Shown one piece after another: positions 1 through 64,000 of a stretch of 64,000 nucleotides of DNA. Numbering within the stretch: the stretch's first letter is position 1; each line of letters opens with the position of its first letter. The stretch lies in the IMG/VR virus record IMGVR_UViG_3300036790_000425, positions 32,001 through 96,000 of that record, one strand, 5' to 3'. The position numbers and the translations under genes were made by a program. A model generated the notes under the pieces. It was not told the DNA's origin. It ran no database searches and saw only the letters and a list, made by a program, of their open reading frames with translations. The DNA is from a virus.

Positions 1-473
1 GCTACGGCCGTGAGGACCACGCCCTGGACGCGCCGCCCGAGGAGACGACCGGCAGCCAGGACCTGGGCGCTGCCTGGGACGGCGGGGCCATCATGGCCCG
101 GGCGGTCCACGGGCATGACCCCGATCCCGGCGAGCACGTGCACGTCCAGCGGACCCGCTACGTGCACAGCCACGATGGCGGCACCGCCGAGCACTCGCAC
201 TCGCATCCGCACGGCAGCTCTGAGGAGCCCCGGGAAGGACCATCCGGAGTGGTGAGGGTGCCGCCCCGGGCGCTGGCTCGCCGGGCGGCTGACCGCTGGG
301 TCGGCGGCCTGGAGACCGCCCAGGCGCTCAGGCCCTCGCTGCTGGATGACGGCGTCCCGGAGTTCCTGGACGGCTACGACGACTTCCACGTCCACCAGGG
401 GCCCGACGGAAGGCGCTGGCTGCACGCCCATGACGGCGGTCCCGCCGAGCACGAGCACAGGAGCGAGTCATGA
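1..473 (+). CDS. His-rich hypothetical protein, 5' truncated by the window
   Basis: Frame is open from position 3; two copies of HxHDGG(T/P)AEHxH; ATGA overlap with next gene. Confidence 0.6.
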   Translation, partial: YGREDHALDAPPEETTGSQDLGAAWDGGAIMARAVHGHDPDPGEHVHVQRTRYVHSHDGGTAEHSHSHPHGSSEEPREGPSGVVRVPPRALARRAADRWVGGLETAQALRPSLLDDGVPEFLDGYDDFHVHQGPDGRRWLHAHDGGPAEHEHRSES

Positions 474-865
474 TCCGGCAGGAGCGGTTCCTGATCAGCC
501 AGCGGCTCTACGCGGTCCGCCTGAACCCGATGAACATGCTCAGCGAGGGCCTGCCGGGCGGGCACTTCCGGATCGTCGTGCCGGCTGTGTGGTTCCGGCG
601 CCGGCACGGCATGACAATCGCGGTCGCCGGGGACCTGTGGGACCTCCAGGATGACCGGCCGGGCACGGTGGAGGAGGCCCTGGCCCGCCACGATGACGGC
701 CGCTACGGCGGCGACTGGCGTGCTCGCCTGGACGACCGCGGCAGATTCTTCACGGCCGGCCCCGCGACTGCCTGGCAGCAGCAGAAGTACCTGACACTGC
801 TGCGGCAGATGCTGGATCACTACCCCGCGGCCCCGGATGGCTGGGACGGCTGGTGGCGGTTCTGA
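470..865 (+). CDS. hypothetical phage protein
   Basis: RBS AGGAG, overlapping start/stop, GC3-biased codons. Confidence 0.7.
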   Translation: MIRQERFLISQRLYAVRLNPMNMLSEGLPGGHFRIVVPAVWFRRRHGMTIAVAGDLWDLQDDRPGTVEEALARHDDGRYGGDWRARLDDRGRFFTAGPATAWQQQKYLTLLRQMLDHYPAAPDGWDGWWRF

Positions 866-1158
866 TGGCAGTCCGGCGCGTCTCGACATCACCCCGGCTG
901 GGCACGCCGCTCGGGCTGCGGCTGCGCGGCAGCTCGCTGGCCGTGGTGGTCGTGGTGACCGAGCCGGGGCGGACCAGGATGGCAGTCGAGGTCCACGGCC
1001 CTGAGAGCGTCCTGAGCGCCGTTACCGGGAAGATGCACGGCGATATCTGGACCCTCACCTGGCCGCACTCCGGGGGCGCCGGGGACGGCTGCACGGCCGT
1101 GTTCTGGGTGCCCGAGGGAACTGAGCTGGACGTCTCCGGCGCCCGGATCCTGCGCTGA
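865..1158 (+). CDS. hypothetical phage protein
   Basis: TGATG coupling to upstream gene. Confidence 0.6.
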   Translation: MAVRRVSTSPRLGTPLGLRLRGSSLAVVVVVTEPGRTRMAVEVHGPESVLSAVTGKMHGDIWTLTWPHSGGAGDGCTAVFWVPEGTELDVSGARILR

Positions 1159-1159
1159 G

Positions 1160-1188
1160 TTGCACATTAGCAAGAAACCCTGTAATGT
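1160..1188 (+). promoter_or_regulatory. sigma70-type promoter with TAGCAAG-N5-CTGTA box in the spacer
   Basis: TTGCAC-17 nt-TAATGT; spacer ATTAGCAAGAAACCCTG. Confidence 0.75.
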
Positions 1189-1226
1189 GGTTCTTGCAAG
1201 GGAACGACGACGACAGGAGACGCGAG

Positions 1227-1556
1227 ATGGCCGCTCAGCTGCTGGACACCAGCAACGACGTATGGCGCGACTGCGATGCGCAGGAGCTGCTGGCCATGAT
1301 CGGCCACCGCAACGTGCTGGCCATCTCGGGCGGCCGGGTCCTCCGGCATCCCCGCGGCGGCGTGACGCTGCCGGTCGGCCACGGCTACTCGGTCACCATC
1401 GACCTGGCCGCCAACGACACCTGGACCGTCCGCCGGATCTTCAAGCGCGGGAGCAAGATCTTCCTGCACGGCGAGGAGGCCGAGGTCTACAGCGAGGAGC
1501 TGGGCCAGGCCGCCTACCGCGCCTCGTGCTACGTGAACGTGGCCTTCGGGGAGTGA
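1227..1556 (+). CDS. hypothetical early protein
   Basis: RBS AGGAG upstream of ATG 1227. Confidence 0.75.
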   Translation: MAAQLLDTSNDVWRDCDAQELLAMIGHRNVLAISGGRVLRHPRGGVTLPVGHGYSVTIDLAANDTWTVRRIFKRGSKIFLHGEEAEVYSEELGQAAYRASCYVNVAFGE

Positions 1557-1558
1557 CG

Positions 1559-1834
1559 ATGAGCGACGAGCTGGCCCGGGTCCGGGACAAGCGGAACACC
1601 TACCACGGCGTGTACGCCGCGCGGGTGCTCCGCCGCCGGGCTCAGCCCCTGCACGTCGTGCGGGCGCTGCGGTTCACCGACCACGGCCTCCGGCAGGTCT
1701 ACTTCGACCGCCAGGCCCTGTGCGGCGTAGTGGCCGCCGGGCACATCGAGTCAGGCGACCCGCGCAAGCCCGGGAACGCCACGTGCGACACCTGCCGCCG
1801 CGAGTACGCGAAGACCAGGAAGGACCCGAGATGA
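1559..1834 (+). CDS. hypothetical protein with Cys motifs (LCG...CxxC)
   Basis: RBS GGGGAG; coupled to neighbours. Confidence 0.65.
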   Translation: MSDELARVRDKRNTYHGVYAARVLRRRAQPLHVVRALRFTDHGLRQVYFDRQALCGVVAAGHIESGDPRKPGNATCDTCRREYAKTRKDPR

Positions 1835-2001
1835 TCGCCAGCAAGGCCGCCAGACGCCGGGCCCGGACCCTCGTGACCCCGGGCAGCGGGCCGGTGTGGA
1901 CGGCCTACCGTAACGGGCAGCGCGCCGGCACGCACGGCCGGAACCGGGCTTCTGACCGGGCCAACAACCGCCGCAAGGCGATCCAGGAGGCCTCGCAGTA
2001 G
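1831..2001 (+). CDS. small basic hypothetical protein
   Basis: ATGA overlap, RBS AAGGA. Confidence 0.55.
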   Translation: MIASKAARRRARTLVTPGSGPVWTAYRNGQRAGTHGRNRASDRANNRRKAIQEASQ

Positions 2002-2032
2002 CGGGGCCCGACCATCCACCGAGGGAGACGGC

Positions 2033-2236
2033 ATGACCATATTCCACCTGTTCCTGGCCGGGCTGTTCCACGCCGAGCAGCACCTGCACTACATGCAGCA
2101 CTCCGGCTTCCGGCTGCACGGCTGTCACTACCAGTCGTTCAGGCACGCCACCGGGCACGGCGCCTGGCGCACCATCGGCCGCCTGGTCTGCCCGTTCCAG
2201 CAGAACGTGCACATCGTCCAGCCCGCAGGCAGGTAG
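2033..2236 (+). CDS. small His-rich hypothetical protein
   Basis: RBS GAGGGAG; hydrophobic N-terminus. Confidence 0.55.
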   Translation: MTIFHLFLAGLFHAEQHLHYMQHSGFRLHGCHYQSFRHATGHGAWRTIGRLVCPFQQNVHIVQPAGR

Positions 2237-2275
2237 GACCGCACCCGGGGCCCGGGGATCTCCTCGGGCCCTGAG

Positions 2276-2304
2276 TTGCGCATTACAGGGTTTCTTGCTA
2301 ATGT
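2276..2304 (+). promoter_or_regulatory. sigma70-type promoter with the box inverted; hairpin 2248-2271 upstream
   Basis: TTGCGC-17 nt-TAATGT; 2281-2303 is the exact reverse complement of 1165-1187. Confidence 0.75.
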
Positions 2305-2341
2305 TGGTCTTGCAGGGAAGACGACAGCTGAGGAGCCCCGG

Positions 2342-3178
2342 ATGAGCCAGCCAGACCCCCGCCAGCACGACGAGGCCACGCGCGACCTGTACGAGGCGCA
2401 GGCGAAGGCCGGCCGTCAGGTCAAGATCGAGCTGGAGCGGGTGCACCAGCACGCGGGCGACCGGCGCGACCGCTACGCCGGCGGCTGGGTCATGAAGAAC
2501 TCCGAGGCGCTGGGCGCGACCACCCCGGACGCCCTGTCCCGCTTCCAGGCCGCCGCCCGCGAGGCCGCCCGCCTGGCGGATGAGATCAACGACATGGACG
2601 CGATCTACGCCACCTACCGGTGGAGCCGATACTTCCTGGTCACCAACACGGGCGGCCACGTGCACCGCGACAGGACCTGCCCCACCTGCTTCCCGGCTAC
2701 CCAGTACCACTGGCTGCCCGAGCTGTCCGGCTGCGACGAGGCCGCCATGATCACCGAGTTCGGTGAGAAGGCCTGCACCGTCTGCTTCCCGGACGCGCCC
2801 GTCAACCCGGCCTACCACGCGCCGGGCCGCCGCGACCGCGCCGCCATCGAGGCCCGGGACGCTGAGAAGGCCGGGCGCGAGGCCAAGAAGGCCGCGAAGA
2901 ACCTGACCGAGGGCCAGCAGTTCCGGGTGGACGGCAGCCGGGTCGAGACCGTGCACGGGTGCATCGAGGTGCTGCGCAGCGAAGTCGAGTTCCGCGACTA
3001 CTACGGCAACGGCGAGCACCCGTTCCACGCCGACTACGCCCGGGGCGCGGCCGAGGCCGCCCGGGTGCTGCTGGCCCGCGAGGCCGCCGCCCCCGGCACC
3101 GGCAAGACCCAGGCCGAGATCAGCACGATCATCGAGCGCGCGATCATCCGGAACCGGAAGGACGGCGCGCGGATCTGA
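2342..3178 (+). CDS. actinophage early-type protein with HxH...CxxC...CxxC metal motif
   Basis: RBS GAGGAG; WSRYFLV..GGHVH..CPTC..ACTVCFPDAPV. Confidence 0.75.
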   Translation: MSQPDPRQHDEATRDLYEAQAKAGRQVKIELERVHQHAGDRRDRYAGGWVMKNSEALGATTPDALSRFQAAAREAARLADEINDMDAIYATYRWSRYFLVTNTGGHVHRDRTCPTCFPATQYHWLPELSGCDEAAMITEFGEKACTVCFPDAPVNPAYHAPGRRDRAAIEARDAEKAGREAKKAAKNLTEGQQFRVDGSRVETVHGCIEVLRSEVEFRDYYGNGEHPFHADYARGAAEAARVLLAREAAAPGTGKTQAEISTIIERAIIRNRKDGARI

Positions 3179-3216
3179 TGGACGCCAGCACGACCGCAGA
3201 CCGCGAGAGGAGCGGC

Positions 3217-3702
3217 ATGACCGAGGTAACCGCGACCGGCGAGACGATCACCCTGACGCTGAGCGACGGGGAGACGCGCCAGGCCGGGCTGCTGCCGGAC
3301 GGCAGCTGGTGCTGCCCGTGGGACGGCACCCCGTGCGTCCCCGGCCAGGAGCACTACGACCGCCGCGGCTGGGATGCCCCGTGCCCGAGCCCGGCGTGCG
3401 TGGCCGGCGGCTGGTCCAGCCTGGAGCAGGTCACCCAGGTCAAGCTGGAGCAGCGGCGCCGCCAGGAGGCTGCCTCACAGCGCTCCTGGCTGGCTAAGGC
3501 CCAGGAGGAGCAGCGCGAGGCACGGGAGAAGTCCCGCCGCGCCGCGGTCTCCGCCTTCGTGGCCGAGGCCGGGGAGTCCGGCGCGTGCGTGCCCTGCTGG
3601 AGCAAGTCCACCAGCCACGGCATGTTCCTGGACCGGCCGCGGGTCATCCGGCACCGCCGGGCCGACACCTGCCCGCTGCGGCGCCGGGAGGGGGCGTCAT
3701 GA
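3217..3702 (+). CDS. Cys-containing hypothetical protein
   Basis: RBS GAGAGGAG; codon bias. Confidence 0.6.
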   Translation: MTEVTATGETITLTLSDGETRQAGLLPDGSWCCPWDGTPCVPGQEHYDRRGWDAPCPSPACVAGGWSSLEQVTQVKLEQRRRQEAASQRSWLAKAQEEQREAREKSRRAAVSAFVAEAGESGACVPCWSKSTSHGMFLDRPRVIRHRRADTCPLRRREGAS

Positions 3703-3980
3703 CCGGGCGCGAGCCGGAGGTCATGCAGAGCGACGGCCGGGCCAGCCGGCGGGTGCTGCGCCGGCTGTCAGGTCACCTGGACCGCATCGACCGGCTCGGG
3801 CACGTCACCCGCCAGGCCCAGAGGTCCTTCGCCGTCCAGGCGTGCATCGCGATCATGAAGCGCGAGTGCGCGGCCGGGGTCGGCCACAAGGCCGGGTCCG
3901 AGCCGGACTCCTGCGGTGCCTGCACCCAGACCCGGGCCATCCTCCGGGTGATCCGCCAGCTGGCAGGGATGAAGCCGTGA
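3699..3980 (+). CDS. hypothetical protein
   Basis: ATGA overlap, RBS GGAGG. Confidence 0.6.
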   Translation: MTGREPEVMQSDGRASRRVLRRLSGHLDRIDRLGHVTRQAQRSFAVQACIAIMKRECAAGVGHKAGSEPDSCGACTQTRAILRVIRQLAGMKP

Positions 3981-4258
3981 GGACCTACGTCACGGCCCTG
4001 GCCAGCGCGGCCGGGCACGACCCGGAGTGCTTCTACGTCACCATCCGGCGGACCCGGCAGACCGCCTGGCTGCTGGGGCCCTACGGCACCCGGGCGGAGG
4101 CAGCCGGGCGCGTCCCCGCCGGCCGCCGGCTGGCTCACCGGGCTGATCCCCGCACCGCGTTCGACCACTTCGGCGTCACCCGCGTGGGCGTGCCGCCGGG
4201 CCAGCCCGCGCCGCCGGGCAAGCTGAACCACCTGCTGGAGGCAGAGAGCGATGACTGA
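3977..4258 (+). CDS. hypothetical protein
   Basis: GTGA overlap; FYVT..WLLGPY motif. Confidence 0.6.
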   Translation: MRTYVTALASAAGHDPECFYVTIRRTRQTAWLLGPYGTRAEAAGRVPAGRRLAHRADPRTAFDHFGVTRVGVPPGQPAPPGKLNHLLEAESDD

Positions 4259-4997
4259 CTACATCCTGGAGCTGAGCAGCTTCGGCGGCATCGTGGCCGG
4301 GGCCGTGCACTGGCGCGGCCGGGTCCGGGGGCCGCACCCGAAGTCCTGCCACGGCGGCACGGTCTTCAATGCTCCGGAGTCACGCGGCAAGACCACGTGC
4401 ACTGAAGGCCACGAGCTGCCCGTGCGGATCGAGTGGGAGGTGGAGCAGGCCTGGACGGCCGAGCAGTACGAGCGCTACGCCGCCCGGCACTTCGACGGGG
4501 ACTCCCCTTCCCAGTTCCGGACCGCGATGGCCGTGGTCGAGACCGCGATCGCCCGGTTCCGGGGCGATCTGCCCGTCCGCGAGTACGACGAGAAGACCTA
4601 CCCGGGTGAGCCGGCTGACCGGCTGTTCCTGGACTTCATCCCGTTCGACGACAGCGACATCGACGAGGAGTGGGGCCGCCAGCAGGGCACCCCGCCCTAT
4701 GGCAGCATCCTGACTGAGATCCCGGTCTCCCGGCTGCTGACCGTGACCGAGCGGACCATCCTGCGGCACTGGCTCCAGGTTCTGTCCGAGCAGGCGAAGA
4801 CCGTCCGGGTCGCCCTGGGCAAGCCGGACCTGAAGATCACGACCGACATCTGGCAGGGCCAGTGGACGGCCCTGAAAGGGAACCTGGACGCCATCACAGA
4901 TGACCTGTGCGGCCGTGCCGAGCCCGAGGGACCCTCAGGAGCACCCGCCGTGAGTAACGAGCCGGCGGCCGGCCCCGGGTCCGCAGAGACCGCCTGA
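4251..4997 (+). CDS. hypothetical protein
   Basis: RBS GGAGG; 248-aa ORF with codon bias. Confidence 0.7.
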   Translation: MTDYILELSSFGGIVAGAVHWRGRVRGPHPKSCHGGTVFNAPESRGKTTCTEGHELPVRIEWEVEQAWTAEQYERYAARHFDGDSPSQFRTAMAVVETAIARFRGDLPVREYDEKTYPGEPADRLFLDFIPFDDSDIDEEWGRQQGTPPYGSILTEIPVSRLLTVTERTILRHWLQVLSEQAKTVRVALGKPDLKITTDIWQGQWTALKGNLDAITDDLCGRAEPEGPSGAPAVSNEPAAGPGSAETA

Positions 4998-5005
4998 GAG
5001 CCGGG

Positions 5006-5028
5006 ATTAGCAAGCAAGACTGTATCGT
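5006..5028 (+). promoter_or_regulatory. degenerate TAGCAAG-N5-CTGTA box, possible promoter
   Basis: ATTAGCAAGCAAGACTGTATCGT, intergenic; no clear -35. Confidence 0.55.
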
Positions 5029-5056
5029 TAGAGCAGCAGGAGAGAGGAGCAGCCTG

Positions 5057-5329
5057 ATGTCCCGCCAGGATCACTCGCACGAGGCCGGCCAGGTGCGCGG
5101 CGCCGTCAGCCGGGACGAGGTACGTGACCTGGCCCGGCGGCTGGGTCAGGTCGAGCGGCAGCTGGAGATCGAGAGCGAGATCGTCCGCACGATCATCGGC
5201 GCCAGCCCGCAGACCGCCGTGGCAATCCTCCAGACCCTGGCCTGGCGGGCCCGGGACCTGGACCAGGCCGGCCAGCACAACATGGCCGCGGCGATGCTCC
5301 GGGTGATCGAGGAGGCACGGCCATGCTGA
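5057..5329 (+). CDS. hypothetical protein
   Basis: RBS GAGAGGAG. Confidence 0.65.
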   Translation: MSRQDHSHEAGQVRGAVSRDEVRDLARRLGQVERQLEIESEIVRTIIGASPQTAVAILQTLAWRARDLDQAGQHNMAAAMLRVIEEARPC

Positions 5330-5403
5330 TCCTGCTGGCCATCGACGAGTGCCTGGCCCGGCACATCAACCAGACCCTGAACTGACCCCGAAAGGACCCC
5401 CTC

Positions 5404-5541
5404 ATGATTCGCACCGCATTCGGATGGCTTGTCGCCATCGTTGTCGTCGTCTACTTCGTCAAGCACGGAGGACAAGTTGGCGGCTGGGTTCACGAGGGCT
5501 TCCAGTCGCTCTCGAACTTCGTGAGCCAGGTAAGCAGCTGA
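5404..5541 (+). CDS. 45-aa membrane peptide (absent from ORF track)
   Basis: RBS GAAAGGA; MIRTAFGWLVAIVVVVYFVKHGG... Confidence 0.6.
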   Translation: MIRTAFGWLVAIVVVVYFVKHGGQVGGWVHEGFQSLSNFVSQVSS

Positions 5542-5542
5542 G

Positions 5543-6157
5543 ATGACCAGACGGCAGCGCCGCCAGGGCGTCCTGATGTCGCCCCTGGCACTGCCCGTGA
5601 CAGGCCTCGGGGGCTGGATCTACCTTGGGGAGCCCCTGCACTGGGCCGGCATGACGGCGGTGCTCTGCCTGTGCGGGGCCATCGCCGTGGTGCTGCCCGC
5701 GCTGGTCATCTCAGCGCGCGGCGTGCCGCTGATCCTGATCCCGGTGGGGGTGCGCAAGTGGTACCGGCAGCGGGCAAAGGACGCCCGGGGCGATGACTAC
5801 CGGCCGCATATCCCGATGTACCTCCAGCGCGCCATAAAGGCGGCCGACCGGAACCGGTGCGCCTACTGCAAGACGCCCTACGCCGGGCCGCGGAGCCTCC
5901 AGCTCGATCACTTCCGGCCGTTCTCCCAGGGCGGCCTGACCGTGTTCTGGAACATGCTCACCCTGTGCGCCCGGTGCAACCGGATCAAGTGCGACTACTG
6001 GGTCAGCCGGAAGCAGCGCCGCTACGGCTACTACACCTACAACCCGTTCGCCGGGGCCGGCAACGCCGCGCTGGCCGCGCAGATCCTGGCCTTCGAGCGC
6101 TGGCACCGGTTCAGTCCCGGCCGGTGGATCCGGGCCGGGCTGTCTCTCGCGGCCTGA
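5543..6157 (+). CDS. HNH endonuclease with N-terminal transmembrane segments
   Basis: CAYC..LDHFRPFSQGG..NMLTLCARCNRIK; hydrophobic N-terminal region. Confidence 0.8.
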   Translation: MTRRQRRQGVLMSPLALPVTGLGGWIYLGEPLHWAGMTAVLCLCGAIAVVLPALVISARGVPLILIPVGVRKWYRQRAKDARGDDYRPHIPMYLQRAIKAADRNRCAYCKTPYAGPRSLQLDHFRPFSQGGLTVFWNMLTLCARCNRIKCDYWVSRKQRRYGYYTYNPFAGAGNAALAAQILAFERWHRFSPGRWIRAGLSLAA

Positions 6158-6166
6158 CGGAACGGG

Positions 6167-6195
6167 TTGCGCATTACAGGGTTTCTTGCTAATGT
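6167..6195 (+). promoter_or_regulatory. sigma70-type promoter with inverted box
   Basis: TTGCGC-17 nt-TAATGT, identical to 2276-2304. Confidence 0.75.
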
Positions 6196-6233
6196 CGTCT
6201 TAGCAAGGAAGACGACATCAAGAGGAGCCCAGG

Positions 6234-6437
6234 ATGACCACCGCTACCGCCCCCGCCATCAGCCCGGCCTACGCCGCCGCCGTGACCGAGACCGCCGGGA
6301 TGATCGGCAGCGAGGTCTCGCAGCTGGCCTACGAGGCCGTCATCGCCCGCCCGGCGCAGCCGGAGCGCGCCGCCGCCCTGTGCTCGATCGCCGCAGCCCT
6401 GCACGAGGCCCGCGTGGCCGCCGGGATCGCGTGGTGA
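6234..6437 (+). CDS. small Ala-rich hypothetical protein
   Basis: RBS GAGGAG. Confidence 0.7.
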   Translation: MTTATAPAISPAYAAAVTETAGMIGSEVSQLAYEAVIARPAQPERAAALCSIAAALHEARVAAGIAW

Positions 6438-6757
6438 CCGTGAGCAAGTACCCGCCGCTGCCGGAGGCAGGTCCCTACAAGACCTGGACTCCGTGCCCGG
6501 AAGACAAGATCGACATCCACGTCATCCTGACGCTCCAGAAGACCGTCTACGGTCCCTGCACCATCGGCAGCATCAATCTCGGTCCCGGGACGAGAGCAGA
6601 AATGAGCGAGCACCGGGCGAGCGTCTTCCGGCTGGACCGCCCCGCTAGCCGGGCAGAGATCCTCGACCGGATGCTGGAGGCTTTCCCGGAGCATCTCCGG
6701 GACGGGGTCATCCTGGCCTTCACTGCGGAGCCCGTGCTGATCGGAGACCGGTCGTGA
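6434..6757 (+). CDS. hypothetical protein
   Basis: GTGA overlap. Confidence 0.6.
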   Translation: MTVSKYPPLPEAGPYKTWTPCPEDKIDIHVILTLQKTVYGPCTIGSINLGPGTRAEMSEHRASVFRLDRPASRAEILDRMLEAFPEHLRDGVILAFTAEPVLIGDRS

Positions 6758-7044
6758 GCCAGTTCAGCGAGGGCGACCTGGTGGAGGCCGGCGGCGACCG
6801 CTGGACTGTCATCAGCTACCGGCCGGCGACCCCGTACAAAGACGCTTGCGTCACCGTCGGCCGCACCACGGCGGGGGACGCCTCGGTGTGCTCGGTCGTC
6901 CGTGACTTCCCGGAGGCCGAGGTCACCCTGGTCACCCGGATGCTGGACCGCACCATGATCATGCAGCGCCACTGGGGCGGCCTGGTCATCTGCCGCGATA
7001 AGGCCGGCGATGTCATCCTCACCTACATCGAGGGGGAGAAGTGA
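6754..7044 (+). CDS. hypothetical protein
   Basis: GTGA overlap, RBS GGAG. Confidence 0.65.
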   Translation: MSQFSEGDLVEAGGDRWTVISYRPATPYKDACVTVGRTTAGDASVCSVVRDFPEAEVTLVTRMLDRTMIMQRHWGGLVICRDKAGDVILTYIEGEK

Positions 7045-7715
7045 GCACTGCGATATCGGCTGCGCTAGACGCCTGGCGCGACTCGATGGACGAGCACGGC
7101 CACATCAAGGGCGAACCGCACTGCCTGGGCTGCGGCCGGAAGCTGAACGCCGACGGGTACCACCCGGCCGAGACCTACGGGGGCACCTACAACGGGCTGT
7201 GCTACGGCTGCACGAAGAAGGGCTCGTTCGTGCTGGCGGTCGCCGTCCTGGACGGCTGCCGCAAGATCAGCTACCCGCCGCACTGCCCGTCCTGGCGCCG
7301 CGACCGCGAGGTGTTCTACGGCTACCCGGGGTGCGAGACGTGCTCGGGTCAGGGCGTCAGCAGCATCGGCCGGGAAGGCTACCGGACCCAGTGCAAGGCC
7401 TGCCTGGACCAGTGCATGCAGCACCCGCTGCGCGCCCGGGACCAGGACTGGCGCTGGAGGCTGGAGTCATCCATCCGGCGATCCAGCCGGTATGCCCTGC
7501 TGCGCGCCCTGGGCGTGCCTAAGCGTGCCTCCGGCAAGGCCGAGAACGCTGCCCTGGAGCAGCTGTCCGAGGAGATCAAGGATCAGGTCCGCCGGGAGAT
7601 GGGACCGCGCGTGATGCGGCTCAGGGCCCTGGCCCGGGCCAGGGCCGAGCGGACCCAGGTGAACGTCTGGCTGCCGCCCGCGCTGTGGACCACCGCAGCG
7701 GACCGGGCAGCGTGA
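7041..7715 (+). CDS. multi-CxxC zinc-binding hypothetical protein
   Basis: four CxxC pairs; GTGA overlap. Confidence 0.7.
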   Translation: MSTAISAALDAWRDSMDEHGHIKGEPHCLGCGRKLNADGYHPAETYGGTYNGLCYGCTKKGSFVLAVAVLDGCRKISYPPHCPSWRRDREVFYGYPGCETCSGQGVSSIGREGYRTQCKACLDQCMQHPLRARDQDWRWRLESSIRRSSRYALLRALGVPKRASGKAENAALEQLSEEIKDQVRREMGPRVMRLRALARARAERTQVNVWLPPALWTTAADRAA

Positions 7716-7903
7716 GCTACGGCGAGCCCGAGCCGTGCCTGAAGCCGCGGTGCCCGAGGACGGCCGGCCGCAGCAAGTACGAGCGCATCCGGGCGGGGGC
7801 GGAGGGCTGGTTCTTCCCCCGGGACGGCGGCGCCTGGTGCCCGGATCACCTGCCGTCGTGGGTGCCCGCCTGGCGGGCCCGGAACAAGGAGGACCAGAAA
7901 TGA
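7712..7903 (+). CDS. small Cys/His zinc-finger protein
   Basis: C-x4-C...GW...WCPDH; coupled to methyltransferase. Confidence 0.6.
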   Translation: MSYGEPEPCLKPRCPRTAGRSKYERIRAGAEGWFFPRDGGAWCPDHLPSWVPAWRARNKEDQK

Positions 7904-8835
7904 GCACGCTGTCCTGCCTGGAGATCTGCGCCGGGGCCGGGGGCCAGCTCCTCGGGCTGGAGCAGGCCGGCTTCGGGCACGTGGCCGCCGCCGAGATCGA
8001 CCCCGACGCCTGCACCACGCTGCGCGTCAACCGGCCCGGCCTGAAGGTGATCGAGGGCGACATCCGGGAGCTGGACGGGCGGCAGTTCGCCGGCATCGAC
8101 CTGCTGGCCGGCGGGGTACCCTGCCCGCCGTTCTCGGTCGGCGGAAAGCAGCTGGGCGAGCAGGACGAGCGGAACCTGTTCCCCGAGGCCCTGCGGCTGA
8201 TCAGGGAGGCCCGGCCGCGTGCCGTCATGCTGGAGAACGTGCCCGGCCTGGCCCAGAAGCAGTTCGCCGGCTACTGCTGGGAAGTGATAACCGGCCTGAC
8301 CGCGATGGGCTACCGGCACACCACCTGGGAGATCATCCAGGCTAGTGACCACGGCGTGCCGCAGCTGCGGCCCCGCTACGTCCTGGTGGCCTGCCGGGAC
8401 CAGTTCGCCTGCCGTCCCCGGCCGCAGGAGGGCCCGCCCCTGACGGTGGGCGAGACCCTGCTGGACCTGATGGCGGCAGGCGGCTGGGAAGGCGCGCATG
8501 AGTGGGCCGGGGTTGCTCACGGGATAGCCCCTACGATCGTCGGCGGCAGCAAGAAGCACGGCGGGCCCGATCTCGGGCCGACGCGCGCTCGCGCCGCCTG
8601 GGCAAAGCTGGGAGTAGACGGCCGCAGCGTGGCTGATGCTCCCCCGCCGCCTGGATACGCAGGCCTGCCGCGACTGACTGTCCCGATGGTAGCGCGCATC
8701 CAGGGCGTCCCGGATGACTGGGTCATCACCGGCCGCAAGACCACTGCCTACCGGCAGGTAGGAAATATGTTCCCGCCGCCCGTCGCCCGGGCCGTGGGCC
8801 TGAGCATCCGGGCTGCCCTCACGAGCGGAGACTGA
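7900..8835 (+). CDS. C5-cytosine DNA methyltransferase, M.NaeI/M.NgoMIV-like
   Basis: EICAGAGG, GGVPCPPFS, ENV, PQLRPR, APTIVGGSKKHGGPDLGPTRA, YRQVGN; RBS AAGGAGG. Confidence 0.92.
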   Translation: MSTLSCLEICAGAGGQLLGLEQAGFGHVAAAEIDPDACTTLRVNRPGLKVIEGDIRELDGRQFAGIDLLAGGVPCPPFSVGGKQLGEQDERNLFPEALRLIREARPRAVMLENVPGLAQKQFAGYCWEVITGLTAMGYRHTTWEIIQASDHGVPQLRPRYVLVACRDQFACRPRPQEGPPLTVGETLLDLMAAGGWEGAHEWAGVAHGIAPTIVGGSKKHGGPDLGPTRARAAWAKLGVDGRSVADAPPPPGYAGLPRLTVPMVARIQGVPDDWVITGRKTTAYRQVGNMFPPPVARAVGLSIRAALTSGD

Positions 8836-8838
8836 CTC

Positions 8839-9087
8839 ATGGCACGACTGCCCAGCATGATGTACCTCATCCAGCAGATCGGCGGGCAGGTGATCCTGTT
8901 CGAGGAAAGCACCGAGCGCGAGATCGCCCGCTTCGACCCGCAGGATTCCGACGCTGCCGCTAAGGCCCAGCTGACTATCCACGTCAGTCCGGTCCTGAGC
9001 GACGAGGACAAGGCGTTCGCCCACTTCTGGTCCGGATACTTCTACGCCCTCTCAGGTGCCGGGGCTGCCCGGGAGGCAGACGAATGA
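8839..9087 (+). CDS. hypothetical protein
   Basis: RBS GGAG; C-terminal FAHFWSGYFY. Confidence 0.65.
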   Translation: MARLPSMMYLIQQIGGQVILFEESTEREIARFDPQDSDAAAKAQLTIHVSPVLSDEDKAFAHFWSGYFYALSGAGAAREADE

Positions 9088-9449
9088 CCCGCAAGCCTGT
9101 CCTGCCGTGCCGGGTCCGGCTGGAGACCGCGCCCCGGGTGCGCTGCGAGACCAGCTGGGACCCGGCCAGCAGCGGGAAGACCACCCTGCGCATCCGGGTC
9201 GGCGGAGAGTGCCTGGTAACAGCGGTGCACTTCTTCGACAGCTCGGAGCCTGAGGCCGTCTGGCTGGGCGTCTGGAGCCTGAGCGTGCCGGCGGCGGCCG
9301 GGGCCGAGGTCGCCATCGAGATGACGGCGCAGGACCTGATGCCCGTGCTGAGCCAGTTCGACTGGTCGCTGCCGGGCGAGCCGCCGGACGACATCGAGGT
9401 GCCGGAGGGGCCTCCGCCCCGGGCAGGCGAGGACCCCTCTCCCAACTGA
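9084..9449 (+). CDS. hypothetical protein
   Basis: ATGA overlap; RBS GGAGG. Confidence 0.65.
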   Translation: MTRKPVLPCRVRLETAPRVRCETSWDPASSGKTTLRIRVGGECLVTAVHFFDSSEPEAVWLGVWSLSVPAAAGAEVAIEMTAQDLMPVLSQFDWSLPGEPPDDIEVPEGPPPRAGEDPSPN

Positions 9450-9465
9450 AGTACGGGCTCCCGCA

Positions 9466-10365
9466 CTAAAGTGCGGCCAGCATCTCCGGCGCAGCGCTGA
9501 TCAGGCCGCGGGCCACGCCCGCCTCCTCCAGGCCGGACATGCCGCCCTTGCCGTCCCCGCCGTGGCCCTCCGGGCCCGTGCCGCCGTCCGGGTCATCGTC
9601 GATCACCGAGCTGGACAGGTCGGCCATCAGGTAGCGGCCGACCACCACCCGGGCCACCCGCTCGCACTCGGCCGACGGCAGCTGGGGGTTGGCGCTCGCG
9701 ATCGCGGCCGTGGCCAGCCGCACCCGGCCGTGCACCGGGTCAAGCCGGGAGGTCACCTGCCCGGCTGGGGATGGCTGCGGCACGGTGGTCGGGTCCGGGG
9801 TCGCGCCCGCCGGGATGTTGGCCGGGGCCGGTCCCGCGCTCCCGCCGGCCGGCTGCGGCGGGGTCGGGGCCGGCGGGGGCAGCGCAGAGGCATCCGCCTG
9901 CCGGCTCATCCCGGTGGCCTCCTGGACCGGTCCCTGGGCCGGCGGCCGGACCTGGGTCACCTGCGGGTCCGGTCCGCCGGGCGGCCCCTGGGGCACCTCG
10001 GAGTAGCCGTGCGAGAAGTCCGGGCCCTCGCTGTGCTCGTCCGGCTCCTCAGGGCCGGAGCCGTAGCCGCCGCCGTCCGGGACCCAGGCCAGCGGGTCCT
10101 GGCCCTCCGCCAGCGCCTCGGTCATCAGGACCCAGCGCCGGGCGGCGAGCGCGGCCAGCTCCTCCACCGGCAGCCCGTTGCGGTCGGCAATGGACTCCAG
10201 CCGCTCGCCGGCGATCGCCAGCCGGTGCGCGAACTCGGCCGCGGTCCGGGCCGGGGCCAGGAACGGGAAGATCCCCTCGAAGTCCGCCTCCGCCCGGGCC
10301 AGCGCGGCCTCGCGCTCGATCCCCTCGTGACTGGCCGATGCCTCGGCCCACAGGTCGTCAGTCAT
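9466..10365 (-). CDS. probable virion/head-associated protein
   Basis: ATGA-coupled to upstream large gene; shares the GSGPE.PDEHS..Y.EVP motif with it. Confidence 0.7.
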   Translation of the reverse strand: MTDDLWAEASASHEGIEREAALARAEADFEGIFPFLAPARTAAEFAHRLAIAGERLESIADRNGLPVEELAALAARRWVLMTEALAEGQDPLAWVPDGGGYGSGPEEPDEHSEGPDFSHGYSEVPQGPPGGPDPQVTQVRPPAQGPVQEATGMSRQADASALPPPAPTPPQPAGGSAGPAPANIPAGATPDPTTVPQPSPAGQVTSRLDPVHGRVRLATAAIASANPQLPSAECERVARVVVGRYLMADLSSSVIDDDPDGGTGPEGHGGDGKGGMSGLEEAGVARGLISAAPEMLAAL

Positions 10366-13300
10366 GATCCTGCCTCTCCGCTGATGAGACCGGCTCCCAG
10401 GCCGCTGCTCAGGGACGCCTGAACGCGGGCCCGGAACACCGCCATCCGGTCGCTGCCGTGCGGGTCGCCGGCGTAGGCATCCGGGTTGGAGTACCCCTCC
10501 TGGTTCGCCGTGTTCGGCGCGACCGGGGCCAGCGTGGCGTTCTCCGGGTGGTCCCCGCTGAAGGTGTTGGTGAACGGGCCGTCCTTCTGCTCCGGCCGCT
10601 GCGGCTTCCCCAGCACGTCGTCGGGCACCACCGGGCCGCCGGGCAGCGGCGGCGCGCCCTGGTACGGGCCGGGGCCGCCCGGGGTGGCTGCCTCGTCCAG
10701 GCCGCCCATCGGCGGCGGCTGGCCCGGGCCGTTCAGCGGCGTGGCGCCCATCGGGTCCGGCGACGTGCCCGGCCCGTCGGTGATCAGGTCGGTGCTGGTG
10801 CCCGCCCTGCGGACCAGGTAGGCACCCTGAGCGCGCAGGCCCTCGTTCCGGTAGCCGGTCTTGCGGCTGAACGAGCGGTGCAGGGCGACCCGGCGGCCCA
10901 GCTCGGGATGCTCGTCAGCGCGGATGGCGTGCCAGGCCAGCCACCGGTCCTGGATCTCCGGGCGGTCGGTGATCCCGGCGTACAGCCCGGCCTCGAAAGC
11001 GGCCGAGCCGGTGGTCACCAGGGCGACCCGGGGGACCCAGGCAGAGGCGAATCCGTAGCCCTTCCGGAAGTCCGGGTCATCGTGCAGCTGCGCCGGCACG
11101 AACGCATCCGACACCCGGCTGGCCTTCGCCACCTGGAAGGCCCGCTGAGCCTCGGTGTCGTTCATTGCCTGGCCGCTGTCGCCGCCGATCGAGGCCGGGA
11201 CATCCTGCGGCCCTGAGGGAGCCTGTGCGGCCCCGTACTCGGCGGCGTAGCCCTTGACGTAGGGCGAGACCCCGGAGGAGTTGTCAGCGAACGCAGGGCG
11301 CTCCCCGGCGGCCTTGTCGGCCCGGCCCGCTGCGGCGCCGGCGGCATAGTCGGCGTCCTGCGGCATGGCGTTCGAGCTGGCCGGGTCCGGTGCCGTGGCC
11401 GGGGTATTGAACGGCGGCGCGGCGTCGTCGGTGGTGGCGTGCGGCGCGGTCATCGTGTCGGCCCGCACCACCCGCGCGGTCCGCTGGCCGTGCAAATCCG
11501 TTCGCTCACCGTAAACGCACTTGTGCGGGCAGTCGCAGCCGGGCTTATGGCCGCAGTCGGTGCAGTGCGGCTCCTCCGGACTGCCGCCCGTGCCGGAGTC
11601 GGCCGCCGTGCGGGCGCTGGCCGTGGCACGCACGCTCCGGGCCTTCTGGGCCTGATCCCGGGCGTCCTGCCAGTGCGGGAACAGGTCCGGGCGGCCGGTC
11701 ATCTCGCCGTAGCTCTCGCGCGTCATCGGCGTGCCGCTGTAGGTAGCCGCGTGCACCCCGTTGTAGGACCGCAGGTAGGCCCCGTGCGACCGGGCCGACC
11801 ACGGGTAGTCGTCCTTGTGGTAGGGCTTCTTGCCGTCCAGGGCGTCCATGTTCCCGAAGATCCGGGCGTGCGCCTCGGGCAGCCCGGTCAGCCCGGCTGC
11901 CTGGACCTGCTGCTTCCCGCCGGCCGGGACGGCGCCCTGCGGGCCGGTGGTCCACTGCTGAGTCCAGGCCTCGCTCAGCGGGAAGGCCACGCCCTCGGGC
12001 AGGTCATCATCCTGCGGGGCGGGCGCGTTATTCGGGTCGGTCACCTGCTGGACCTGGTCCAGGCCGGACGCGCCGTGGTGGTGCATGATCTCGGCCGGCT
12101 GGCCGTAGGCCTGGTCGTTTCCGCAGTCGTTGCAGTGGATCTGGTTCTTGCCGTCCCCGCGGGACAGCTTGACGTTCTTGCTGTGGCACTTCGGGCAGGC
12201 CGGGGACGGCACGGCGGCCTCGCGGCTGGCACCCTCGGCCTGGTGCCTGATAGCCCCGCAGTAGGCATCCGGGTCGTCTTTGTCCTGATTCACCCTGATA
12301 CATGACTGAAAGTCAGCATATCCCGCGAACGGGGCACCCTTGGTGAGTGCCGCCTCAGCGGCCCGGGAAAAATCCAGGCGGCGCCCGGACTTGCCGAACT
12401 CATGCTCCTTGCGGTCCACGTAGGAGTCCACCTCGGACCGCGGAACGCCCTTGACCTTCCCCTTCAGCCGCTCAGCGTTCTCCAGGTCGCCCTTGTTCTC
12501 GATCGGCAGCTTGCCGCCGGGCAGCGCATCGCCCTTCTTCTCGGCTGCGGCCCGCTCGTCCCTGGTGAAGTCCCGGGCCAGCACCGGCCGCACGACCGCC
12601 ATGAAGCCGTGCAGGACAGCGGTGTCCTCGGCAGTACGGTCACTGGCGCCCCAGCCGGCCGTCACGCGATTGTGCCGCGCGCCCAGCTCATCCAGGGATC
12701 GAACGCCCTGAACGGCCCGGCGGCCCTCCCGGGCCCCCAGCTCCTCCAGCCCGGCCAGCCGGCGAGCGGTGTCCAGGTCCATCGCGTAGCCGATCGCCAC
12801 TGACGCGGTGTGCTCGCTGCCGCCCGTGCAGCCCTCCTCCGGCCAGTGCGCGCTGGCGCACTTCTCGTGGAATGGGTGCATCACCTCGCCCGTGGTCAGC
12901 CACCGGTAGCCGAACGGGTCCGGGGCGCTGTAGCCCTCGATCCTGGCAGCCTGGCGGCGGTCAGCGCCGGCGTCCTGCGGCTGGCCGGCCACGGGGTTCG
13001 GTGCAGACGAGCCGGCGGAGTCGGTCGCGGCCGGGGCGGTCGGCAGCGTGCCGGGCTGGCCCAGCGGTACCTCGGCGTAGCTGTTCGAGGTGTCGAATCC
13101 GGTGCTGTGCTCGTCAGGCTTCTCCGGGCCCGAGCCGAATCCCGAGCCGCCGCCGTTCTGCTGCTCGACCTGCTGGATCAGCGGCGCGCCGTCACTGGAG
13201 ATCTGCGAGCCGTGGTTGTTGTCCTCGACCTGGTTGAACTGGTCCTGCTCCTCCCCGAACGTCGGGAAGACCTCGGTCGGGTAGGGGGTCTGGGACGGCG

Positions 13301-13781
13301 CGTTGTTCGGGTCCACCGTCTGGTCGATCTGCGGCAGCCCGCTGGCGCCCTGGTGCAGGTAGCCGACGTAGCCCAGGAACTCGCGCTCGGCGGCCGGGGC
13401 CTTCGAGCCGTAGGCCGACGCCAGGGTGTGCGCCCGGCCGCGGGCCTGGAGGCCCAGCTCCTCGCCGTCCTGCCGCACGGCCGGGTCCAGGGCGCGGTAC
13501 CAGACGGCGGCCTCGGAGACCATCGCGACCCGGAAGTCACCCTCGCCGGGGTCCCGGAAGTCGGCCAGCCAGTCGGTAGCCGCGGTGTGCAGCTCGTGCG
13601 CGGTGCGGGGCTCCATCCGGTGCGCCACGATCTCGGCGCCCAGGTCGGTCTCCCGGCCGGCGGCGGCGCTGGCCGCTGCCTGCCGGTCGAAGGTCTCCAG
13701 GGCGGCCACGGCGCGGGTCAGCCGCAGGCCGTTATCGCGGGACTGCTGGATCTCGCGCACCAGGGCGCTGCGGTCAGTCAT
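10362..13781 (-). CDS. large multidomain probable head-associated protein (~1139 aa)
   Basis: Start at MTDRS with RBS GAGAGGGA; contains KGDALPGGKLPIENKGDLENA, PFAGYADFQSC..DPDAYC, a Zn ribbon and two GASGL.Q..Q..DPNN repeats. Confidence 0.75.
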   Translation of the reverse strand: MTDRSALVREIQQSRDNGLRLTRAVAALETFDRQAAASAAAGRETDLGAEIVAHRMEPRTAHELHTAATDWLADFRDPGEGDFRVAMVSEAAVWYRALDPAVRQDGEELGLQARGRAHTLASAYGSKAPAAEREFLGYVGYLHQGASGLPQIDQTVDPNNAPSQTPYPTEVFPTFGEEQDQFNQVEDNNHGSQISSDGAPLIQQVEQQNGGGSGFGSGPEKPDEHSTGFDTSNSYAEVPLGQPGTLPTAPAATDSAGSSAPNPVAGQPQDAGADRRQAARIEGYSAPDPFGYRWLTTGEVMHPFHEKCASAHWPEEGCTGGSEHTASVAIGYAMDLDTARRLAGLEELGAREGRRAVQGVRSLDELGARHNRVTAGWGASDRTAEDTAVLHGFMAVVRPVLARDFTRDERAAAEKKGDALPGGKLPIENKGDLENAERLKGKVKGVPRSEVDSYVDRKEHEFGKSGRRLDFSRAAEAALTKGAPFAGYADFQSCIRVNQDKDDPDAYCGAIRHQAEGASREAAVPSPACPKCHSKNVKLSRGDGKNQIHCNDCGNDQAYGQPAEIMHHHGASGLDQVQQVTDPNNAPAPQDDDLPEGVAFPLSEAWTQQWTTGPQGAVPAGGKQQVQAAGLTGLPEAHARIFGNMDALDGKKPYHKDDYPWSARSHGAYLRSYNGVHAATYSGTPMTRESYGEMTGRPDLFPHWQDARDQAQKARSVRATASARTAADSGTGGSPEEPHCTDCGHKPGCDCPHKCVYGERTDLHGQRTARVVRADTMTAPHATTDDAAPPFNTPATAPDPASSNAMPQDADYAAGAAAGRADKAAGERPAFADNSSGVSPYVKGYAAEYGAAQAPSGPQDVPASIGGDSGQAMNDTEAQRAFQVAKASRVSDAFVPAQLHDDPDFRKGYGFASAWVPRVALVTTGSAAFEAGLYAGITDRPEIQDRWLAWHAIRADEHPELGRRVALHRSFSRKTGYRNEGLRAQGAYLVRRAGTSTDLITDGPGTSPDPMGATPLNGPGQPPPMGGLDEAATPGGPGPYQGAPPLPGGPVVPDDVLGKPQRPEQKDGPFTNTFSGDHPENATLAPVAPNTANQEGYSNPDAYAGDPHGSDRMAVFRARVQASLSSGLGAGLISGEAGS

Positions 13782-13851
13782 CGGGCCGTCCCTCTCGTCG
13801 CTGCTTCCTGTACCTTCTGCGGCCCGGTCACGAGATGGCGAACCCGGATGA

Positions 13852-14352
13852 TCACGGGGAGATAACGGTAACGTCCGGGCTGCGGATGGCCCCGAGCAGG
13901 CTCGCCACGTCCGCTGCCCGCAGCGGAGGCAGCCGGCCAGCTTCCAGGAAGTCCAGCCACAGGCCCGCGACCTCGGGAGCGGCCAGGCCTGCATGCACCC
14001 GGTCAGCATCCCAGCCGGGCATCCGGCCGTACCAGACGCGGCGGCCCTTCCCGGAGTCGGGCTTGCGCACGGGCTCGAAGCCGGGGACGGCTGCCGCCAT
14101 CCCGGTCAGCTCACGGATCTGGCGGCGGGTGAGGATCACCCGGCCCCCGGCTTCGAGCTGCCGGCCGGCCACCGCGAGCACAGGCTCGTCTTCCCCGGCG
14201 GCCGACCGCCGGCCCGCCGCATCCTGGCTCGCGCACCGCTGATGCAGCTTCCGGCCGTAGTACCAGAGGATCTCCTCGCCCAGGATGAACTCGCCGCCGC
14301 AGCCTGGTGCATCGCACGTCAGGCCGGACTCCCAGACAGTCACCGTGGACAA
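13852..14352 (-). CDS. hypothetical protein with N-terminal Zn finger
   Basis: TTG start after GGGAGG; C..PGC...HQRC. Confidence 0.6.
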   Translation of the reverse strand: MSTVTVWESGLTCDAPGCGGEFILGEEILWYYGRKLHQRCASQDAAGRRSAAGEDEPVLAVAGRQLEAGGRVILTRRQIRELTGMAAAVPGFEPVRKPDSGKGRRVWYGRMPGWDADRVHAGLAAPEVAGLWLDFLEAGRLPPLRAADVASLLGAIRSPDVTVISP

Positions 14353-14461
14353 AGTCGCGCCTCCCACACCTTCCAGGGCGGCGCATGAGAATCGCGCCCG
14401 TCCCCGGCAAGAGGGGCGAGCGCGATTCAGCCGGGAGCACGGCTGGCGCTGTGGGCGCTGC

Positions 14462-14857
14462 CTACACGCTAGCGGGCGGCGGCTTCTCCTGGCCATATGC
14501 CCGGGCCCGGCCGGCGGCCTCGAACACGCTGGTGGTGCCGTCCGCGGGGATCTCCAGCTCCCAGACCGCGGCCAGCGCGGCGGTCAGCTCGATCCGGGCC
14601 TGCTTAGCGGCGGCCGTCAGCACGCTCATCACCTGCTCGTACACCGGGCCCGCCTCGAATGGGCCGATCCCGGTCAGGGCCTTCCGGATGCGCTCCGCGG
14701 CCTCGATATCGCTGACATGCCCGCGGATCCGGTCATCCGCCATCCAGGTGCGCGGGTCAGGGATCTCCCGCTCAATCTCGGTCTCCTCCGGAGCCTGGTC
14801 CTGGTCGGTTTCCCGGGGGTCCAGGGCATCCGCCTCCGGCTCATCAGCGAGCGGCAA
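14462..14857 (-). CDS. acidic hypothetical protein
   Basis: ORF overlapping UDG stop; RBS GGAGGAG. Confidence 0.55.
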   Translation of the reverse strand: MPLADEPEADALDPRETDQDQAPEETEIEREIPDPRTWMADDRIRGHVSDIEAAERIRKALTGIGPFEAGPVYEQVMSVLTAAAKQARIELTAALAAVWELEIPADGTTSVFEAAGRARAYGQEKPPPASV

Positions 14858-15476
14858 CGCGCTCTCCTCCCAGGACCGAGGCCAGCGCCGCCGTGGTCTC
14901 GGCCTCCATCATGGCCAGGTCCGCCGGCCGCCTCTCCCGCAGCAACGCGGCTGGGTGCCAGATGCTCAGCATCATGGCCGCCGCCGCCGGGCAGCAGTCC
15001 GGAGCCCAGCGCATCCACTTCCCGCGGGCGTTCGGGAAGGTGCCGTTCCGCTGGCTGGTCAGGGCCTGGAAGGCGACCGCGCCGGCGGCGATGACCACCA
15101 CCGGGCTGATCAGGGCGACCTCCGCCTGGATCCGCGGGGCTGAGGCGACGATCTCGTAGATGTAGGGCGTCCGGTTGTGCGGCGGGCGCCAGGGCACGAC
15201 GTTGGCGACATAGCACTGGTCCCAGGCGATCCCGGCGTCCCCGGTCAGGGCCCGCAGCCGCTTCCCGGCCGCTCCGGTGAACGGCTCGCCGGCGCGCTCC
15301 TCGTCCTCGCCGGGGGCCTCTCCGACGATCACCAGCGGCGCCGTTACCGGACCGTGACCAGAGATCAGCCGCCGTCCGCTGCGGGCCAGCGGGGACATCA
15401 CGGGATGGTCGGCGTACTCCTGGTACAGGCGCGCGATCGCGGCCTGGCGCCCGTCCGGCTGGCCGGCCTCAGTCAT
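14844..15476 (-). CDS. udg: uracil-DNA glycosylase, family 4-like
   Basis: IVGEAPG..E...GEPFTGAAG..L, NVV..RPP.NRTP, HPAALLR; RBS GGGAGG. Confidence 0.88.
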   Translation of the reverse strand: MTEAGQPDGRQAAIARLYQEYADHPVMSPLARSGRRLISGHGPVTAPLVIVGEAPGEDEERAGEPFTGAAGKRLRALTGDAGIAWDQCYVANVVPWRPPHNRTPYIYEIVASAPRIQAEVALISPVVVIAAGAVAFQALTSQRNGTFPNARGKWMRWAPDCCPAAAAMMLSIWHPAALLRERRPADLAMMEAETTAALASVLGGERVAAR

Positions 15477-15489
15477 CGTGTTACCTCCC

Positions 15490-15612
15490 GGAGATATGAC
15501 GAGCCGGGCGCCTCCCGGAGGAGGCACCCGGCTCAGCAGGCGCCGTCTGGACTCCTGCGTGCAAAGGAAAACGACGCTAGGAGGCCCCGGCAGAGCCGGG
15601 GGGTTCCTTGCA
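15490..15612 (-). ncRNA. candidate structured sRNA/leader antisense to early-gene leaders
   Basis: Downstream of promoter 15619-15647; three hairpins including a 15-bp stem with cUCCGg loop; 15561-15584 is complementary to conserved leaders. Confidence 0.45.
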
Positions 15613-15618
15613 AGGCCA

Positions 15619-15647
15619 AGACTAATACAGGTTTTCTTGCTAGTCAA
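15619..15647 (-). promoter_or_regulatory. sigma70-type promoter with box in spacer
   Basis: TTGACT-AGCAAGAAAACCTGTAT-TAGTCT on minus strand. Confidence 0.75.
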
Positions 15648-15927
15648 CCCCGGAATCCCTCAGCCTTGCCTCAACCGCATCACGGACCGCCTGGCGGCCG
15701 TCCCCGTGCCGGTAGAACCGCTCGACCTCATCGCGGATCACCAGCTCCATCGCCCTGGCCGCCTCGGCCTTCACCACCGCCCGGACGTGCTCCGGGCGGC
15801 ACAGCTCGGTGATCGCGCGCTGCATCTCGGATGAGATGTCCAGCTCGTGCTGGAGGAGCGCCATCTTGATCTCGTGCGCCATGCCCTCGACGCGCATGGT
15901 GATGACGGGAATCCCGGGCTGGCTCAC
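15640..15927 (-). CDS. hypothetical protein
   Basis: GTGA-coupled ORF. Confidence 0.65.
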   Translation of the reverse strand: MSQPGIPVITMRVEGMAHEIKMALLQHELDISSEMQRAITELCRPEHVRAVVKAEAARAMELVIRDEVERFYRHGDGRQAVRDAVEARLRDSGVD

Positions 15928-16226
15928 GGCCGGACGGCCTTCTCAACCTCGTCCTGCCAGCGGATGCCGACCTGGCCCGACCACTGGCGCATGGCGTCCA
16001 GGAAGAAGACGGCGGCCTCGGTGACCCGGCCCGGGTCATACTCGGCCGCCAGGCGGCCGTGATCATCCTGGTACATGGTCAGCAGCGGCTCCCCGCCGCG
16101 GGGATCCGGGATCACGATCCGGAACTCGGGGCCGGCCGGGACCGCGGACCGGGCGGACGTGTCCGGGGCGGGCGCGGGCGGGGCGCCGGGCATCCGGGCC
16201 ATCATGTGGTCGGGGTGCTGGCTCAC
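15924..16226 (-). CDS. hypothetical protein
   Basis: GTGA overlap, RBS GAGGAG. Confidence 0.6.
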   Translation of the reverse strand: MSQHPDHMMARMPGAPPAPAPDTSARSAVPAGPEFRIVIPDPRGGEPLLTMYQDDHGRLAAEYDPGRVTEAAVFFLDAMRQWSGQVGIRWQDEVEKAVRP

Positions 16227-16456
16227 TTGCGCTCCTCGGGGATCTCGATGCCGGTAAACGGGTCCATATTCCCGGCCAGGCGCTCCCAGCCGGGGTTCGC
16301 GGCCTCCCAGGCGTCCCGGCGGGTGACGGCCGCCGGGAGGGCGGACGGAGCGCACGGCCCCGGGTGCAGCTCGGGCAGGTCGCACCAGTGGTCGATCAGG
16401 CCGTCCTCGGTTACCGGCTGGCGGCACCTGCGCTGCGGGTACTCGGCGGACTTCAC
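16223..16456 (-). CDS. small Cys/His protein
   Basis: C...HWC....HPGPC; coupled. Confidence 0.6.
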   Translation of the reverse strand: MKSAEYPQRRCRQPVTEDGLIDHWCDLPELHPGPCAPSALPAAVTRRDAWEAANPGWERLAGNMDPFTGIEIPEERK

Positions 16457-16785
16457 GGGATCCTCTCGCGTAGATCAGAGCGCAGCGCAGGTGCCGCCAG
16501 CCGGCGCGCGGGGGGAGGCTTCCAGCCAGTGCGCGCCAGATCGCGCTTCAGGCAGAACGTATTGATCCTGGCTGCGTTACCGCCCAGGTCTATCAGCCAC
16601 ATCAATACCCGGGCCAGCTCGTAGGGCACGACCAGGACAGCGACCATCAGCAGGATCAGCGGCCGGGCAGCTACCGCCAGCCACATCCAGCGCCAGTGCC
16701 GGTACGGCAGGTCCCTAGCCGGGTTCACCAGCGGGCACCAGAGCGACCGGAGTCTCCGCAGGACCTTCGCCCGGGTGATCTGCAC
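16453..16785 (-). CDS. membrane hypothetical protein
   Basis: hydrophobic segment; RBS GGAGG. Confidence 0.5.
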   Translation of the reverse strand: MQITRAKVLRRLRSLWCPLVNPARDLPYRHWRWMWLAVAARPLILLMVAVLVVPYELARVLMWLIDLGGNAARINTFCLKRDLARTGWKPPPARRLAAPALRSDLRERIP

Positions 16786-16841
16786 ACTGCCTCCGCTGTC
16801 AGGTTCCTAGCTATCCGCCAGGATAGTACAGGAACCCGGAG

Positions 16842-19800
16842 CTATTCGAGCGTGTCCTGACCGCCGCGCCGCAGGAACTCCATCGTGGCCGACACCTTCG
16901 CCGCCGGCAGGCCGCACCGCTCACAGGAGTCCGCGGCTGCCACCTTGTCCAGGCCGCCCGTCCCGCCGGTCGGGATCTCCTGCTTGTTCTTCAGGTCCCA
17001 GATCGCGATCTGATTATGGTGCTGCGCCATCCTGGTCGCCCCCTCCAGGCCGTGAACGTTGTGAGAGATGTCCAGGAACACATTCCCCGACTCATGATCA
17101 TGCCACGTCCCGAGATGCGCCCCGGGCTGCGCGAAGTGGCTGGCATGTCCCTGGATATAACTGCGCAGGACGTGATGTCCCTGCGGTCCGAAGAACTCGT
17201 GCGCCGGCAGGAAGTGGCTGCCCTCCTGCTGAGCCACCATGTAGCCGCCCGACGGGGACCGGCCCGAGGTCAGGCTTACAGAATGACCGCCGTTGCGGTG
17301 CGTCCGGTCGATGATCCGGTGCATATCCCGGAAGGAGCTGGTCGGCTCCCTGCTGCGCGCCTCAGTCCTGATCCCGGCGCCCAGCGGGAAGCGCACCACC
17401 TGGTCGCCGCGCTTCACGTGCAGGTGCGTGAACGACACCTGGCGGGCCGGGTGCGACGGCGGGACCGGGTCGCCGTCCTCCAGGTAGGCCAGGGTGACGT
17501 GCGGCCGGTAGTCCTGGTGCTCGCTCGCGCTCAGGTCCTCCAGCTCGCGGCGCAGCTGGCTGATGCCGGGCACGTAGGCCGGGACGAAGACCGGGGTCTT
17601 CCCGTCACTGGCCTCGCTCGGCGGGAAGGTGCCCGTGCCGCGCAGCACGCCGTGCAGCGGCTTCGAGCGGGCCCCTGCCTCGGCCGCCCGCTGCATGGCG
17701 GTGCCGAACGCCTCGTCGCTCAGCCCCTTGCCCAGGTAGACCACCGTGATGTGGGGCTCGTCGTCCACCCCGCCCGGGACCCGCTCGATCAGGCCCTCCG
17801 GGATCGGCAGGTAGATCATCCCGCTGCGGGGCGCTACGTCGTAGCCGGCTACGCCCTCGCGAGGCTCAAGTTTCGTTGACTCTTGCTCTTGAACATCCAA
17901 GGAAACCCCGCCTGCACTTGAATGATCGCGCCGGACTGATGCCGACTTGCGAACGTTGTCCCAGGACTTGGCGAAGGCCGGGTGCAGGTCCAGGTGCTTC
18001 ACCTCTCGCGGCGCGAACCAGCCGGCCCCGGCGATCTCGTGATCGGTCTCGCCCCGGCCGCGCGGGGTGAACAGCTCCGGCGAGTCGTAAGAGACGGTGT
18101 GGAACTTCCAGTCACCGCAGTCGGTGGACACGGTCGTGGACCGGTGGCTGGTGCCGCGCGGCAGCGCGCCCATCTCCTCCCGGAACTCCCGCAGCGCGCC
18201 GTCCTCGGGGCTCTCGTCCTTCCCCCTCGCGCCGGACGGGATTGACCAGGTGTCCGGGTGATCCACGGCCGGGCTGCGCTTCTGAAGCAGGTAGCGGACC
18301 TGGCCGTCCTCGCCCTTGTGGCGCATCAGCAGGCCCGCCGCGCCGTACGCGCCCCAGTGCTCATGACCCTTCGAGCAGGTGACCATCCGGTCGCCGTCCG
18401 AGCCAGAGGCCACGCGCACGGCGGACGGCCTGATCTCGTTATACCCGGTCATGCCACCAGTTCGAGGTGTTCCCGGATATAGGCCACCGTCAGCTCGAAC
18501 AGCACCGGATCGTCCCCGAGATTCCGTACTCGGAAGTTGCATCCCACGCACAGCAGCTTGCGCTTCTTGCCCGTGACGTGGTTGTGGTCCACGCACAGGC
18601 TGATCCGATCCGAAGCCCCTGCCTCGATCGGGCAGATCGCACACTTGCCGCCCTGGGCGGCCAGCATCTCCTCGTACTCCTCGATGGTGATGCCGTAGGT
18701 CCGCTTCAGGTAGACGTTGCGCACGTACCTGGCCCTGCCACCCTTGCGCTCCATCATCCGGGCCTGAGCCGCAGCCTGGTGAATCGTCGCGCACGGCGGG
18801 CAGTAGCTCCCCCTGAACGTGGCGCGGGTGCCCTCCGTCCCGCATGTGGCGCACCACCTCGGGGTCTGGTCGGTCCGGTACCGCTTCATGCGCTCGACCT
18901 GCTGAGTGCTGCGGCACTTCTTGCACACGCCCCGGAAGTAGCCCTTCGGTCCGGCCTTCTTGCCGGGCGGAGTCCAATCGAAATGATCCTGGTCCTGCGG
19001 CTTGGTCTCGTGGCAGCGAGTGCAGGTCTTGGTGTCCATAGCCACTAATGTTACCCGGAGAAACATTGCCGGGGCCGGACGCGCCGGGCTCAGAGAAGAC
19101 GAGTTTCCTGATCTTCTCCAAAATCCTATCAGGACTATAGGAAAGCCATTTCTCGATCAGGTTGCCAGCGTCCTGCCAGCCGTCGCCCTCGTCACTGAAG
19201 GCCCGGCGGCGCTCAGCGTGCAGCCGCTCCCACAGGGCCCTGGCCTGCCGGGTGCGGGCGGGCTCGGCCTGGCGCAGGATGGCCCGGGCCTCGGTGGCCA
19301 CGGCACGGGCCTGGGACAGGATCGCGGGATCGAAATCGGCGGCCGAGTGCGCCGGCAGGTGCGGCGGCCGGACCGCCCACTTCGAGTCGCTGAGATCCCA
19401 GGCCGCGTAGGGCTTGATCCGCCGGATATCCCAGGCACCCGGGTTGACGTAGCCGGTCAGGTCAAAGTGACCGCCGCAGTCCGGGTGCCAGTCCGGGTCG
19501 TTGAAGTGCCTGCGCAGGACATCATTCAGCGCCGCGTCAATCGCGGCATCACCCTTCTTCGGCCAGCCGACTGCACGGTTCCAGTTCCAGGCCTCGTAAT
19601 CCACGCCGATCAGGATGTCCAGGTCCGTGGCCGCGTCGTTGGGACGGCCGCCGGCCCACTCGCTGGCGCTGCCGCCGGCCAGGTAGACCTTCAGGTACTC
19701 TTGCCACTCCGAGCCAGTCAGGCCGCCGTCTACGCGCAGCGCCCGGTCCAGCCGCTCCATGATGTCGTGGCGCACGGCCGGGCGCAGCTCGTGACGGCTG

Positions 19801-19877
19801 TTGAACAGCACCGGGTCAAGCCCGCTGGTCGGCCCGAAAATGCCGCTGGACGGCAGGTACCGGGCTGCCTCGGTCAC
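16842..19877 (-). CDS. multidomain protein: Pol-beta-type nucleotidyltransferase, NUDIX hydrolase, 2H phosphoesterase and a C-terminal phage domain; the NUDIX part may also start independently at 18452
   Basis: YLAGGSAS..DLDIL; G.RGKDESPEDGALREFREEMG NUDIX box; PHITV and PHVTL; GTG 19877 overlaps the upstream stop. Confidence 0.75.
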   Translation of the reverse strand: MTEAARYLPSSGIFGPTSGLDPVLFNSRHELRPAVRHDIMERLDRALRVDGGLTGSEWQEYLKVYLAGGSASEWAGGRPNDAATDLDILIGVDYEAWNWNRAVGWPKKGDAAIDAALNDVLRRHFNDPDWHPDCGGHFDLTGYVNPGAWDIRRIKPYAAWDLSDSKWAVRPPHLPAHSAADFDPAILSQARAVATEARAILRQAEPARTRQARALWERLHAERRRAFSDEGDGWQDAGNLIEKWLSYSPDRILEKIRKLVFSEPGASGPGNVSPGNISGYGHQDLHSLPRDQAAGPGSFRLDSARQEGRTEGLLPGRVQEVPQHSAGRAHEAVPDRPDPEVVRHMRDGGHPRHVQGELLPAVRDDSPGCGSGPDDGAQGWQGQVRAQRLPEADLRHHHRGVRGDAGRPGRQVCDLPDRGRGFGSDQPVRGPQPRHGQEAQAAVRGMQLPSTESRGRSGAVRADGGLYPGTPRTGGMTGYNEIRPSAVRVASGSDGDRMVTCSKGHEHWGAYGAAGLLMRHKGEDGQVRYLLQKRSPAVDHPDTWSIPSGARGKDESPEDGALREFREEMGALPRGTSHRSTTVSTDCGDWKFHTVSYDSPELFTPRGRGETDHEIAGAGWFAPREVKHLDLHPAFAKSWDNVRKSASVRRDHSSAGGVSLDVQEQESTKLEPREGVAGYDVAPRSGMIYLPIPEGLIERVPGGVDDEPHITVVYLGKGLSDEAFGTAMQRAAEAGARSKPLHGVLRGTGTFPPSEASDGKTPVFVPAYVPGISQLRRELEDLSASEHQDYRPHVTLAYLEDGDPVPPSHPARQVSFTHLHVKRGDQVVRFPLGAGIRTEARSREPTSSFRDMHRIIDRTHRNGGHSVSLTSGRSPSGGYMVAQQEGSHFLPAHEFFGPQGHHVLRSYIQGHASHFAQPGAHLGTWHDHESGNVFLDISHNVHGLEGATRMAQHHNQIAIWDLKNKQEIPTGGTGGLDKVAAADSCERCGLPAAKVSATMEFLRRGGQDTLE
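18449..19039 (-). CDS. endonuclease VII-family (homing-type) nuclease nested in an alternate frame
   Basis: YGITIEEYEEML..QGGKCAIC..LCVDHNHVTG..R.LLC..CN; N-terminal CxxC fingers. Confidence 0.88.
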   Translation of the reverse strand: MDTKTCTRCHETKPQDQDHFDWTPPGKKAGPKGYFRGVCKKCRSTQQVERMKRYRTDQTPRWCATCGTEGTRATFRGSYCPPCATIHQAAAQARMMERKGGRARYVRNVYLKRTYGITIEEYEEMLAAQGGKCAICPIEAGASDRISLCVDHNHVTGKKRKLLCVGCNFRVRNLGDDPVLFELTVAYIREHLELVA

Positions 19878-22800
19878 GCCGTCAGCGCCTTGCGCTCGGG
19901 TTCGGTCCACGCACCTTCCGTGCTGCGCAGGATCTCTGCTGCCTCGTCCGCGGTGCCGGCCAGGTGACCGGACATCTGCCGCAGCAGGTCCGGCATGCTC
20001 TCCGCGAGCGGCAGGTGCTCGCACCTGGCCGCCAGCGTCCCCAGGGCGGCCGACACGATCCGCAGGGCGCCGGGTACCTCGTGCAGCATGGACACGACAT
20101 CCTCGGCGCTCTGGGGCTGGTAGGACGCGATCCGCATCGGCATGTCCCGCAGCGCCCGGGCGACCGACACCGGCTGCGCCTTCTCAGGCAGACTCGCCGC
20201 GGCGGCAGCCTCGTGCACCTGGTGGATGAAGCTGGCCGGCAGGGGCTCGCGCAGCGCGTGCACGGTGCCCTCCGTGGCCTCCCGTGGCTCGCTGAGGTAG
20301 CGCGAGACCTGGTCCCGGGGCACGTGGATCTCCACGACGCGCGGGCTCGTCCAGTCCCGCTGCCCGGCGATCAGGGCGGCGCCGTCCCGGCTGGTGGTCA
20401 CCGTGGGCTGGTCCGGGGACTGGGCCGGACGCAGGCCGCCGGACTGGATGCCGGCGGTGTCGTCGTGGTGCGCGCCGTGGTAAAGCACGTAGGGATCAGC
20501 GGGCTGACCCAGTGCGGCCTCATGATCGCCCCAGCCCTCGTCCTCCTCGTCATACCGGGACTCGATGTGCTCCGGGACCGGCATCTCGCGGTGCACGCCG
20601 AACCCGGTCCGGCTGCGCACGTCGCCTGGGTTCACCCGGCGCGAGTTTCCTCCCTCGTCATGAGTCGGGTCCTTCTCGACGTCGTCGGCATGCGGGGTGA
20701 CCTCGAAAACCCTGGGCCGGCCGCCGTGCGCCTCCGCCGCGCGCTCGGCGTAGTCCCAGGCGCTGCCCGGGTCCGCCGTGGCGAAAGCGTGCGTGCCGTC
20801 GTGATCCTGCGGGAAGTTCCGCCGCCCGCTGCCCTGCGGGGTGATCTGATCCGGATCGCCGCTGTCGTTCGTGCCGTGGTAGTAGGGTCCCCGGGCCGGC
20901 TCACCGCGCTTGCCCCGGTCCAGGGCATCCATGTCCCGGCGGAAATTGCGATCATGCTCGCCCTCGCTGGCGTCGAACATGCCGTAGCAGTGCTGGCACA
21001 CAGCCGGGCTCCGGCCGCCGCCCTCGCCGTGGTCACCCGGGCCAGGCGGCCGGAACCGGCGGCTGCCGCAGTCCGGGCAGGCGGCATCCTCGTGCGGGAC
21101 GGCCGGCTCCAGCGCGGCGGTGCGCTTCTGCTTCTCCAGGGCGCGCAGGCCCTTCCGGTAGGGCTCGTAGACGGAATCCGTCTCGTCGTTCACCCAGCTG
21201 TAGCTCTCCGGGCCGTTCCGGTCGTCGCGCATGTAGCGGGCGGAGCCGTGCCAGGGCTCGTGCACGGCCAGCATCTGCCGGGGGTGCACGTCACCGCGCA
21301 TGATCACGTGGTGGTGGCCCTCGCCCCACTCCCTCAGCTTGCCCTGGTCGTAGCTGCCGTCCTTATTGCGGGCATGCCAGGGTGACTCGGCGTTGCCGGA
21401 GATCTCATCCGGGTGGGCGTGGTACTCCACGACAGCCGCATGCCCTGAGTGATCATCCAGGATGTCGTCCGGGCGCTTAGTGGAGGCCCACACGCCGGCC
21501 GACGGGTCATCCAGGTTGTGGTCCCCGGCATCGCCCCGGGCGCGGCTGCGCTGGAGTCCGTGCTGCCGGATCGAGTCCACGTTGTCCAGCGGGGTGTAGT
21601 GCCAGAGCCGGACGCGCCCGGCCGGGATCTCGGCGGTGCCGGGATCGGCCGGCAGCTCATCTCGGCTGTGCAAGGCGCCCTCCTTCGGGATGCCGACGTC
21701 GGTATAGTTCACCGTGCCGTGCTGACCTGGCCGGTGGCTGACCGGGACGTGGCGGTCCACCGGATGCCACGTCCAGCCCGGCGGGTTGTGCTCGGGGTGC
21801 AGGGGGTGCACCGTGCCCTCCTTGCCGGGCTCGCCCACCCAGGCCCCCTCCACGTGCACCGAGGAGCCGGGGTGCAGCCGGACCTCCGCCTCCGACGGCA
21901 GCGACTCGTGCCTGCCGCGCCACATCGGGTGCGAGCGGGAGATGGCCTGGGACTCCGGGTGCTCCAGCCGGGACTGCCACACCACCGGCCGGGTGCTCGG
22001 GCCGCCCCGTTCGGGGCCGGTGATAACGCCCTCCGGCTTCGCGCTCCAGTGCATGCCGAGCGAGCGGGTGCCGGAGATGTCCTCGCCGGCCGGGCGGCGC
22101 TCGCCGCGCCACAGCCGCAGGCCCGGCTCGGGCCTGCTGGCCACGTCCAGCATCTTCCTGCTGTAATCCCGGTCATCGGCAGCCGCCAGGCCCTCGCGCT
22201 GGGAGTCGATCATCGGCGGCAGGTGGCTCAGGTCCGGCGGCCGGTGCGGGCTCAGGCCGCTGCCGGGGAAGTCCCGGGACAGGCCGCGCCCGTGCCGGTC
22301 GTTGGCTACCTGGATCTTGGCATCGGTGTAGTGACGGCGGGCCAGCGCCGCGGCGTCCTCATGCCCGGCACCGTCCAGGGCCAGGGCGTAGTGCCAGGTG
22401 AAGCCCCGGCCGTGGCGCCGCTCGTCCGGGTCCTTGTCGCTCGGCCGCGGGTGCCTGTCCCAGGACTCCCGGGGCCGGGCCTCCTCCAGCGCCTGCCGCT
22501 TATCGGTCATGACGTGCGCGGCATGATGAGCCAGCTCATGGATGCTGCCGTGCTCCGGGGCCACGGCGGAGTCGATGTCCTCGCGCGGCATGAAGAAGCT
22601 GGCCTGACCGAGCATCTTCCGCAGCGTGCCGGTGCGGTCCTCCGGAGCCTGGCCCAGGTGCGGGTGCTCCTGGCTGACTTTCGCCTCGACGGCGGCGTGC
22701 ACTGCGCGGTTGGGCTCGGCAGCGACGTGATCAGCCACAGCGGTGCGGCGGACCCGGGGGAGCGGGATCTGGCTGCGCGTGGCCGCGTACCCCTCCGCTG

Positions 22801-24628
22801 AGGCGTGCCACTTGTCGTCCGGGTGATAGTCGATCTCCAGGGTGTGACCGCGCACGCCCGTCTCGCCCTGGTGGCGCCAGCGCTCATCCGGGGCAGCCGA
22901 GGCCCGGGTGTAGCCGCCGCGTGACTGGAGGTACCCGTTGTGCTGGGCGTCATCCCATTCACCCGGATCAGCAACCCGGTAGAGCTTGCTGACCGGCTTG
23001 CCGCTCAGAGTCAGGCCGCCCTCCGGATGCTGCTCGATCCGGCCGCCGTATAGCTCCCCGGGCGAGGGGAGGATGCTCCCGGGCCGGGGCAGCGCAGGCC
23101 CTGAGAGCGCCCGGGAGAGACGCTCCTCGGACTCCCTCCTCTGGCTGTCGTCAGCGGCTGCTGCGACGTGCTCACCGCTCTCGGCCTCGAAGTGCGCCAC
23201 GACGGCCGCCTGATGCTCGCCGCTGACGAAGTGCTCCGGCTTCAGGTCCGAGGCGCGGACGGTGTAGAACTTCTCCGTGCCGCCGCCGAACGAGTCGTTC
23301 TCGGTGGCCAGGTGCCGGGGCACCCGGACATGCACGGCCTCCGGACCGTAGCCGCCGCCGTAGAAGCCGTGCGGGACGTCCGAGAAGAACACCGGGCCCT
23401 GCTTGCCGTGCTGGTCGATCATCCGGCGCTGGCTGCGGATCGCGGCGGCGTTCTCCGGCGTGGTGTGGTGGTACAGGTCCACCTGATCAGCGGCACCCTC
23501 GTGGCGCGTCGGCTCATCATCGTCGTCGCGGTGCATCTCCTGGCACTCCGGGCAGTTGCGGGGCTGGTCGCTCTCGCGCGAGGTGTCGGCCACCACGCCC
23601 TCCATCGAGGACTTGCCCGTCAGCCGGGCCCGGGCATACCGGTGGTGGCCGTCAAGCAGGTAGGTCCTGCCCTCATGGCGGACGAACCGGGCCGGCTCCT
23701 CGTCGTAGGGGCGCCCCGTCTCGTGCTCGTAGCGGTCCACGAGCTGCTTATCGTGCATCGTGTCGGCGTGCACGAAGGGCTGGTGAACGTGGATCTGCTG
23801 CCTCAGCGAGACGCGCTCAGGAGCCATGTGACGCCAGTGGTCCTCCTGCTGGTCCAGGTCGTCCGGCCAGCCGTGGTGCTCCAGCCGGGGGATCTCGTGC
23901 GGCTCGACGTGCGGGCCCCAGGAGTGCGGGAAGTGCACCACGCCGTTCTCGTCAGCGCGGCGGTTCACCCAGTCGCTGATCCGGTCCTCGCGGCGCTCCC
24001 GGGCGGCAGGGGAGGCAGTCTCGTAGCCAGCCCCGAAATGGTCCATGAGACCGCCGGTCACCTCGCGGATCACCCGGAGCGGGTGCTCGCTGTAGTGGCT
24101 CCGGGGATTCCACCGGTCCGGCTTGTGCTCGCCGGTCGGCTCGACCTCGAACACCCGGGCGTGCTCCGGCGGCCTGCCCTGCTCGCGCGCCGCCTGGCTG
24201 GCAACGTCCCGGGCCCAGCCCGGGCTCTCAGTGAAGAAGGTCTCCTCGCTCGGGCCCTCCCAGCCGCGGTCCAGGGCGCGGGGCATCCCCGTGGTCACCA
24301 TGTCGTCAGGCTGGAACGGGTGCGTGGTGCCGTGATAGAAACGCGGCCCGGTACCGGCCTCGAAATGCTCCAGGACGCCGGAGCGCCAGTGCTTGCGGCG
24401 GGGCTGGGGCTGGCCGGGGCAGTGCGGGTCGCGGGCGCCCTTATCGGTGGTGCCGGTGCCGCCGCAGCGCCCGCAGGACGAGCCGTCGCCGTGCTCGCCC
24501 GTGCCGCCGCAGCAGGAGCAGGACTCCTGGCCCCGGCCGGGGCGGGCGGCGGCGCTCATGCCCCTTACATTAGCAAGGTTTCCTGTAACAGGCGAGAGCG
24601 GAGCGAAGTGCGCCAGCAGCGGGTCCAT
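19874..24628 (-). CDS. 1584-aa polyvalent protein: about 7 ADP-ribosyltransferase-fold domains, ParB-like domain, HExxH zincin, Zn ribbons, C-terminal helical domain
   Basis: FYHGT..RVFEVEPTG, LYHHT, LYRV, LWRGE..WS..EAEV, LWHYT, YYHGT..RVFEV, LYHGA; LLDGHHR; HELAH; RBS AGGAGG. Confidence 0.8.
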   Translation of the reverse strand: MDPLLAHFAPLSPVTGNLANVRGMSAAARPGRGQESCSCCGGTGEHGDGSSCGRCGGTGTTDKGARDPHCPGQPQPRRKHWRSGVLEHFEAGTGPRFYHGTTHPFQPDDMVTTGMPRALDRGWEGPSEETFFTESPGWARDVASQAAREQGRPPEHARVFEVEPTGEHKPDRWNPRSHYSEHPLRVIREVTGGLMDHFGAGYETASPAARERREDRISDWVNRRADENGVVHFPHSWGPHVEPHEIPRLEHHGWPDDLDQQEDHWRHMAPERVSLRQQIHVHQPFVHADTMHDKQLVDRYEHETGRPYDEEPARFVRHEGRTYLLDGHHRYARARLTGKSSMEGVVADTSRESDQPRNCPECQEMHRDDDDEPTRHEGAADQVDLYHHTTPENAAAIRSQRRMIDQHGKQGPVFFSDVPHGFYGGGYGPEAVHVRVPRHLATENDSFGGGTEKFYTVRASDLKPEHFVSGEHQAAVVAHFEAESGEHVAAAADDSQRRESEERLSRALSGPALPRPGSILPSPGELYGGRIEQHPEGGLTLSGKPVSKLYRVADPGEWDDAQHNGYLQSRGGYTRASAAPDERWRHQGETGVRGHTLEIDYHPDDKWHASAEGYAATRSQIPLPRVRRTAVADHVAAEPNRAVHAAVEAKVSQEHPHLGQAPEDRTGTLRKMLGQASFFMPREDIDSAVAPEHGSIHELAHHAAHVMTDKRQALEEARPRESWDRHPRPSDKDPDERRHGRGFTWHYALALDGAGHEDAAALARRHYTDAKIQVANDRHGRGLSRDFPGSGLSPHRPPDLSHLPPMIDSQREGLAAADDRDYSRKMLDVASRPEPGLRLWRGERRPAGEDISGTRSLGMHWSAKPEGVITGPERGGPSTRPVVWQSRLEHPESQAISRSHPMWRGRHESLPSEAEVRLHPGSSVHVEGAWVGEPGKEGTVHPLHPEHNPPGWTWHPVDRHVPVSHRPGQHGTVNYTDVGIPKEGALHSRDELPADPGTAEIPAGRVRLWHYTPLDNVDSIRQHGLQRSRARGDAGDHNLDDPSAGVWASTKRPDDILDDHSGHAAVVEYHAHPDEISGNAESPWHARNKDGSYDQGKLREWGEGHHHVIMRGDVHPRQMLAVHEPWHGSARYMRDDRNGPESYSWVNDETDSVYEPYRKGLRALEKQKRTAALEPAVPHEDAACPDCGSRRFRPPGPGDHGEGGGRSPAVCQHCYGMFDASEGEHDRNFRRDMDALDRGKRGEPARGPYYHGTNDSGDPDQITPQGSGRRNFPQDHDGTHAFATADPGSAWDYAERAAEAHGGRPRVFEVTPHADDVEKDPTHDEGGNSRRVNPGDVRSRTGFGVHREMPVPEHIESRYDEEDEGWGDHEAALGQPADPYVLYHGAHHDDTAGIQSGGLRPAQSPDQPTVTTSRDGAALIAGQRDWTSPRVVEIHVPRDQVSRYLSEPREATEGTVHALREPLPASFIHQVHEAAAAASLPEKAQPVSVARALRDMPMRIASYQPQSAEDVVSMLHEVPGALRIVSAALGTLAARCEHLPLAESMPDLLRQMSGHLAGTADEAAEILRSTEGAWTEPERKALTA

Positions 24629-24658
24629 GAGTTGCCTCCTGAACCTTCTGCGGGCAGC

Positions 24659-24688
24659 AAAAGGGCCGGGGAGGGCTACTCCCCGGCC
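24659..24688 (-). terminator. intrinsic terminator
   Basis: GGCCGGGGAG/CTCCCCGGCC stem followed by CTTTT on minus strand. Confidence 0.65.
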
Positions 24689-24705
24689 TCATCCCGGTCA
24701 GGCGG

Positions 24706-24900
24706 TCAGGCGGCGGCGCGGTACTGCTGGCACGGGCCGCCGTCGGCGCCGCGGTGGCACGCGAAGGCCAGGCACTCGGTCTGGCCGTTGCTGTGCAGCG
24801 CGAAGGGGTGGCCGCAGTGGCCGCATGCACCGGATGCGTGCGGGTGCGGGCGGGCGGCGATCCGTCCCGGCAGGGTCGCCACGGCGGATTCCTGGGTCAT
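24706..24900 (-). CDS. small Cys/His zinc-binding protein
   Basis: CGHCGH...H...C...C...C; RBS AGAGG. Confidence 0.6.
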   Translation of the reverse strand: MTQESAVATLPGRIAARPHPHASGACGHCGHPFALHSNGQTECLAFACHRGADGGPCQQYRAAA

Positions 24901-24964
24901 CGCTGGCCTCTTTCATATATCAGCTTCATTGATAAGTGCTCTCTTATTGTCCAACCACCGTCAA

Positions 24965-27091
24965 TCATGATCTATGCCGGCGGGCCGCCGCCAGCCCGGC
25001 CCGGCCGCCGGGAGAGCGCCCGGTCATCCCTGACATACCTACCCTGGCTGCCGGTCTCACACCCCGGGCCAGGCCGCCCCGCCCGTTCATGCTGCCGAGT
25101 GAGGAGGCATAGGGATTGCCCTGGTCAGGGCTGAAGCGGTCCAGCGGGTCGGTGCCGCCCACCATGCCGCCGCGGGGCCGCTGGTTCTTCAGGTCCTTGG
25201 CCAGGTAGGCCTTCATCTGCTCGCCCAGCAGCCGGGCCGTGGTGATCGCGATGCAGTCCGCGATGTCCTTGGTCTGCACCGGGCCGGAGGTAGCCGGCAG
25301 CACCTTGGACTGGCCCTCGGGCTTCTGGAGGAACCGCAGCTCGTCCTTGGCCTCGCCGTGCGGCGGGCAGTGCACGAACTCCATGTTCAGCGCGGCCTTG
25401 AACGTCTCCCAGGTGGACCAGTTCAGCGCCGCGGTGGCGGTGCGCTCGTAGACCACGATGTTCTTCTGGAGCCGGGCGCCCCGGACGCGCTTCTGGAGTG
25501 CCTGGACGCTGGCCACGGAGTTGAACTGGTCGAAGGTCAGCTCATCCGGCTGGAACCTCTCGATCACGTTATCGAAGATCCAGTCCCCGACCTCGTCATA
25601 GTCGATGATGTGATCGGGAAAGTCCGCCGGGTCCCAGTAGTGGATCAGGTCGAACACGGCATGGTCCAGGCCGTCGGGGCCCGGCTCGGTGTGCGCGACC
25701 GCGAAGCCGAACCGGCAGTTCACCGCCGACGGGTCGCCGTGCGCGGTGTAGGTGATGTAGAGCGGCCCCCTGGTCTGCATGACCAGATCGGGCCGGCCGT
25801 ACTGCGGGTCCCGGTCCTGCCACGGCTCGAACATCCGGTCAATGCGCGAGGTGTTCAGGTAGGCGTCCATCGCGGTCGCCCAGTCCGAGCGGCGCTCTAC
25901 GGCAAAGGTGTCCGGGTTGGCCTTCTCCTCGCGCGCCATCTCCTCGTCCAGGGCCTGGATGGCGCCCTTCAGCGGGGCCAGCACCGGCAGTGCCTCGGGC
26001 TCGTACTCGCCCAGGTCACCCCGGTAGCCAGGCGGGAACAGCGGCAGCCGGCTGGCCAGCTCCCAGTCCTCGTAGATGGCCCAGGACTCCAGCTGCACCA
26101 TGAACTTGGTCGGGTAGGCCGGCATCACCTCGCCGGGCTCGGGGCCGGGCTCGGACTGGAGCGACAGCTCCCACAGCTCGTAGAACTTGCCGATCATCTC
26201 CCAGGTGCTGGAGGGCAGCACGATGAAGCCGTCGGTGCCGAACTGGTCCAGCGACGGCTTGGCCGCGCCGTAGATAACCCCGAACTCCCGGGTCACCCCG
26301 GCGTTCTTGACGTGCGCCGCCTCGTCGAAGGCCAGGATGCAGCCGGCCGGGCCGCGCGGGGCCAGCGGCGTGGACTCCCGGGGCAGCACCCGGAAGGTAG
26401 CCATGTCCCGGGTGGAAGACAGGCCGCGGGCCGCCAGCTTGTGCATCCGGACGAAATCATAGGGCGCGTACAGCGTCAGCGACTCGGCCTGCGGCTCGGA
26501 GATGAACGGCGTGAAGCAGGGCGCGGTGGTGATCACCGAGTAGAGATCGCCCCAGAGGTTCTCCTTGGCCTGCTCCTTCTTGCCGGCGAACACCGCGATC
26601 GCCAGCGGCTTCTCCTGGTCGATCCCGTAGTACTCCTGGGGATTGCCCTTGGCGATGTAGTGCCACAGCACGTAGCTCATGGCCAGCGCGGACAGGTAGC
26701 CCTTCGAGCCGCGGCGGCCGATCGCGATGATCAGCTCGGGGAACCACTTGTAGCCGCGCTTCTTCAGGTAGGCGATCCGCTCGAACAGGTCCGGCTGGAG
26801 GCCCTTGGTCCGGGCCGAGAACTTGTTGTCGCCGGCGTCGGGGTTAGTCTCGGTGAACCGGCGCTGCCACTCCGCGATGACCTTGCGGTCGTAGTCGGTG
26901 AACAGGTCATCGCGCAGGAAGATGATCTTCAGCAGAGTGGCCTGGCGCGGGTACAGATTGGGCTTTCCGCACCAGTCCTCACTTATTACGAAAGTGATGG
27001 GGTCTGGCACAGGAGGGCCGTCATACCAGGACAAAACGTCCAGCGGTCCGGCTGTGCCGGTGTCGGGGGCCTGCCAGCGGCTGATCGCCAT
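24965..27091 (-). CDS. terL: terminase large subunit
   Basis: YPRQ, Walker A GRRGSKG, Walker B LAFDEAAH, nuclease motifs HGDPS, FDQFNS, KDIAD. Confidence 0.88.
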   Translation of the reverse strand: MAISRWQAPDTGTAGPLDVLSWYDGPPVPDPITFVISEDWCGKPNLYPRQATLLKIIFLRDDLFTDYDRKVIAEWQRRFTETNPDAGDNKFSARTKGLQPDLFERIAYLKKRGYKWFPELIIAIGRRGSKGYLSALAMSYVLWHYIAKGNPQEYYGIDQEKPLAIAVFAGKKEQAKENLWGDLYSVITTAPCFTPFISEPQAESLTLYAPYDFVRMHKLAARGLSSTRDMATFRVLPRESTPLAPRGPAGCILAFDEAAHVKNAGVTREFGVIYGAAKPSLDQFGTDGFIVLPSSTWEMIGKFYELWELSLQSEPGPEPGEVMPAYPTKFMVQLESWAIYEDWELASRLPLFPPGYRGDLGEYEPEALPVLAPLKGAIQALDEEMAREEKANPDTFAVERRSDWATAMDAYLNTSRIDRMFEPWQDRDPQYGRPDLVMQTRGPLYITYTAHGDPSAVNCRFGFAVAHTEPGPDGLDHAVFDLIHYWDPADFPDHIIDYDEVGDWIFDNVIERFQPDELTFDQFNSVASVQALQKRVRGARLQKNIVVYERTATAALNWSTWETFKAALNMEFVHCPPHGEAKDELRFLQKPEGQSKVLPATSGPVQTKDIADCIAITTARLLGEQMKAYLAKDLKNQRPRGGMVGGTDPLDRFSPDQGNPYASSLGSMNGRGGLARGVRPAARVGMSGMTGRSPGGRAGLAAARRHRS

Positions 27092-27112
27092 CAGGAATCA
27101 GCCCGCCCGGGG

Positions 27113-27589
27113 CTAGCCGGCATTCAGGTCGCCCCGGAAGCTCGTCCGCCGGTCTTCCCGGGTACTCAGCTCGCGCACCAGGTAGGGATCGTTCCCCGGG
27201 CCGTGGCTGGGCGCGTAAGGACGCTCCCCGCTGATCACGAAGTCCTCCATGCGCTCGTGCGTGTCCACGTCACCGAGCCGGTCGAACAGCCATCGCCGCC
27301 AGGAGCGCTCGTCATAGGTGGCCGCTGGCACCGGGAAGAAGTGGCTGACCGCTATCACCTGATCCGGGTGATAGGAATCCGGCCCGCATCGCTGCACGAT
27401 CAGCGTCATGCCGCGGGACTCGCCCGCGTGACGGCCGGGCTTATCCCGCTGACAGTCGTTGTCCAGCCAGACGCGCCAGCCCTGCTGCTCCCGGTACCTG
27501 AGGTCTCTCACCAGGGCGGCCAGGGCGGCCGGGTACGGAGCAACCTGGCGCATCACGCCATCAGCAGTGGTGTCCTCGGGAGTACTCAC
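27113..27589 (-). CDS. hypothetical protein
   Basis: 158-aa ORF; HE..E motif. Confidence 0.7.
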   Translation of the reverse strand: MSTPEDTTADGVMRQVAPYPAALAALVRDLRYREQQGWRVWLDNDCQRDKPGRHAGESRGMTLIVQRCGPDSYHPDQVIAVSHFFPVPAATYDERSWRRWLFDRLGDVDTHERMEDFVISGERPYAPSHGPGNDPYLVRELSTREDRRTSFRGDLNAG

Positions 27590-27765
27590 ACATCTTCCGG
27601 GCCCGCGTCCAGGACCAGGACCACCCGGCCGGCCTTCAGCTCGACCGCCGCCCGGTCCAGCCGGCAGAAGCGCCCGTCGAACCGCAGGAGCACCTCCTGA
27701 ACATGCACGGGCTGGCTCAGGAAGGCCTCCCGGGCGATCACCTCGGCCAGCTCATCCGGGGCCAC
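27586..27765 (-). CDS. 59-aa hypothetical protein (absent from ORF track)
   Basis: GTG start after GGAGGA; GTGA overlap with next gene. Confidence 0.55.
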   Translation of the reverse strand: MAPDELAEVIAREAFLSQPVHVQEVLLRFDGRFCRLDRAAVELKAGRVVLVLDAGPEDV

Positions 27766-28423
27766 GGGTCTCCTCCCGGGGCTTCCACGGCTCGAAGTCG
27801 CCTACCGTGCCCGCGGCGGAGAAGTGCAGCCGCAGGCCGCAGGCCTCGAAGATCGCCTCCCGGGTGCTCTCATCCACGGCCGGGTCATTGAGGTGCACGC
27901 TGTAGAGCTTCGCGTGCAGGGTGCCCCTGGTGCCGAAGCCCATCCAGGAGTCCCGCTCGCCCTGCTCCAGGGCCATGCCGTCGTCAGTGACGATCGCCAG
28001 CAGCTCGGGCGTCAGGTCACGGGTCCGGTACCAGTCCATCCCCATCTCGCGCGGGACCGGCTCGCGCCCGCTGATCCGGGACAGGCAGTGCAGCATGCCC
28101 GGGTGAGCCGACCGCAGGCTCTCCACGTACATCTTGTGCGGCCAGCCGTACTTCCAGTCGGCCCAGCTCAGCCACCAGCCGCCGGGGTCGAAGTTGTGCA
28201 TCCGCTGGGCGTCGCGCTGGCCGCCCAGGCAGTCTTCCCAGTTCCGCGCGCCGCAGTCCGTGCACGACCCGGTGCCGCGCGGAGTGGCCAGCAGGTCCCG
28301 CGGGTGGATCGAGCCGCACCAGGAGCACGTCCGGAAATGCTCGCCGCGGCGTGCGCCGCTCCACGCCCAGCCGCAGGCGGCAAGCGGATCCTGGCCGTGC
28401 ACCAGGTCAGTGGCCGTGCCCAT
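27752..28423 (-). CDS. hypothetical protein with zinc motifs
   Basis: RTCSWCGSIHP; WADWKYGWPHK.Y. Confidence 0.65.
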   Translation of the reverse strand: MGTATDLVHGQDPLAACGWAWSGARRGEHFRTCSWCGSIHPRDLLATPRGTGSCTDCGARNWEDCLGGQRDAQRMHNFDPGGWWLSWADWKYGWPHKMYVESLRSAHPGMLHCLSRISGREPVPREMGMDWYRTRDLTPELLAIVTDDGMALEQGERDSWMGFGTRGTLHAKLYSVHLNDPAVDESTREAIFEACGLRLHFSAAGTVGDFEPWKPREETRGPG

Positions 28424-28799
28424 GTCCCTGGCCGTTCCGGGAGCTGCGGAGAGTGCCCGGGTCAGTCTTGATCCAGCCGTCCTCGCCCGGCAGCCCGAGG
28501 ACGTTGTGCACGGCCTCGTGCACCTGGCGGTCCGGGTCGAAGGTGAAGCCCGGGTCGGTGCGGCCGGTGATGGTGATCTCCGGCATGGCCGCGCCCTCCT
28601 CCTCGACTGCCGTGCCGTCGGGGCGCTCGTAGCCGAACCGGTACCAGTTCACGTTCACGGTGAGGCCGATCTCCGCGAACTGGTCGCGGGCCCGGCGCTC
28701 GAAGGCGGCATAGTTGAGGCGCTTATCCTGCGCCAGGGCGTTCAGGCTGTGCGTGAGCCCGATGATCTTGTCTACCTCGGCGTCATACAGGTCAAGCAC
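28407..28799 (-). CDS. hypothetical protein
   Basis: ORF with codon bias; FDPDRQVHEA. Confidence 0.7.
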   Translation of the reverse strand: MLDLYDAEVDKIIGLTHSLNALAQDKRLNYAAFERRARDQFAEIGLTVNVNWYRFGYERPDGTAVEEEGAAMPEITITGRTDPGFTFDPDRQVHEAVHNVLGLPGEDGWIKTDPGTLRSSRNGQGHGHGH

Positions 28800-29418
28800 T
28801 GCTCCGCTCCCCTCCGGGCAGCGCGGGCGCGGCGTCGGCCAGCACGCCCCGGATGACCGGGGAGGCGTAGACCTCGCTCACGAACTCGCTCCACTGCTCC
28901 GGCTTCATGATCCGCCGGCTGATCTCGAAGAACTCGATCATCGCGGCCTGCCACTGTGATGCCTCTACTCCTTCCGAAGCCCGGCTCCTGTCGAGCTGCA
29001 TCTGGAGCTGGATGGCCCGGGTCAGGTCGCGGGCCTGAAGGTCCAGCTCGCCGTGCACGAGGGCCTGCTGACCCTGGCGGATCAGCTCGTTCAGGGCATC
29101 GCTGGCCGTGGCGCCGGACGTGGTGGTGTCGTCGCCGCGGGCCTCGGCCGCCTCCTCGAACGTTAGCCGGGCCTTGCGGTGCGGCTCAGCGAGATGCCGG
29201 ATGTGCGAGCGCAGGATCGGCTCGTTCGGCACCGCGGGCCGCAGGCCGGCCAGGTGCTTGCGGATGGTGCGCAGCGCGTAGCCCTCAGCCAGCATGCCGT
29301 CGATCTGGGCCAGCCACGGCGACCGGCAGGCGCCGCAGTCGCGGTCCCAGGGCTTGTCGTAGGCCTGGCCGCCGATCACCACCCGGCGGGTGGCGAGGCT
29401 GTTACTCCTCAGAGTCAT
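28792..29418 (-). CDS. probable terminase small subunit (Zn/HTH)
   Basis: CxxC..HTH-like..HxxH followed by helical region; lies upstream of terL. Confidence 0.45.
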   Translation of the reverse strand: MTLRSNSLATRRVVIGGQAYDKPWDRDCGACRSPWLAQIDGMLAEGYALRTIRKHLAGLRPAVPNEPILRSHIRHLAEPHRKARLTFEEAAEARGDDTTTSGATASDALNELIRQGQQALVHGELDLQARDLTRAIQLQMQLDRSRASEGVEASQWQAAMIEFFEISRRIMKPEQWSEFVSEVYASPVIRGVLADAAPALPGGERSSA

Positions 29419-29737
29419 GTCCGTCGTCGCCCGTCCAGGTGTCCAGGCCGTCCTGGGCGCGGCGCACGGGATAGTGGCCGTCCCGGCTGTTCAGGTGCGG
29501 GTAGCGGCTGTTCCAGGCACGGCTGAACATGCCCCGGCGCACGGCCGGGTCCGCGGTGCCGATGCTGGAGTAGACCTCATGATCCCAGCGATCCTGCTGC
29601 TTCCAGGGAGTCAGGATGTCGGACTTGGCCTCCCTGCTGGTGACCCCGGCGAGAGACAGCCGGATCAGCTCGTCCGCCTGGGCCTCCAGCTCCGCGCACC
29701 TCCCGTGCCTCAGCCTCATCTGACCGCTCGCCGGCAT
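29402..29737 (-). CDS. hypothetical protein
   Basis: RBS GGAGGAGG. Confidence 0.55.
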   Translation of the reverse strand: MPASGQMRLRHGRCAELEAQADELIRLSLAGVTSREAKSDILTPWKQQDRWDHEVYSSIGTADPAVRRGMFSRAWNSRYPHLNSRDGHYPVRRAQDGLDTWTGDDGHDSEE

Positions 29738-30128
29738 GAACCCTCCTCCACAGTGATGACTCCCACTCGGCCGCCAGGATCTTCAGGCCCTGGGTGGCGT
29801 AGATGGCCACGGGAGTGTCGGCGCCCAGCCCCATCTCCCGGGCGGCATCCTGCTCGCGCATGTCGCGGTACAGGAACAGCTCGATCGCCCGCGCCCGGAG
29901 CGGCGCCAGCAGCCCCAGGCGCATGTCGTAAAGGCGGCGAAGATCAAAGACCGTGTAGACCGTCCCGTCTGGCCCGGTAATAGTGTCTATGCCCTCAGTC
30001 TCGAAAAGGGCCTCGAAACTCTGGAGATGCCGGAATAGCTCTCTCAGATCACGGTGGTCTACAGCGCACCCCCAGAAACGGCCCGGGAAAAACCAGGGCG
30101 GCGGCTTTCTGTCGGGATGATAGAGCAT
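29577..30128 (-). CDS. sigma70 region 4-like HTH protein, candidate late transcription factor (start uncertain)
   Basis: L.P.R.RAIELFLYRDM.EQDAAREMG....V..Y...GL..L. Confidence 0.6.
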   Translation of the reverse strand: MLYHPDRKPPPWFFPGRFWGCAVDHRDLRELFRHLQSFEALFETEGIDTITGPDGTVYTVFDLRRLYDMRLGLLAPLRARAIELFLYRDMREQDAAREMGLGADTPVAIYATQGLKILAAEWESSLWRRVHAGERSDEAEAREVRGAGGPGGRADPAVSRRGHQQGGQVRHPDSLEAAGSLGS

Positions 30129-30194
30129 GGAAGGGAGGGAACGGGAAGCACGCCCCGCAGCAATCTGCCGCAGGGCGTGCCAAGGAACCCGGTT

Positions 30195-30890
30195 TTACTC
30201 GGCGGATACGTCCGAGAGCAGCCGCTGGAGCCTTGTCAGGCTCCTGACCAGGGCATCTGCCTTCCGCGAGAGGATTGCCTGGAACACGGCGAAGTACCTG
30301 TTGTCGATGCTGTGGCGGTGACCTGCCTGAGTTCGGTCAGCTTCCGTGGGCTTGCCCGAGATGCTAACTCCGGGCAGGTTCAGGAACCCTGCGGCGAATT
30401 TCTCCTCCCACTGCACTTTCGCGAACATTGCCTCACCCCACAGAGTTACGGAGTGCTGCTCCCATTCATACAGGTGCGTGGTAATGGCGAACAGGAATCG
30501 GCTCCGCAGCTGAGGGGTCAGCCGCGACCAGTCGTCGTCCGGGTTCCCGTCCTCGTCACACACCCACAGCAGCCGTCCGCCGGGGCCGCGGGCAGGCATG
30601 CCGTCGTCGTCGGTGCGCGGCGTCCGGATCGTCTCGTAGAGCTGGTCCATGAGATCGAGCGCGACCTTGAACTGGTCCCGCATGAGCCGCTCGGCCTGGT
30701 ACTTGACCTCCTCCAGCCGGACAGCGTCCTCGCCCTGCCAGGTGGTGCGCATCCGGCTGAAGCTGGTCCGGGTCAGGTTCTTCGTCCGGTCCGGCGGCGG
30801 GTCCGGGGTCAGCGGGCTCTCCTCGCCGGGATCCAGCGGGTTCTCGGAATCACCCAGAGCCCGCTGGATCCGGTCCTGCACGTCTGTCAT
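30195..30890 (-). CDS. hypothetical helical protein in recombination cluster
   Basis: ATGA-coupled to RuvC-like gene. Confidence 0.7.
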   Translation of the reverse strand: MTDVQDRIQRALGDSENPLDPGEESPLTPDPPPDRTKNLTRTSFSRMRTTWQGEDAVRLEEVKYQAERLMRDQFKVALDLMDQLYETIRTPRTDDDGMPARGPGGRLLWVCDEDGNPDDDWSRLTPQLRSRFLFAITTHLYEWEQHSVTLWGEAMFAKVQWEEKFAAGFLNLPGVSISGKPTEADRTQAGHRHSIDNRYFAVFQAILSRKADALVRSLTRLQRLLSDVSAE

Positions 30891-31504
30891 GTCTGCTCCC
30901 TCGCCAGCGCCAGGCGGCGCTTCTGCTCATCGTGGAGGTAAGTGAGGCCGACCGAGGCCCCGTCCCGCTGGTGCTCATTCCAGTCCCGGCCGGCTGCCGC
31001 GGGGATCAGCCGGATGATGGCCTCCCGGATGGCCTTCTTGCGATTCTCGGACAGGATCCGGGAGTTGCCCAGCAGGACCGCGGAGACGTGCATGGCGCTC
31101 ACCGGGATCACCCGCGGCCGGGACTGGTGGATCATCAGGCCGGCGATCAGGCTCGACTCGGTCCGGCTGCCGCCGCCCGTGACGTAGGGAGCCTCGACCA
31201 CCGTCTCGTAGCCGTGCCGGGCGACCGCGCTGTAGACCCCGGTCAGGGCATCCCGCAGGTAGGTCGCCTTGTCCCAGGTCTCCAGGAAGCTGGCCCGGGT
31301 GGTCTTCGGGTTGATCGTCCCCCTGTCCAGGACGTGCACCAGGCCGTAGCGGACCTCCAGCAGCACCCAGCCGGTGTGGCTGAGCGTGGCGTCGAAGGCC
31401 AGCACCGGCTGGCAGGCCAGGAACTCGCTGACGTGCGGGAAGCGCCAGGGCTCCGGTTCCGGGCGGCGCCTGCGGCTGCGGAGCTGTTCGCGGATGTCGT
31501 TCAC
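30887..31504 (-). CDS. RuvC-like Holliday junction resolvase
   Basis: VLAFD.TL..TGW, VVE.P, H..DG...G; GTGA start overlap. Confidence 0.75.
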   Translation of the reverse strand: MNDIREQLRSRRRRPEPEPWRFPHVSEFLACQPVLAFDATLSHTGWVLLEVRYGLVHVLDRGTINPKTTRASFLETWDKATYLRDALTGVYSAVARHGYETVVEAPYVTGGGSRTESSLIAGLMIHQSRPRVIPVSAMHVSAVLLGNSRILSENRKKAIREAIIRLIPAAAGRDWNEHQRDGASVGLTYLHDEQKRRLALAREQT

Positions 31505-32265
31505 GAGACGATCTCCACCCCTCGCCGCCAGTGGTCCAGGACCTCCAGGTACTTGGCCTCGGTCTGGGCCGCGAACCCGGCGTCGTAGTCGATGTGGAAC
31601 TCCCGGGTGGTCCAGGGGTTGCCCAGGCCCATGAAGTAGACGATGTACCGGCGCAGGCCGGTCATCCGCATGCACTCCTGCATCTGGGCCCAGTAGTGCG
31701 GCCACTTCTCCCGGAAGTGCCCGGCGTCCATGTCCGTGATCCCGGACAGCCCGAACGGCCGGATCGTCTTCAGGTCGAACCCGAACACGCCCTGCGGGCC
31801 GAAGTTGAGGATCGAGTCCAGGTGGCACCGGGACATCGACTCCGGGTGCACCGCGCCGTGCTCCATGCACCATTTCGAGGCCTGCCGGGCGCGGGCCGGC
31901 TTGTAGGGCCGGCCGCAGGCCGGGCAGTCGCCCTCGGGCAGCGGCACGGTGACGCCCATCCGGTCCAGGGCGGCCTCCACGACGCCGTGCGTGACGGTGC
32001 CCATCATGGTGGACATCCAGCTGATGTAGTCCATCTGGCGGCCGGGCAGCAGCTGCGACCGGGCCAGGTAGAGCCACAGCTCCCGGTGACTCATCAGCGG
32101 GTGCGTGCTGGCGTGGAACCAGCCGTCCGGCTCCCGGTTGCCCGAGCGGGTCAGGTGCAGGTTGAACTCGAAGTTCACGGCCGGGTCCTGGAAGAACTGG
32201 AGCAGGACCGGCTTGACCAGGCAGCCGGATGCAGCCGACTCGGTGACCTTGCCGAGGACCGGCAT
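31501..32265 (-). CDS. PD-(D/E)XK (RecB/Cas4-like) exonuclease
   Basis: FHAS, GT..H, HLD, FDLKT, YWAQMQ. Confidence 0.72.
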   Translation of the reverse strand: MPVLGKVTESAASGCLVKPVLLQFFQDPAVNFEFNLHLTRSGNREPDGWFHASTHPLMSHRELWLYLARSQLLPGRQMDYISWMSTMMGTVTHGVVEAALDRMGVTVPLPEGDCPACGRPYKPARARQASKWCMEHGAVHPESMSRCHLDSILNFGPQGVFGFDLKTIRPFGLSGITDMDAGHFREKWPHYWAQMQECMRMTGLRRYIVYFMGLGNPWTTREFHIDYDAGFAAQTEAKYLEVLDHWRRGVEIVS

Positions 32266-33056
32266 CAGCCGACCTCCCGGTCGGGGTAGTCCGGCCACAC
32301 CCGGACCCGCAGTATTCCGTCCTGGTACAGGTCGCCACGCTCAACCAGGCGCTCGTTGACGATCAGGCGCGGCCGATTACCGGACCCGATGGACCGCTCA
32401 ACCAGGACTGTCTCCACCTCGAACTGGACCAGCTGCCCGTCCGCCAGGTAGCGCATCCCGGCACGGTCCGACTTGCCGCCGGGCCTCAGGGCCACCGTGA
32501 CCACGGTCCAGGGCAGCTCCGGGACGTACTGCGGCACCTCGGGGAGGCAGGCCTCACGCCTGTCCTGCGCGGCCCCCGGCAGCTCCGTGGCGGCCTCCAG
32601 GGCGGCTCGCAGCTCGTCCCGCTCCTGGCGCAGGCTCTCGATGTGCTCAGCGGAGACCTGCTCGTGCTCCCGGGCGCGCTTCAGCTGCTCACGCAGGCTC
32701 GCGGTCTCCCTGGCATCAGCCAGCAGCCCGGTCATGATGTCGTCGGGGACTGCCGACCACTCCTCCAGGACGCTGGTCAGGGTCTCGTTGCCGTACCAGC
32801 GCAGGCCCAGCGCCGGCATCCGGGTGCCGGCCTGCTCGCGGGCCTTGGCGATCATGCCCAGGCTGACGGGGATCTGCTTGCTTTTCGTGGACTTGCCGTC
32901 CACCCGGAACGGCCAGGGCAGGTCCGCGTGATTCTTGGTGTCCATCGGGTCAGACCACTGGTTCCCGCTGGACTTGGTCTTGGTGGCGGCGAACACCTCG
33001 GCCAGGTGGATCTCGTGCAGCTCGCCCATGCGCTGGCTGGTGGGGGTGGCGGGCAT
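32265..33056 (-). CDS. PD-(D/E)XK resolvase-like nuclease with coiled-coil extension
   Basis: HE..LA..F..T.SSGNQW...D...DGKST. Confidence 0.6.
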   Translation of the reverse strand: MPATPTSQRMGELHEIHLAEVFAATKTKSSGNQWSDPMDTKNHADLPWPFRVDGKSTKSKQIPVSLGMIAKAREQAGTRMPALGLRWYGNETLTSVLEEWSAVPDDIMTGLLADARETASLREQLKRAREHEQVSAEHIESLRQERDELRAALEAATELPGAAQDRREACLPEVPQYVPELPWTVVTVALRPGGKSDRAGMRYLADGQLVQFEVETVLVERSIGSGNRPRLIVNERLVERGDLYQDGILRVRVWPDYPDREVG

Positions 33057-33058
33057 GC

Positions 33059-34129
33059 TCAGGCCTCCTGTAGCTCGGGGAGGACGGGCTCCGGGGCGGC
33101 GAAGTTGCAGGCCGCCCGGATCTCGTCCAGGGCCCGGAGGTTCTTGGTCAGGTACTGCCGGACGGCGTCCTTGCCATTCAGCCTGGTGCCGTCCGGCATG
33201 GTGTAAGTGCTGCCGCCGCGCTGGACCGCGCCCAGCTTCGGGGCCAGGCTGACTACCTCGGTCACCACGTCGATCCCGGCCGGGCCGAATTCCGGGGTGG
33301 CCTGGTTCATGACGTAGTACTCGGCCGTGCGGCCGGGCGGGAAGTTCTTGCACCGGGTGACCTTCGCCCGCATCTCGACGCCCGCGACCTGGTCATTGCC
33401 GTAGGCCTTGATGACGCGGGTGTGATCAGCGCCGCCCAGGTGCCGGAACTCGATCTTGGCCGTGGTGGCGTGCTGCATGGCCTTCGGGCCGGCCGAGACG
33501 TCGGCCCCCATGCCGCCCAGGTTGGCCCGCGGCTGGTTGATCAGCAGCACCAGGCAGTTCGCGGTCCGGGCCTCGGTAGCCAGGGCCTTGGTCAGCTGGG
33601 TGATCAGCTTGGCGTTGCGGCCCATCGCGTCGGCTGCCTTGTCGGCATCCTTGGCCATCACCCGGGCGCTCTCCAGCGCCCCGACGGAATCCAGGACCAG
33701 GATCGAGTACAGGCCGCTGGACACGTAGTCCCGGGCCATGTCGCTGGCCTCCTCGGTGCTCTGCGGCACCAGCGGCTGCCACCGCCCGGAGGCAAGCGCG
33801 GCCGGGGAGCAGTCCAGGCCGAGCCCGGTGGCCCAGCCCAGGCTGAAAGTGCGCTCCATGTTGACGTAGGCCACGCCCCGGTCCGGGAACATCTGCTGGC
33901 AGACGGCCATCGCCCGGATGCCGACCGTGGACTTGCTGGAGTCCTTCGGTCCCAGCAGCTCGTAGATCCGGCCCAGCTGGTAGCCGCCGACGCCCGTGGC
34001 GAAGTCCAGGCCCAGCGAGCCGGTCGGCACGATGACCGGCGGCGGCTCGTTCGAGATCCGGTCCTGCCCGTGCTTGGTCGTCATCCTGGCCGCGAAATTA
34101 GCCAGCCCCCTCGGGCTTGCTGCTGCCAT
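33059..34129 (-). CDS. recA: RecA-like recombinase
   Basis: PTGSLGLD..GVGG..GRIYEL.GP, VLDSVGAL, INQ.R; RBS AGGAGG. Confidence 0.9.
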   Translation of the reverse strand: MAAASPRGLANFAARMTTKHGQDRISNEPPPVIVPTGSLGLDFATGVGGYQLGRIYELLGPKDSSKSTVGIRAMAVCQQMFPDRGVAYVNMERTFSLGWATGLGLDCSPAALASGRWQPLVPQSTEEASDMARDYVSSGLYSILVLDSVGALESARVMAKDADKAADAMGRNAKLITQLTKALATEARTANCLVLLINQPRANLGGMGADVSAGPKAMQHATTAKIEFRHLGGADHTRVIKAYGNDQVAGVEMRAKVTRCKNFPPGRTAEYYVMNQATPEFGPAGIDVVTEVVSLAPKLGAVQRGGSTYTMPDGTRLNGKDAVRQYLTKNLRALDEIRAACNFAAPEPVLPELQEA

Positions 34130-34386
34130 CATTCCTCCTGTCGTCCGCACCCGGTGCACAGCCAGCCGCCGTCTCCGTCGGCACGGATCTGATCGCCCTC
34201 CCGGATCGGGTGCCGGCTGCTGGCCGAGCACCGTCCCGGGTACCTCGCGGTGATCCAGGGGCCCTGTGCGTTAGCTTGTTTCATTGTATCGGATAGCGTC
34301 CGGGAGCCGGTGCGGCAGTGATCGCAGGAGTCCGCGGGCAGATCCGAGATCACGCAGTACTCGACTGGCCTGAGCTGCGGCATCAC
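34129..34386 (-). CDS. small zinc-finger protein
   Basis: C..SDL...CDHC; ARYPGRC..I..GD.I...W.CxxC. Confidence 0.65.
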   Translation of the reverse strand: MMPQLRPVEYCVISDLPADSCDHCRTGSRTLSDTMKQANAQGPWITARYPGRCSASSRHPIREGDQIRADGDGGWLCTGCGRQEE

Positions 34387-37300
34387 AGTCCCCAGATCTC
34401 ATCGAGGCGCCACCCCATCCGGGTCGCGCCGGCCGGCGTGGTGTAGGTCCGCTTGACCAGCTGGGCCCCGACCAGGGTGCCCGCCCGGATGGCCCGCACC
34501 CGGGCGGGCAGGTCCTCGTCCTCGTCGCGCAGCGGGGAGAAGCAGGCCACGTCGAAAATGGTCACCTCGGTCACCAGGGTGACCCACCACATGGTGCTCC
34601 CGCGGCGTGTCCGGCGGGCCCTGCTGCCGGCGTACACCGCGGCCACCGGATAGCTGCCCGGCGGGGCCGCCGCGACCGCCAGGGCCATCTCCCGGGCCTG
34701 GGCCCGCAGGCCCGCCGAGCGGGTCTCCAGGGCCTCGAACACGGCCGGGGTCATCCAGGTGCCGTAGGTATCGGTCTCCATCCGGAACAGCGCGGCGGGC
34801 GGGTACTCGGGCCCGTTCAGGTCCGGCGCGGGCGGCGGGGTGTACCGGCGGCAGGCGGCCGTGCAGCGCCGCGGCGGCGGCCTGGTGATGATCTTCAGCG
34901 CGCGGCCGGACTTGCCGGTCCGGGCCGGCGGCTGCGGCTCGGCCGCCCAGTCGAAGGTGCACGGCAGGCCGCCCGGGCCCTTTGCCCCCGGGTCCTTGTG
35001 CACGCAGGTCACCGAGGAGCCGTCCCGGTCGGCCTCGATCATCCCGACCAGCCCGCGGCGCGAGGGCACCAGGGCATCCAGGGCGCCGGCCTTGGCCAGC
35101 GCGTACAGCACCCCGGCATCGGACCCGCTGCGCTCCCGGAAGTCATCCAGGGTGCGGTAGGGCTGGCCGGCCTGGATCTTGATGATCGCGGCCGGCCCGA
35201 CCTTCGGGATGGCCTTCAGCCCGTACCGGATCGAGATGCCCTCGGCCCCGAAGTCGGACCCGGAGAACCGGGCGTCCGGCGGCAGCACCAGGATGCCCAG
35301 CCGGCGTGCCTCGGTGGCGAAGTCCGCCATCCGGTCCATGTCCTTCAGGGTGGACAGGATGGCCGTGATCATCTCGACCGGGTAGTGCACCTTCATCCAC
35401 GCGGTCCAGTAGCTCAGGGTGGCGTAGCTGTAGCCGTGCGCCCGGTTGAAGGCGTACTTCCCGAACTCAGCCATCGCAGTCCACAGCTCGCGGATCTGCT
35501 CCTCGTCGTGGCCCCTCTCGGTGCACCTCCGGATGAACGTCTCGCCCGCGGCAGCGATCTTGTCGGTCAGTTTCTTGCCCAGGATCTTGCGGACCCCGTC
35601 GGCCTCCAGGTCGCTGTAGCCGCCCAGGATGCGGCAGGCCTGGAGGATGTCCTCCTGGTACAGCAGCAGCCCGTAGGACCGGCTCAGGGCCTCCTCCAGC
35701 AGCGGGTGCGGGTACACGACCTCCTCGGTGCCGGCCCGGCGGCGCAGGTAAGCCTCGGCTGCCCCGGAGTTGCGCGGGCCCGGCCGGATGTAGGTGGTCA
35801 GGTCGGCCAGGTCACTGATCGTGCGAGGGCGCATCCGGCCGCAGTAGTCCTTGCACAGGCTGGTCTCGATCTGGAACATCCCCAGGGTGTTACCAGCCCC
35901 GATCTCGTCGTAGACCTGCGGGTCGGCGTGCTCGGTCTCCCACTCCCGCGGGTCGATCCGCTGGCCGGTGCGGTGCTCGACCAGCTCGATGGCCCGCTGG
36001 AGGGAGTCCAGGTTGCGGATGGTCAGCAGGTCCAGCTTCAGCAGGCCCAGCTCCTCGGCCTCCCGGTAGCCCCACTCGCTCACCAGCAGCCGGCTTCCGG
36101 TGTCCCAGCGCATCGGCATGGTCCCTGTCAGCGGCGCGCCGGGCGAGATGATCAGCCCGGCCGGGTGCTGGCCGTAGGAGTAGATCCGGCCGTGCAGCGC
36201 CGCGGCGATGTCGAACACATTGCGGTACCGGGCGGCGAACTCCGCGATCTGCTTGTCCGAGATGATCTCGTCCCAGGGCAGGCCCAGCCCCGCGGTGCCC
36301 GCCTCGGCCTCGTCGATCATCTTGGCGATCGCCCTGGAGTCAGCCTCGGCCTCCGGCGGCAGCCGGTCCCGCAGGGTGGAGAACAGCTTGTTCAGGATGC
36401 CCTTGGCCCCGAAGCGCATGACCGTGCCGACCCGGACCACGTGGTCCTCGCCGTACAGGTGCGCCGAGCGCTGCTGGAGCGCGTCCCGCTTCGAGCTGGG
36501 GAAGTCCAGGTCGAAGTCCGGCAGCGCAGCGCGGCCCGGGGTCAGGAAGCGCTCGAACAGCAGCCCGGCGCGCAGCGGGTCGGTGGAGGTGATGCCCAGC
36601 AGGTAGCTCATCAGCGACCCGGCGGCCGACCCGCGGCCGGGGCCGACCAGCCAGCCGTGCGAGCGGACCCAGGTGACGATGTCCTCGACGATCAGGTAGC
36701 AGCCGGCCAGCCCCTTGCCCGCCACGACCTCGAACTCCCGGTCGAAGCGGTCCCGGCAGGCACGCTCCCCGGCGGGACTCCCGGCCACCTTGCCCCAGTT
36801 CGCCTCGCACATCTGGCGCAGCTGCCGGGCGTCGTCATCGGCGGTGCCGCCGCGGGTGAACACGGGCGGCTCGAAGTGCCCGCCGATCCGCGCGCTGCAC
36901 CGGTCCGCGATCTCGGTGGTGGCCGCGATCGAGGCCTCGACGACGGCCGGGTCCAGGTAGCCCAGGACCTCCCGGACCTGCTCCTCGGCCAGCATCGCGG
37001 TGTAGTTCCAGTAGTCGTCCTTGCCGCTGCCGGCCTGGCACAGCATCCACAGCTTGTGCATCGCCGCGTCGGACTCGGCCGGGTAGTGCGCATCACAGGC
37101 GGCGGCCAGCGGGATGCCCATCTCGTCCCCGACCTCGGCCAGCATCTTGTTCAGCCGGACCTGGTCGGGCAGCCGGTTGGCCTGGATCTCCAGGTAGAGC
37201 CGGTCCCCGAAGATGTCCTTCAGCCGGCTCAGCTTGCGGAACGCGGTGTCGAACCGCCCGGCCAGCAGGTCCTTCGAGACGATGCCGCCCAGGCACGAGG

Positions 37301-37721
37301 TAGTGGCGATCAGCCGGGAGCCGTACTGCTCCAGGACCTGCCAGTCCATCCGCGGCTTGTAGTAGTAGCCGGTCGCGTGCGCCTCGGTGCCGGCCTTCCA
37401 CAGGTCCCGCAGGCCGTCGTTGTCAGTGGCCAGCAGGATCAGGTGATCACCGTGGGCCAGGGCCTTCTGGGCGGCCTTGTCGCCCGCGGCCGGGCGGATG
37501 ACCCGGTCCTCGCGGAAGTAGGCCTCGGTGCCGAACACGGGCTTGATGCCCGCGGCATCGCAGGCGGCCTGGTGATCCCAGCAGCCGGCGTTGGTGCCGT
37601 GGTCGGTCTGGGCCAGCGCAGGATTTCCGAGCGCCGCCGCACGCTGGGCAGCCTCGGTGGCCGAGGACAGACCGTCAAGCGGCGAGTACTCGGTGTGATT
37701 ATGAATCTGGACGAACGACAT
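34383..37721 (-). CDS. dnaE: DNA polymerase III alpha subunit
   Basis: PHP HNHTEYS.LDG, TDHG, GPGRGSAAGS, PDFDLDF, HPAG, KLDLL, YAFNRAH. Confidence 0.95.
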   Translation of the reverse strand: MSFVQIHNHTEYSPLDGLSSATEAAQRAAALGNPALAQTDHGTNAGCWDHQAACDAAGIKPVFGTEAYFREDRVIRPAAGDKAAQKALAHGDHLILLATDNDGLRDLWKAGTEAHATGYYYKPRMDWQVLEQYGSRLIATTSCLGGIVSKDLLAGRFDTAFRKLSRLKDIFGDRLYLEIQANRLPDQVRLNKMLAEVGDEMGIPLAAACDAHYPAESDAAMHKLWMLCQAGSGKDDYWNYTAMLAEEQVREVLGYLDPAVVEASIAATTEIADRCSARIGGHFEPPVFTRGGTADDDARQLRQMCEANWGKVAGSPAGERACRDRFDREFEVVAGKGLAGCYLIVEDIVTWVRSHGWLVGPGRGSAAGSLMSYLLGITSTDPLRAGLLFERFLTPGRAALPDFDLDFPSSKRDALQQRSAHLYGEDHVVRVGTVMRFGAKGILNKLFSTLRDRLPPEAEADSRAIAKMIDEAEAGTAGLGLPWDEIISDKQIAEFAARYRNVFDIAAALHGRIYSYGQHPAGLIISPGAPLTGTMPMRWDTGSRLLVSEWGYREAEELGLLKLDLLTIRNLDSLQRAIELVEHRTGQRIDPREWETEHADPQVYDEIGAGNTLGMFQIETSLCKDYCGRMRPRTISDLADLTTYIRPGPRNSGAAEAYLRRRAGTEEVVYPHPLLEEALSRSYGLLLYQEDILQACRILGGYSDLEADGVRKILGKKLTDKIAAAGETFIRRCTERGHDEEQIRELWTAMAEFGKYAFNRAHGYSYATLSYWTAWMKVHYPVEMITAILSTLKDMDRMADFATEARRLGILVLPPDARFSGSDFGAEGISIRYGLKAIPKVGPAAIIKIQAGQPYRTLDDFRERSGSDAGVLYALAKAGALDALVPSRRGLVGMIEADRDGSSVTCVHKDPGAKGPGGLPCTFDWAAEPQPPARTGKSGRALKIITRPPPRRCTAACRRYTPPPAPDLNGPEYPPAALFRMETDTYGTWMTPAVFEALETRSAGLRAQAREMALAVAAAPPGSYPVAAVYAGSRARRTRRGSTMWWVTLVTEVTIFDVACFSPLRDEDEDLPARVRAIRAGTLVGAQLVKRTYTTPAGATRMGWRLDEIWGL

Positions 37722-37760
37722 CAGCAGCGCCCCGGGTCAGAATGAGGAGTGGCGGCCGGA

Positions 37761-37789
37761 CCTGCCGGGGGATTCGCACCCCCGGCAGG
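37761..37789 (-). terminator. GC hairpin between ssb and dnaE
   Basis: CCTGCCGGGGG/CCCCCGGCAGG 11-bp stem; no U tract. Confidence 0.45.
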
Positions 37790-37817
37790 CCCGACGTCTT
37801 TGGCGGCCGTGCTGCTG

Positions 37818-38831
37818 CTACTGCGCGGCCGGGGCGGTCTCCGTCGCGGTCCCGCGGTTCTCCAGGCGGGCCCGGAAGCTGGCCTGGAGTGCCGGGTCCA
37901 CGTCGGGAGTGACCGGCGTGGTGGCGGACGCCGCGGCCGTGCCGGCGGCGCTCTCCTGACCGCTGTCCTCGCCGTCCTTACTGTCCTTCCGGCGGCCGTA
38001 GCCGCCCTCGGGGACGACACCGGGGACGAAATACCGGGCGTAGTGGTCCGGGGTAGCGTGGGCCAGCAGGTACTCACCCATGTCGAACCCGATGACCTTC
38101 AGCGAGTCGGCGAAGGTCTGCGCCAGCTTGCCGCTAGCCCACTCCGGGTCGGTCCAGGCCGGGACGATGGTGTAGTCCATGTCCGTGCGCTTGATCGTGA
38201 AGACCTTGTCGCAGACCGTGTCCGGGCCCATGTACGAGGCCGCCTTGACGGCTCCGTAGAAGTTGTCCCAGGCCTGGTTGACCAGGACCAGGGCCGGGAC
38301 CGTCACGGTCTCGCCACTGGAGTCCTTCCACTCCATCAGCTTCTCGCGGAAGCGCACCCCGCGCTCGCCGGGAGCGGCGACGGTGCCGTCCTCCTTGACC
38401 GGCTCGCACTCCGCGAAGATGCCGTAGACGCGCCGCTTCGGCTTGCTCAGGTCCTTGGTGAAGCCCTGAGACACGCCGGCATACTGCGGGGCGGTGTCGA
38501 TGTAGCACTCCCCGTAGCCGGGCTCGAAGGCCGCCGGCTCGATGATCTGGCCGGAGCCGTCACGCAGCCGGAAGGCCTTGTCGCCCTGGCAGATCCCCCA
38601 CATGGTGTCAGCCCACTTGGCCTTCTCGTCCAGCTCCGCCGGGCGGGCCTTGCGGGGGATGAACGAGTGAACCAGGATCGAGACCCAGTCCTTGTGGTCG
38701 GTGACCGGCCGCAGGAAGTAGACCTCGTTGTTCTTGAACTTCATGTCAGGGATGAAGGAGCGGTTCCCGCTGGTCCGGCCCTCGTTGGCCATCTCCTCCG
38801 CGGCGGCGGCTCCGGTTGACAGCTGTGGCAT
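37818..38831 (-). CDS. probable single-stranded DNA-binding protein
   Basis: H..C...C metal motif, R.G.DTDY-like TIKRTDMDY, flexible tail, located next to dnaE; RBS AGAGG. Confidence 0.6.
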   Translation of the reverse strand: MPQLSTGAAAAEEMANEGRTSGNRSFIPDMKFKNNEVYFLRPVTDHKDWVSILVHSFIPRKARPAELDEKAKWADTMWGICQGDKAFRLRDGSGQIIEPAAFEPGYGECYIDTAPQYAGVSQGFTKDLSKPKRRVYGIFAECEPVKEDGTVAAPGERGVRFREKLMEWKDSSGETVTVPALVLVNQAWDNFYGAVKAASYMGPDTVCDKVFTIKRTDMDYTIVPAWTDPEWASGKLAQTFADSLKVIGFDMGEYLLAHATPDHYARYFVPGVVPEGGYGRRKDSKDGEDSGQESAAGTAAASATTPVTPDVDPALQASFRARLENRGTATETAPAAQ

Positions 38832-38878
38832 GTGCTTCCTCTCTTGGTACCTGGACGTAAGTGCTTGCTCTGGCGTTC

Positions 38879-39868
38879 CTAGATCCCCAGGTACTCGCGC
38901 ACCAGGCGGTCGGCCTGGGCCCGGTCCGGGAGATCGTCTCCTGTGAAGAAGATACAGGGTTCATTGCTATCTTGCCAACTCACCGGCCGGGTGATCCCGG
39001 GGGCGTAGCCGACCGCGAACCGCACCGTAGCGCCGGCCTCCGACAGTGCCGCGGAGATCAGCTGCTGCCAGGCCTCCAGGAAGCCCCCCAGGGCGTCGGC
39101 CCGCTGGCCGGCCTCCGCGAGCACCCAGAAGCTCCAGGCGCGCTCCCAGGACCCTTCGAGGGTGGAGCCCAGGACCGAGGAGGCCAGCCGCTCACGGGCG
39201 TCCTCAGGGCTGACGCCGCTCTTGTCCAGGCCCCAGCCGCGCAGGATGTCCTCCTGCCTCACCGGCTCCTCCCAGCCGTCCGGGTCGTGCAGGCGGGCCT
39301 CGGCCGTCATCCGGGAGGCCTCCCGGGCAGCCAGCTGCTCCAGCCGCTGCCGGACGCCCCGGTCCCCCAGGAACAGGCCGCCGAGCGGCTGGGCGTCGTA
39401 GGCCCGCCGGATCAGCGGGTCCAGCAGCTGGGTGGCCGCGTAGAACAGCTCCTCGATCTCCTGGCGCGGGTCCAGGGTCAGGTAGCGCTCCCGGATCTGC
39501 TTCGGACCGATACTGCGCCACTCCCGCCAGTCGAAGCACAGGTTCCGGTAGTAGTGACACACGTCCCAGATGACCGCCGGGTAGCGGGCCAGCACCTGAG
39601 TGCTGACGGCGTCGTCCGGGCCGGTGCCCTCGCGCAGCAGGAAGCGGCCGTCTACCATCCGGCCGGCGGGGTCGGGCTCCTGCCAGGCGTACCAGGCGGT
39701 CCCGGCGTCCTCCGGCGGGGCCTCCACGGCCGCCGCCAGCTGCATGGCCCGGAACTGCTCGCTGGACGAGCTGAGGATTCCGGTGTAGTGCTTCACGTAC
39801 CGCTCGCCCAGCAGCTCGTCCAGCCGCAGGTTCCCCTGCTCGTCCCGGTACTGGAAAGGCTCAGTCAT
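38879..39868 (-). CDS. J-domain-like protein lacking HPD
   Basis: DVCHYYRNL...IRERY...LLDP..RRAYD. Confidence 0.5.
   Translation of the reverse strand: MTEPFQYRDEQGNLRLDELLGERYVKHYTGILSSSSEQFRAMQLAAAVEAPPEDAGTAWYAWQEPDPAGRMVDGRFLLREGTGPDDAVSTQVLARYPAVIWDVCHYYRNLCFDWREWRSIGPKQIRERYLTLDPRQEIEELFYAATQLLDPLIRRAYDAQPLGGLFLGDRGVRQRLEQLAAREASRMTAEARLHDPDGWEEPVRQEDILRGWGLDKSGVSPEDARERLASSVLGSTLEGSWERAWSFWVLAEAGQRADALGGFLEAWQQLISAALSEAGATVRFAVGYAPGITRPVSWQDSNEPCIFFTGDDLPDRAQADRLVREYLGI
38949..38978 (-). promoter_or_regulatory. intragenic promoter with degenerate box, upstream of ssb
   Basis: TTGGCA-AGATAGCAATGAACCCTG-TATCTT. Confidence 0.55.
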
Positions 39869-40286
39869 CGTCCTGGTCGGGCTCGCCGTCGGCCGCGGTG
39901 TTCTCGGCATCCAGGGCATCCTGGTCCCGGCCGTCCCACTCCTGCCGGGCCGCCTCGCTGGTGATGCCGTCCTGCTCGACCCCGGTCACCTGCCCGGTAG
40001 CCTGGCCCGTCTTCCTGATCGTCATGTCTCCTCCTCGGTTGCCGGCCGGGCCAGCGTAAGACAGCCCGTCCGGCACGGTCTCCATCCAGGCGTATCCGCA
40101 TCCGGCGCAGCGCACGCACAGGTGGTCCTGCACCCGGCGCTGCATCTCCGCGCCCCCGCAGGGCCACTGCGGGGCCTTCCCGAACACGATGAGCACAGGC
40201 GCGGAGTGCCGCTCCGGCTCGCCGCCGGGCTGGAAGCAGGCCGGGCAGAAGTGCTCCTGGTCAAAAGGGAGTACCTGTCCGGGCAT
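39861..40286 (-). CDS. Zn-ribbon protein with an in-frame internal start at 40025
   Basis: CPAC..HLCVRC..CGY.W; RBS GAGAGGAG; second RBS GAGGAGGAG before ATG 40025. Confidence 0.6.
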   Translation of the reverse strand: MPGQVLPFDQEHFCPACFQPGGEPERHSAPVLIVFGKAPQWPCGGAEMQRRVQDHLCVRCAGCGYAWMETVPDGLSYAGPAGNRGGDMTIRKTGQATGQVTGVEQDGITSEAARQEWDGRDQDALDAENTAADGEPDQDDD

Positions 40287-40334
40287 GCCCGGATTCTCCT
40301 CTCGCGTGCATTCCGGCTCCCGGATCCGGCGATT

Positions 40335-40440
40335 CCTAGTGCACGTAGTGCACACAGACTGGCCAGACCCGGGATCCGAACAAGTGTTCCGCACTTTTTG
40401 TGCACGGCTAGTGCACTTCCGTGCCCTCGCTGTGCACTTA
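40335..40440. repeat. five GTGCAC palindromes, candidate replication origin
   Basis: GTGCAC at 40339, 40348, 40400, 40411, 40432 with TTTTT tract, directly after primase-helicase stop. Confidence 0.55.
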
Positions 40441-42951
40441 TCCGGGCGCCTCGGTGTTCACCTCCCCGAAGGTCGTGCGGACCGCGAGCGTGGGGAAGCC
40501 GTTCCAGCCGCCGCCGCGGTAGGGCTCGTGGCCCTTTTTCTTCAGCCGGGTGCTCAGGCCGCGCTGCGCGGTCGGGGTGTGCCCGTTCTGCTTGCACCAG
40601 GCCACGTAGACCGCGTAGATCTCATGCGCGGCCCGGCCGATGGCGCCGCGCTGCGGGTCATCATCCTTGATCACCAGGCAGTCGTCGATGAACTGGCCGA
40701 CAGTGTCCTCCTCCTCCTGGTACCGGCGCAGGGCATCGAGCACCGGCTGCGGCGGGTTCAGCCCGTCGCGCTGCCAGGCCAGGGCGCCCTCGACGATCCA
40801 GGCCAGGATGCCGTCCGCCTCGTCGCGGATCAGGGTGTCCTGGAGGTAGCCGTCCCGCTGGTCCTCGGGGATGATCACCGGCCAGGTGATCAGCTGGATC
40901 CGCCGCCAGGTGGCGGAGTCGTCGCTCATCCGGGGCAGGTGATTGGTGGTCAGCAGGATCTTGCCGACCGGCCGGAAGTCGAAGTACTCCCCGCGCATGA
41001 ACCGGGCCGAGATCGTGTCCCCGCCGGTCAGCTGCTTCAGCCGCTGCTCGTCCAGGGACTTGCCGGCCTTGGTCTCGCTGGCCTGGAGGAACCGCTTGCC
41101 GGCCATCCGGGCCACGTCGTTGGGGATCCGGCCGTCCACCGAGCTGGCCATCAGGGTCTCGACCGGCATGGTCTGGGCATAGGTGCCCAGGACGTGCGCC
41201 AGGACGCTGATGAACACCGACTTGCCGTTGGCCCCGGTGCCGTGCAGCAGGAACGCTGCCTGCTCCGAGGTCTGGCCGGTGGCGCAGTAGCCCGCCACCC
41301 GCTGGAGGTAGGCCCGCATCGCCGGGTCCGGCTGGACCTGCTTCAGGAACTCCTGCCAGCGGGTAGCCGGCTCGCCCGGGTAGTAGCTCGCAGCGGCCTG
41401 GAGCGTCATCCGCTGCTCCGGGTCGTGCGGGCTCAGCTCGCCCGTGCACAGGTCCACCACGCCGTTCCGGGCGTTGATCACCAGCGGGTTGCCGTCGAAC
41501 GTGGACTGGCTCATCCGCATCAGCGGCAGCCCGGTAGCCAGGTCGGCTGCCACGGATACCGCCTTGCGGGTGTGCTGCTTGGCCACCCAGTCCGTGAACC
41601 GGTCGTAGGGCGAGGGCATCATCTCCCCGTCCAGGGCGACCTCGGGCTCGGTCTCATACGACCTGCCCTCGGTGTCCAGCAGGTTGCGGATCATGATCTG
41701 CGCGGCCCACAGCCCTTCCTGCTTGGTGGCCGGCATCCAGACGCCGCCGAGATAGGTCATCCAGGTGCCCAGCTCCGGGCACCAGCGCATCCGGTCGCCC
41801 CAGTGATCGGCCATCCGGTCGGCCAGGCCGAACTCGGTGCGCGGGCGGCAGGGCCAGCTGGCCTGCATGATGCCCCACTGGACATTCCGCGGGCGGTTCA
41901 TGCCCGCCCGCCAGCCCGAGATGAACGTGCCCCGGATCTCGCCCTCGGTCAGCCCGGCCGCCATCGCCGCGTCCCGCAGGCCGGCGAAGGCCGCGTCCTC
42001 GGACAGGATCCCGGCGCCGCCGAGCTGGCCCAGGCTGAAGGCGCAGTTGTTCAGCGTCTCATTGCGCGAGCCGGACTCGGCCGAGCGCATCGTCAGGCAC
42101 TCGCTCTCCAGGGCGCGCTCGGCATAAGCCCGGGTCTGCCCGTTGGGAGCGACCGGCGGCTCCGCCGACAGAGTCTCGCCGGCCTGCTCCTTGTCGTGGT
42201 TGCGCAGCAGGGCCAGCAGCCAGTCCGGGGCGGGAGCCGGGGTGATGTCGTGCGCCGGGTTCAGGTCGTAGGGGCCGCCCTCGTTAACCGAGGGCGGCAC
42301 CAGGACGAAGCCGTTCTCGCCGCGGACGTCCAGGCCGGTGCCGAGCACCCGCTTGGCTGAGTTGCGCACCTCGAAGCCGGGGTGCTCGAACACGTAGTGC
42401 GTGCCCCCGCGGCCGGTCTGGTGCACCCGGGTGACGGGCATCGGCCCGTGCCGGCGCTCGTAGGCACCCAGGGTCTGGCTGCCGCCGGCGTAGGTGTCCT
42501 CGTCCAGGACGAAAATGCCCGAGCGCCGCCCGGTGACCACCCCGACATTGGAGAACGGGTACCACTGGGTAGCCGGGATCTGCGGCTCCGCGCGCCACCA
42601 GTGGCCGACCACGGCGGGATCGTCGGATGAAACGCCGGGCCAGTCGTCGTGCATCGGGTGCTTGCCCGGGGAAGGGCACTCCGCGCCGCGGTGGCAGGAG
42701 CAGATCCTGTCCTTGTCCAGCCAGCGGACGGGGATCACCTTCATCCCCAGGGCGGCGTACTTCAGTGCTGCGGTCAGCAGCTCCGCCCGGCGCGCGTCAT
42801 CATCAGGCCCCAGAATGGACGGAGCCCGTTGCGCCTGGTCAGCGCCCCCGGTAATCTCAGGAACTGAACGACTCTCGGCAGCGTCGTCCGCATCCAGGCC
42901 CCCCGCATTGTCCTCAGCAGCATTTGCGGGGGGTCCGCCGATATCAGTCAC
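40438..42951 (-). CDS. bifunctional primase/polymerase fused to D5/P4-type SF3 helicase
   Basis: CSC....C..PGKHP, NVGVVTG, VLDED, TGRGGTH, DVRGENG.V.VPPS; GTGANGKS, LKQLTGGD.I.ARFM, WRRI. Confidence 0.93.
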   Translation of the reverse strand: MTDIGGPPANAAEDNAGGLDADDAAESRSVPEITGGADQAQRAPSILGPDDDARRAELLTAALKYAALGMKVIPVRWLDKDRICSCHRGAECPSPGKHPMHDDWPGVSSDDPAVVGHWWRAEPQIPATQWYPFSNVGVVTGRRSGIFVLDEDTYAGGSQTLGAYERRHGPMPVTRVHQTGRGGTHYVFEHPGFEVRNSAKRVLGTGLDVRGENGFVLVPPSVNEGGPYDLNPAHDITPAPAPDWLLALLRNHDKEQAGETLSAEPPVAPNGQTRAYAERALESECLTMRSAESGSRNETLNNCAFSLGQLGGAGILSEDAAFAGLRDAAMAAGLTEGEIRGTFISGWRAGMNRPRNVQWGIMQASWPCRPRTEFGLADRMADHWGDRMRWCPELGTWMTYLGGVWMPATKQEGLWAAQIMIRNLLDTEGRSYETEPEVALDGEMMPSPYDRFTDWVAKQHTRKAVSVAADLATGLPLMRMSQSTFDGNPLVINARNGVVDLCTGELSPHDPEQRMTLQAAASYYPGEPATRWQEFLKQVQPDPAMRAYLQRVAGYCATGQTSEQAAFLLHGTGANGKSVFISVLAHVLGTYAQTMPVETLMASSVDGRIPNDVARMAGKRFLQASETKAGKSLDEQRLKQLTGGDTISARFMRGEYFDFRPVGKILLTTNHLPRMSDDSATWRRIQLITWPVIIPEDQRDGYLQDTLIRDEADGILAWIVEGALAWQRDGLNPPQPVLDALRRYQEEEDTVGQFIDDCLVIKDDDPQRGAIGRAAHEIYAVYVAWCKQNGHTPTAQRGLSTRLKKKGHEPYRGGGWNGFPTLAVRTTFGEVNTEAPG

Positions 42952-42962
42952 GGTCTGCCCCC

Positions 42963-43271
42963 TTACCTGGTGTTGTTCCCTGATGCCCCCAGCTCCGCCC
43001 GCAGCGGAATAGCGAAGAAGTCATCCTGGGAGTGGTGGAATCGGCGCACCGTCACCGGGGCGCTCATCCAGAAGCCATTGTGAGTGCCGAACACCTGACG
43101 GCAGATATCCATTGCCTGGTCGCCCCACCGGTCTGCGAAGCCGGCCAGGATCAGATCCTGTCCGGGACATGGCAGCTGGGGCCCGCAGCAGCGGGTGATC
43201 TCCGCGAGGACGTAATCGGCCAGCGACGTATCCGTCACCGATGGTGCCGTTAGAGGGGATGCCAAAGTCAC
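42963..43271 (-). CDS. hypothetical protein
   Basis: RBS GGAAGG; lower-GC ORF upstream of primase. Confidence 0.55.
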   Translation of the reverse strand: MTLASPLTAPSVTDTSLADYVLAEITRCCGPQLPCPGQDLILAGFADRWGDQAMDICRQVFGTHNGFWMSAPVTVRRFHHSQDDFFAIPLRAELGASGNNTR

Positions 43272-43391
43272 GGGCGTCCGCCTTCCGCTTTGAGGAGTGA
43301 AGGGACGTTGACCTGCGATGGGCTGCCATTCGATGGCCCTCAGGCAGCAGCCCGTCCGTTGAGGCTAGAACCCGGCGGGTCGCCGGTCAAG

Positions 43392-44387
43392 CTATGACCG
43401 GGACCGCCAGAAGCCTCCTCTCTCCACGCGCCGCAGGACGCTGGTCAGCTCGTACTCACGCAGGAAGCCGGCCAGGTGCTCAGTCGGCTCTCCGGCCCAT
43501 ACGCACGAAACGTCAGGCTGGAAGTAGTTCCGCCCGGTAACTTCCTCCGGGGGCCTCGACGGAATGACGAGGTCTATGATGTCTCGCCACAATACCGCCA
43601 TTTCACGATGCTGCGGATCAGTTATCCCGTTCAGCACGTCCCGCCACATCCAGCCCGCGGACCGCAGCATCCGGGCGGCCTTCACCGGCCCGGTGCCCCG
43701 CAGCCCGGGGATGCTGTCGCTCGGGTCCCCGGCCAGGGCGCGCAGCTTCGGCAGCATGATCGGCGGCACGCCCGTGCGCGACTCCACGTCCGCGGCGTCC
43801 TCCAGGCCGTCCCGCGACAGCCCGGCCAGCCGGACGGTGGCGAAGGCGGTCAGCTGCTCCATGTCCGCGTCGTCGGAGGCGATGATGACCCGCCTCCCGG
43901 TCAGGCAGCACGCCGGGTGTGCGCGGCGCGCCAGGGCGGCCATCAGGTCATCCGCCTCGAAGCCGTCCACGCAGAACTGAGGAACCCCGGCCGCGCGGCA
44001 GAAGGCCACCGTCCGGTCCATCAGGGTCTCGCGGTGCGGCGTCAGCACGGGCGCGGGCGCCCGGCCGGACTTGTAGGCGGGGTACCGCTGCCGGCGCCAC
44101 TCCAGGGCCCCGGGGCCGTCCCAGCAGACGGCCAGCCACTCAGGATCGTGCTGGCGGGTCAGCCGGGCCAGTGAGGTGATGAACATCAGCAGGGCCCCGG
44201 TCGGCACCCCGGCCGCCGTGGTCAGGGCACGGTGCTGCGCGGCCCGCTGGCAGCGCACCATCAGGCCCGTGGCGTCCACGACCAGGAACGGCCGCGGGCG
44301 GCCCTCAGCTGGCCCGTGCGGGCACAGCGGGCCCAGGCGGGCCCAGTGCTTCCCGGTCACCTCCCGGGTCGCCACGGCAGCGGTCAC
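43392..44387 (-). CDS. 5'-3' exonuclease (PolI N-terminal/FEN-like)
   Basis: VVD, CWDG, R...YPAYK..R, GFEADD, SDD.D..QL, LAGDPSDSIPG..G.G...A. Confidence 0.9.
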   Translation of the reverse strand: MTAAVATREVTGKHWARLGPLCPHGPAEGRPRPFLVVDATGLMVRCQRAAQHRALTTAAGVPTGALLMFITSLARLTRQHDPEWLAVCWDGPGALEWRRQRYPAYKSGRAPAPVLTPHRETLMDRTVAFCRAAGVPQFCVDGFEADDLMAALARRAHPACCLTGRRVIIASDDADMEQLTAFATVRLAGLSRDGLEDAADVESRTGVPPIMLPKLRALAGDPSDSIPGLRGTGPVKAARMLRSAGWMWRDVLNGITDPQHREMAVLWRDIIDLVIPSRPPEEVTGRNYFQPDVSCVWAGEPTEHLAGFLREYELTSVLRRVERGGFWRSRS

Positions 44388-44393
44388 GGTCCC

Positions 44394-44795
44394 TCAGGCC
44401 TTCTTCGCCGGGGGCTCGTTCTGGATCAGGCCGAACATCTTCGCCTGAACCACGACGAGCTGCATGATCAGGTCCAGCCGCTCGTCGCTGATGTCCCCGA
44501 ACGAGCGCAGGCTGCGGGCCATCGGCTCGAAGTCGGCCAGGGTGAAGACCCGCGCCGAGACCTCGTCCTCCGGGTCGCGCCGCAGGAAGGTCATCGCCTG
44601 GCCGCCCGCGTCCACGAACGAGGTCATCGGCCGCTCGGGCTTGGCCGTCATCTTCAGCCGCAGCCAGGACGGCGACATGCCGAAGACAACCTTGGCCACC
44701 TCGTGCACGCTGTAGAACGGCCCCTGGCGGCGCTCCCACTTCTGATCAAAGATCATCTTCTCGGTGACCAGGGGATGCGGGGTCTTTCGGGTCAT
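44394..44795 (-). CDS. HTH DNA-binding protein
   Basis: FYSVHEVAKVVFGMSPSWLR...R.FTLAD.E. Confidence 0.6.
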   Translation of the reverse strand: MTRKTPHPLVTEKMIFDQKWERRQGPFYSVHEVAKVVFGMSPSWLRLKMTAKPERPMTSFVDAGGQAMTFLRRDPEDEVSARVFTLADFEPMARSLRSFGDISDERLDLIMQLVVVQAKMFGLIQNEPPAKKA

Positions 44796-44865
44796 GTCGG
44801 GCCTTCCTCGGCTCATGCGCAGGGCCCCGGGCTCCTGTCCCCGGGGCCCTGCGCCGTCTGGGCTG

Positions 44866-45645
44866 CTACTTCGTCGGCGGGTAGAGCGAGGCCCCGGCCC
44901 GGCCGCGGGCGGTGATCGCCTTCAGGATCTGGAGTCCCCGTCCCGGGGCCCTCCGGATCGCGGCGGCGATCTTCTCGTCATCCAGCACCCGGGTCTCCCG
45001 GGTGAAGGACAGGTACTCGGCGCGGGTGACCGTGCCGTCCTGCTCCAGCTGCTCCAGGGCGGACAGGTCCTTGGTGACCTTCCCGGACACGAAGCGCTGC
45101 TGCCAGCTGTGCTCGAAGCCCTCGACCCCGGTCTCGTAGGGAGCCTCGGGACGGGCCAGCAGGTAGTGGCCGGCCGCGATGCCGCTCGGCACCCGCTGGG
45201 TGGCGGGCCTCAGGATGGCGCCCCCGCGCTGCTGCGCGGCGGCCAGTGCGATGCCCCTGCCCTCGGCGTCCACGTCCATGTGCATCCGGATCAGCTCAGC
45301 GATCTCGTCGGCACGCTTGCCCAGGGGCTTGGTGACGGCGCTGATCGCCTCGTGCTCGCGGGTGACGACCTTCAGCTCCTCCTCGGTCAGCACGCGCCGC
45401 TTATCGGCGTGCACGGACCCGAACAGGGCGGGCAGGTCCTTCAGGGCACTGAGGACCTGCGGGGTGTCCTTGACCGGCTTGGGCGGGCTCGGGAACGACT
45501 CGGCCTCCGGGGCCGGGACAGCCGGTCCGGCCAGGGCGTCAGCCAGCGTGGCTACCGTCCAGGCGTGTCCGCCCTCCACCAGTGCCAGATCGCCGGAGGC
45601 TACCTGCGCGAGGGCAGTGCCACGAGCGGTCTCGGTTGCGGTCAT
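44866..45645 (-). CDS. conserved-type hypothetical phage protein
   Basis: RBS GAAAGGA; first gene after promoter 45688-45717. Confidence 0.75.
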   Translation of the reverse strand: MTATETARGTALAQVASGDLALVEGGHAWTVATLADALAGPAVPAPEAESFPSPPKPVKDTPQVLSALKDLPALFGSVHADKRRVLTEEELKVVTREHEAISAVTKPLGKRADEIAELIRMHMDVDAEGRGIALAAAQQRGGAILRPATQRVPSGIAAGHYLLARPEAPYETGVEGFEHSWQQRFVSGKVTKDLSALEQLEQDGTVTRAEYLSFTRETRVLDDEKIAAAIRRAPGRGLQILKAITARGRAGASLYPPTK

Positions 45646-45687
45646 GATCTTCGGTCCTTTCGGTCGCGGTGTGGTGCGTGTGTCTCC

Positions 45688-45717
45688 AGATTAGCAAGAA
45701 AACCTGTATCACGTCAA
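45688..45717 (-). promoter_or_regulatory. sigma70-type promoter with box
   Basis: TTGACG-TGATACAGGTTTTCTTGC-TAATCT. Confidence 0.75.
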
Positions 45718-45751
45718 GCAGGGCGGGACACGCGCCGTGTCCCGCCCTGCT
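45717..45751 (-). terminator. hairpin abutting the promoter
   Basis: 15-bp perfect stem AGCAGGGCGGGACAC/GTGTCCCGCCCTGCT. Confidence 0.65.
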
Positions 45752-45759
45752 AGCTGTCC

Positions 45760-46134
45760 TCAGCCACTGAACTGGCGGCCCTTCCGGGGCGCGAAGCCGA
45801 GGCGGACCGCGTTGGCGGACTCGGGGATCACGATCATCCGCTCTCCCGAGCCCTCGTTGCCCTTGACGTACAGCTCGCCCTCCAGCATCCGGACGTTGAA
45901 GGTGCTGTCGAACCCCATCCCGCCGAAGCGGACATCGGCGGCCCGGCCGAGCGGCCGGGGGACAGCGCCGTAGGCGTCCGCGAAGGTGTCGCTGTCCGCC
46001 GGGCCGGCAGCCAGGGTGGCCCTAGCGTGCGCCAGGTCCTGCTCCAGACGCTGGATGTAGAAGCGGACCTGCCGGGGCAGCCGCGCGATCGCGTCCTCGC
46101 TGAGAGCGCCCTCGGGGCGCTGGTACTGAGTCAT
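45760..46134 (-). CDS. hypothetical early protein
   Basis: RBS AGGAGG, own promoter. Confidence 0.75.
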   Translation of the reverse strand: MTQYQRPEGALSEDAIARLPRQVRFYIQRLEQDLAHARATLAAGPADSDTFADAYGAVPRPLGRAADVRFGGMGFDSTFNVRMLEGELYVKGNEGSGERMIVIPESANAVRLGFAPRKGRQFSG

Positions 46135-46176
46135 GGCCGGCCTCCTGAGCCTGTTTCGTCTTCCCTTGCTCTGCCG

Positions 46177-46205
46177 ACCTTAGCAAGAAAAGCTGTATTG
46201 AGCAA
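46177..46205 (-). promoter_or_regulatory. sigma70-type promoter with box and conserved GCAAGGGAAGACGA leader
   Basis: TTGCTC-AATACAGCTTTTCTTGC-TAAGGT. Confidence 0.75.
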
Positions 46206-46206
46206 G

Positions 46207-46422
46207 CTACCGGCAGCGCTGCCGGTGCAGCCTCCGGGCTTCCCCGGTCATCCGGATGGCGTTGCCGGAGGCCACGCCCAGGATGATGAGGGAGAACCCG
46301 AGGACGCCCAGCGTGCTGCCGGCCTGGTGCCAGATGATCATGCGCCAGATGATGACACCCGTCCCGGCCAGGGACAGTGCCGCCATGTAAGCCCAGACCA
46401 TCAGGGCTGTCCGGTTGCGCAC
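46207..46422 (-). CDS. small two-TM membrane protein
   Basis: two hydrophobic helices; RBS GGAGGGG. Confidence 0.6.
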   Translation of the reverse strand: MRNRTALMVWAYMAALSLAGTGVIIWRMIIWHQAGSTLGVLGFSLIILGVASGNAIRMTGEARRLHRQRCR

Positions 46423-46706
46423 GTGACCCCCTCCCTCAGCAGGGCGGCGGCCCGGCAGGCCCGCAGGTACCCGGGGCTGTCACTGTCGTGCATCCGGCGG
46501 ATCGCGATGTCTCCCCACAGGCCCGCCAGCCGCTCGCTCACGCCGGCCTCCCCGGCCTTGTCCTCCAGGTCGGCCTGAGCCTCCTCCAGCTGGCACACGA
46601 CCTCCTCGAACTTCTCCCGGGCCCACTTCGGCAGCCGGGTGAACTTCCGGCGCTCATCAGCGGTCAGGATGGCCAGCACGCTCTCGTCGATGTAGACCTC
46701 AGCCAC
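46401..46706 (-). CDS. hypothetical protein
   Basis: GTG after GGAGG; RLPKWA motif paralogous to RLPRQV in 45760-46134. Confidence 0.55.
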   Translation of the reverse strand: MAEVYIDESVLAILTADERRKFTRLPKWAREKFEEVVCQLEEAQADLEDKAGEAGVSERLAGLWGDIAIRRMHDSDSPGYLRACRAAALLREGVTCATGQP

Positions 46707-47517
46707 CGGGCTCGTCCTCCCGCAGGCCGTTGTGCCCGGGCTGCTCGCAGTCGGGGTCGCCGCAGGACGGCATCCGCCTGCCGGCGGGCAGGGCGGCCCG
46801 GACGATGGCATCATCCAGGACCGACTCGATGGCAGACTCCGCGCTGACCCGCATGGCCAGCACCCGGTCGCTGGGGGTAGCAGCGGCCGGGTGCTCCGCG
46901 CTCATCGCGTCGTAAAGCGAGTCGTCGTGACGGAGCAGGCGGCCGATGACGGCGTCATCGGAGGCCCGGTGAACGCTGACGACGGCCAGGCCGTCACCGC
47001 CCCAGGACAGCCGGGCCACGACGGTGCCGCCGCGCAGCACCTGGGACCGGCGGATGGTGATGGTCACGGGCTCTCCTCTCGTGGTGTACCGGCCGGCGCT
47101 GTCACGCAGCGCCTCGGCCAGCGGGATGATGCCGCAGCTCGGGCAGCAGCGGCTGGCGCCGCCCATGACCTTGTGGCGGCGCTCCTCGGCCCGGTCGCCG
47201 GGCCAGGTGCGGGCCAGGTGCCAGGTGGCGCCGTGACTGCGGGCGATCCGCAGGAACTTCGCGCCGCCGCTGGTCCGGTGGTCGATCATGCGCTGCTCCA
47301 GCCGGCCCTGTCGGCAGTGCCCGTAGTAGTGCCGCAGGGCCAGGTGACCGCGCAGGTCCTCGCCCGGCCGGGCCAGCCGCACGCGCTGGCCCCTGTCGAA
47401 CAGCAGCGCGCGGTCCAGGTGGATCAGGTAGACGGTGCCGCGCGGGTCCTCCTGGGGCACCAGTGCCGGGTCCAGGCCGCGGAGGCACGGGACGGGGTCC
47501 AGCAGGACGGCGGCCAC
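46699..47517 (-). CDS. GIY-YIG-like nuclease fused in frame to a second domain with its own RBS/GTG (47067)
   Basis: TVYLIH...HYYG...L.QR...H..GGAK...W.LARTW...E...K. Confidence 0.6.
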   Translation of the reverse strand: MAAVLLDPVPCLRGLDPALVPQEDPRGTVYLIHLDRALLFDRGQRVRLARPGEDLRGHLALRHYYGHCRQGRLEQRMIDHRTSGGAKFLRIARSHGATWHLARTWPGDRAEERRHKVMGGASRCCPSCGIIPLAEALRDSAGRYTTRGEPVTITIRRSQVLRGGTVVARLSWGGDGLAVVSVHRASDDAVIGRLLRHDDSLYDAMSAEHPAAATPSDRVLAMRVSAESAIESVLDDAIVRAALPAGRRMPSCGDPDCEQPGHNGLREDEPGG

Positions 47518-47520
47518 GGC

Positions 47521-47856
47521 TCAGGCCTCCTGGCCCTGCTCGATGCGGGTCCACTCGCCGTCCGCCAGGTGCAGCAGGGGCGCCAGCTCGCGGGTGACGG
47601 TGTGGGCGAAGGGCAGCTTCAGCAGCCGGCCGCAGCTGACGGCCGCGCTCTTGCTGGCCTGCGTCAGGTCCGCGGCCGAGGTGCCGTTCAGCATGCCCGG
47701 CTGCTGGGTCCCGTGAGTCAGGCAGCGGGTGCTCGCCCAGCCGCTCACGTGGTAGGGCAGCAGCTCGATGACGTGGCGCTCGCGGCGGCCGGACCCCTGG
47801 TACTTCACGATCACAGTCTGCTGGTGGTTCTTCCCGTGCATCCCGGCCTTGGTCAT
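47521..47856 (-). CDS. hypothetical protein, probably leaderless
   Basis: ATG 6 nt after the -10 box. Confidence 0.7.
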   Translation of the reverse strand: MTKAGMHGKNHQQTVIVKYQGSGRRERHVIELLPYHVSGWASTRCLTHGTQQPGMLNGTSAADLTQASKSAAVSCGRLLKLPFAHTVTRELAPLLHLADGEWTRIEQGQEA

Positions 47857-47862
47857 AGGGAC

Positions 47863-47891
47863 AGCTTAGCAAGGAAAGCTGTATTAAGCAA
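47863..47891 (-). promoter_or_regulatory. sigma70-type promoter with box
   Basis: TTGCTT-AATACAGCTTTCCTTGC-TAAGCT. Confidence 0.75.
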
Positions 47892-47920
47892 GAGGCCCCG
47901 GCAGGATCGCCGGGGCCTCT
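47891..47920 (-). terminator. hairpin after ArdC-like gene
   Basis: AGAGGCCCCGGC/GCCGGGGCCTCT. Confidence 0.65.
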
Positions 47921-47931
47921 CGGAGAGCTGG

Positions 47932-48870
47932 TCAGGCCGCGGCGTCCTCCGCGATCCCGGCACTGGCCGGGGCGATGCCGGCGGCCTGCGCGGGCATCCC
48001 GTCCACGATCTGGCGGGCGGCCTTCTGGATGCGCGAGCCGGACTCCCTGATCATCTTGCGGGCCTGCCCGGGGTCGCCGCGCATCCAGCTCAGCACGTAG
48101 CCGAAGCTGTAGTCCGAGGTGTCGGCGCCGAGCGCGGCAGCCGCGATGTAGGCAACCGACTCGGCCTCCAGCTCCTTCAGCCCGGCGGGAGCCTCGCTGC
48201 TCTCGTGCAGCAGGACGTGCCCGGCCTCGTGCAGCAGGGTCTTCAGCTGGCCCATCGTGGACCGGCCATCGGTGGCGATCCGGACCCGGCGCAGGCTCCA
48301 GGTCGTGTCGCCGTTCTTGGAACCGGACTCGAAGCGGTCCACGAACTCCACGTCATAGCCGGCCGAGTTAATGAAGGCGACCGCGCGGGCGATCATGCCC
48401 TCGGGCGCCTCGCCCGTCAGCTTGCGGACCGGCCCGGGCAGCGGCTCGCCCTCGGTCTGGCTGATGTCGAATACCGGCACCGGGACGAAGAACGGGATGC
48501 GCCGGGTCTCGCCGGTCTCCTCGTCCTCGACCTTGCGGGAGGACGGGGCCCAGATCCAGATCGCGCGCTGGCGCTGGCCGGTCTCGTCCGGGCCCTTGAC
48601 GTGGCGGCCCAGGAGCAGCCAGCCCGACTTCGGCTTGCCGGTGACCTTGTCGGTCGTGCCGAAGCTGGTGACCCGGGTGGCGTGCGGGCACTGGGCCATG
48701 ATCAGCATCGAGTTGCCGAAGCTGTAGGTGTGGAAGCGGGCCTGCACGTCCAGGTAGGCCTGCCAGGTCGCGGAGGTAGCCAGCGCGTCGATGCCGGCGG
48801 CCAGCTTCTCGGTGATCTCCGCGCGGTGGTCGGTCTTGGCGCGGGCGGGCTTGCGGGTCGTCTTGGTCAT
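47932..48870 (-). CDS. ArdC-like antirestriction protein (ssDNA-binding N-domain plus zincin), probably leaderless
   Basis: W..YL....FH.YSF.N.MLI..Q.P.AT.V; W...GR.V; F..V.VFDISQTEG; LLHEAGH; ELEAESVAY; YSFGY...W. Confidence 0.85.
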   Translation of the reverse strand: MTKTTRKPARAKTDHRAEITEKLAAGIDALATSATWQAYLDVQARFHTYSFGNSMLIMAQCPHATRVTSFGTTDKVTGKPKSGWLLLGRHVKGPDETGQRQRAIWIWAPSSRKVEDEETGETRRIPFFVPVPVFDISQTEGEPLPGPVRKLTGEAPEGMIARAVAFINSAGYDVEFVDRFESGSKNGDTTWSLRRVRIATDGRSTMGQLKTLLHEAGHVLLHESSEAPAGLKELEAESVAYIAAAALGADTSDYSFGYVLSWMRGDPGQARKMIRESGSRIQKAARQIVDGMPAQAAGIAPASAGIAEDAAA

Positions 48871-48876
48871 AAGGAC

Positions 48877-48905
48877 AGCTTAGCAAGGAAAGCTGTATTG
48901 AGCAA
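48877..48905 (-). promoter_or_regulatory. sigma70-type promoter with box
   Basis: TTGCTC-AATACAGCTTTCCTTGC-TAAGCT; 48862-48906 matches 47848-47892 at 43/45. Confidence 0.75.
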
Positions 48906-48913
48906 GTACCTGA

Positions 48914-48948
48914 GAGAGGCCCCCGGCGGCGGCTGCCGGGGGCCTCTC
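48914..48948 (-). terminator. hairpin after Spd-like operon
   Basis: 14-bp stem GAGAGGCCCCCGGC/GCCGGGGGCCTCTC. Confidence 0.65.
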
Positions 48949-48958
48949 CGCGGGACCT

Positions 48959-50866
48959 TTACTGATCGCTGACCGTGTCCCACAGATCCTCGCTGGGCCG
49001 CGGGTTCTCGATCCGTTCGATCTCCTCGGCATGCTCGGAGTTGAACATGGCCCTGATCTCCTCGGCCTGCTGCACGGCCGAGGTGAACAGCCCGGTGAAC
49101 TGCTCCATCGCCTGCTTGGTCCCCGGCCCGATCGGCAGGCCGTCGGCGCTGTCCTTCAGCCCGCTGAAGGCCGCGGCGACCTCAGTCATTGACTCCGGCA
49201 TGCCGTCGAAGATGTCCCGCATCTCGCGGGTCGTGGTCGGCTGGTGGGTGGCAACGGCCGAGCTGAACTGCTCGGCCGCCGAGTGGATGACTCCTGCCAT
49301 GCCTGCTCCTCCTCCTGAGAATGCTGCGGCCGTGCCCGGCCGGCGGCGGCCGGCGAGCGGGATGCTGCCCGGGACCGTGCCCGCGGGCTCCGGCATGCGG
49401 CCGTCCTCCGGGTCCGCCCGGGTAGTCACGGGGCGCTCGGGCGGCCTGGTCCAGTACGTAGGCGGCGCCTGCCTCGCGCGGCTCCGCTTCCTCCAGAATA
49501 GCAAGAAACCTGCCAGGCCCGCGCCTGTCGCGGCGGCGGTGCCCGTCCGGCCGCCCCAGGCGCGCATCCGGGCCCTCAGCGGGGTCCGGCCGCTCCACCG
49601 GCCGGCGATGCGCCGGGCCAGCGGCGGGACGCCGCCCGGGTAGCGCTTCGCCAGCCTCGCCACGCGCCGCGCCCGGAGCCTGCTCGTCTGGGCCCGGGAC
49701 TTCCGCCGGGTCCAGGCATAGCTGTCCCGGGTCTTGATGCACGTGATGGTGCGCCACTTCCGGGCATGCCGCCACCTGCCCCCGGCTGCTGCCCTCCGGG
49801 CGTTATTAGCGGTCTTGCGGCCCTGGGCCGCCGCTACCCGGGCGTCCTTGCGCCGCTGGCGCGAGGCGTGCCTGTAGTCCCTGCGGCCCTGCCGCCCGCC
49901 GCCCTTTCCTGCCTTCCGGTTGTGCCGTGCCAGGCGGGCCGCCTGAGCGCGCTGGCGGCCGGCGGCGGTGGGGTGGCGCAGGAACCGGCCCGCGGCACGG
50001 GTGCGCCGGAGCCTCGGCGCGCCGCCGAGCGCGCCTGGCGCGGCGGCGGCAGCGGCACGGCGCGCGGTCCGGGCGGCGCGGCCCTGCGCCTTCTGGCTGC
50101 GCCGGTACTGGCGCCGCTGGCCCGGGTGGCGCATGCCCGGCCGCCCGCCGGGGAAGCCTGGCGCAGAGGTGCCGCGCCGGCCGAAGACACTGCGCCTGCC
50201 GGTCTTCGCGCCAGCGCCCGTGCCACTGCGCCGGCGGCCGGCCTGGCCCGTGGCGCGCCGTCCCGTGCCGGCTGTCCCGGCACGGCTGCGCCGGCCTCCG
50301 CCGAGCGGGTGGCGCATGGTGCGCTTGCCGCGGGCGCCGGCTCCGCCGGGGACGGAGTGACGGCCGCGCCGGGCGCCTGCCCCGGCGGCGGCGCTGCCCT
50401 TGCGGCCGGAGAACGGGTTGAGCCGGGCCAGGCCCTTCCTGCCCGCGGCGGCGGTCCCGGCGCCCTTCCTGCCGCCGGCCGCGGCGCTCAGGCGGCCCTT
50501 ACGGCCGCCCAGTCCCGCTCCGCCCCGGCCGCTGCCGAGACGGCCGCGCATGGCGCCGCCCAGCCGGCCGCGCTGCCCGCGGGTGATGGTCCGGGTCGTC
50601 CGGGTACGCCGCATCCCCGGCTTGCGCCGGTTGGCGTTGAAGTGCTGCCGGATATGCGGCAGGTAGCGGAGCACCAGGAAGCCGGCGAACAGGGCGGCAG
50701 CCGCGACGATGATGATGATCGCCGTGCCGCCGCCTGCCTTGTGAACCAGGGCGGCGACCCCGGCGACGATGAGCAGCAGGACGGTCCCGCCGCGGCGCCA
50801 CATGTGCGACCGCGGGCGGGATTCCGCCTGCTGGGCGGGGACTGTTTCCTCAGCCAACTGGGACAC
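48959..50866 (-). CDS. two-TM, Arg/Gly-rich protein with C-terminal ~113-aa helical domain (own RBS/ATG at 49300); plasmid transfer-region-like
   Basis: N-terminal TM pair; very basic low-complexity middle; C-terminal H.E.I.RIENPR..E..WD; AGGAGGAGGAG before 49300. Confidence 0.6.
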   Translation of the reverse strand: MSQLAEETVPAQQAESRPRSHMWRRGGTVLLLIVAGVAALVHKAGGGTAIIIIVAAAALFAGFLVLRYLPHIRQHFNANRRKPGMRRTRTTRTITRGQRGRLGGAMRGRLGSGRGGAGLGGRKGRLSAAAGGRKGAGTAAAGRKGLARLNPFSGRKGSAAAGAGARRGRHSVPGGAGARGKRTMRHPLGGGRRSRAGTAGTGRRATGQAGRRRSGTGAGAKTGRRSVFGRRGTSAPGFPGGRPGMRHPGQRRQYRRSQKAQGRAARTARRAAAAAAPGALGGAPRLRRTRAAGRFLRHPTAAGRQRAQAARLARHNRKAGKGGGRQGRRDYRHASRQRRKDARVAAAQGRKTANNARRAAAGGRWRHARKWRTITCIKTRDSYAWTRRKSRAQTSRLRARRVARLAKRYPGGVPPLARRIAGRWSGRTPLRARMRAWGGRTGTAAATGAGLAGFLLFWRKRSRARQAPPTYWTRPPERPVTTRADPEDGRMPEPAGTVPGSIPLAGRRRPGTAAAFSGGGAGMAGVIHSAAEQFSSAVATHQPTTTREMRDIFDGMPESMTEVAAAFSGLKDSADGLPIGPGTKQAMEQFTGLFTSAVQQAEEIRAMFNSEHAEEIERIENPRPSEDLWDTVSDQ

Positions 50867-51989
50867 CTCCGGGGATGAAGGGCTGAGCAGGGGCGATCAG
50901 GTCGCCCTGCCCGTTCGCGTGCCGGGCCGGCGGCAGCGGCCGGAGGCGCTGGGCTCGCTCGGCTCGCTCGGCGTTCAGCAGCCTCGTGCCCCAGCGCCGC
51001 TGATCGGACTCCTCGGGCGGGGCGATCATGCGGGCGACCTGGCGGTAGGTCGTGGCCGCCAGGTCAGTGTCGGACAGGCCGGCCAGCTGATCGGCCACCT
51101 CGCGCCGGCGCTCGGCGCTGACCCCGGCGGGGACCCGGGCATCGGCGCTCAGCTCAGCCGCCGCGCTGTGCACGGCGGGCACCAGGCTCAGGCGGCCTGG
51201 CGCGGCGTCCTCGTGCGCCATCGCTGGCACGTCCTCGTGCGCCATCGCTGGCGCGGCTGGCGCGGCTGGCGCGGCTGGCGCGCTCTCGATCGCTGGCACG
51301 TCCTCGCGCGCCACCACCTCCGGCACGGATGGCGCGGGCAGTGATGGCGCGGGGATGGCGCGGCGCGGCGCGTCCTCCTGGCGCGGGGGCTTGATCACGG
51401 CCGGGCCCTCGGTCATGTAGTCGCTGATGGCACGCTGCGGGCTGGTCTCGCCGTACCAGGTGGCGCGGCGCATCACCCGGAACGAGCCGACCGGGTGCCA
51501 GGCCACGCGGGTGGCTCCGAGCCGGACAGCGTGCTTCTCGATCAGGCCCTGGGCCATCAGCTTGTCGCGGCTGACCCGGCGCGAGTGCACCGACCACAGC
51601 CACGGCGAGATCGAGGACATCAGGCCGAAGATCAGCGCGGCCACGGTCGGCCGCCAGTGACTCGCGAAGTGGCTGTAGTTCATGGCGCCGACGATCAGGG
51701 CCAGCGCGTAGGACGACAGCCGCAGCCGGGCGGTCGAGTCGTTCTTCAGCTGCGCCTCGTGCGCCTGGTAGGCCAGCACGACGGCAATCAGCTCCAGGAT
51801 GACCGCCACCAGGATGACCGACCAGCGCGGCACCGGCAGGTGATCCCGCAGGTAGGCGTACTGACCGATGAAGGCCGCGATGTTCACGCCCACGATCGGG
51901 ACAGCGGTCAGGACAGCGCTCACACCATGCCGGAAGCGGTCACTCCTGATCACTTCCAGGACCTCGGCAGACCCGTCACGCATCGTCAT
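50850..51989 (-). CDS. DUF2637/Spd-like 4-TM membrane protein
   Basis: four TM helices, MNYSH, Pro/Ala linker, C-terminal helical part; RBS GAGGAGGAG. Confidence 0.65.
   Translation of the reverse strand: MTMRDGSAEVLEVIRSDRFRHGVSAVLTAVPIVGVNIAAFIGQYAYLRDHLPVPRWSVILVAVILELIAVVLAYQAHEAQLKNDSTARLRLSSYALALIVGAMNYSHFASHWRPTVAALIFGLMSSISPWLWSVHSRRVSRDKLMAQGLIEKHAVRLGATRVAWHPVGSFRVMRRATWYGETSPQRAISDYMTEGPAVIKPPRQEDAPRRAIPAPSLPAPSVPEVVAREDVPAIESAPAAPAAPAAPAMAHEDVPAMAHEDAAPGRLSLVPAVHSAAAELSADARVPAGVSAERRREVADQLAGLSDTDLAATTYRQVARMIAPPEESDQRRWGTRLLNAERAERAQRLRPLPPARHANGQGDLIAPAQPFIPGGVPVG
51206..51313. repeat. intragenic tandem repeats (24-bp x2 plus a variant, 9-bp x4)
   Basis: CGTCCTCGTGCGCCATCGCTGGC twice; GCTGGCGCG four times. 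Confidence 0.7.
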
Positions 51990-52019
51990 CTCCTCCTCGC
52001 AGTTGTCCTCAGCACATCC

Positions 52020-52048
52020 ACATTATCAAGAAAACCTGTAATCGTCGA
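52020..52048 (-). promoter_or_regulatory. promoter with box driving the Spd-like operon
   Basis: TCGACG-ATTACAGGTTTTCTTGA-TAATGT. Confidence 0.65.
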
Positions 52049-52049
52049 G

Positions 52050-52302
52050 GATCACACCTGCGGAACCCCGGTTTCCGGGGGTCAGGGACCCGCTTCGATC
52101 ACAGTCACAGTTCCTGACCTGCCCGTCCTCGAAACTGTGATCGAGTAGTGATCCGGCAGACCGTGACTGTGACTTAGCGGGGTTCCTTGCCAGGGTCAGG
52201 GGCCCCGGATCACAGCGATCTTTGTTTAGACACGGACACGATCGGTGATCACTAGCAATGAAACTGATATTTTCGACGTTATCCATAACAATGACTGATC
52301 AC
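52050..52302. repeat. cluster of GATCAC/GTGATC/GTGACT repeats upstream of traB
   Basis: copies at 52050, 52097, 52137, 52148, 52163, 52169, 52208, 52245, 52297; 11-bp inverted repeat 52095-52105/52134-52144. Confidence 0.6.
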
Positions 52303-52319
52303 TACCGGAGGAGCCGCAG

Positions 52320-54281
52320 GTGAGTGCCCCGACGACCAAGACCTGGGAGCACGTCGCGGAGTGGACAGCGCTGCTCAGCGCTGCCGTGCTCACCGCCGTG
52401 GCTTACCTGCCCGGCATGGGCGCGCCCGCGTGGTGCGTCCCGGTGCTGTCCGCGGTGCTCGGCCTGATCGCGGCGGGCGTGGCCGCTGCCGTGGCCGGCG
52501 GGAGGTTCGCCGCCTGGTGCGCCGCCTACGGCGCATGGTGCGCCGCCTGGAGCTACTGGGCCGGCACGCGCGGCCTGTGGCACCCTGTTGTCGTGATCGC
52601 CTGGATCCTGGGGGCCGTCGCCTTCGTCGCGGCCGGCGCGCTCCTCCTGGCACACCGCCGGCCGGCGCAGCTGGCCATCGAGGCCGCGCCGGACCCCGAG
52701 GAGGCCAGCCGCCTGGAGGTCCTGGCGCAGTGGGACCACCTGTTCGCCTCGGTGGACTGCGAGGGCGTCCGGACGGTCGAGGTCATCGACGACAAGGCCA
52801 CGCCGGGCCGGGTGATCCGGGCCGAGCTGCCGCGCAAGGGGCACCTGACCATCCGCAGCCTGGAGACCCAGGCGCACCGGATGGAGGTCGCGCTGCGGCT
52901 GCGGGAGAACAGCATCACCTTCGCCACCCTGGCGAACGCCGCGGACATCGAGCTGCGGCTGCGGGAGCGGGACCTCATGACCAAGGCCGTCCCGCTGACC
53001 CCGGCGCACTACGCCACCACCATCAACAAGCCGTTCGCCGTCGGCGTGGGCGAGGACGGCAAGATCAAGTCGCTGACCCTGCGCCAGGTCCACATGATGC
53101 TGGTCGGCACGACCGGCGCGGGCAAGTCGAACCTGATCAACGTCCTGACCGGGCAGATGGGCCGGATGGTGGACACCGTCATCTGGTGCATCGACATGAA
53201 GGGCGGCCGGGTCGCCCGGCCGTGGCTCCTGCCGTGGATGAACAACGAGACCGATCAGCCGGTCTTCGACTGGGTGGCTACCAGCCGGAAGGAGGCCGCG
53301 CTGATGATGGACTGCTTCGTGATGGCCATCACCAGCCGGATGAACTCCGGCCGGGGCGGGTCGAAGATCACCCCGAAGGCCAATATCCCGCAGATCATCC
53401 TGCTGGTGGACGAGGCGGCCGACCTGATCGGCCAGGACAAGGGCCCGACCCTGGCCGAGGCCGAGCGGCTCGGCGTGCTGACCAACCGGCAGTTCGCCAA
53501 GCGCTTCGGAGAGATCACCCAGAAGGGGCGGTCCGAGGCTGCCTCCGCAGTGATCGCCACCCAGCGGGGCACCAACAGCATGTCCGGTGACGGCGACATC
53601 AAGGGTCAGTGCAAGACCCGGATCCTGCTGGGCACGGTCAACGAGAATGAGGCCCGCTACGTGCTGAACGACGACCCGCAGGCCTGGCGGCTGGCCACGA
53701 TGGCCTCCGCCATCCCGGGTGCCGGGGTCATCGGCGTCGGCCGGGACACCTCGCTGCTGGTCAAGTTCTTCCTGCTGGACCACCCGGAGGTGCCGGGCAC
53801 CGAAACCGGCGAGACGCTGTGTGATGACGGCTGCGTGCCGGAGTGCGCGGTCCGGATGACCGCGATCGAGACCGGCCGGGTCCGCCCGGCGCTGGACCAG
53901 GAGACCGCCGCCAGCATGGGCGAGACCTACGCCGACCGGTGGGCCCGGGCCCGGGACGCTGGCGTCATCACCCGGGTGCCTGCCCGGCGCCAGGTGGCCG
54001 CGGTCAGCACCGCCGGGTTCGAGCAGATCATGTCCGACTCGGGGATGACCGACCCGGACCAGGACGTGGACCCGCGGCGGCTGCGGATGCGCGAGCTGCT
54101 GGCCTCCCGGGGGCCGGCAGGCGGCACACCCAACTTCCTGTGGACCAAGATGGCGGAGGAGGGCATCACCGTGGCCCGGGAGACCCTGTCCCGGTGGCTG
54201 CGCGCCGACGCCGACCGCGGCCTGTGCCACTCGGCTGATGAGCATGGCCGCTGGCGGATCGGCCAGAAGCCGGCCGCCTAG
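52320..54281 (+). CDS. traB: TraB-like FtsK/SpoIIIE DNA translocase
   Basis: four N-terminal TM helices, GTTGAGKS, IDMKGG, LLVDEAA, GRS, ATQR, C-terminal wHTH-like V.RETLSRWL; RBS GGAGGAG. Confidence 0.8.
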   Translation: MSAPTTKTWEHVAEWTALLSAAVLTAVAYLPGMGAPAWCVPVLSAVLGLIAAGVAAAVAGGRFAAWCAAYGAWCAAWSYWAGTRGLWHPVVVIAWILGAVAFVAAGALLLAHRRPAQLAIEAAPDPEEASRLEVLAQWDHLFASVDCEGVRTVEVIDDKATPGRVIRAELPRKGHLTIRSLETQAHRMEVALRLRENSITFATLANAADIELRLRERDLMTKAVPLTPAHYATTINKPFAVGVGEDGKIKSLTLRQVHMMLVGTTGAGKSNLINVLTGQMGRMVDTVIWCIDMKGGRVARPWLLPWMNNETDQPVFDWVATSRKEAALMMDCFVMAITSRMNSGRGGSKITPKANIPQIILLVDEAADLIGQDKGPTLAEAERLGVLTNRQFAKRFGEITQKGRSEAASAVIATQRGTNSMSGDGDIKGQCKTRILLGTVNENEARYVLNDDPQAWRLATMASAIPGAGVIGVGRDTSLLVKFFLLDHPEVPGTETGETLCDDGCVPECAVRMTAIETGRVRPALDQETAASMGETYADRWARARDAGVITRVPARRQVAAVSTAGFEQIMSDSGMTDPDQDVDPRRLRMRELLASRGPAGGTPNFLWTKMAEEGITVARETLSRWLRADADRGLCHSADEHGRWRIGQKPAA

Positions 54282-55012
54282 CCTGCCGCGGCGGGGGCCT
54301 CGGCCGGGGCGATCTCGGGCGGGGCCTCCACTGCTGCTACCGAGGGAGTCGCGGGCAGCGGCGGCTGGCCCGCGGCCGAGAGCGTCTGCTCCACGTCCGC
54401 GCCCAGCGTGCCGCGGTCGGCGTCGGCGCTCAGGATCTTCCCGGTGGTGTCGTGGTACTGCTGCATCCGGCGCCGGGCCTCCCCGAGCCGGCCCTCCATG
54501 TCCTGGAGCCGCTGCGCGGCGCCCTCGCTGACCGCCGCGGAGTGCGCGGCGGCCTGGTCGGTCATCCGCTTGGCCTCCGCCCGCGCGCCCTCCAGGGCGA
54601 TCTCGGCCTGCTCCCGTGCCCCGGCCGCGACCTTGTCGGCCTCCTCGCGGGCGTCGGCCAGGAGCTGGCGGGCGGCGTCCTCCGCGTCTGATCTCAGCTG
54701 CGCCGCGGACTGGTCGGCCTCGGCCTTCTGGCCGGCCAGCTCCTCGGCCGCCATCCTCATCAGGTCGGCCACCAGCCTGGTCGCCTGCGGAGACTCGGCC
54801 GCCTTCGCCAGGGTCTGCTCGGCGTCGTGGCCGAAGTGAGCCACCTGCCGCTCGGCGTCGTGCAGGCGTGTCAGGATCCGGGCGATCCAGGAGTCCACCT
54901 GCTTCGGGTGATAGCCGCCGGCCCCCTGGACCTGGTCGAACCGGGGATCCAGGTCGGGGTCGGCAGCCGGGCCGAGGTCGGTCACCGGGTACTGCTGGGT
55001 GTCGCTGGTCAT
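54278..55012 (-). CDS. DivIVA-domain coiled-coil protein
   Basis: RF......GY...QVD.WI..I followed by A..EA....A heptad repeats. Confidence 0.75.
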   Translation of the reverse strand: MTSDTQQYPVTDLGPAADPDLDPRFDQVQGAGGYHPKQVDSWIARILTRLHDAERQVAHFGHDAEQTLAKAAESPQATRLVADLMRMAAEELAGQKAEADQSAAQLRSDAEDAARQLLADAREEADKVAAGAREQAEIALEGARAEAKRMTDQAAAHSAAVSEGAAQRLQDMEGRLGEARRRMQQYHDTTGKILSADADRGTLGADVEQTLSAAGQPPLPATPSVAAVEAPPEIAPAEAPAAAG

Positions 55013-55034
55013 GAGGAGTCCTCCGCGGGATGAG

Positions 55035-55217
55035 TCAGGTGTCGTAGACCCCGTCAGCCACGGCCGGGACCTGAACCCAGGAGGACGTGGCGATCGGGCC
55101 CGTAACGCCCGTGCCTGGCAGAACGGTACCCGGCGCGACGGTGATGCGCTGGGACATCGCCGTGGCCGCCAGAACCGCCCGGGCCGCCAGGGCCGCGCTC
55201 CCGCTCACCGTGGCCAT
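55035..55217 (-). CDS. small hypothetical (tail region)
   Basis: TGATG coupling. Confidence 0.55.
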   Translation of the reverse strand: MATVSGSAALAARAVLAATAMSQRITVAPGTVLPGTGVTGPIATSSWVQVPAVADGVYDT

Positions 55218-55495
55218 CAGGCCCCCATCAGGCTCCCGGCCGCGATCTGGGACGCGGTGAGCGTGTAGGTCGTGTCGGTGAAGCCCTGGTCGGTCCCGTC
55301 AGCCAGCTGGCACTCGTACTGGTTGCCCGGGTCCCGGGTGGCGTCAGCCGCGTCCGAGAGCACCACGGCGCCGGTCCCCGGCACCCAGCCCTCCCAGGTA
55401 GCCGGATCCCCGACCACGGTGAAGGCCGAGCCGCCGGTCAGCTGATCAGCTGAGGTCTCCACCGGGTAGGTCAGCGTGGTCACGTCCTCCGCCAT
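55217..55495 (-). CDS. acidic hypothetical (tail region)
   Basis: 92-aa ORF. Confidence 0.6.
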   Translation of the reverse strand: MAEDVTTLTYPVETSADQLTGGSAFTVVGDPATWEGWVPGTGAVVLSDAADATRDPGNQYECQLADGTDQGFTDTTYTLTASQIAAGSLMGA

Positions 55496-55496
55496 C

Positions 55497-55889
55497 TCAG
55501 GCCGCCAGCGTGAGCGATCCCGAGGCGATGGTGAAGGTGTCGCCCGAGTTCGTGGTCTTGGCCGCGGTGAGCGCGCCCCACCAGGTGCGGATAGGCGAGC
55601 CGGCCGAGTCCCACAGCTCTACGCCGTTGATCGTGGTCGCCGGCATGTTGGTCACCGTGACCGCGACATTGGAGGCCTTCGAGCCGGCCGAGGCCGCAGC
55701 GAAGGTGACCGTCGGGGCGCCCGTGCCGGAGGTGTACCCGCCGCCGGTCGCCAGCTCGGTGCCGTTGCTGGTATTGCTGCCGTTGGCCGTCATCAGCCGG
55801 CAGGTGATGGGCGTGGTCGGTGAGGTAAGCGTGCCGCCGACGCTGGCGTCCAGCAGCTTGTTCGAGAACGTCTGGTCGAGGCTAGACAC
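55497..55889 (-). CDS. small tail-fibre/virion structural protein
   Basis: GTE..GGGY..VTF.AA..G..SN, WD, WGAL...KT...GDTF.I..G.L. Confidence 0.7.
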   Translation of the reverse strand: MSSLDQTFSNKLLDASVGGTLTSPTTPITCRLMTANGSNTSNGTELATGGGYTSGTGAPTVTFAAASAGSKASNVAVTVTNMPATTINGVELWDSAGSPIRTWWGALTAAKTTNSGDTFTIASGSLTLAA

Positions 55890-56085
55890 TGGTCGGGCTC
55901 CCGTTCAGGATGGTGAGGCAGCTTCCGTCGGGGCACCCTGCCTGAGCGCAGCACCTGAAGTGGCGGCTGATCATCTCCAGGCCCTGGTCCGCGGGGACCA
56001 CGATCTGGTGGTGACCTTCGGTATCCACCTCATGACAGCCTTCGCACTCGCGCTCCACCCGCGCCGGGGCCTGCGGGTCGCTCAT
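55882..56085 (-). CDS. small Cys/His protein
   Basis: RBS AGGAGG; CxxC..D..H...H..C....CPDG.C. Confidence 0.65.
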   Translation of the reverse strand: MSDPQAPARVERECEGCHEVDTEGHHQIVVPADQGLEMISRHFRCCAQAGCPDGSCLTILNGSPTSV

Positions 56086-56114
56086 GGGCACCTCCTGATC
56101 CTTCTGGGGTTGGG

Positions 56115-57104
56115 TTACCAGGTGCGGAACACGGCAGAGGCGCCGACTGCCGCCCGGGTGTCGGTCCGCTTGACGTCCACCGCGGTGACGGCGGACCAGC
56201 CGTGCGCCGGCACGACGTGCACGGCCTTGCCCGTGGTGAGTGCGCGGGCAAGGGTCTGGGGTCCGTGCTTGACGTCGTGCAGCGTGACGTGCACGACCGC
56301 GCCGGTCTGGCCGGCCAGGCCCAGGGAGCAGCTCGCGTAGGCGGCCGGCTCCTTGTACTCGGCCGCGTCGGCCCACACCGGGAAGCTGACCGGGGGCTGT
56401 CCCGGCACCAGCGGAATGATCATTTCGTCTCCCTGGGCAGTCGGCTTCGGCTGGGCGGCGGCCGGGAGGACCCGGGCCGCGAGCTGGGCCTCAGTGCCGT
56501 GGAAGGCAGAGCAGTCCACGGGTCCGGAGATCCCGCTGATCGAGGCCTTGTCGGTGAACTGGAGCAGTACCGGGGTCCGGCCGCCGTAGGGTGCCCACCA
56601 GGACGCCGGGACGTGGCCGTACAGGGCCGCGGGGTCGCCGCCGCCGGACACGTAGGAGCTGGCCCACAGCCAGTCCGCGAAGGTCAGCGACTGGCCGCCC
56701 GTGTACCAGTGCGGGGCGTAGCCGCCGACGGGGTGCCGGGGGTACAGCTTCCGCAGCTCGGCCACGGCGTCGGCGGCCTGGGCGTGCGTCGGGCTGCCGT
56801 CGGGGGCCCGCTCGTAGTCCACGGCGATGCCGAACCGGGACAGGTCCCCGGCGTGCTCGGCGAAGAACGAGGCCTGCGCGGAGCCGCTGCCCTTAGCGTC
56901 CAGGAACAGGTAGGCCAGCGGCACGAACCCGTGCCCGGCGATCCGCAGCATGGCCGTCCTGGAGGCCGCCCAGCGGGGGTTGACGTAGCCCGTGCCCTCG
57001 GTGACCTTCTCCGCGCCGAATCGGCAGCTGGCGCTCACGCGGGCCCAGTCGGGGCTGCCCTGGAAGGACGAGCAGTCCGGCCCGTAGATAACTTTCCCGG
57101 TCAC
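56115..57104 (-). CDS. GH25 muramidase endolysin
   Basis: GPDCSSFQG..DW, K.TEG..Y.NP, AY.F, VDYE, LW...Y, LQFT..G..G.VD. Confidence 0.85.
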   Translation of the reverse strand: MTGKVIYGPDCSSFQGSPDWARVSASCRFGAEKVTEGTGYVNPRWAASRTAMLRIAGHGFVPLAYLFLDAKGSGSAQASFFAEHAGDLSRFGIAVDYERAPDGSPTHAQAADAVAELRKLYPRHPVGGYAPHWYTGGQSLTFADWLWASSYVSGGGDPAALYGHVPASWWAPYGGRTPVLLQFTDKASISGISGPVDCSAFHGTEAQLAARVLPAAAQPKPTAQGDEMIIPLVPGQPPVSFPVWADAAEYKEPAAYASCSLGLAGQTGAVVHVTLHDVKHGPQTLARALTTGKAVHVVPAHGWSAVTAVDVKRTDTRAAVGASAVFRTW

Positions 57105-57186
57105 ACATCTTCCGGGGGCCCGAGGCCATCGTGATACTCTCGGCCACGAGGAGTGAGGACCCGGCCATGCCTGCGTCTCCACATAA

Positions 57187-57228
57187 AGAGAGCCGCTCCC
57201 GGCGCAGGGGAGCGGCTCTCTTTTTTTC
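57187..57228. terminator. intrinsic terminator, probably bidirectional
   Basis: 14-bp stem AGAGAGCCGCTCCC/GGGAGCGGCTCTCT, T tract on + and TTAT on -. Confidence 0.75.
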
Positions 57229-57241
57229 TTCCGGGGAAGGC

Positions 57242-59284
57242 TTACCGGAGGATCTTCAGGTAGGCGGCGGCGTCCTGCGGGCTGGCCAGCTCGGCCGCCG
57301 GGGGCAGGGCCTTCATGATCTGCCTGCCGTACTGCTTGCTCCGCAGCCGCGGGTCCAGGATGGCGACCAGGCCGTTGTCATCGGCGTGCCGGATCAGCCG
57401 GCCGAAGGCCTGGGTCAGGACCAGGATCATGGCCGGGATGGTCAGCCGGTCGAAGCCCGCCCACCTGTTGTTGTACTTCTTGATCATCGCGTCCACCCGG
57501 GCCTGGTTCAGCAGGTCAGTGGGGACCGCGAACGGCAGCTTGTCGATGACGACCAGCCGCAGCGCCCTGCCCGGGATGTCGATGCCCTCGAAGAACGTCC
57601 GCAACCCGAACATCACCGCGTGACCGTTCTCGCGGAACTGGCGGACCATCTCGGGCGGCGGGTAGTCGTCCTGCCTCAGGACCAGCAGGCCCTGCGACCG
57701 GAAGTGGGCGGCCAGCGCCTGGTGAGACTCGTTCATGGCGCTGCGCGAGGTGAACAGCAGCAGGGCGCCGCCGCCGGAGGCGTCCACCAGCCCGCGGGTT
57801 GCCGCCTGGGCCGCTGCCCGCCACGACATCTGAGTCGGGCCGGCCGGCTCGGGGAAACCCTTGCCCGGAACGAACAGCCGGGACTGGACACGGAAGTTGA
57901 ACGGCGAGCCGGCGTCGAAGGTCAGCGCCTCGCCGGCGCTCAGGCCCAGGGTCTCGGCCAGGTAGCCGAAGTCCGGGCTGCCGTCGCGGAGCTGGCCGGT
58001 GGTCAGGGTCGCGCTGGACATGATGACCGGGAAGTTGTCCCACATGGCCGCCCGCAGGAACGGGGCCACGCTGACCGGGGCGGAGCGCAGGATCGACCTG
58101 GTGACCTGCCGGCCGCGGGACTCATACGTCATCCGCTCTACCCAGCGGACGGTCTTGCTGGCCTCGTCAGCGCTGAAGGCGAGCAGCCGCTCCATCCAGG
58201 TGTCGGTGCGCCGCATCAGGCGGGACCGGGTGATCTTGACATCGTCCCCCAGCGGGCGGGTGTTCTTGACCTCGGTGCGGGCGTTCTCGATGGCCTGGTA
58301 GACCGCGGCGATGCCGTCGCCCAGCTCGGTGATGATCCGGCTCGGGCTCAGCGGCATCGGGTCAGCCTTGCCGCGCTGCGACTCGATGAAATCGGCGTAA
58401 GCGTCGGTGATCGTGGCCCACAGACCGGTAACGGCTACCTCGATGTCCCGGCCGAAGTCGGTGTCCATGCCGGTCTCCATGCTCAGGTAGCCGTCAATCT
58501 CACGGGCCATCCGGATCAGGGTGCCGTCGGAGATCGTGTCCTCCAGGGCGCTGGTCGCAGCATCAGGCAGGGTGTGCCCCTCGTCCACGGCCAGCGCGCC
58601 GATCTCGCCCAGCAGCGCGACGTTGCCGCCGGACTTCAGCCGCAGCACCAGGTCCTGCATCAGCATGGCGGTGTTGGTGACCACGATGTCCGCGGTCTCG
58701 GCCCTGGCCTTGGCCCGCTCCGCGAAGCACGTCCGGGCGAAGGGGCAGTCCTTCTTGCCAGGGCACTCCGCGGACGACATCGAGAACGGGATCCAGTCCT
58801 GGTTGGACAGGGCAGGGAAGTCCTCGCGGTCGATGACCTCGCCGGCCTTCACGGCCTCGTCGGTGCTCAGCTCGGCCATCCGGGCGAGGACCCCGCGCTG
58901 CACGGCAGTCGGGGTCTTCATGCCGGCGGCCTTGGCCTGGCACGGGTAGTTGGCGCGGCCCTTCAGCGCGGCGAAGGTGAACTGGATGCCCAGGTGCTCG
59001 GCCAGGAACGGCAGGTCCTTGCCGGTGTACTGGTTCTGGAGCGCCTTGGTGGCGGTCGCCACGACCGAGCGCATGCCGGTCTCCCGGGCGCGGATGATCA
59101 GCGGGATCAGGATGGCCAGCGACTTGCCGGTGCCGGTGCCCGCCTGCATCAGGCCGGGGCACTCACCGGACAGGGCCTGCTCGATCTGCTCCGCCAGCGC
59201 AAGCTGGGTGGCGCGGGGCGAGTAGCCCGGAAGGCTTGCCGCGAGGGCATCCTGGGCGTCTGCGAAATTCCTGGGCGTATCCAT
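57242..59284 (-). CDS. dinG: DinG/YoaA-family helicase
   Basis: R..Q, AGTGTGKS, T..LQ.Q, KGR.NY.C, Fe-S Cys, DEGH, SATL, LFTS, EGIDIPG, KLPF, Q.FGRLIR; RBS GGAGG. Confidence 0.9.
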   Translation of the reverse strand: MDTPRNFADAQDALAASLPGYSPRATQLALAEQIEQALSGECPGLMQAGTGTGKSLAILIPLIIRARETGMRSVVATATKALQNQYTGKDLPFLAEHLGIQFTFAALKGRANYPCQAKAAGMKTPTAVQRGVLARMAELSTDEAVKAGEVIDREDFPALSNQDWIPFSMSSAECPGKKDCPFARTCFAERAKARAETADIVVTNTAMLMQDLVLRLKSGGNVALLGEIGALAVDEGHTLPDAATSALEDTISDGTLIRMAREIDGYLSMETGMDTDFGRDIEVAVTGLWATITDAYADFIESQRGKADPMPLSPSRIITELGDGIAAVYQAIENARTEVKNTRPLGDDVKITRSRLMRRTDTWMERLLAFSADEASKTVRWVERMTYESRGRQVTRSILRSAPVSVAPFLRAAMWDNFPVIMSSATLTTGQLRDGSPDFGYLAETLGLSAGEALTFDAGSPFNFRVQSRLFVPGKGFPEPAGPTQMSWRAAAQAATRGLVDASGGGALLLFTSRSAMNESHQALAAHFRSQGLLVLRQDDYPPPEMVRQFRENGHAVMFGLRTFFEGIDIPGRALRLVVIDKLPFAVPTDLLNQARVDAMIKKYNNRWAGFDRLTIPAMILVLTQAFGRLIRHADDNGLVAILDPRLRSKQYGRQIMKALPPAAELASPQDAAAYLKILR

Positions 59285-59337
59285 CAGATGTCCTCCCGAA
59301 GTGTCACTTCCGCCCTTCCGGCCGGAGCGGTAGTCCC

Positions 59338-59367
59338 ATTCTATTGGCAAGGAACCCTATAGCGCAA
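59338..59367 (-). promoter_or_regulatory. promoter with degenerate box upstream of dinG
   Basis: TTGCGC-TATAGGGTTCCTTGCCAA-TAGAAT. Confidence 0.65.
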
Positions 59368-59414
59368 GCTGAATGAGGTAGCAACCAACCTTGTATCATC
59401 AGAGGGTGACAGCC

Positions 59415-60992
59415 GTGGCGGAGGCAGAGACGGGCTGGCCGGACGGGGTGCTGTTCTGGCCCCCGCGCCAGATTCCCTACCAGACCGACTACATCACCCG
59501 CATGTACCTCATGCGCCAGGCCCTGCTCGCGGCCGACCTCGGGACCGGCAAGACCGTGATGTCCCTGGGGGTGGCCGGCCTGGCGATGGAGGACGGCGAC
59601 ATCGACCTGGTGCTGGTCGTCTGCGAGCGCAACAAGCTCAGCGAGTGGAAGGCCGACTTCGGTACCTTCACCCGGATCCCGGCCGAGGTCTACCACGGCC
59701 CCCGCCGCAGGCGGCTGCTGGAGGGCCCGCTCCCGGCCGCGGTGATCACCACCTACGAAACCTGCCGCGACGACGTGGCCGTCTTCCCGCCGAGGAAGTC
59801 CAGGGCCCGGACCCTGTCCCCCGGGCCGCTCATGGACGCGCTGCGGGGCCGCCGGGTGCTGGTCATCTACGACGAGGTGACTAAGCTCGGCAACCGGTCG
59901 AGCAACCTCTACAAGGGGCACTTCTGGATGCTCGGTCAGCTCCGGAAAGAGGACCCGGGCCTGCGGGTCATCGGGATGAGCGCCACGCCGATGGACACCG
60001 GGTTCGAGAACATCTTCAACGAGATGCGGGTGATCGCGCCGCAGGCCATGCCGAAAGTCACCGAGTTCAGCCGGCGCTGCATCCGCAGCCGGCACCCGAA
60101 ATACGGCACCCCGAGCTACAGCGATGAGGGCGTGGCCTGGTTCCGGTCGCTGGCCGAGCCGTGGATCCTGCGCAAGCGCAAGAGCGACCCGGACGTACGC
60201 GAGTTCTTCCCGCCGCTCACCGAGCGGTTCATCCGGCTGGACATGGGACCGCGGCAGCTGGACGCCTACCGGGCGCTGGAGGACCTGTCCTGGGACGAGG
60301 AGGGGAACTTCCGCGACGTGCCGGGGCTGGCCACGGCGCTGCGCCAGCTGGCCGGGGATCCCTGGGCCATCCTGGAGGGCGCCCGGACCGGCAGCTCACC
60401 GCTGACGAAGATGGTGGCTGAGCAGGACGTGATGGGCGCGGAGCTGGAGCGCTGCTCATCCGCCAAGGCCGACGAGCTGGCCCGGCTGTGCGACCTGGTG
60501 ATGTCCTCGGGCGGCAAGCTGCTGGTGTTCACGTTCTTCGGCCAGAGCGTGCTGCCCGCGCTCGCCCGCCGGCTGGGAGACCGGCCGGTCTGGACCTACC
60601 ACGGCGGCCAGTCCACCAGGGAGCAGGACCGGAGCCGGCTGGCCTTCCGCGGGCACCACGGAGGCGGGATCCTGCTCGCCTCTGACGCCGGGGCGCGGGG
60701 CATCAACCTCCCCGAGGCGTCCTACGTCGTCAATTACGACGTGCCCCGCACGCACGCGCTGGCCCAGCAGCGGGCCGGCCGGGGGCACCGGCTGGGGAAG
60801 GAGGACCCGCTGACCGTGATCACCTTCATCCTGGAGCACACGCTGGAAACCCGGTCCTCGATCCCGACCCTGCTGCGGCGCAACCGGCAGCAGGACTACA
60901 TTCTCGGGGACGAGGGTGCCGAGGGCCACGTGAGCGCCGCGGACCGCGCCCTAATGTTCGCCCAGTCCCGCCCCAGGAGGCCCCTCGCATGA
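59415..60992 (+). CDS. SNF2-like SF2 helicase
   Basis: YQ, DLGTGKT, YDEV, MSATP, SDAGARGINL, NYD.P, QRAGR.HR.G. Confidence 0.88.
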   Translation: MAEAETGWPDGVLFWPPRQIPYQTDYITRMYLMRQALLAADLGTGKTVMSLGVAGLAMEDGDIDLVLVVCERNKLSEWKADFGTFTRIPAEVYHGPRRRRLLEGPLPAAVITTYETCRDDVAVFPPRKSRARTLSPGPLMDALRGRRVLVIYDEVTKLGNRSSNLYKGHFWMLGQLRKEDPGLRVIGMSATPMDTGFENIFNEMRVIAPQAMPKVTEFSRRCIRSRHPKYGTPSYSDEGVAWFRSLAEPWILRKRKSDPDVREFFPPLTERFIRLDMGPRQLDAYRALEDLSWDEEGNFRDVPGLATALRQLAGDPWAILEGARTGSSPLTKMVAEQDVMGAELERCSSAKADELARLCDLVMSSGGKLLVFTFFGQSVLPALARRLGDRPVWTYHGGQSTREQDRSRLAFRGHHGGGILLASDAGARGINLPEASYVVNYDVPRTHALAQQRAGRGHRLGKEDPLTVITFILEHTLETRSSIPTLLRRNRQQDYILGDEGAEGHVSAADRALMFAQSRPRRPLA

Positions 60993-61321
60993 ATCAGCGC
61001 CTGATGGATATCGGTGCCGAGAAGGTCAGGACCGCGATCGAGAACCTGCCGGTCATGCAGGTGGTCCGTGACCAGATCGAGTGGGAGGTCATCCCGCTGG
61101 TCGGCGCGAGCGGCCTGCTGCTGTGCATCCCGATGATCTGCATGCCGATCCCTGGCTCCGAGGACTACGTGCTGCACACCGGGATGCCGGGCTTTGACCC
61201 GCACACCGACCAGGCCGAGGTGGATCACGTCATCCGGACGGTCACCGAGGGCGTGCAGAAGGACTGCGACCAGCGCCGGGCCCGGACCAACGGGTCCGGG
61301 CTGTGGAAGCCGGGCAGCTAG
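60989..61321 (+). CDS. hypothetical protein
   Basis: ATGA overlap, RBS AGGAGG. Confidence 0.7.
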   Translation: MNQRLMDIGAEKVRTAIENLPVMQVVRDQIEWEVIPLVGASGLLLCIPMICMPIPGSEDYVLHTGMPGFDPHTDQAEVDHVIRTVTEGVQKDCDQRRARTNGSGLWKPGS

Positions 61322-62919
61322 TCCACCAGGTACTGGATGACCTGGCCAGCTGAGCCCGCCGCGCCCGCCGAGCCCGTGCCGTGACCGGAGCCCGCCGCGC
61401 CGGGGGCCACCGTGACCGAGCCGCCGCCGGAGATCACGGCCGTGGTGATCAGCACGGCGACACCGCCGCCGCCCCCTCCGCCGCCCCCGACGTTTCCGGT
61501 GATCGGGGTCGCCCCGCTGCCGCCCTGGGCCGAGATGACGCCGTTGTTCAGCAGGGTCCTGGCCAGGATTACCAGCGCTCCGCCGCCTGATCCCCCGCCG
61601 CCTCCGGAGTTGGTCCCGTCACCCGAGCCGGCCCCGCCGCCCGCGCCGCCACCGAGGAGGGCGAGCTGGCCGGCCCACAGCGCCAGGCCGCTCAGGGCGT
61701 TGTAAGGGATCTGCCACGGCGTGTTCGAGGGCGAGCCCGCCACGGTGCCGCCGGCGCCTCCTGCGCCCTTTGCGGGACTCGATCCGCCGTGGCCGCCGGC
61801 GCCGGCGGCCAGCGAGGCCATTGCCGCTGCCGCCGCCCCGGCATTGACAGTCCCGGACGCAGCCGCTCCGGCCAGGTACATCAGCGAGCCGGCGAGGCTG
61901 CCCGGGCTGGACCCGGACCCGTTCGCGCCGGAGTTGGTGATCGTGCCGTTGTTGACCACCGGCCCGTTCACCTGGAGCGGCAGCCCGGCGGTGTCCAGGG
62001 TGACACCGGAGTTGACCGTCAGGCCGGACGGCGGGTTGGCCAGGAAGGCCGCCGTCAGCGTGTAGGTGCTGCCGGCCAGGGTCATGCCCGAGTGCGTGGT
62101 AGTGCCGTCCAGGGTGATGGCCCCGGCCGAGCCGGACCCGAAGATCCCGTAGAACGAGATGGCGTTCGGGGCGTCCAGCGTGCCCGGGACGACGACGGTA
62201 TCCCCGGGCGTGCCCAGCACCACCGTGCCCGGAGTCGGGGCGCTGGCGCCCGCTCCGACAGCCGTGGAGCCGTCCCCGGAGGCGTTGGCCCCGGCACCGA
62301 GCGCGGTCGAGCTGTCGCCGGCCACCGTGGCGCCGTTGCCGATCGCGGTCGAGCCCGTGCCGTTCGCCTGGGTCGCCGCCCCGAGCGCGGTGCCCTGGGC
62401 GCCCGGCGCGGTCGCCCGCTGGCCGAGTGCGACCCCGCTGGCCCCGGCTGCCTGGGCCGCCTGGCCGACGGCCGTGGCGTTGGCGCTGCTCGCTGACGCT
62501 CCCTGGCCGATCGCGGTGGCCGCTGCCGCGCTCGCGGCCGAGGTGTCCCCGAAGGCCGAGGAGGCCGCGCCCGCGGCGGTCGCCGCGTTGCCGAGCGCGG
62601 TCGAGCTAGTCCCGCTGCCCGGGAAGGTCAGCTGTACCGAGGTAGCACCGGAAACCTGCACGTCGATATCGGAGAAGACCTTCGAGGACTCACCGGACGG
62701 CTGCGCCTGGACGTCCACCCGCTGCGGGGCGTCCAGGTAGAAGTCGATGATGCCGTCCGGGGTGATCCACGGATTGGCCAGCAGGCTCGCGCCCTGGTCA
62801 TCGGAGTAGACGGGCATCCCGATCGGGCTGGTCGTGCCGCTCTCGAACACCGTGACAGTGGTACCCGGCAGCAGGTTCCCCTCGTCGTCCTGGACCGGGG
62901 CCCGGTAGTGCGCAAGCAT
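61318..62919 (-). CDS. tail fibre/adhesin-like protein with YadA-head-like 14-aa repeats and Gly-rich C-terminus
   Basis: repeats of S.A.G..A.A.G; GGGGGSGGG motifs; RBS AGGAGG. Confidence 0.75.
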   Translation of the reverse strand: MLAHYRAPVQDDEGNLLPGTTVTVFESGTTSPIGMPVYSDDQGASLLANPWITPDGIIDFYLDAPQRVDVQAQPSGESSKVFSDIDVQVSGATSVQLTFPGSGTSSTALGNAATAAGAASSAFGDTSAASAAAATAIGQGASASSANATAVGQAAQAAGASGVALGQRATAPGAQGTALGAATQANGTGSTAIGNGATVAGDSSTALGAGANASGDGSTAVGAGASAPTPGTVVLGTPGDTVVVPGTLDAPNAISFYGIFGSGSAGAITLDGTTTHSGMTLAGSTYTLTAAFLANPPSGLTVNSGVTLDTAGLPLQVNGPVVNNGTITNSGANGSGSSPGSLAGSLMYLAGAAASGTVNAGAAAAAMASLAAGAGGHGGSSPAKGAGGAGGTVAGSPSNTPWQIPYNALSGLALWAGQLALLGGGAGGGAGSGDGTNSGGGGGSGGGALVILARTLLNNGVISAQGGSGATPITGNVGGGGGGGGGVAVLITTAVISGGGSVTVAPGAAGSGHGTGSAGAAGSAGQVIQYLVD

Positions 62920-62942
62920 GTCGCCTCCTACTGCTTCCCCGG

Positions 62943-64000
62943 CTACAGCGCCACGGCGATCTGCTGATAGACCGCGACCAGCCCGCTCGCGCCGGACCCG
63001 CCGCCGGCCTCGATGGACCTCCAGGTCCCGATCGTGGCCGCGTCAGTGAACTGCGAGCTGGGGAGGGGCGGGGTGGTATCCGCGTGCCACCAGTACATCC
63101 ACGCCTCAACCGGGTAGGGAGAGACCGCGCCGCCGCCTGGCGGGAAGGCCGTGGTCAGGTAGGCCGCGTCCAGCTGAAGCCGGGCGTTGCGGGCCGCGTC
63201 TCCCACCGCGTCGGAAATGCCGTACTCGTAGATCCCCAGCGGCCTGACGGTGCCGACCACCGAGGTGCTGGTCACCACCGAGAGCCACGCTGCCCACTCG
63301 CTGTTATTGGCCAGTCCCCTGCTGGTCCAGTTCGATCCCGAGGGGCCGTCCTGACCCTGGTAGATGTCCACGGAGAAGTAATCGACATACGGGCCGAGCC
63401 CGCGCAGGTAGTTCCCGGCCGCCGTGTCCGCCGACCGCCCGGGGCCGTACTTGTAGGCCTCCGCGCACATGGCGATCTTGACGTTGGACCCGGCATGCGC
63501 ACGAATCAGCGTGCTCTGGCTCTTGAACTCGCTGACGAAGACCGAGCCCGAGCTGTAGTCGTTCTCCGGCTCGTGGTGGTAGATCATGACTACCTGGCGG
63601 CCAGCCGGGATCGAGGCGATGTAGCTGGCCACGTTGGTGTTCTGGGTCTTGTAGGAAACCAGGATGACCACGCCGGAGGGCGTGCCGTCCGGGTCGAACG
63701 TGGCCGGCAGGGCACCCGGGTAGTACATCCGGTGCGTCTGACCCGGGCCGATCGCGCTGTTCGCTGCCGTCCAGCCGCCCTTAGGCACGTCAAACCCGAT
63801 GAGCTGGGCGGCCCGGGCCCCCTGGGTAGCCCCGATCAGCGAGTAGCCGCCCGTGCCCAGGTAGATCAGGTCCGTGACGGCCTTGCGCGCTGCCCGGCGG
63901 GCAGCGAAGAACTGGAGGACATAGCTCAGGAACGCCTGGCCCTGCGCGGCGGTGTACTTCGAGCGGTCCACCCCGAAACCCGCCAGGCCCAGCGGCTTCC
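62943..64000 (-). CDS. glycoside hydrolase (GH26/GH-A-like) domain protein, probably 5' truncated by the window
   Basis: HHEPEND, VDYFSVDIY, GIYEYG; located beside tail-fibre gene. Confidence 0.55.
   Translation of the reverse strand, partial: KPLGLAGFGVDRSKYTAAQGQAFLSYVLQFFAARRAARKAVTDLIYLGTGGYSLIGATQGARAAQLIGFDVPKGGWTAANSAIGPGQTHRMYYPGALPATFDPDGTPSGVVILVSYKTQNTNVASYIASIPAGRQVVMIYHHEPENDYSSGSVFVSEFKSQSTLIRAHAGSNVKIAMCAEAYKYGPGRSADTAAGNYLRGLGPYVDYFSVDIYQGQDGPSGSNWTSRGLANNSEWAAWLSVVTSTSVVGTVRPLGIYEYGISDAVGDAARNARLQLDAAYLTTAFPPGGGAVSPYPVEAWMYWWHADTTPPLPSSQFTDAATIGTWRSIEAGGGSGASGLVAVYQQIAVAL

Follow-up and report, generated by a model that had tools for sequence, protein, structure and literature searches.

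The phage antisense RNAs nearest to the element described here are the c4 RNA of P1 and P7 (immI operon, Rfam RF01695) and, in satellite phage P4, the CI RNA; they block a ribosome-binding region and the expression downstream of it. The C4 and CI RNAs act on two sites in their own transcript, maintaining immunity. SreA and SreB of Listeria are terminated riboswitch transcripts, i.e. trans-acting sRNAs derived from a 5′-UTR. In T4 a class of early mRNAs is shut off by the endoribonuclease RegB, which cuts GGAG motifs in translation initiation regions. The nut site of lambda and the put site of HK022 combine a promoter-proximal single-stranded motif, a small hairpin with a conserved loop and a terminator-like structure downstream. 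To our knowledge, phage antisense RNAs (P1 c4, P4 CI, P22 sar, lambda OOP) serve one locus each, mostly immunity. The role of c4 RNA in ant repression in P1/P7 has been described (PMC8198154), and Citron & Schuster 1990 is cited in a 2025 review of phage-derived sRNAs (PMC12197685). The phrase 'early genes' is absent from that review, which is weak evidence that an RNA switch for the early class lies outside the described repertoire.

The c4 and CI RNAs are the closest known systems to our element in that the logic is shared, while sequence, fold and many-target layout are not. Like them, the element would be an operon-upstream phage RNA that does not overlap its targets and whose short complements are repeated elsewhere. 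Unlike them, it has no sequence or structure match to RF01695, and the proposed pairing is with six to ten separate early mRNAs, at the 5′ terminus of each. More specifically, a cmscan search of positions 15300–15800 on both strands against 4227 Rfam families (E ≤10) found no family and no C4 match; the best score was at chance level (mir-351, 21.7 bits compared to a gathering score of 70). As in SreA/SreB, a leader that lies close to its promoter and is closed by a terminator-like hairpin could also act as a free RNA and base-pair; the element differs from these in having no recognised ligand-binding aptamer and in that its proposed targets are the phage's own messages. The proposed function resembles that of RegB, shut-off of an early class through a short shared motif, except that the proposed agent is an RNA base-pairing with a shared 5′-terminal leader and not a protein nuclease. 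With nut and put the element was compared by layout alone, in which they are alike; a nut/put antitermination site gives no reason for 19–23-bp complementarity to other transcripts.

The window analysed here is a 64,000-nt stretch, bases 32001–96000 of a 162,435-bp IMG/VR virus record of about 70% G+C that is rated complete (G000). Blastn and tblastn found no close relative among isolate phages, and the phage is known from metagenomes only; by composition its host probably belongs to a high-GC, actinobacteria-like clade. The element occupies a 165-nt gap between a 95-aa minus-strand ORF (stop TAG 15642–15640) and a minus-strand uracil-DNA glycosylase (UDG) gene. Its parts, in the direction of predicted transcription, are as follows.

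15642–15647, minus strand: −35 hexamer TTGACT of the putative promoter P5, identical in all five homologs
15626–15640, minus strand: promoter-spacer box GCAAGAAAACCTGTA, shared by the boxed promoter family
15619–15624, minus strand: putative −10 hexamer TAGTCT of P5, 17 nt after the −35; TACNCT in relatives
15603–15612, minus strand: predicted 5′ end of the RNA, UGCAAGGAAC, with the start site placed 7 nt past the −10, at ~15612
15585–15601, minus strand: hairpin H1, 7 bp, loop UCU
15560–15584, minus strand: anti-leader CCUCCUAGCGUCGUUUUCCUUUGCA, which pairs with the leaders and has a core invariant in five homologs
15584–15580, minus strand: CCUCC (anti-SD), within the anti-leader
15570–15560, minus strand: seed core UUCCUU(U)GCA, the conserved part of the anti-leader
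15536–15558, minus strand: hairpin H2, 9 bp, compensatory changes in 4 of 9 pairs
15501–15534, minus strand: hairpin H3, 15 bp, UCCG loop, one U·G; compensatory changes in 7 of 12 pairs
14844–15489, minus strand: UDG gene (PF03167, E = 4.7e-26), the first gene after the element; ATG at 15476, SD GGGAGG at 15489–15484

The position of the anti-leader between H1 (15601–15585) and H2 (15558–15536), with a 15-bp UCCG-loop stem at 15534–15501, agrees with what an earlier note on this DNA had described. H3 is terminator-like and has no U tail. Neither P5 nor a terminator was called by a generic scan based on an E. coli-type consensus; P5 is proposed as a promoter from its likeness to a family of more than 20 boxed promoters. 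Its −35 lies 3 nt closer to the box than in the other members. The start site and the 3′ end of the RNA are likewise predicted. No promoter was found between H3 and the SD in the homologs. TTGCAC in the core was considered as the −35 of a second promoter and rejected, as no −10 is present at 16–18 nt in any homolog. Leader-type sequence at the 5′ end of the element's own RNA is seen in this window only.

Four leaders within the window, each preceded by a boxed promoter, are complementary to the anti-leader; duplex energies and cofolding ddG values are given for each.

1195–1229, plus strand: target leader 1 (UGCAAGGGAACGACGACGACAGGAG..ATG), boxed promoter at 1161–1188; 22 bp, −33.6 kcal/mol, ddG −22.5
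2311–2344, plus strand: target leader 2; 23 bp, −31.8 kcal/mol, ddG −28.3
6202–6236, plus strand: target leader 3; 19 bp, −26.3 kcal/mol, ddG −20.0
46132–46170, minus strand: target leader 4, before a DUF7239 gene; 23 bp, −33.5 kcal/mol, ddG −21.2

These are the leaders that the earlier note had placed at 1196, 2312 and 6203 (plus strand) and 46169 (minus strand), and each does begin 7 nt past the −10 of a boxed promoter. The note's four proved to be part of a larger set: seven to nine leaders are present in the genome, four in the window and the rest outside it, at sites that together span more than 70 kb. They precede short genes of unknown function, one of which is DUF7239. The minus-strand 24-mer at 15584–15561 that had been proposed as an anti-leader lies downstream of P5 and does complement the leaders including their SD.

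The 25-mer anti-leader forms 19–23 bp with the four in-window leaders; these duplexes begin at the predicted +1, reach the SD and average −31.3 kcal/mol. Shuffled anti-leaders (n = 1000) give −16.8 kcal/mol (sd 2.3) and not one of the 1000 reaches the observed value. When both strands of the 162-kb genome were scanned in full with a 30-nt anti-leader (about 40,600 windows), the leaders took ranks 2–5, 7, 11 and 17, its own complement set aside. These results confirm that the match to the leaders is far beyond chance. Leader HMMs (nhmmer) ranked the inverted copy 11th, 4th and 12th (E = 8.4, 0.3 and 5.9), this method being too weak for 30-nt motifs. The remark that differences between core and targets are accommodated by G:U pairs also holds: the window's core UUCCUUUGC pairs with the leader variant GCAAGGGAA through one G·U. 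Complementarity to the leaders ends at the predicted +1.

The predicted +1 comes from the boxed promoter family. The 15-nt box GCAAGAAACCCTGTA occurs at 7 sites in the window with ≤3 mismatches, compared to 0 expected, and at no fewer than 16 sites genome-wide. A TTGCRC-type −35 and a TANNNT −10 enclose the box, which takes up the 17-nt spacer and can point either way; for example, the 13–15-bp box core at 1168–1186 (plus) is oriented oppositely to those at 2282–2300 and 6173–6191 (minus) within the same −35/−10 arrangement. The core is flanked by ATTA/TAAT, and the family, with at least 20 members genome-wide, is common to the related genomes G001–G003. In leaderless members the ATG stands 6 nt (rarely 7) past the −10, e.g. 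TAAGCT-gtccct-ATG and TAAGGT-aactcc-ATG; such promoters are found at window positions ~47868 and ~48882 (minus), at genome positions 28433 (plus) and 148426 (minus), and in G001–G003. This spacing makes it likely that the family's start site is 7 nt past the −10. In another subset this is the base before GCAAGG, so the mRNAs should begin (U/A)GCAAGGRAnCGAC. After the GCAAGG start these leader-type mRNAs run on to AGGAGG and then ATG. The end of complementarity at +1 gains weight because +1 is set independently, by the leaderless promoters with their 6-nt spacing.

Several other features of the boxed promoters were observed. Some boxes read GCAAGGAAAGCTGTA and thus contain the leader core (e.g. 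window 47869–47883 and 48883–48897; G002 40663). The leader may stem from duplication of the box, or one protein may read both. GC-rich perfect hairpins without U tails stand directly upstream of many boxed promoters and form terminator-promoter modules (examples in the window: 45722–45752, 46215–46232 and ~47895–47920). U-less terminators have been described for actinophages, and these modules resemble them. The boxed promoter at 52024–52042 adjoins a dense array of direct and inverted GATCAC/GTGATC repeats (52040–52300) in a long gap between divergent genes.

Relatives were retrieved via the 15-nt box pattern together with the P5 promoter pattern. The element is carried by G001 (165 kb, with terminal repeats), G002 (82 kb) and two short metagenome contigs, L144 and L146; G003 (68 kb) is closest to the window's genome but does not have the UDG region. 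The UDG protein is ~50% identical in G001 and G002. In the four relatives with the UDG region P5 reads TTGACTAGCAAGrAAAnCTGTATTAC and is followed by a 5′ hairpin that varies, then by UUCCUUGCA without any change, by a 9-bp hairpin and finally by a long GC hairpin whose sequence differs. A hairpin at the position of H1 is present in every homolog and has a different sequence in each, whereas the 9-nt core UUCCUUGCA is invariant in all five, except for one extra U in the window, with diverged flanks. This supports purifying selection on the seed core in five phage lineages. The spacing from seed to H2 is fixed at 1–3 nt and the H2 loop is conserved (CAGAC in the window, CAGAU or CCGAU in relatives). 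By a covariance model there is exactly one copy of the element per genome. The distance from the P5 box to the seed is 62, 64, 72, 78 or 79 nt among homologs and keeps no helical phase.

The covariation that the earlier note had proposed to look for in related phages is present: 11 of the 21 H2 and H3 pairs show compensatory changes. In the alignment of the two hairpins 89% of cells are paired, compared to 41–54% when the partners are slid by 1–3 columns, and 0 of 500 shuffles reach the observed values. There are 10 G·U cells against 1 A·C cell, which puts the selected structure on the UDG-sense RNA, i.e. the window's minus strand; the fold z-score is −6.1 on this strand and −3.9 on the other. 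A plus-strand sense reading of the leader-like copy was rejected. Neither a box nor a TANNNT is found at a suitable spacing, and a start codon is missing as well: no ATG, GTG or TTG follows within 23 nt past the plus-strand GGAGG, as had been noted before. The G·U counts also disfavour the plus-strand reading.

The first gene past the element varies. It is UDG in the window and G002, DUF4326 in G001 and L146 (between the element and UDG, at L139:1183–1497 for G001 and L146:1674–1874), and an ORF of 79 aa without known function in L144, where two such small ORFs stand between the element and UDG. The element stays with the promoter, not with any particular first gene. A further observation concerns a reading frame that opens in the H2 loop and runs through H3. 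In L139:1096, L140, L144 and L146 it starts with AUG; it ends at or before the next SD in G002 and L144 and joins the next gene in frame in G001 and L146. In the window (15546–15481, minus) the start position is ACG and the UAA at 15483–15481 overlaps the UDG SD region. With the window counted, three homologs close the frame at or near the following SD and two have it fused to the next gene; the frame is a possible leader peptide, with unconserved peptide sequence.

Searches for further homologs gave none. A search for related loci with the UDG protein returned only distant UDGs of 27–33% identity without the element; a pattern scan of genome contigs gave a single chance match in a Synechococcus MAG, and a seed plus H2 pattern scan of viral contigs gave no further homolog. 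One site, L210:1251–1340 (IMGVR_UViG_3300042821_000033), looks similar: it has TTCCTTGCAGGGG..GGATGGACCC followed by a 12-bp GC hairpin, resembling the seed-H2-H3 layout, on a contig of 63% GC without P5. It was rejected as a homolog at a covariance model E of ~7.

Pairing with the leaders is found across the relatives. Leader sets were defined by our own criteria in G001 (n = 10) and G002 (n = 8), the short form of the RNA was taken from its start to H3, and SD-containing 70-mers served as controls. Cofolding of the short form with leaders gives ddG of −19.7 (G000), −20.9 (G001) and −22.8 (G002), compared to −7.0 to −7.9 (sd ~3.5) for the controls. Leaders beyond the controls' 5th percentile number 7/9 in G000, 10/10 in G001 and 8/8 in G002. 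Moreover, each RNA pairs better with the leaders of its own phage than with those of the others (−19.4 vs −15.0 in G000, −20.9 vs −16.3 in G001, −22.8 vs −17.3 in G002; one-sided p = 0.007, 0.02 and 0.006, with paralogous leaders treated as independent, so that these p-values are overstated). The preference has the same direction outside the invariant core. The window's extra U suits the GGG leader variant GCAAGGGAA, which is commoner in G000 and G003, and the relatives' core UUCCUUGC matches the leader GCAAGGAA, commoner in G001 and G002. It is important to note that concerted evolution of promoter-leader cassettes could mimic co-evolution of seed and leaders.

What is common to all homologs is pairing with the first 9–17 nt of the mRNAs. 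In G001, for example, the unpaired CUGUCGAUUCCUUGCA can form 16 bp with GCAAGGGAUCGACGGC or with GCAAGGAACGACAGCC. Only the window and G002 have CCUCC and with it complementarity to the SD, which is absent from G001 and L146 and weak in L144. What is conserved is therefore not a translational shut-off at the RBS. The conserved act would be a duplex formed where the messages begin, which need not occlude the SD. The MFE structures of the short form leave the whole seed single-stranded between H1 and H2 in G001 and G002, and its unpaired probability is 0.98 in L144. In the window the mean is 0.60, and the predicted ensemble has the seed partly masked, both by the RNA's own leader-type 5′ end and by pairing that replaces H2. 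In long forms of the RNA the core is mostly paired.

The reading we prefer, tentatively, is a trans-acting anti-leader RNA that is either the 5′ leader of the UDG operon or an sRNA of ~115 nt. A structured, promoter-proximal RNA would be transcribed on the minus strand where the UDG (DNA-repair/replication) operon begins, consisting of H1, a single-stranded seed (UUCCUUGCA with a lineage-specific 5′ extension), H2 and the long GC hairpin H3. H3 resembles the U-less terminators of the phage, so the RNA could be both operon leader and free RNA. Starting at +1, the seed would pair in trans with the very first bases of the leader common to six to ten dispersed early mRNAs, and in the window and G002 the duplex would extend to the SD. 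The outcome would be a coordinated shut-off of the early class as the replication operon is transcribed, either by blocking ribosome binding or by offering a 16–23-bp duplex to RNase III-type decay, or both. The earlier note had suggested that a single RNA could shut off dispersed early genes together. The part of this that stands is a structured minus-strand RNA with the leaders as its best partners; pairing with the SD is not conserved. Note that the anti-leader and its targets share the same box type, and a temporal offset between them is thus not evident from sequence.

In every homolog the element lies close to the promoter, with the first gene of the UDG operon immediately downstream, which would also suit a cis-acting leader that governs either translation of this gene or read-through of H3 (an attenuator, an anti-SD switch or an antitermination site like nut or put), possibly with a short uORF from the H2 loop through H3; the likeness to leaders would then have another cause. 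RNAalifold pairs the core with a purine-rich stretch past H3, the core is mostly paired in the long forms, and H3 is like the U-less hairpins that close other transcription units, which makes attenuation or antitermination of the UDG operon plausible. Moreover, an AUG is present in the H2 loop in 4/5 homologs with SD-like purines 5 nt upstream. However, the window has ACG in this place and the putative peptides are not conserved, and both the first gene and its SD differ among homologs. Duplexes with the own start site have −12.1, −18.9 and −16.9 kcal/mol, i.e. the 79th, 13th and 56th percentile of SD-containing controls, whereas the target leaders fall in the top 2–9% on the same scale. As pairing with the own start site is ordinary, a cis anti-SD role was rejected as the main reason for core conservation. 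A cis leader also leaves unexplained the 19–23-bp match to the leaders, its stop at +1 and the preference for cognate leaders. We consider a purely cis-acting leader unlikely, and a cis role may coexist with the trans one.

The trans-acting RNA must also be weighed against two further explanations. The left half of the box, GCAAGRAA, is similar to the leader core GCAAGGRA, which allows a DNA-level reading in which GCAAGGAA/TTCCTTGC is a half-site for the box-binding protein (GCAAGRAA), and the +1 motif of the leaders and the inverted copy are extra operators. The leader start CTTGCAAGGGAAC is indeed like the box left half TTAGCAAGAAACC, some boxes are identical to GCAAGGAAAGCTGTA, and the box functions in both orientations, as seen by promoter arrangement. 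The leader motif, on the other hand, is constant in orientation and in position relative to the −10, and the 62–79 nt between the P5 box and the inverted copy are without helical phasing. The copy keeps a fixed position relative to the covarying RNA hairpins instead. The single nucleotide inserted in the window (GCAAAGGAA) would displace a DNA site but costs no more than a G·U in RNA; furthermore, the match exceeds the half-site by 8–15 nt and tracks the leaders of each phage. Extra operators are in our opinion somewhat less probable than a cis-acting leader. Promoter-leader cassettes are repeated and clearly mobile or duplicating in these genomes, and no ORF follows the plus-strand SD-like GGAGG, so the inverted copy could be a passively carried relic of recombination. 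Against this, the core is invariant at an orthologous site in five lineages in which UDG is ~50% identical and the adjacent hairpins have been wholly turned over. The homology stops at the start site and does not continue into the −10 and box as it would after DNA duplication, and there is exactly one copy per genome. A non-functional relic is very improbable.

The wider claim that one RNA switches off the whole early class, as an RNA counterpart of T4 RegB, with seed and leaders co-evolving in each lineage, we regard as possible and hold a little less firmly than the anti-leader RNA itself. If it is true, this high-GC phage clade would offer an Hfq-independent example of a compact temporal switch, in which a single RNA reaches the whole early class by way of the 5′ leader that its messages have in common. 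Early regulons and the RNAs that regulate them could then be recognised by rule, from sequence alone, in uncultured phages.

Follow-up and report, generated by a model that had tools for sequence, protein, structure and literature searches.

The question raised by this locus is why the end of a phage polyvalent effector protein, P0001, should resemble the C-terminal domain of P0002, a membrane protein encoded in a TraB-linked operon. The features concerned (Table 1) lie in the window, that is, the whole stretch of 64,000 nucleotides that was analyzed, and the copy in P0001 (d1) is situated inside the polyvalent gene about 28 kb from the TraB module. With genes for tail sheath, baseplate and virion proteins, the replicon of 162 kb is that of a tailed phage and not a plasmid. 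In the original prediction the two C-terminal peptides had been aligned without gaps, with 14 identities over 64 positions; recounting the 64-mer again gave 14, and both peptides were found where they had been placed.

Table 1. Features of the window involved in the comparison (d1 and d2, the two domain copies).
Feature	Coordinates	Strand	Description
d1	19877..20176	(-)	Divergent TraB-linked helical domain; P0001 residues 1485-1584 (last ~100)
d2	48962..49333	(-)	Full domain copy; last ~124 residues of P0002
P0001	19874..24628	(-)	1584-aa polyvalent protein with d1 at its C-terminus
Downstream polyvalent gene	16842..19877	(-)	1011 aa from GTG; NUDIX and LigT/2'-5' RNA ligase domains
P0002	48959..50866	(-)	635-aa membrane protein with d2 at its C-terminus
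DUF2637 membrane protein	50850..51989	(-)	First gene of the operon ending in P0002
TraB/FtsK-like P-loop translocase	52320..54281	(+)	Divergent from the DUF2637-P0002 operon

A direct BLASTP comparison of the two pieces gave 31.6 bits, with 15 identities in 67 positions, 0 gaps and an E-value of 1e-6 for the pair. When phmmer was run against the 1787 six-frame ORFs of the replicon, d1 and d2 were each other's best non-self match (E of 0.01 and 0.036). An HMM made from nine plasmid homologues, from which the P0002 of the window was left out, recovered P0001 at E=1.3e-8, the runner-up being at E=1.5. Furthermore, a family HMM of 166 sequences, built without any sequence of the window, matched the C-terminus of P0001 with 44.8 bits (E=1.6e-12), and the next match in the replicon had an E of 0.47. 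With this profile d2 obtained 109.6 bits and the isolated d1 51.4 bits. The possibility that no profile similarity existed beyond that of amphipathic helices in general was tested with randomized versions of d1: the best of 3000 shuffles of its composition scored 11.6 bits, the best of 3000 shuffles that retained the hydrophobic pattern 19.8 bits, and the reversed sequence 9.8 bits. Since shuffled and reversed d1 score so much lower, the match between d1 and d2 exceeds that of generic amphipathic helices. In addition, three proline-containing loop motifs of d1 are in register with d2 and with the family, and the motif R-x-x-E-x-x-W is kept. A chance likeness between two segments rich in Ala, Leu and Glu is therefore extremely improbable and was rejected on the shuffle and reversal scores, on the gap-free alignment of loop prolines and tail motif and on the distance to the next replicon match, even though the family profile also fires on designed coiled coils of the PDB (up to 37.7 bits), which implies that some of its scoring is driven by composition. 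Identity of d1 to every other member of the family is 20-30%, and d1 alone as query found no match in the plasmid collection or in the word-indexed protein set. Judged by its sequence, the C-terminus of P0001 is a true, diverged member of the TraB-linked helical domain family.

This family has no entry in Pfam, NCBIfam or PHROGs, all of which were searched. On the profile evidence it is an undescribed helical domain family of about 120 aa, distributed in actinomycete plasmids, proviruses or integrative elements and tailed phages, and it comprises at least 195 clusters at E<=1e-3. Among the 147 HMM-confirmed matches listed, the domain stands alone in 51, is C-terminal in 81, internal in 12 and N-terminal in 3, and tandem pairs occur in 24 of these listed matches. 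Two giant T9SS proteins from the phmmer list, P0034 and P0062, are considered spurious because the family HMM does not confirm them. The stand-alone members have about 110 aa and none of the 51 has TM segments. In other typical members the domain closes a membrane protein at its C-terminus, behind TM segments and an extended basic linker of low complexity; of the 96 longer members, 52 have TM segments and basic linkers ahead of the domain. The conserved tail of the family reads H..D..R..PR..E..WD. As for the genetic context, the domain gene is placed directly upstream of a TraB/FtsK-like translocase gene in all 17 plasmid, provirus and phage loci examined; these loci came from searches that used d2 or the motif of its tail, and phylogenetically they are not independent samples. 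In the suggested check among plasmid transfer genes, the gene downstream of the domain gene was a homologue of the window's TraB in 9/9 plasmid loci. The same adjacency was seen in 7/7 IMG/VR records, whose "proviruses" may be integrative conjugative elements, and in the Streptomyces phage Galactica, where the pair corresponds to gp98-gp99. The earlier proposal of a link between the effector and the transfer module thus stands in so far as the family is tightly linked to TraB/FtsK-type genes; the functional tie we infer.

In the window, d2 has a tail of the form H..E..E.I.NPR..E..WD and belongs to a protein with two N-terminal TM segments followed by a linker of approximately 370 aa rich in Arg, Gly and Ala (25% R). 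In databases P0002 has 614 aa, with an ATG start at about 50803. The d2 gene is within the TraB module, but it is not directly upstream of traB, since the DUF2637 gene intervenes and TraB is divergent. A search for TraB patterns in viral contigs found none, and complex prediction for TraB (alignment of 31 rows) with d2 (112 rows) returned a score of 0.00, which counts neither for nor against an interaction.

With respect to P0001, an Arr-type ART (Arr-ms) was recognized at residues 97-191 with 27.6 bits (Pfam cut-off of 25), together with a weak, sub-threshold second Arr-like region near 1249-1323, a VapB-like region at 251-346 below the Pfam threshold and a sub-threshold zinc ribbon. On these profile matches P0001 is a polyvalent protein, with at least two unrelated effector domains of which only the Arr-ms ART is above its cut-off. 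The GTG start of the next gene overlaps the TGA of P0001 as GTGA. In P0069, a syntenic metagenomic relative, the NUDIX/LigT part that is split off in the window is fused in frame directly behind the domain, resulting in a polyvalent protein of 2425 aa with a complete domain copy. The complete related phage G001 has polyvalent modules in common with the window (73% identity) and has neither TraB nor the domain, which its polyvalent proteins also lack. The fusion of the domain to polyvalent proteins may have been a single event, as it is known from one phage lineage and one syntenic position only. Both P0001 and the next gene resemble the polyvalent proteins of phages and conjugative elements described by Iyer, Burroughs, Anand, de Souza and Aravind in 2017 (PMC5512222) in being phage-encoded and in having several unrelated effector modules shuffled between relatives. 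Unlike those proteins, P0001 has among its modules a homologue of a TraB-linked accessory protein; the text of that paper mentions FtsK three times and TraB not at all.

In the AF2 model (pLDDT 90.6), d2 forms a bundle of three helices together with a short fourth one (residues 12-29, 35-65, 70-100 and 102-109) and the conserved tail; its turns carry Y/H-Q-P, M/V-P and L-P, and no W-x-G. In d1 none of the three helices and none of the loop prolines has been lost. Substrates of type VII secretion of the WXG100/EsxAB type are recognized by the FtsK-like ATPase EccC, and the family is like them in comprising small helical proteins with a gene beside that of an FtsK-family ATPase and a conserved C-terminal tail. 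However, the WXG100-like shape that had been proposed for both domains was not supported by the model, with three helices instead of two, nor was there a W-x-G or a match to PF06013: d1 gave none at E<=1, 112 family members none at E<=0.1 and the whole replicon none at E<=0.01. Foldseek comparisons with EsxA, EsxB and WXG100 proteins were non-significant (E of 2-3.6, TM of 0.26-0.46), and the hairpin of helices 2 and 3 superposes loosely on this type (TM of 0.49 in the ESM Atlas). For PF10824 (EspC), weak matches in 4 of 112 members (best E of 1e-3), with neither d1 nor d2 among them, are treated as noise because the model also fires in 9 of 14 control genomes, with E. coli and archaea among the controls it hits. 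No match at E<=1e-3 was obtained by Foldseek in the PDB with either the single-domain or the tandem model. A wide VIA-align search gave a best Z of 9.5 to unrelated generic hairpins, below the noise level for helical models; the ESM Atlas, by shape and by features, returned only unnamed actinomycete and phage clusters, and the family profile found designed coiled coils only among PDB sequences. The tandem-domain model spans 236 residues and, although its linker is of low confidence, reached a pLDDT of 87.7 and a pTM of 0.86; it is from this pTM value alone that we infer that separate domain copies may pair.

Streptomyces-type conjugation is usually described as requiring a single protein, TraB, in addition to the poorly understood Spd proteins. 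In the Streptomyces plasmid pSVH1, TraB and Spd proteins form a multiprotein complex whose components interact in many pairs and also with themselves (Thoma et al. 2015, PMC4447253). Its operon encodes membrane Spd proteins, then a small ORF and finally traB; that ORF, orf108, is directly upstream of traB and encodes a self-interacting protein of ~108 aa that binds peptidoglycan and has no transfer phenotype (PMC4447253). Orf108 is like the stand-alone members in position and size, the two features compared, while pSVH1 is a plasmid and the element of the window a tailed phage. As the model packs tandem copies into a single unit, the best reading is, in our opinion, that of a pairing or docking module. 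We propose tentatively, at somewhat short of even odds and from sequence and model, that the domain serves for protein-protein pairing within the TraB translocation complex and that two copies would pack into one unit, as in many tandem-domain members. Through d1, P0001 would pair up with P0002 or a different component of this complex, and its anti-host enzymes would thereby be concentrated where DNA is moved by the phage TraB pump from one hyphal compartment or cell to another. In this phage, d1 has lost part of the conserved tail, and the once-fused polyprotein is split behind d1 by the GTGA junction.

Two other explanations need to be weighed. In the first, d1 is a generic oligomerization or spacer module that merely dimerizes or stabilizes P0001, with no functional tie to TraB. 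The fold searches, which return only common helical hairpins and bundles, the self-pairing suggested by the tandem model and the free shuffling of modules among polyvalent proteins (PMC5512222) agree with this explanation. Against it, the family otherwise occurs only beside TraB-like genes (17/17 loci), and G001, which has no TraB, has polyvalent proteins that lack the domain; we consider this explanation unlikely.

The second explanation is that a single recombination event brought the domain into the ancestral polyvalent gene, and that in this phage it is now eroding with no current role. Seven residues are near-invariant in the family, and d2 holds all of them (P67, H101, R107, P111, R112, E115 and W118). 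In d1, P67, R112, E115 and W118 are kept, and a stretch of ~18 residues holding H101, R107 and P111 has been deleted; since only part of the near-invariant residues is kept, d1 is a truncated, atypical member by descent. Its branch is also the longest in the family tree (2.3, compared with a median of 0.46), and with three of the seven residues missing this indicates that the constraint on d1 may have been relaxed or altered. The tree was intended to tell whether d1 arose from the d2 of the same phage, and the long branch of d1 had no settled placement; for this reason, of the claim that both domains are paralogous, the homology holds and a duplication within this genome is not demonstrable. 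The complete copy in the fused P0069 and the splitting of the window gene at the end of d1 are also what erosion would leave. On the other hand, the frame of d1 is intact and its codon-position GC (0.74/0.52/0.92) indicates that it is coding, with a normal GC3; helices and loop prolines are preserved, the profile still gives 51 bits, the R-x-x-E-x-x-W tail remains in register, and the GTGA overlap resembles an organized coupled junction rather than damage. A frameshift hiding the tail was discarded: the missing motif does not appear in any of the three frames, and in P0187, an independent metagenomic copy, the last 185 residues and the stop are identical to those of P0001. That d1 is a functionless relic seems rather improbable.

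The idea of a carrier for FtsK-type export is compatible with the data, as a putative role. In its stronger form, which we regard as quite doubtful, a dedicated adaptor domain of TraB/FtsK pumps would have been fused to a polyvalent protein, recruiting its enzymes to the pump and delivering them, with the DNA or ahead of it, to adjacent hyphal compartments or cells. FtsK/TraB pumps are known to move dsDNA, not proteins, and we know of no demonstration of protein transfer by a TraB dsDNA pump. The proteins TraC1 primase and ArdC are transferred by type IV secretion during conjugation (summarized in PMC5512222), and share with the proposed delivery of P0001 the idea of an anti-host protein of the element that travels with DNA into a new cell; in those cases, however, a coupling protein and ssDNA are involved, whereas here the putative machine is a dsDNA pump. 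Finally, the helical core retained in d1 while its conserved tail is partly missing, in a protein that is an anti-host effector array, could suit a decoy which competes with the domain proteins of resident elements or of the phage and so blocks or hijacks TraB-driven transfer, but the motif is complete in the orthologous P0069 copy and d1 is only distantly related to any other member (see above), making a decoy very improbable.

Returning to the pairing module that we favor, this conserved, unannotated domain, whose gene immediately precedes traB, becomes a new candidate for a core accessory of the TraB machine. Its presence within a phage polyvalent effector provides a handle on what FtsK/TraB cassettes do in actinophages, and on the placement or delivery of polyvalent effectors. 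If the adaptor fusion were true, TraB systems would gain a role in protein delivery, in functional parallel with the C-terminal signals recognized by T4SS coupling proteins and by EccC of the T7SS. If the pairing idea is true, the domain would be a tag to steer proteins to the TraB complex.

The window comprises bases 32001-96000 of a single contig of 162,435 bp with about 71% GC. This replicon is a tailed phage, and a plasmid is ruled out: tail sheath, baseplate wedge, minor tail protein and virion structural proteins are encoded just outside the window (PHROGs), and within it lies a replication block (Pol III alpha, RecA, PrimPol-D5 and a 5'-3' exonuclease), together with a GH25 lysin, helicases and the TraB module. 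Related elements of about 160 kb are present in soil metagenomes and in IMG/VR; one of them, IMGVR_UViG_3300010396_000001 (G001, also L019; 160,709 bp), carries direct terminal repeats and represents a complete related phage. The features discussed here are collected in the table.

Coordinates of the features discussed (window positions, except for those with a G prefix; G000:C1 refers to the whole phage record)
Feature	Coordinates	Strand	Remarks
P0001, polyvalent protein	19874-24628	-	1584 aa; Arr-type ADP-ribosyltransferase domain above Pfam cut-off
d1, C-terminal domain of P0001	19877-20176	-	residues 1485-1584
P0001 region with four H-F motifs	23179-24619	-	residues 4-483
Overlap of P0001 and NUDIX/LigT gene	19874-19877		stop TGA and start GTG, as GTGA
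NUDIX/LigT gene (ORF)	16842-20024		downstream of P0001
N-terminal module of NUDIX/LigT gene	18939-19721		residues ~53-313
P0002, membrane protein of TraB module	48959-50866	-	635 aa, or 614 aa if started at next ATG
d2, C-terminal domain of P0002	48962-49333	-	
TraB/FtsK-like translocase	52320-54281		divergent from DUF2637-P0002 operon
ArdC-N/M78-like anti-restriction gene	47932-48870	-	flanks TraB module
DivIVA-domain gene	54278-55012	-	flanks TraB module
TraB-profile match in a 195-aa ORF	G000:C1:5926-6201	+	outside window; TraB profile positions 126-217, E=3e-23
TraB-profile match in a 202-aa ORF	G000:C1:22487-22711	+	outside window; TraB C-terminal wHTH region 575-645, E=2.6e-8
Domain matches with one in-frame TGA (IMG/VR)	G003:C1:17491-17823; G009:C1:57049-57390		just ahead of TraB gene

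P0001 is a polyvalent protein as defined by Iyer et al. 2017 (PMC5512222); besides its ADP-ribosyltransferase domain it has a VapB-like region slightly below the Pfam cut-off and weak matches to a second Arr-like domain and to a zinc ribbon. P0002, the second gene of an operon headed by a DUF2637 membrane protein gene, encodes two N-terminal TM segments, a linker of about 370 residues (Arg 25%, Gly 18%, Ala 18%) and a helical C-terminal domain. The originally noted relationship between the C-terminal domains of these two proteins, d1 and d2, held as homology. Its 14/64 ungapped identities were reproduced by recomputation, the pair reaches E=1e-6 in BLASTP, and d1 and d2 are mutual best non-self matches among all six-frame ORFs of the replicon. 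A tblastn search with d2 found 14 actinomycete plasmids, and a profile built from nine plasmid homologues, leaving out the window's own protein, matched the end of P0001 with E=1.3e-8, the runner-up ORF having E=1.5. Furthermore, exhaustive phmmer with d2 gave 195 cluster representatives at E<=1e-3, and a second profile, of 166 domains from this set with the window sequences left out, matched the P0001 C-terminus with 44.8 bits (E=1.6e-12). Since the family profile also matches designed coiled coils, d1 was shuffled: the real sequence scored 51.4 bits, the reversed one 9.8, and shuffles at most 11.6 bits when only composition was kept and 19.8 when the hydrophobic/polar pattern was also retained. 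Chance similarity is thus excluded, and so is the objection that generic amphipathic helices alone explain the match.

In the loci examined, the domain gene is closely linked to traB. In 9/9 plasmid loci it immediately precedes a ~700-aa homologue of the window's TraB, often after a DUF2637 gene and with a GntR regulator nearby. Streptomyces phage Galactica presents the same trio: gp96 (membrane protein), gp98 (membrane protein with the domain) and gp99 (FtsK-like translocase). Scanning IMG/VR by the tail motif yielded seven records with a true domain, each followed on its own strand by a TraB-like gene, either immediately or at most a few hundred bases away. In total, 17/17 loci show the linkage with zero exceptions, counting loci that were retrieved by homology and do not represent independent events. 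The in-frame TGA in two IMG/VR matches may reflect readthrough, a mistake in assembly or overlap with the gene that follows. The window phage and a metagenomic relative (L011) differ solely by an inverted TraB beside the DUF2637-P0002 pair; the flanking order of the module, ArdC-N included, recurs in this relative. Neither TraB nor a copy of the domain was found in G001, and in the three phage genomes checked both are present or absent together. Outside the window, two short ORFs look, from their profile matches, like stand-alone paralogues of TraB domains.

The AF2 model of d2 (112-row alignment, pLDDT 90.6) shows helices at 12-29, 35-65 and 70-100, a short helix at 102-109 and then a tail. 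Near-invariant in the family are P67, in the loop between helices 2 and 3, H101, R107, P111, R112, E115 and W118. Neither the profile nor the motif nor the number of helices bore out the proposed WXG100-like shape. The domain is not recognized by Pfam, NCBIfam or PHROGs, and solved structures and Atlas clusters gave nothing beyond a generic helical match. Among the 147 listed proteins confirmed by the family HMM, 51 are stand-alone proteins of about 106-160 aa that all lack TM segments, and the domain is C-terminal in 81, typically preceded by TM segments and a basic low-complexity linker, internal in 12 and N-terminal in three. Two tandem copies occur in 24/147 (among proteins P0007-P0111); judging from the one modelled (pLDDT 87.7, pTM 0.86, low-confidence inter-copy linker), the copies would pack into one unit. 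In the tree, first copies fall into one clade and second copies into another; the duplication is therefore old, with both halves retained.

In d1, the alignment covers profile positions 8-92 and, past an ~18-residue gap, the tail R-x-x-E-x-x-W; H101, R107 and P111 are therefore missing, and the lost piece is not hidden in any of the three reading frames. Over the last 185 residues, an independent metagenome copy shows no difference. A fused relative, P0069 (2425 aa), is encoded on a 163-kb metagenome contig at the syntenic position after Pol III, RecA and a 706-aa gene, and contains GNAT, an Arr-type ART, a complete domain copy (926-1044) and LigT. Immediately after the domain, its residues 1054-1317 share 61% identity with the N-terminal module of the window's NUDIX/LigT gene; the junction is therefore ancestral, and the polyprotein was split in the window phage exactly at the domain end. 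This module has no Pfam match; by eye, a G-S ... D-L-D-I-L pattern resembles minimal nucleotidyltransferases. The two polyvalent ORFs of G001 (1889 and 2075 aa) consist of P0001 modules in shuffled versions and share 73% identity with the middle of P0001. P0001 has four instances of the motif [LVIMA][LVIMAE]-x-H-F-[AEGD]-[APT] (from residues 4, 85, 194 and 476), close to module borders, with no other occurrence in the replicon's six-frame ORFs (242,070 residues) and none in P0069; it could be a linker or processing site.

Polyvalent proteins and TraB cassettes were already known separately. The reachable libraries and literature contain no description of the domain family, of its strict linkage to traB in plasmids as well as phages, or of a polyvalent effector that carries it.

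The published picture is a multiprotein TraB complex joined by many pairwise and self interactions (PMC4447253). In pSVH1 the operon order is spdB3-spd79-spdB2-orf108-traB, and Orf108, of ~108 aa and self-interacting, resembles the stand-alone family members in position and size, the comparison covering these two properties alone (PMC4447253). Given this complex, the strict gene linkage, the tandem-pair model and the co-absence in G001, the most economical functional reading, which we hold tentatively, is that the domain may serve the TraB-Spd complex as a pairing or docking module. That it is a context-free oligomerisation module seems unlikely. It is equally doubtful that d1 is an eroding relic, a reading favoured by its deletion and by its branch, the longest in the tree. 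The originally proposed decoy is very improbable, and a role of d1 as carrier of proteins through the TraB pore is the least supported. What is firm is that a new domain family is closely tied to TraB-type translocases and that a polyvalent protein of a phage has recruited a copy of it in diverged form; as a docking module, that copy would tether the effector array of P0001 to P0002 or TraB.

Follow-up and report, generated by a model that had tools for sequence, protein, structure and literature searches.

The segment at 48959-55012 of the window (the whole stretch of DNA analysed, 64,000 nucleotides long) carries a gene module that is homologous, as judged from profile matches, phylogeny and gene content, to transfer loci found in Streptomyces plasmids and in the plasmid-phage pZL12, and that is a fixed, integral and phage-promoter-driven component of a lineage of virulent-looking, contractile-tailed actinophages of ~160 kb. 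The module comprises a TraB/FtsK-family ATPase gene, a divergent operon for a DUF2637 protein and a basic membrane protein, and a convergent gene for a DivIVA-domain protein. The source genome is that of a real contractile-tailed phage of 162 kb, with genes for tail sheath, Baseplate_J, tail fibres, prohead protease, cement protein and a GH25 lysin, which bears out the tailed-phage assignment made in the initial annotation of this DNA. We infer a high-GC host, probably a filamentous (mycelial) actinomycete.

The same module occupies the syntenic position in seven further ~160-kb viral contigs, giving eight independent assemblies that differ in sample and pipeline (IMG/VR, NCBI MAG, ENA). Because it stands at the same position in the seven other contigs, an island and a chimera can both be dismissed; GC content is uniform, with no composition break at the module. 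Related phages thus do carry it, and the earlier view that it is no foreign island holds, the phage promoter described below included. The same annotation had also suggested a phage-plasmid. Integrase, resolvase, ParA and ParB were searched for in the phage and none was found, and that status was rejected because integrase and partition genes are absent.

The ATPase gene (52320..54281, plus strand; 653 aa) has a frame GC3 of 0.96, and motifs, profile matches, an AF2 model and a tree together mark its product as a predicted membrane-anchored dsDNA translocase of the TraB/FtsK family. Walker A (GTTGAGKS) and Walker B (LLVDEAADL) motifs are present, and the catalytic motifs are invariant across 30 homologues. 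The AF2 model (pLDDT 86) places four TM helices at the N-terminus (residues 5-111), followed by an alpha/beta domain (126-214) and a RecA-type motor (239-483), and folds residues 567-647 into three helices and a beta-hairpin resembling a winged helix, a domain conserved at least as strongly as the motor. A TM anchor and a C-terminal wHTH-like domain had been noted earlier; the model contains the latter, but has four TM helices and not a single anchor.

Plasmid_TraB is the best NCBIfam match of the ATPase, collinear over residues 10-452 (E 1.6e-9), with a score of 36.9 bits that is far below the cut-off of 800; the score against PF01580 (FtsK_SpoIIIE), 17.5 bits, is likewise below its cut-off of 24. 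The FtsK/SpoIIIE-like family phrog_31069 matches residues 15-546 (E 1.7e-28), and a PDB profile search returns FtsK (2.5e-7). Foldseek puts the conjugative coupling protein TcpA and the FtsK motor on top (E 1e-17 to 1e-14), with EccC and HerA behind. In the tree the ATPase falls on the plasmid TraB side, and the FtsK proteins of E. coli and of the MAGs themselves are split from it with support of 100. HMM and phylogenetic placement, which had been proposed as the check on 52320-54281, accordingly point to the TraB side and away from chromosomal FtsK.

The divergent operon begins with the gene for a DUF2637 integral membrane protein (50850..51989, minus strand; 379 aa), which scores 25.5 bits against PF10935 (cut-off 22.8) and has 3-4 predicted TM segments and a Pro/Ala-rich cytoplasmic tail. 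It is followed by a 635-aa basic protein (48959..50866, minus strand) with GC3 of about 0.9 over the entire frame, in which 132 residues are K or R. TM prediction and composition divide this protein into an N-terminal TM pair, a disordered-looking Arg/Gly/Ala-rich middle of ~430 aa, and a C-terminal domain of ~114 aa (48962..49321, minus strand) that we call the partner domain. Relatives L014 and L012 keep a long ORF of the same layout that automated gene calling had broken up. Both membrane proteins had been recognised in the initial annotation, as a 4-TM DUF2637-like and a 2-TM basic protein, and the present predictions agree with this.

The partner domain, a conserved three-helix bundle ending ENPRPxE(D/E)LWD, carries no name, and other lineages encode it directly upstream of a TraB-like gene, as in pZL12 (72c), pFRL3 and phage Hiyaa, among others; its place at the C-terminus of the basic protein is new here. 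The DUF2637 and basic proteins are dedicated membrane partners of the translocase, and on position and topology both may be labelled Spd-like. The TraA protein of pCQ3 was considered as a relative of the partner domain and rejected, the two being unrelated.

Convergent with the ATPase gene, and sharing 4 nt with it where the two 3' ends overlap, a further gene encodes a 244-aa coiled-coil protein (54278..55012, minus strand) that scores 31.4 bits against PF05103 (cut-off 28), so that the DivIVA domain seen earlier is upheld. Residues of its N-terminal membrane-binding loop appear, by eye, not to be conserved. The gene is kept at the same position in all eight ~160-kb relatives, and its association with the module is found in this phage lineage only.

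Regulatory signals tie the operon to the rest of the phage. The 18-nt core of the phage promoter box, TTAGCAAGAAAnCCTGTA, occurs 26 times in the 162-kb genome with up to three mismatches (20 shuffles give 0-1), nearly always in intergenic DNA 10-46 nt 5' of gene starts. One copy, the variant TTATCAAG at 52023..52040 (minus strand), precedes the start of the DUF2637 gene by 34 nt and reads as an extended -10 (TGATAATGT); the same variant stands at this site in L012 and L014. The phage-wide boxed promoter that had been proposed at 52020-52048 to drive the operon is thereby confirmed in its core, the exact 29-mer being a single occurrence. Directly after the operon's final stop codon is a GC-rich hairpin with a 15-bp stem (48916..48950, minus strand; -41.6 kcal/mol, z -4.6). 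As had been remarked, it resembles the hairpin after ArdC (47892-47923; -33.9 kcal/mol, z -4.3): the two have the stem arm GAGAGGCCCCGG in common, and a box follows each.

The control region between the divergent genes (51990..52319) has 54% GC, against about 70% elsewhere, and is dense in short repeats. GATCAC occurs eight times in these 330 bp, as against 84 times across the other 63.7 kb; GATCACA occurs four times (genome total 8) and CTGTGATC three times (total 4). The region also contains the element GATCACAGTCACA, kept in relatives. GATCAC-type repeats are kept in six of the eight relatives, and the two whose repeats are different have a different recognition helix as well; directly downstream of the pump gene of L015 are four copies of GTGACAGT. 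The repeats are a candidate operator set or clt-like loading site and, lying within a divergent promoter region, could be mere operators.

The three components recur together in pZL12 (71c-73c), pFRL3 (in the order DUF2637, partner-domain protein, translocase), CP108377, Hiyaa and L015, which is in keeping with the initial reading of a Streptomyces-plasmid-type transfer module. A close counterpart is the Streptomyces plasmid-phage pZL12 (phiZL12; GQ919031; Zhong et al. 2010, J Bacteriol 192:3747). This virion-encoding genome has a TraB-like translocase, 71c, with 22.5% identity (E 4e-13, the database being small), directly upstream of which 72c contains two partner-domain copies (E 1.2e-17), preceded in turn by the membrane protein 73c. 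pZL12 differs in being a circular plasmid prophage of 90 kb that has ParA/ParB and a GntR regulator next to its module, whereas in the present phage the membrane operon is divergent from the pump and a DivIVA gene is added. Since this phage is without integrase and partition genes, the plasmid-like conjugation of pZL12 is not a direct model for it. A published passage on pZL12 transfer states that the tra gene is needed together with two genes next to it (PMC3583192); these two would be 72c and 73c.

The dsDNA conjugation and spreading apparatus of the TraB-Spd type in Streptomyces plasmids is reportedly the subject of Vogelmann et al. 2011. Like the systems of pSVH1, pIJ101 and pJV1 (PMC4447253), the module has a single, FtsK-like pump of a hexameric type that is anchored in the membrane and bears a C-terminal domain for DNA recognition, short-repeat clusters near the gene that recall clt, and accessory membrane proteins whose genes share an operon and overlap at their stop and start codons. 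It differs in the very low similarity to the named TraB equivalog (the 36.9 bits above) and in that no GntR kil-kor regulator of the TraR/KorA type adjoins it. Among cultured Streptomyces phages, Hiyaa encodes a DUF2637-like protein (gp98, E 3e-16 to the profile built here), the partner domain alone (gp101, E 6e-16) and a translocase (gp102, 24% identity), and FtsK-like translocase genes are also present in its relatives Keanu, Galactica and Spocter and in Thermobifida phage P1312 (ORF63). These phages, unlike the present lineage, have genomes of 60-83 kb, other virion types and no DivIVA gene. Their genes are labelled only 'DNA translocase' or 'membrane protein', and the proposed role is at most 'DNA segregation' (PMC4569894).

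The plasmid-type reading needs one qualification: the homology to transfer loci stands, but outside phages both the ATPase (32-41% identity) and the partner domain have their nearest relatives in chromosomal two-gene units, found in MAGs of Streptosporangiaceae and other Actinomycetota; the tree places these units as sister to the phage clade. Each unit, with one strong copy per genome, encodes a partner protein of ~114 aa and a TM-FtsK-like-wHTH ATPase, often with overlapping stop and start codons; the partner stands alone, without TM or basic region. Neighbouring genes are housekeeping (Ppx/GppA, nitroreductase, enoyl-CoA hydratase, GGDEF-EAL), with no DUF2637, DivIVA or mobile-element genes nearby, and for this reason the ancestral role of the ATPase sub-family may not be transfer. 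No description of the function of these units was found in the literature.

Our preferred reading, putative and held tentatively at somewhat less than even odds, is that the module spreads phage DNA between hyphal compartments; if this is true, such DNA could move between compartments without virus particles. During infection of a filamentous host, the pump would assemble into a ring on the membrane at a septal cross-wall or at the lateral wall, its winged helix loading, clt-like, on the GATCACA/GTCACAG repeat cluster beside its gene. The pump would then pass replicated phage dsDNA on to the adjoining compartment of the hypha, either by way of a channel that the DUF2637 and basic proteins may form or next to it, and the complex would be brought to septa or tips by the DivIVA-like protein. 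The outcome would be infection spread within the mycelium, akin to intramycelial plasmid spreading. Neither the idea of virion-free spread nor this gene combination is new: besides pZL12, which transfers by conjugation, SpdB2 homologues occur in phiC31 and VWB, and phage homologues of SpdB2 have been proposed to spread phage DNA (Thoma et al. 2015; PMC4447253).

The pump might instead carry phage DNA through septa, sporulation or vegetative, as they close, and so into prespores or sealed compartments, for persistence and not for spread. An analogue is the way phage DNA becomes trapped in Bacillus forespores in a SpoIIIE-dependent manner, FtsK/SpoIIIE-like genes are also carried by numerous myoviruses whose hosts are spore-forming Bacillus (22 of 36 phage records), a DivIVA-type partner suits a septum or pole, and the housekeeping surroundings of the chromosomal units are what a cell-cycle function would predict. 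We consider this loading unlikely, because the ATPase lies with plasmid TraB and not with the hosts' FtsK, the three-part module is that of plasmid transfer loci, and a phage that looks virulent and has early-type promoters would destroy the hypha before it could sporulate. Host takeover or exclusion, in which the DivIVA-like protein would poison or re-route polar growth while the pump and membrane proteins block incoming plasmid or phage DNA or expel foreign DNA, has precedent in Fruitloop gp52, a phage protein that targets DivIVA for the exclusion of other phages (PMC9262239); unregulated traB is toxic to Streptomyces (PMC4447253), the neighbouring ArdC-like gene is a counter-defence gene, and PHROGs classes these FtsK-like families as 'moron, auxiliary metabolic gene and host takeover'. 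It is nevertheless improbable, given that the complete module is kept and not merely a toxic fragment, and that intact catalytic motifs, a winged helix at least as conserved as the motor and the cis-repeats favour sequence-directed translocation of the phage's own DNA.

Handling of the genome within the cell, the pump aiding entry of the rest of the 162-kb genome once early genes are on, or separating or positioning replicating DNA at the membrane, would suit so large a genome, box promoters common to replication-side, non-structural genes, and repeats that could be an orientation signal. Yet the module is shared with plasmids and 60-130-kb phages of other virion types, and is therefore not tied to one entry or packaging machine; no FtsK-like match came from relatives of the closest cultured groups of myoviruses with similarly large genomes (Mycobacterium cluster C, Gordonia, Rhodococcus), and we rate this reading as quite doubtful. 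That a plasmid or AICE segment was mis-assembled onto the phage, or is a recent foreign island, can be given almost no credence. Unusual gene content is the sole point found for it; against it stand the synteny in eight independent assemblies, the phage-wide box and hairpin, the uniform GC and the missing integrase. The phage ATPases moreover form their own clade at 38-58% identity, and hence have evolved long with phages.

Two further genes flank the module. Downstream of the operon lies that of the ArdC-like protein (47932..48870, minus strand; ArdcN and M78-like domains, the 'ArdC' match slightly under the Pfam cut-off), which has its own box promoter (48880-48897) as well as its own hairpin, and adjoins the operon also in L021 and L024. 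On the other side, a gene for a small acidic protein (55217..55495, minus strand; 92 aa, 13 D+E, 1 K+R) adjoins the DivIVA gene in all relatives.

Gene calling by third-position G+C agreed with the module genes of the initial annotation. The pump gene (52320-54281, + strand) encodes a 653-aa ATPase, whose best NCBIfam family is NF041214 (plasmid_TraB), collinear over residues 10-452 (E 1.6e-9) at 36.9 bits, a score far under the equivalog cut-off of 800. The Pfam family FtsK_SpoIIIE (PF01580) matches the P-loop region only, at 17.5 bits and under its gathering cut-off of 24, and in PHROGs the protein falls in an existing FtsK/SpoIIIE-like phage family, phrog_31069 (E 1.7e-28, residues 15-546). 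Searched against the PDB, a profile built from 30 homologues picked out the FtsK motor (E 2.5e-7), and Foldseek gave its best matches to FtsK motors and to the pCW3 coupling protein TcpA, itself of the FtsK type (E 1e-17 to 1e-14; TM 0.6-0.68, normalised to the target). The Walker A (GTTGAGKS) and Walker B (LLVDEAADL) motifs are intact and invariant in the 30 homologues. An AlphaFold (AF2) model (pLDDT 86) predicts four N-terminal TM helices (residues 5-111) followed by an alpha/beta domain and a RecA core, and hydropathy segments also support an N-terminal membrane region. The model places three helices and a beta-hairpin in the C-terminal domain (567-647, pLDDT ~90), a winged-helix candidate that is better conserved than the motor and that gave a very weak match to the Fur wHTH among PDB profiles (E 0.45). 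As far as sequence and predicted fold can tell, the ATPase has the FtsK-like motor (alpha/beta plus RecA core) and the membrane anchor of the TraB class.

The initial annotation had called this protein TraB-type and had named other FtsK or HerA families as the alternative placement. A quick maximum-likelihood tree of 44 sequences, a set from which the classical pSVH1, pIJ101 and SCP2 proteins are absent, has a branch with SH-aLRT support of 100 that leaves the FtsK of Escherichia coli on one side, together with FtsKs encoded on the chromosomes of related MAGs. On the other side are pCQ3 TraB (a long branch), pZL12.71c (from pZL12, a plasmid-phage of Streptomyces), gp102 of the cultured Streptomyces phage Hiyaa, the 'FtsK-like' proteins of plasmids and every relative of the window ATPase. 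Since the ATPase lies on the pCQ3 TraB/pZL12.71c side, the alternative placement fails and the TraB-type one, which the best NCBIfam family also favours, is upheld. EccC and HerA gave clearly weaker Foldseek matches.

Three further genes complete the module. The DUF2637 protein (50850-51989, - strand; 379 aa, called by third-position G+C) passes the PF10935 cut-off (25.5 bits against 22.8), residues 28-176 aligning with positions 3-151 of the 161-position profile, and has 3-4 TM segments and a cytoplasmic tail. SpdB2 of the plasmid systems, an oligomeric membrane protein with four TM segments, forms pores and binds dsDNA; the topology of the window protein is broadly similar. Overlapping the DUF2637 gene by 17 nt is the gene for a 635-aa basic protein (48959-50866, - strand) with 132 Arg and Lys residues and 15% Gly, in which a pair of TM helices is followed by a long stretch rich in Arg and Gly and then by a helical C-terminus. 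In the relatives this frame was divided by the public gene calls; we take it as real because third-position G+C is ~0.9 along its entire length and the relatives contain an uninterrupted ORF of the same layout. The 3′ end of the DivIVA-domain gene (54278-55012, - strand; 244 aa) overlaps that of the ATPase gene by 4 nt. Its product matches PF05103 over residues 31-130 (31.4 bits, gathering cut-off 28) and has the GY..VD..I motif, with the exposed hydrophobic and basic loop residues replaced, as judged by eye, by Gly-Ala-Gly. Wag31 orthology was rejected, the score for the Wag31/DivIVA orthologue family NF050102 being only 28.8 bits against 260. The DivIVA protein has no PHROG and no match in cultured phages, and tblastn with it and the DUF2637 protein found nothing in the phage and plasmid collections, so that profiles were needed.

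The last ~115 residues of the basic protein form a conserved domain, here the partner domain, with the end motif ENPRPxEELWDV and a modelled three-helix bundle (pLDDT 87). None of 61 diverse members matched a Pfam family, and searches of the PDB by sequence and by fold gave no significant match, only generic helical bundles. An analogy of pump and partner with EccC-EsxB found no support, WXG100/Esx hairpins appearing only at E >1, and the pCQ3 'plasmid transfer protein TraA' is unrelated to the domain (hhalign probability 2.7%). In 27 of the 32 loci from bacterial genomes the domain lies directly upstream of a TraB-like gene, and likewise in the 86-kb viral contig L015 and the pZL12-like plasmid CP108377. 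Hiyaa gp101, in the same position, is the partner domain alone, and pFRL3, CP117710 and pZL12.72c have it as tandem pairs directly upstream of the pump. An exhaustive profile search gave 1,161 representative clusters (538 at E <= 1e-10), in which the domain occurs stand-alone, C-terminal or duplicated. Its recurrence upstream of TraB-like genes therefore makes it an unnamed yet regular companion of such pumps. A complex prediction for the cytoplasmic part of the ATPase (120-653) with the partner domain scored 0.00 and, run without controls, counts neither way.

The module is wired into the regulation of the phage. An 18-nt promoter core, the box TTAGCAAGAAAnCCTGTA, has 26 copies in the genome against 0-1 in shuffled sequences; almost all are intergenic, 10-46 nt upstream of gene starts, and in both orientations the box occupies the spacer of promoters of the form TTGC..-N17-TA...T. 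Read one way it gives TTGCAC-N17-TAATGT; read the other way it gives either an extended -10 (TGnTAAnnT) or TTGCTC-N17-TAAGCT. Copies in the window lie at 1167, 2284, 5007, 6175, 15626, 45691, 46180, 47866, 48880 and 52023. Boxes cluster in the genome's non-structural arms and pair with GC-rich hairpins as terminator-promoter cassettes. The copy at 52023-52040 is 34 nt upstream of the DUF2637 gene, and others precede the ArdC gene (48880) and genes beside it. The phage-wide promoter described in the initial annotation needs narrowing: its exact 29-mer is unique in the genome, and the 18-nt core is what recurs across the phage and stands before the DUF2637 gene. The hairpin at the end of the operon (48916-48950, 15-bp stem, z -4.6) does resemble the one after ArdC (47892-47923, z -4.3), as had been noted, the two having a stem arm in common and a box after each. 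The ArdC-like protein scores 21.2 bits for ArdcN (PF08401), just under the cut-off of 22.6, and 17.7 bits for Peptidase_M78, and matches the anti-restriction family phrog_7245 (E 7e-6).

The 32 homologues, at 33-58% identity, are all metagenomic, and a DNA-level search of the module against phages gave no match. The module recurs in the same gene order (ATPase, DUF2637, basic protein, DivIVA and a small acidic protein), between the replication genes and the lysin, in seven further viral contigs of 159-166 kb and in a 98.6-kb fragment. As these contigs derive from IMG/VR, NCBI MAG and ENA, mis-assembly, chimera or a recent foreign island is excluded; the box promoter and the matching hairpin bear out the earlier view that the module is no foreign island. 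The module is part of the phage, and what the analysis shows of it is its identity, architecture, conservation and regulation. A 276-aa ORF beside it (55510-56340, + strand) is 60-69% identical to relatives by tblastn; their counterpart of 55497-56376 has genes called on the minus strand, one of them Gp80-like (PF23140), so the plus-strand ORF, which may be a shadow of minus-strand genes, was left out of the module. In L012 and L013, two of the relatives, the interval from the DivIVA gene to the lysin contains a Tad2-like gene (PF11195, L012:13111-13380) and a gene for a 322-aa multi-HTH protein (L012:13396-14364), both absent from the window phage.

The record is 162,435 bp long (the window being bases 32001-96000), with a CheckV completeness of 100%. 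Its ends (1-100 and 162336-162435) overlap by ~70 nt of identical sequence after a run of CCGCCT hexamer repeats, which makes circular permutation or terminal redundancy of the genome probable, even though the record is labelled 'linear' in IMG/VR. G+C is ~70% all along the window, with no composition break at the module. The genes are those of a contractile-tailed phage: tail sheath (phrog_2839, E 7e-45), Baseplate_J, tail-fibre and virion proteins, a prohead protease domain, a cement protein, endonuclease VII and a GH25 lysin, with a replication set of its own (Pol III alpha, RecA, Prim-Pol/D5 and a 5′-3′ exonuclease). Judged by its tail sheath, the phage is closest among cultured phages to myoviruses of Mycobacterium (cluster C), Gordonia and Rhodococcus, at only 26-32% identity, and none of these was among the FtsK-like matches in the phage collection. 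No tyrosine integrase (PF00589), serine recombinase (PF00239), ParB (PF02195) or ParA/CbiA (PF01656) was found in the whole 162-kb genome, and the phage therefore looks virulent. A phage-plasmid of the pZL12 type was considered and rejected on the same ground, since virion genes are present but ParA/ParB and integrase are missing from the whole genome.

A candidate loading site lies beside the pump gene. The 330-bp divergent region upstream of it is 54% G+C and holds eight copies of GATCAC, against 84 in the remaining 63.7 kb; half of the eight genome copies of GATCACA fall there, as do three of the four copies of CTGTGATC. GATCACA-type repeats are kept upstream of the pump in six of eight relatives whose proteins are only 40-50% identical, and the same six keep an element GATCACAGTCACA with a box variant TTATCAAG. 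The other two have no GATCACA and have other repeats upstream of the pump, five copies of CGCACCAG in L022 (5472-6000) and seven of GCGCGCCA in L025 (5494-6000). Their predicted recognition helices, PARETLHKWL and GVRESVHRWL, also differ from the (V/I)ARET(L/I/V)(S/Q)RWL found elsewhere, so that repeat type and helix co-vary, once, as a single evolutionary event. A cluster of four GTGACAGT directly after the L015 pump gene points weakly to a site like clt, the loading-site repeats of plasmid TraB. Around chromosomal pump-partner pairs the repeat searches were mostly at chance level. We regard the phage repeats as a candidate clt-like loading site; an operator for some regulator would look identical.

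The pump family has several settings. Among phages these are the ~160-kb myoviruses, a 131-kb contig, L015, Hiyaa-like phages and pZL12-like phage-plasmids, in the last of which terminase and capsid genes adjoin kilB and GntR. The order in L015 is GntR, GntR, DUF2637, partner-domain protein, pump. GntR genes lie beside the module in pZL12, L015 and CP108377, whereas within the window no GntR-type repressor (of a TraR/KorA kil-kor pair) adjoins it. Large Streptomyces plasmids such as pFRL3 have DUF2637, then the partner-domain protein, then 'FtsK'. MAG chromosomes of Streptosporangiaceae and other Actinomycetota, an unexpected setting, have a two-gene unit of a 114-aa partner and a TM-FtsK-like-wHTH ATPase, with one strong copy per genome (L029-L057, e.g. 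L036:7204-9509 and L034:7175-9419); in G005 the copy is broken into three frames. We found no description of this pair in the literature. Its direct flanks are housekeeping genes (Ppx/GppA, nitroreductase, enoyl-CoA hydratase, HxlR, GGDEF-EAL). The Pfam census of flanks took the 25 commonest families and immediate neighbours were inspected directly; as that check covered the immediate neighbours, small islands may yet lie at some units. In the tree the phage clade has the chromosomal units, with L015 nested within, as its nearest group. The distribution therefore suggests that the hosts are filamentous, high-G+C actinomycetes, and it cautions that the sub-family may have a cellular role other than plasmid transfer. 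Myoviruses of ~155-165 kb that infect spore-forming Bacillus (Bcp1, BM15, Deep Blue and others) also commonly have FtsK/SpoIIIE-like genes, which suggests a wider link between such phage pumps and septated or sporulating hosts.

Filamentous actinomycetes are compartmented, and how phage infection spreads through the mycelium is poorly understood. Streptomyces plasmids solve mycelial spread with a single FtsK-like pump and Spd proteins. In the account of Thoma et al. (2015; PMC4447253), which cites Vogelmann et al. (2011), TraB is an FtsK-like hexameric pump that binds the 8-bp clt repeats and transfers unprocessed dsDNA from one mycelium to another. Afterwards the Spd membrane proteins disperse the plasmid across septal cross-walls (PMC4447253). 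The best reading of the phage module, because all three of its components are homologous to transfer loci, is that the lineage pumps its own dsDNA across a septum or wall into the adjoining compartment; we hold it tentatively, at somewhat below an even chance, and infer substrate, direction and biological effect from these homologies. Among other readings, the module might serve host takeover or exclusion, and phage proteins that target DivIVA are on record (PMC9262239); phage DNA might be loaded into spores or sealed compartments; or the pump might handle the phage genome within the cell.

Pumping of phage dsDNA between compartments can be carried into a broader proposal, which we consider less likely than not as a whole: that a conjugation-type pump has become a 'movement module' of strictly lytic giant actinophages, and that the partner domain is the missing universal adaptor of TraB-type pumps. 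Besides the pump, the module would comprise two membrane partners, a localiser of the DivIVA type and a loading site belonging to it; phage genomes in replication would be pumped through hyphal cross-walls into adjacent compartments, and one adsorption event could infect many compartments without virions. The partner domain would serve as adaptor in plasmids, phages and chromosomes alike. If so, the cell-to-cell movement of plant viruses would gain a bacterial counterpart.

A whole plasmid-type module fixed in large phages matters in that promoters of the phages' own type drive it, a conserved repeat cluster lies beside it and these phages have no plasmid or lysogeny functions. Our search for literature on phage spread across Streptomyces cross-walls found nothing relevant; both the gene combination and the idea of virion-free spread have precedents. 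What appears to be new is the backbone, a virulent-looking 162-kb myovirus lineage devoid of plasmid and lysogeny functions, together with the divergent module layout driven by promoters of the phage's own class, a DivIVA gene specific to the lineage, the recognition that the partner domain generally accompanies these pumps (pZL12.72c included) and the chromosomal two-gene relatives. Both the partner domain, as companion of TraB-type pumps in plasmids, phages and chromosomes, and the pump-partner pair of Streptosporangiaceae-type genomes may be of wider use.

Other genes of the phage were noted in passing. A flavohaemoglobin-like gene (Globin, FAD_binding_6 and NAD_binding_1; L007:5886-7301, + strand, genome 121886-123301) sits midway in the tail/structural gene block and is encoded on the opposite strand. 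An RtcB-type RNA ligase (phrog_1075, E 7e-126) is encoded at L018:890-2074 (- strand, genome 135890-137074), and at window 19874-24628 (- strand) a 1584-aa protein has, besides a weak VapB-like match, an Arr-ms domain, which is rifampin ADP-ribosyltransferase-like.
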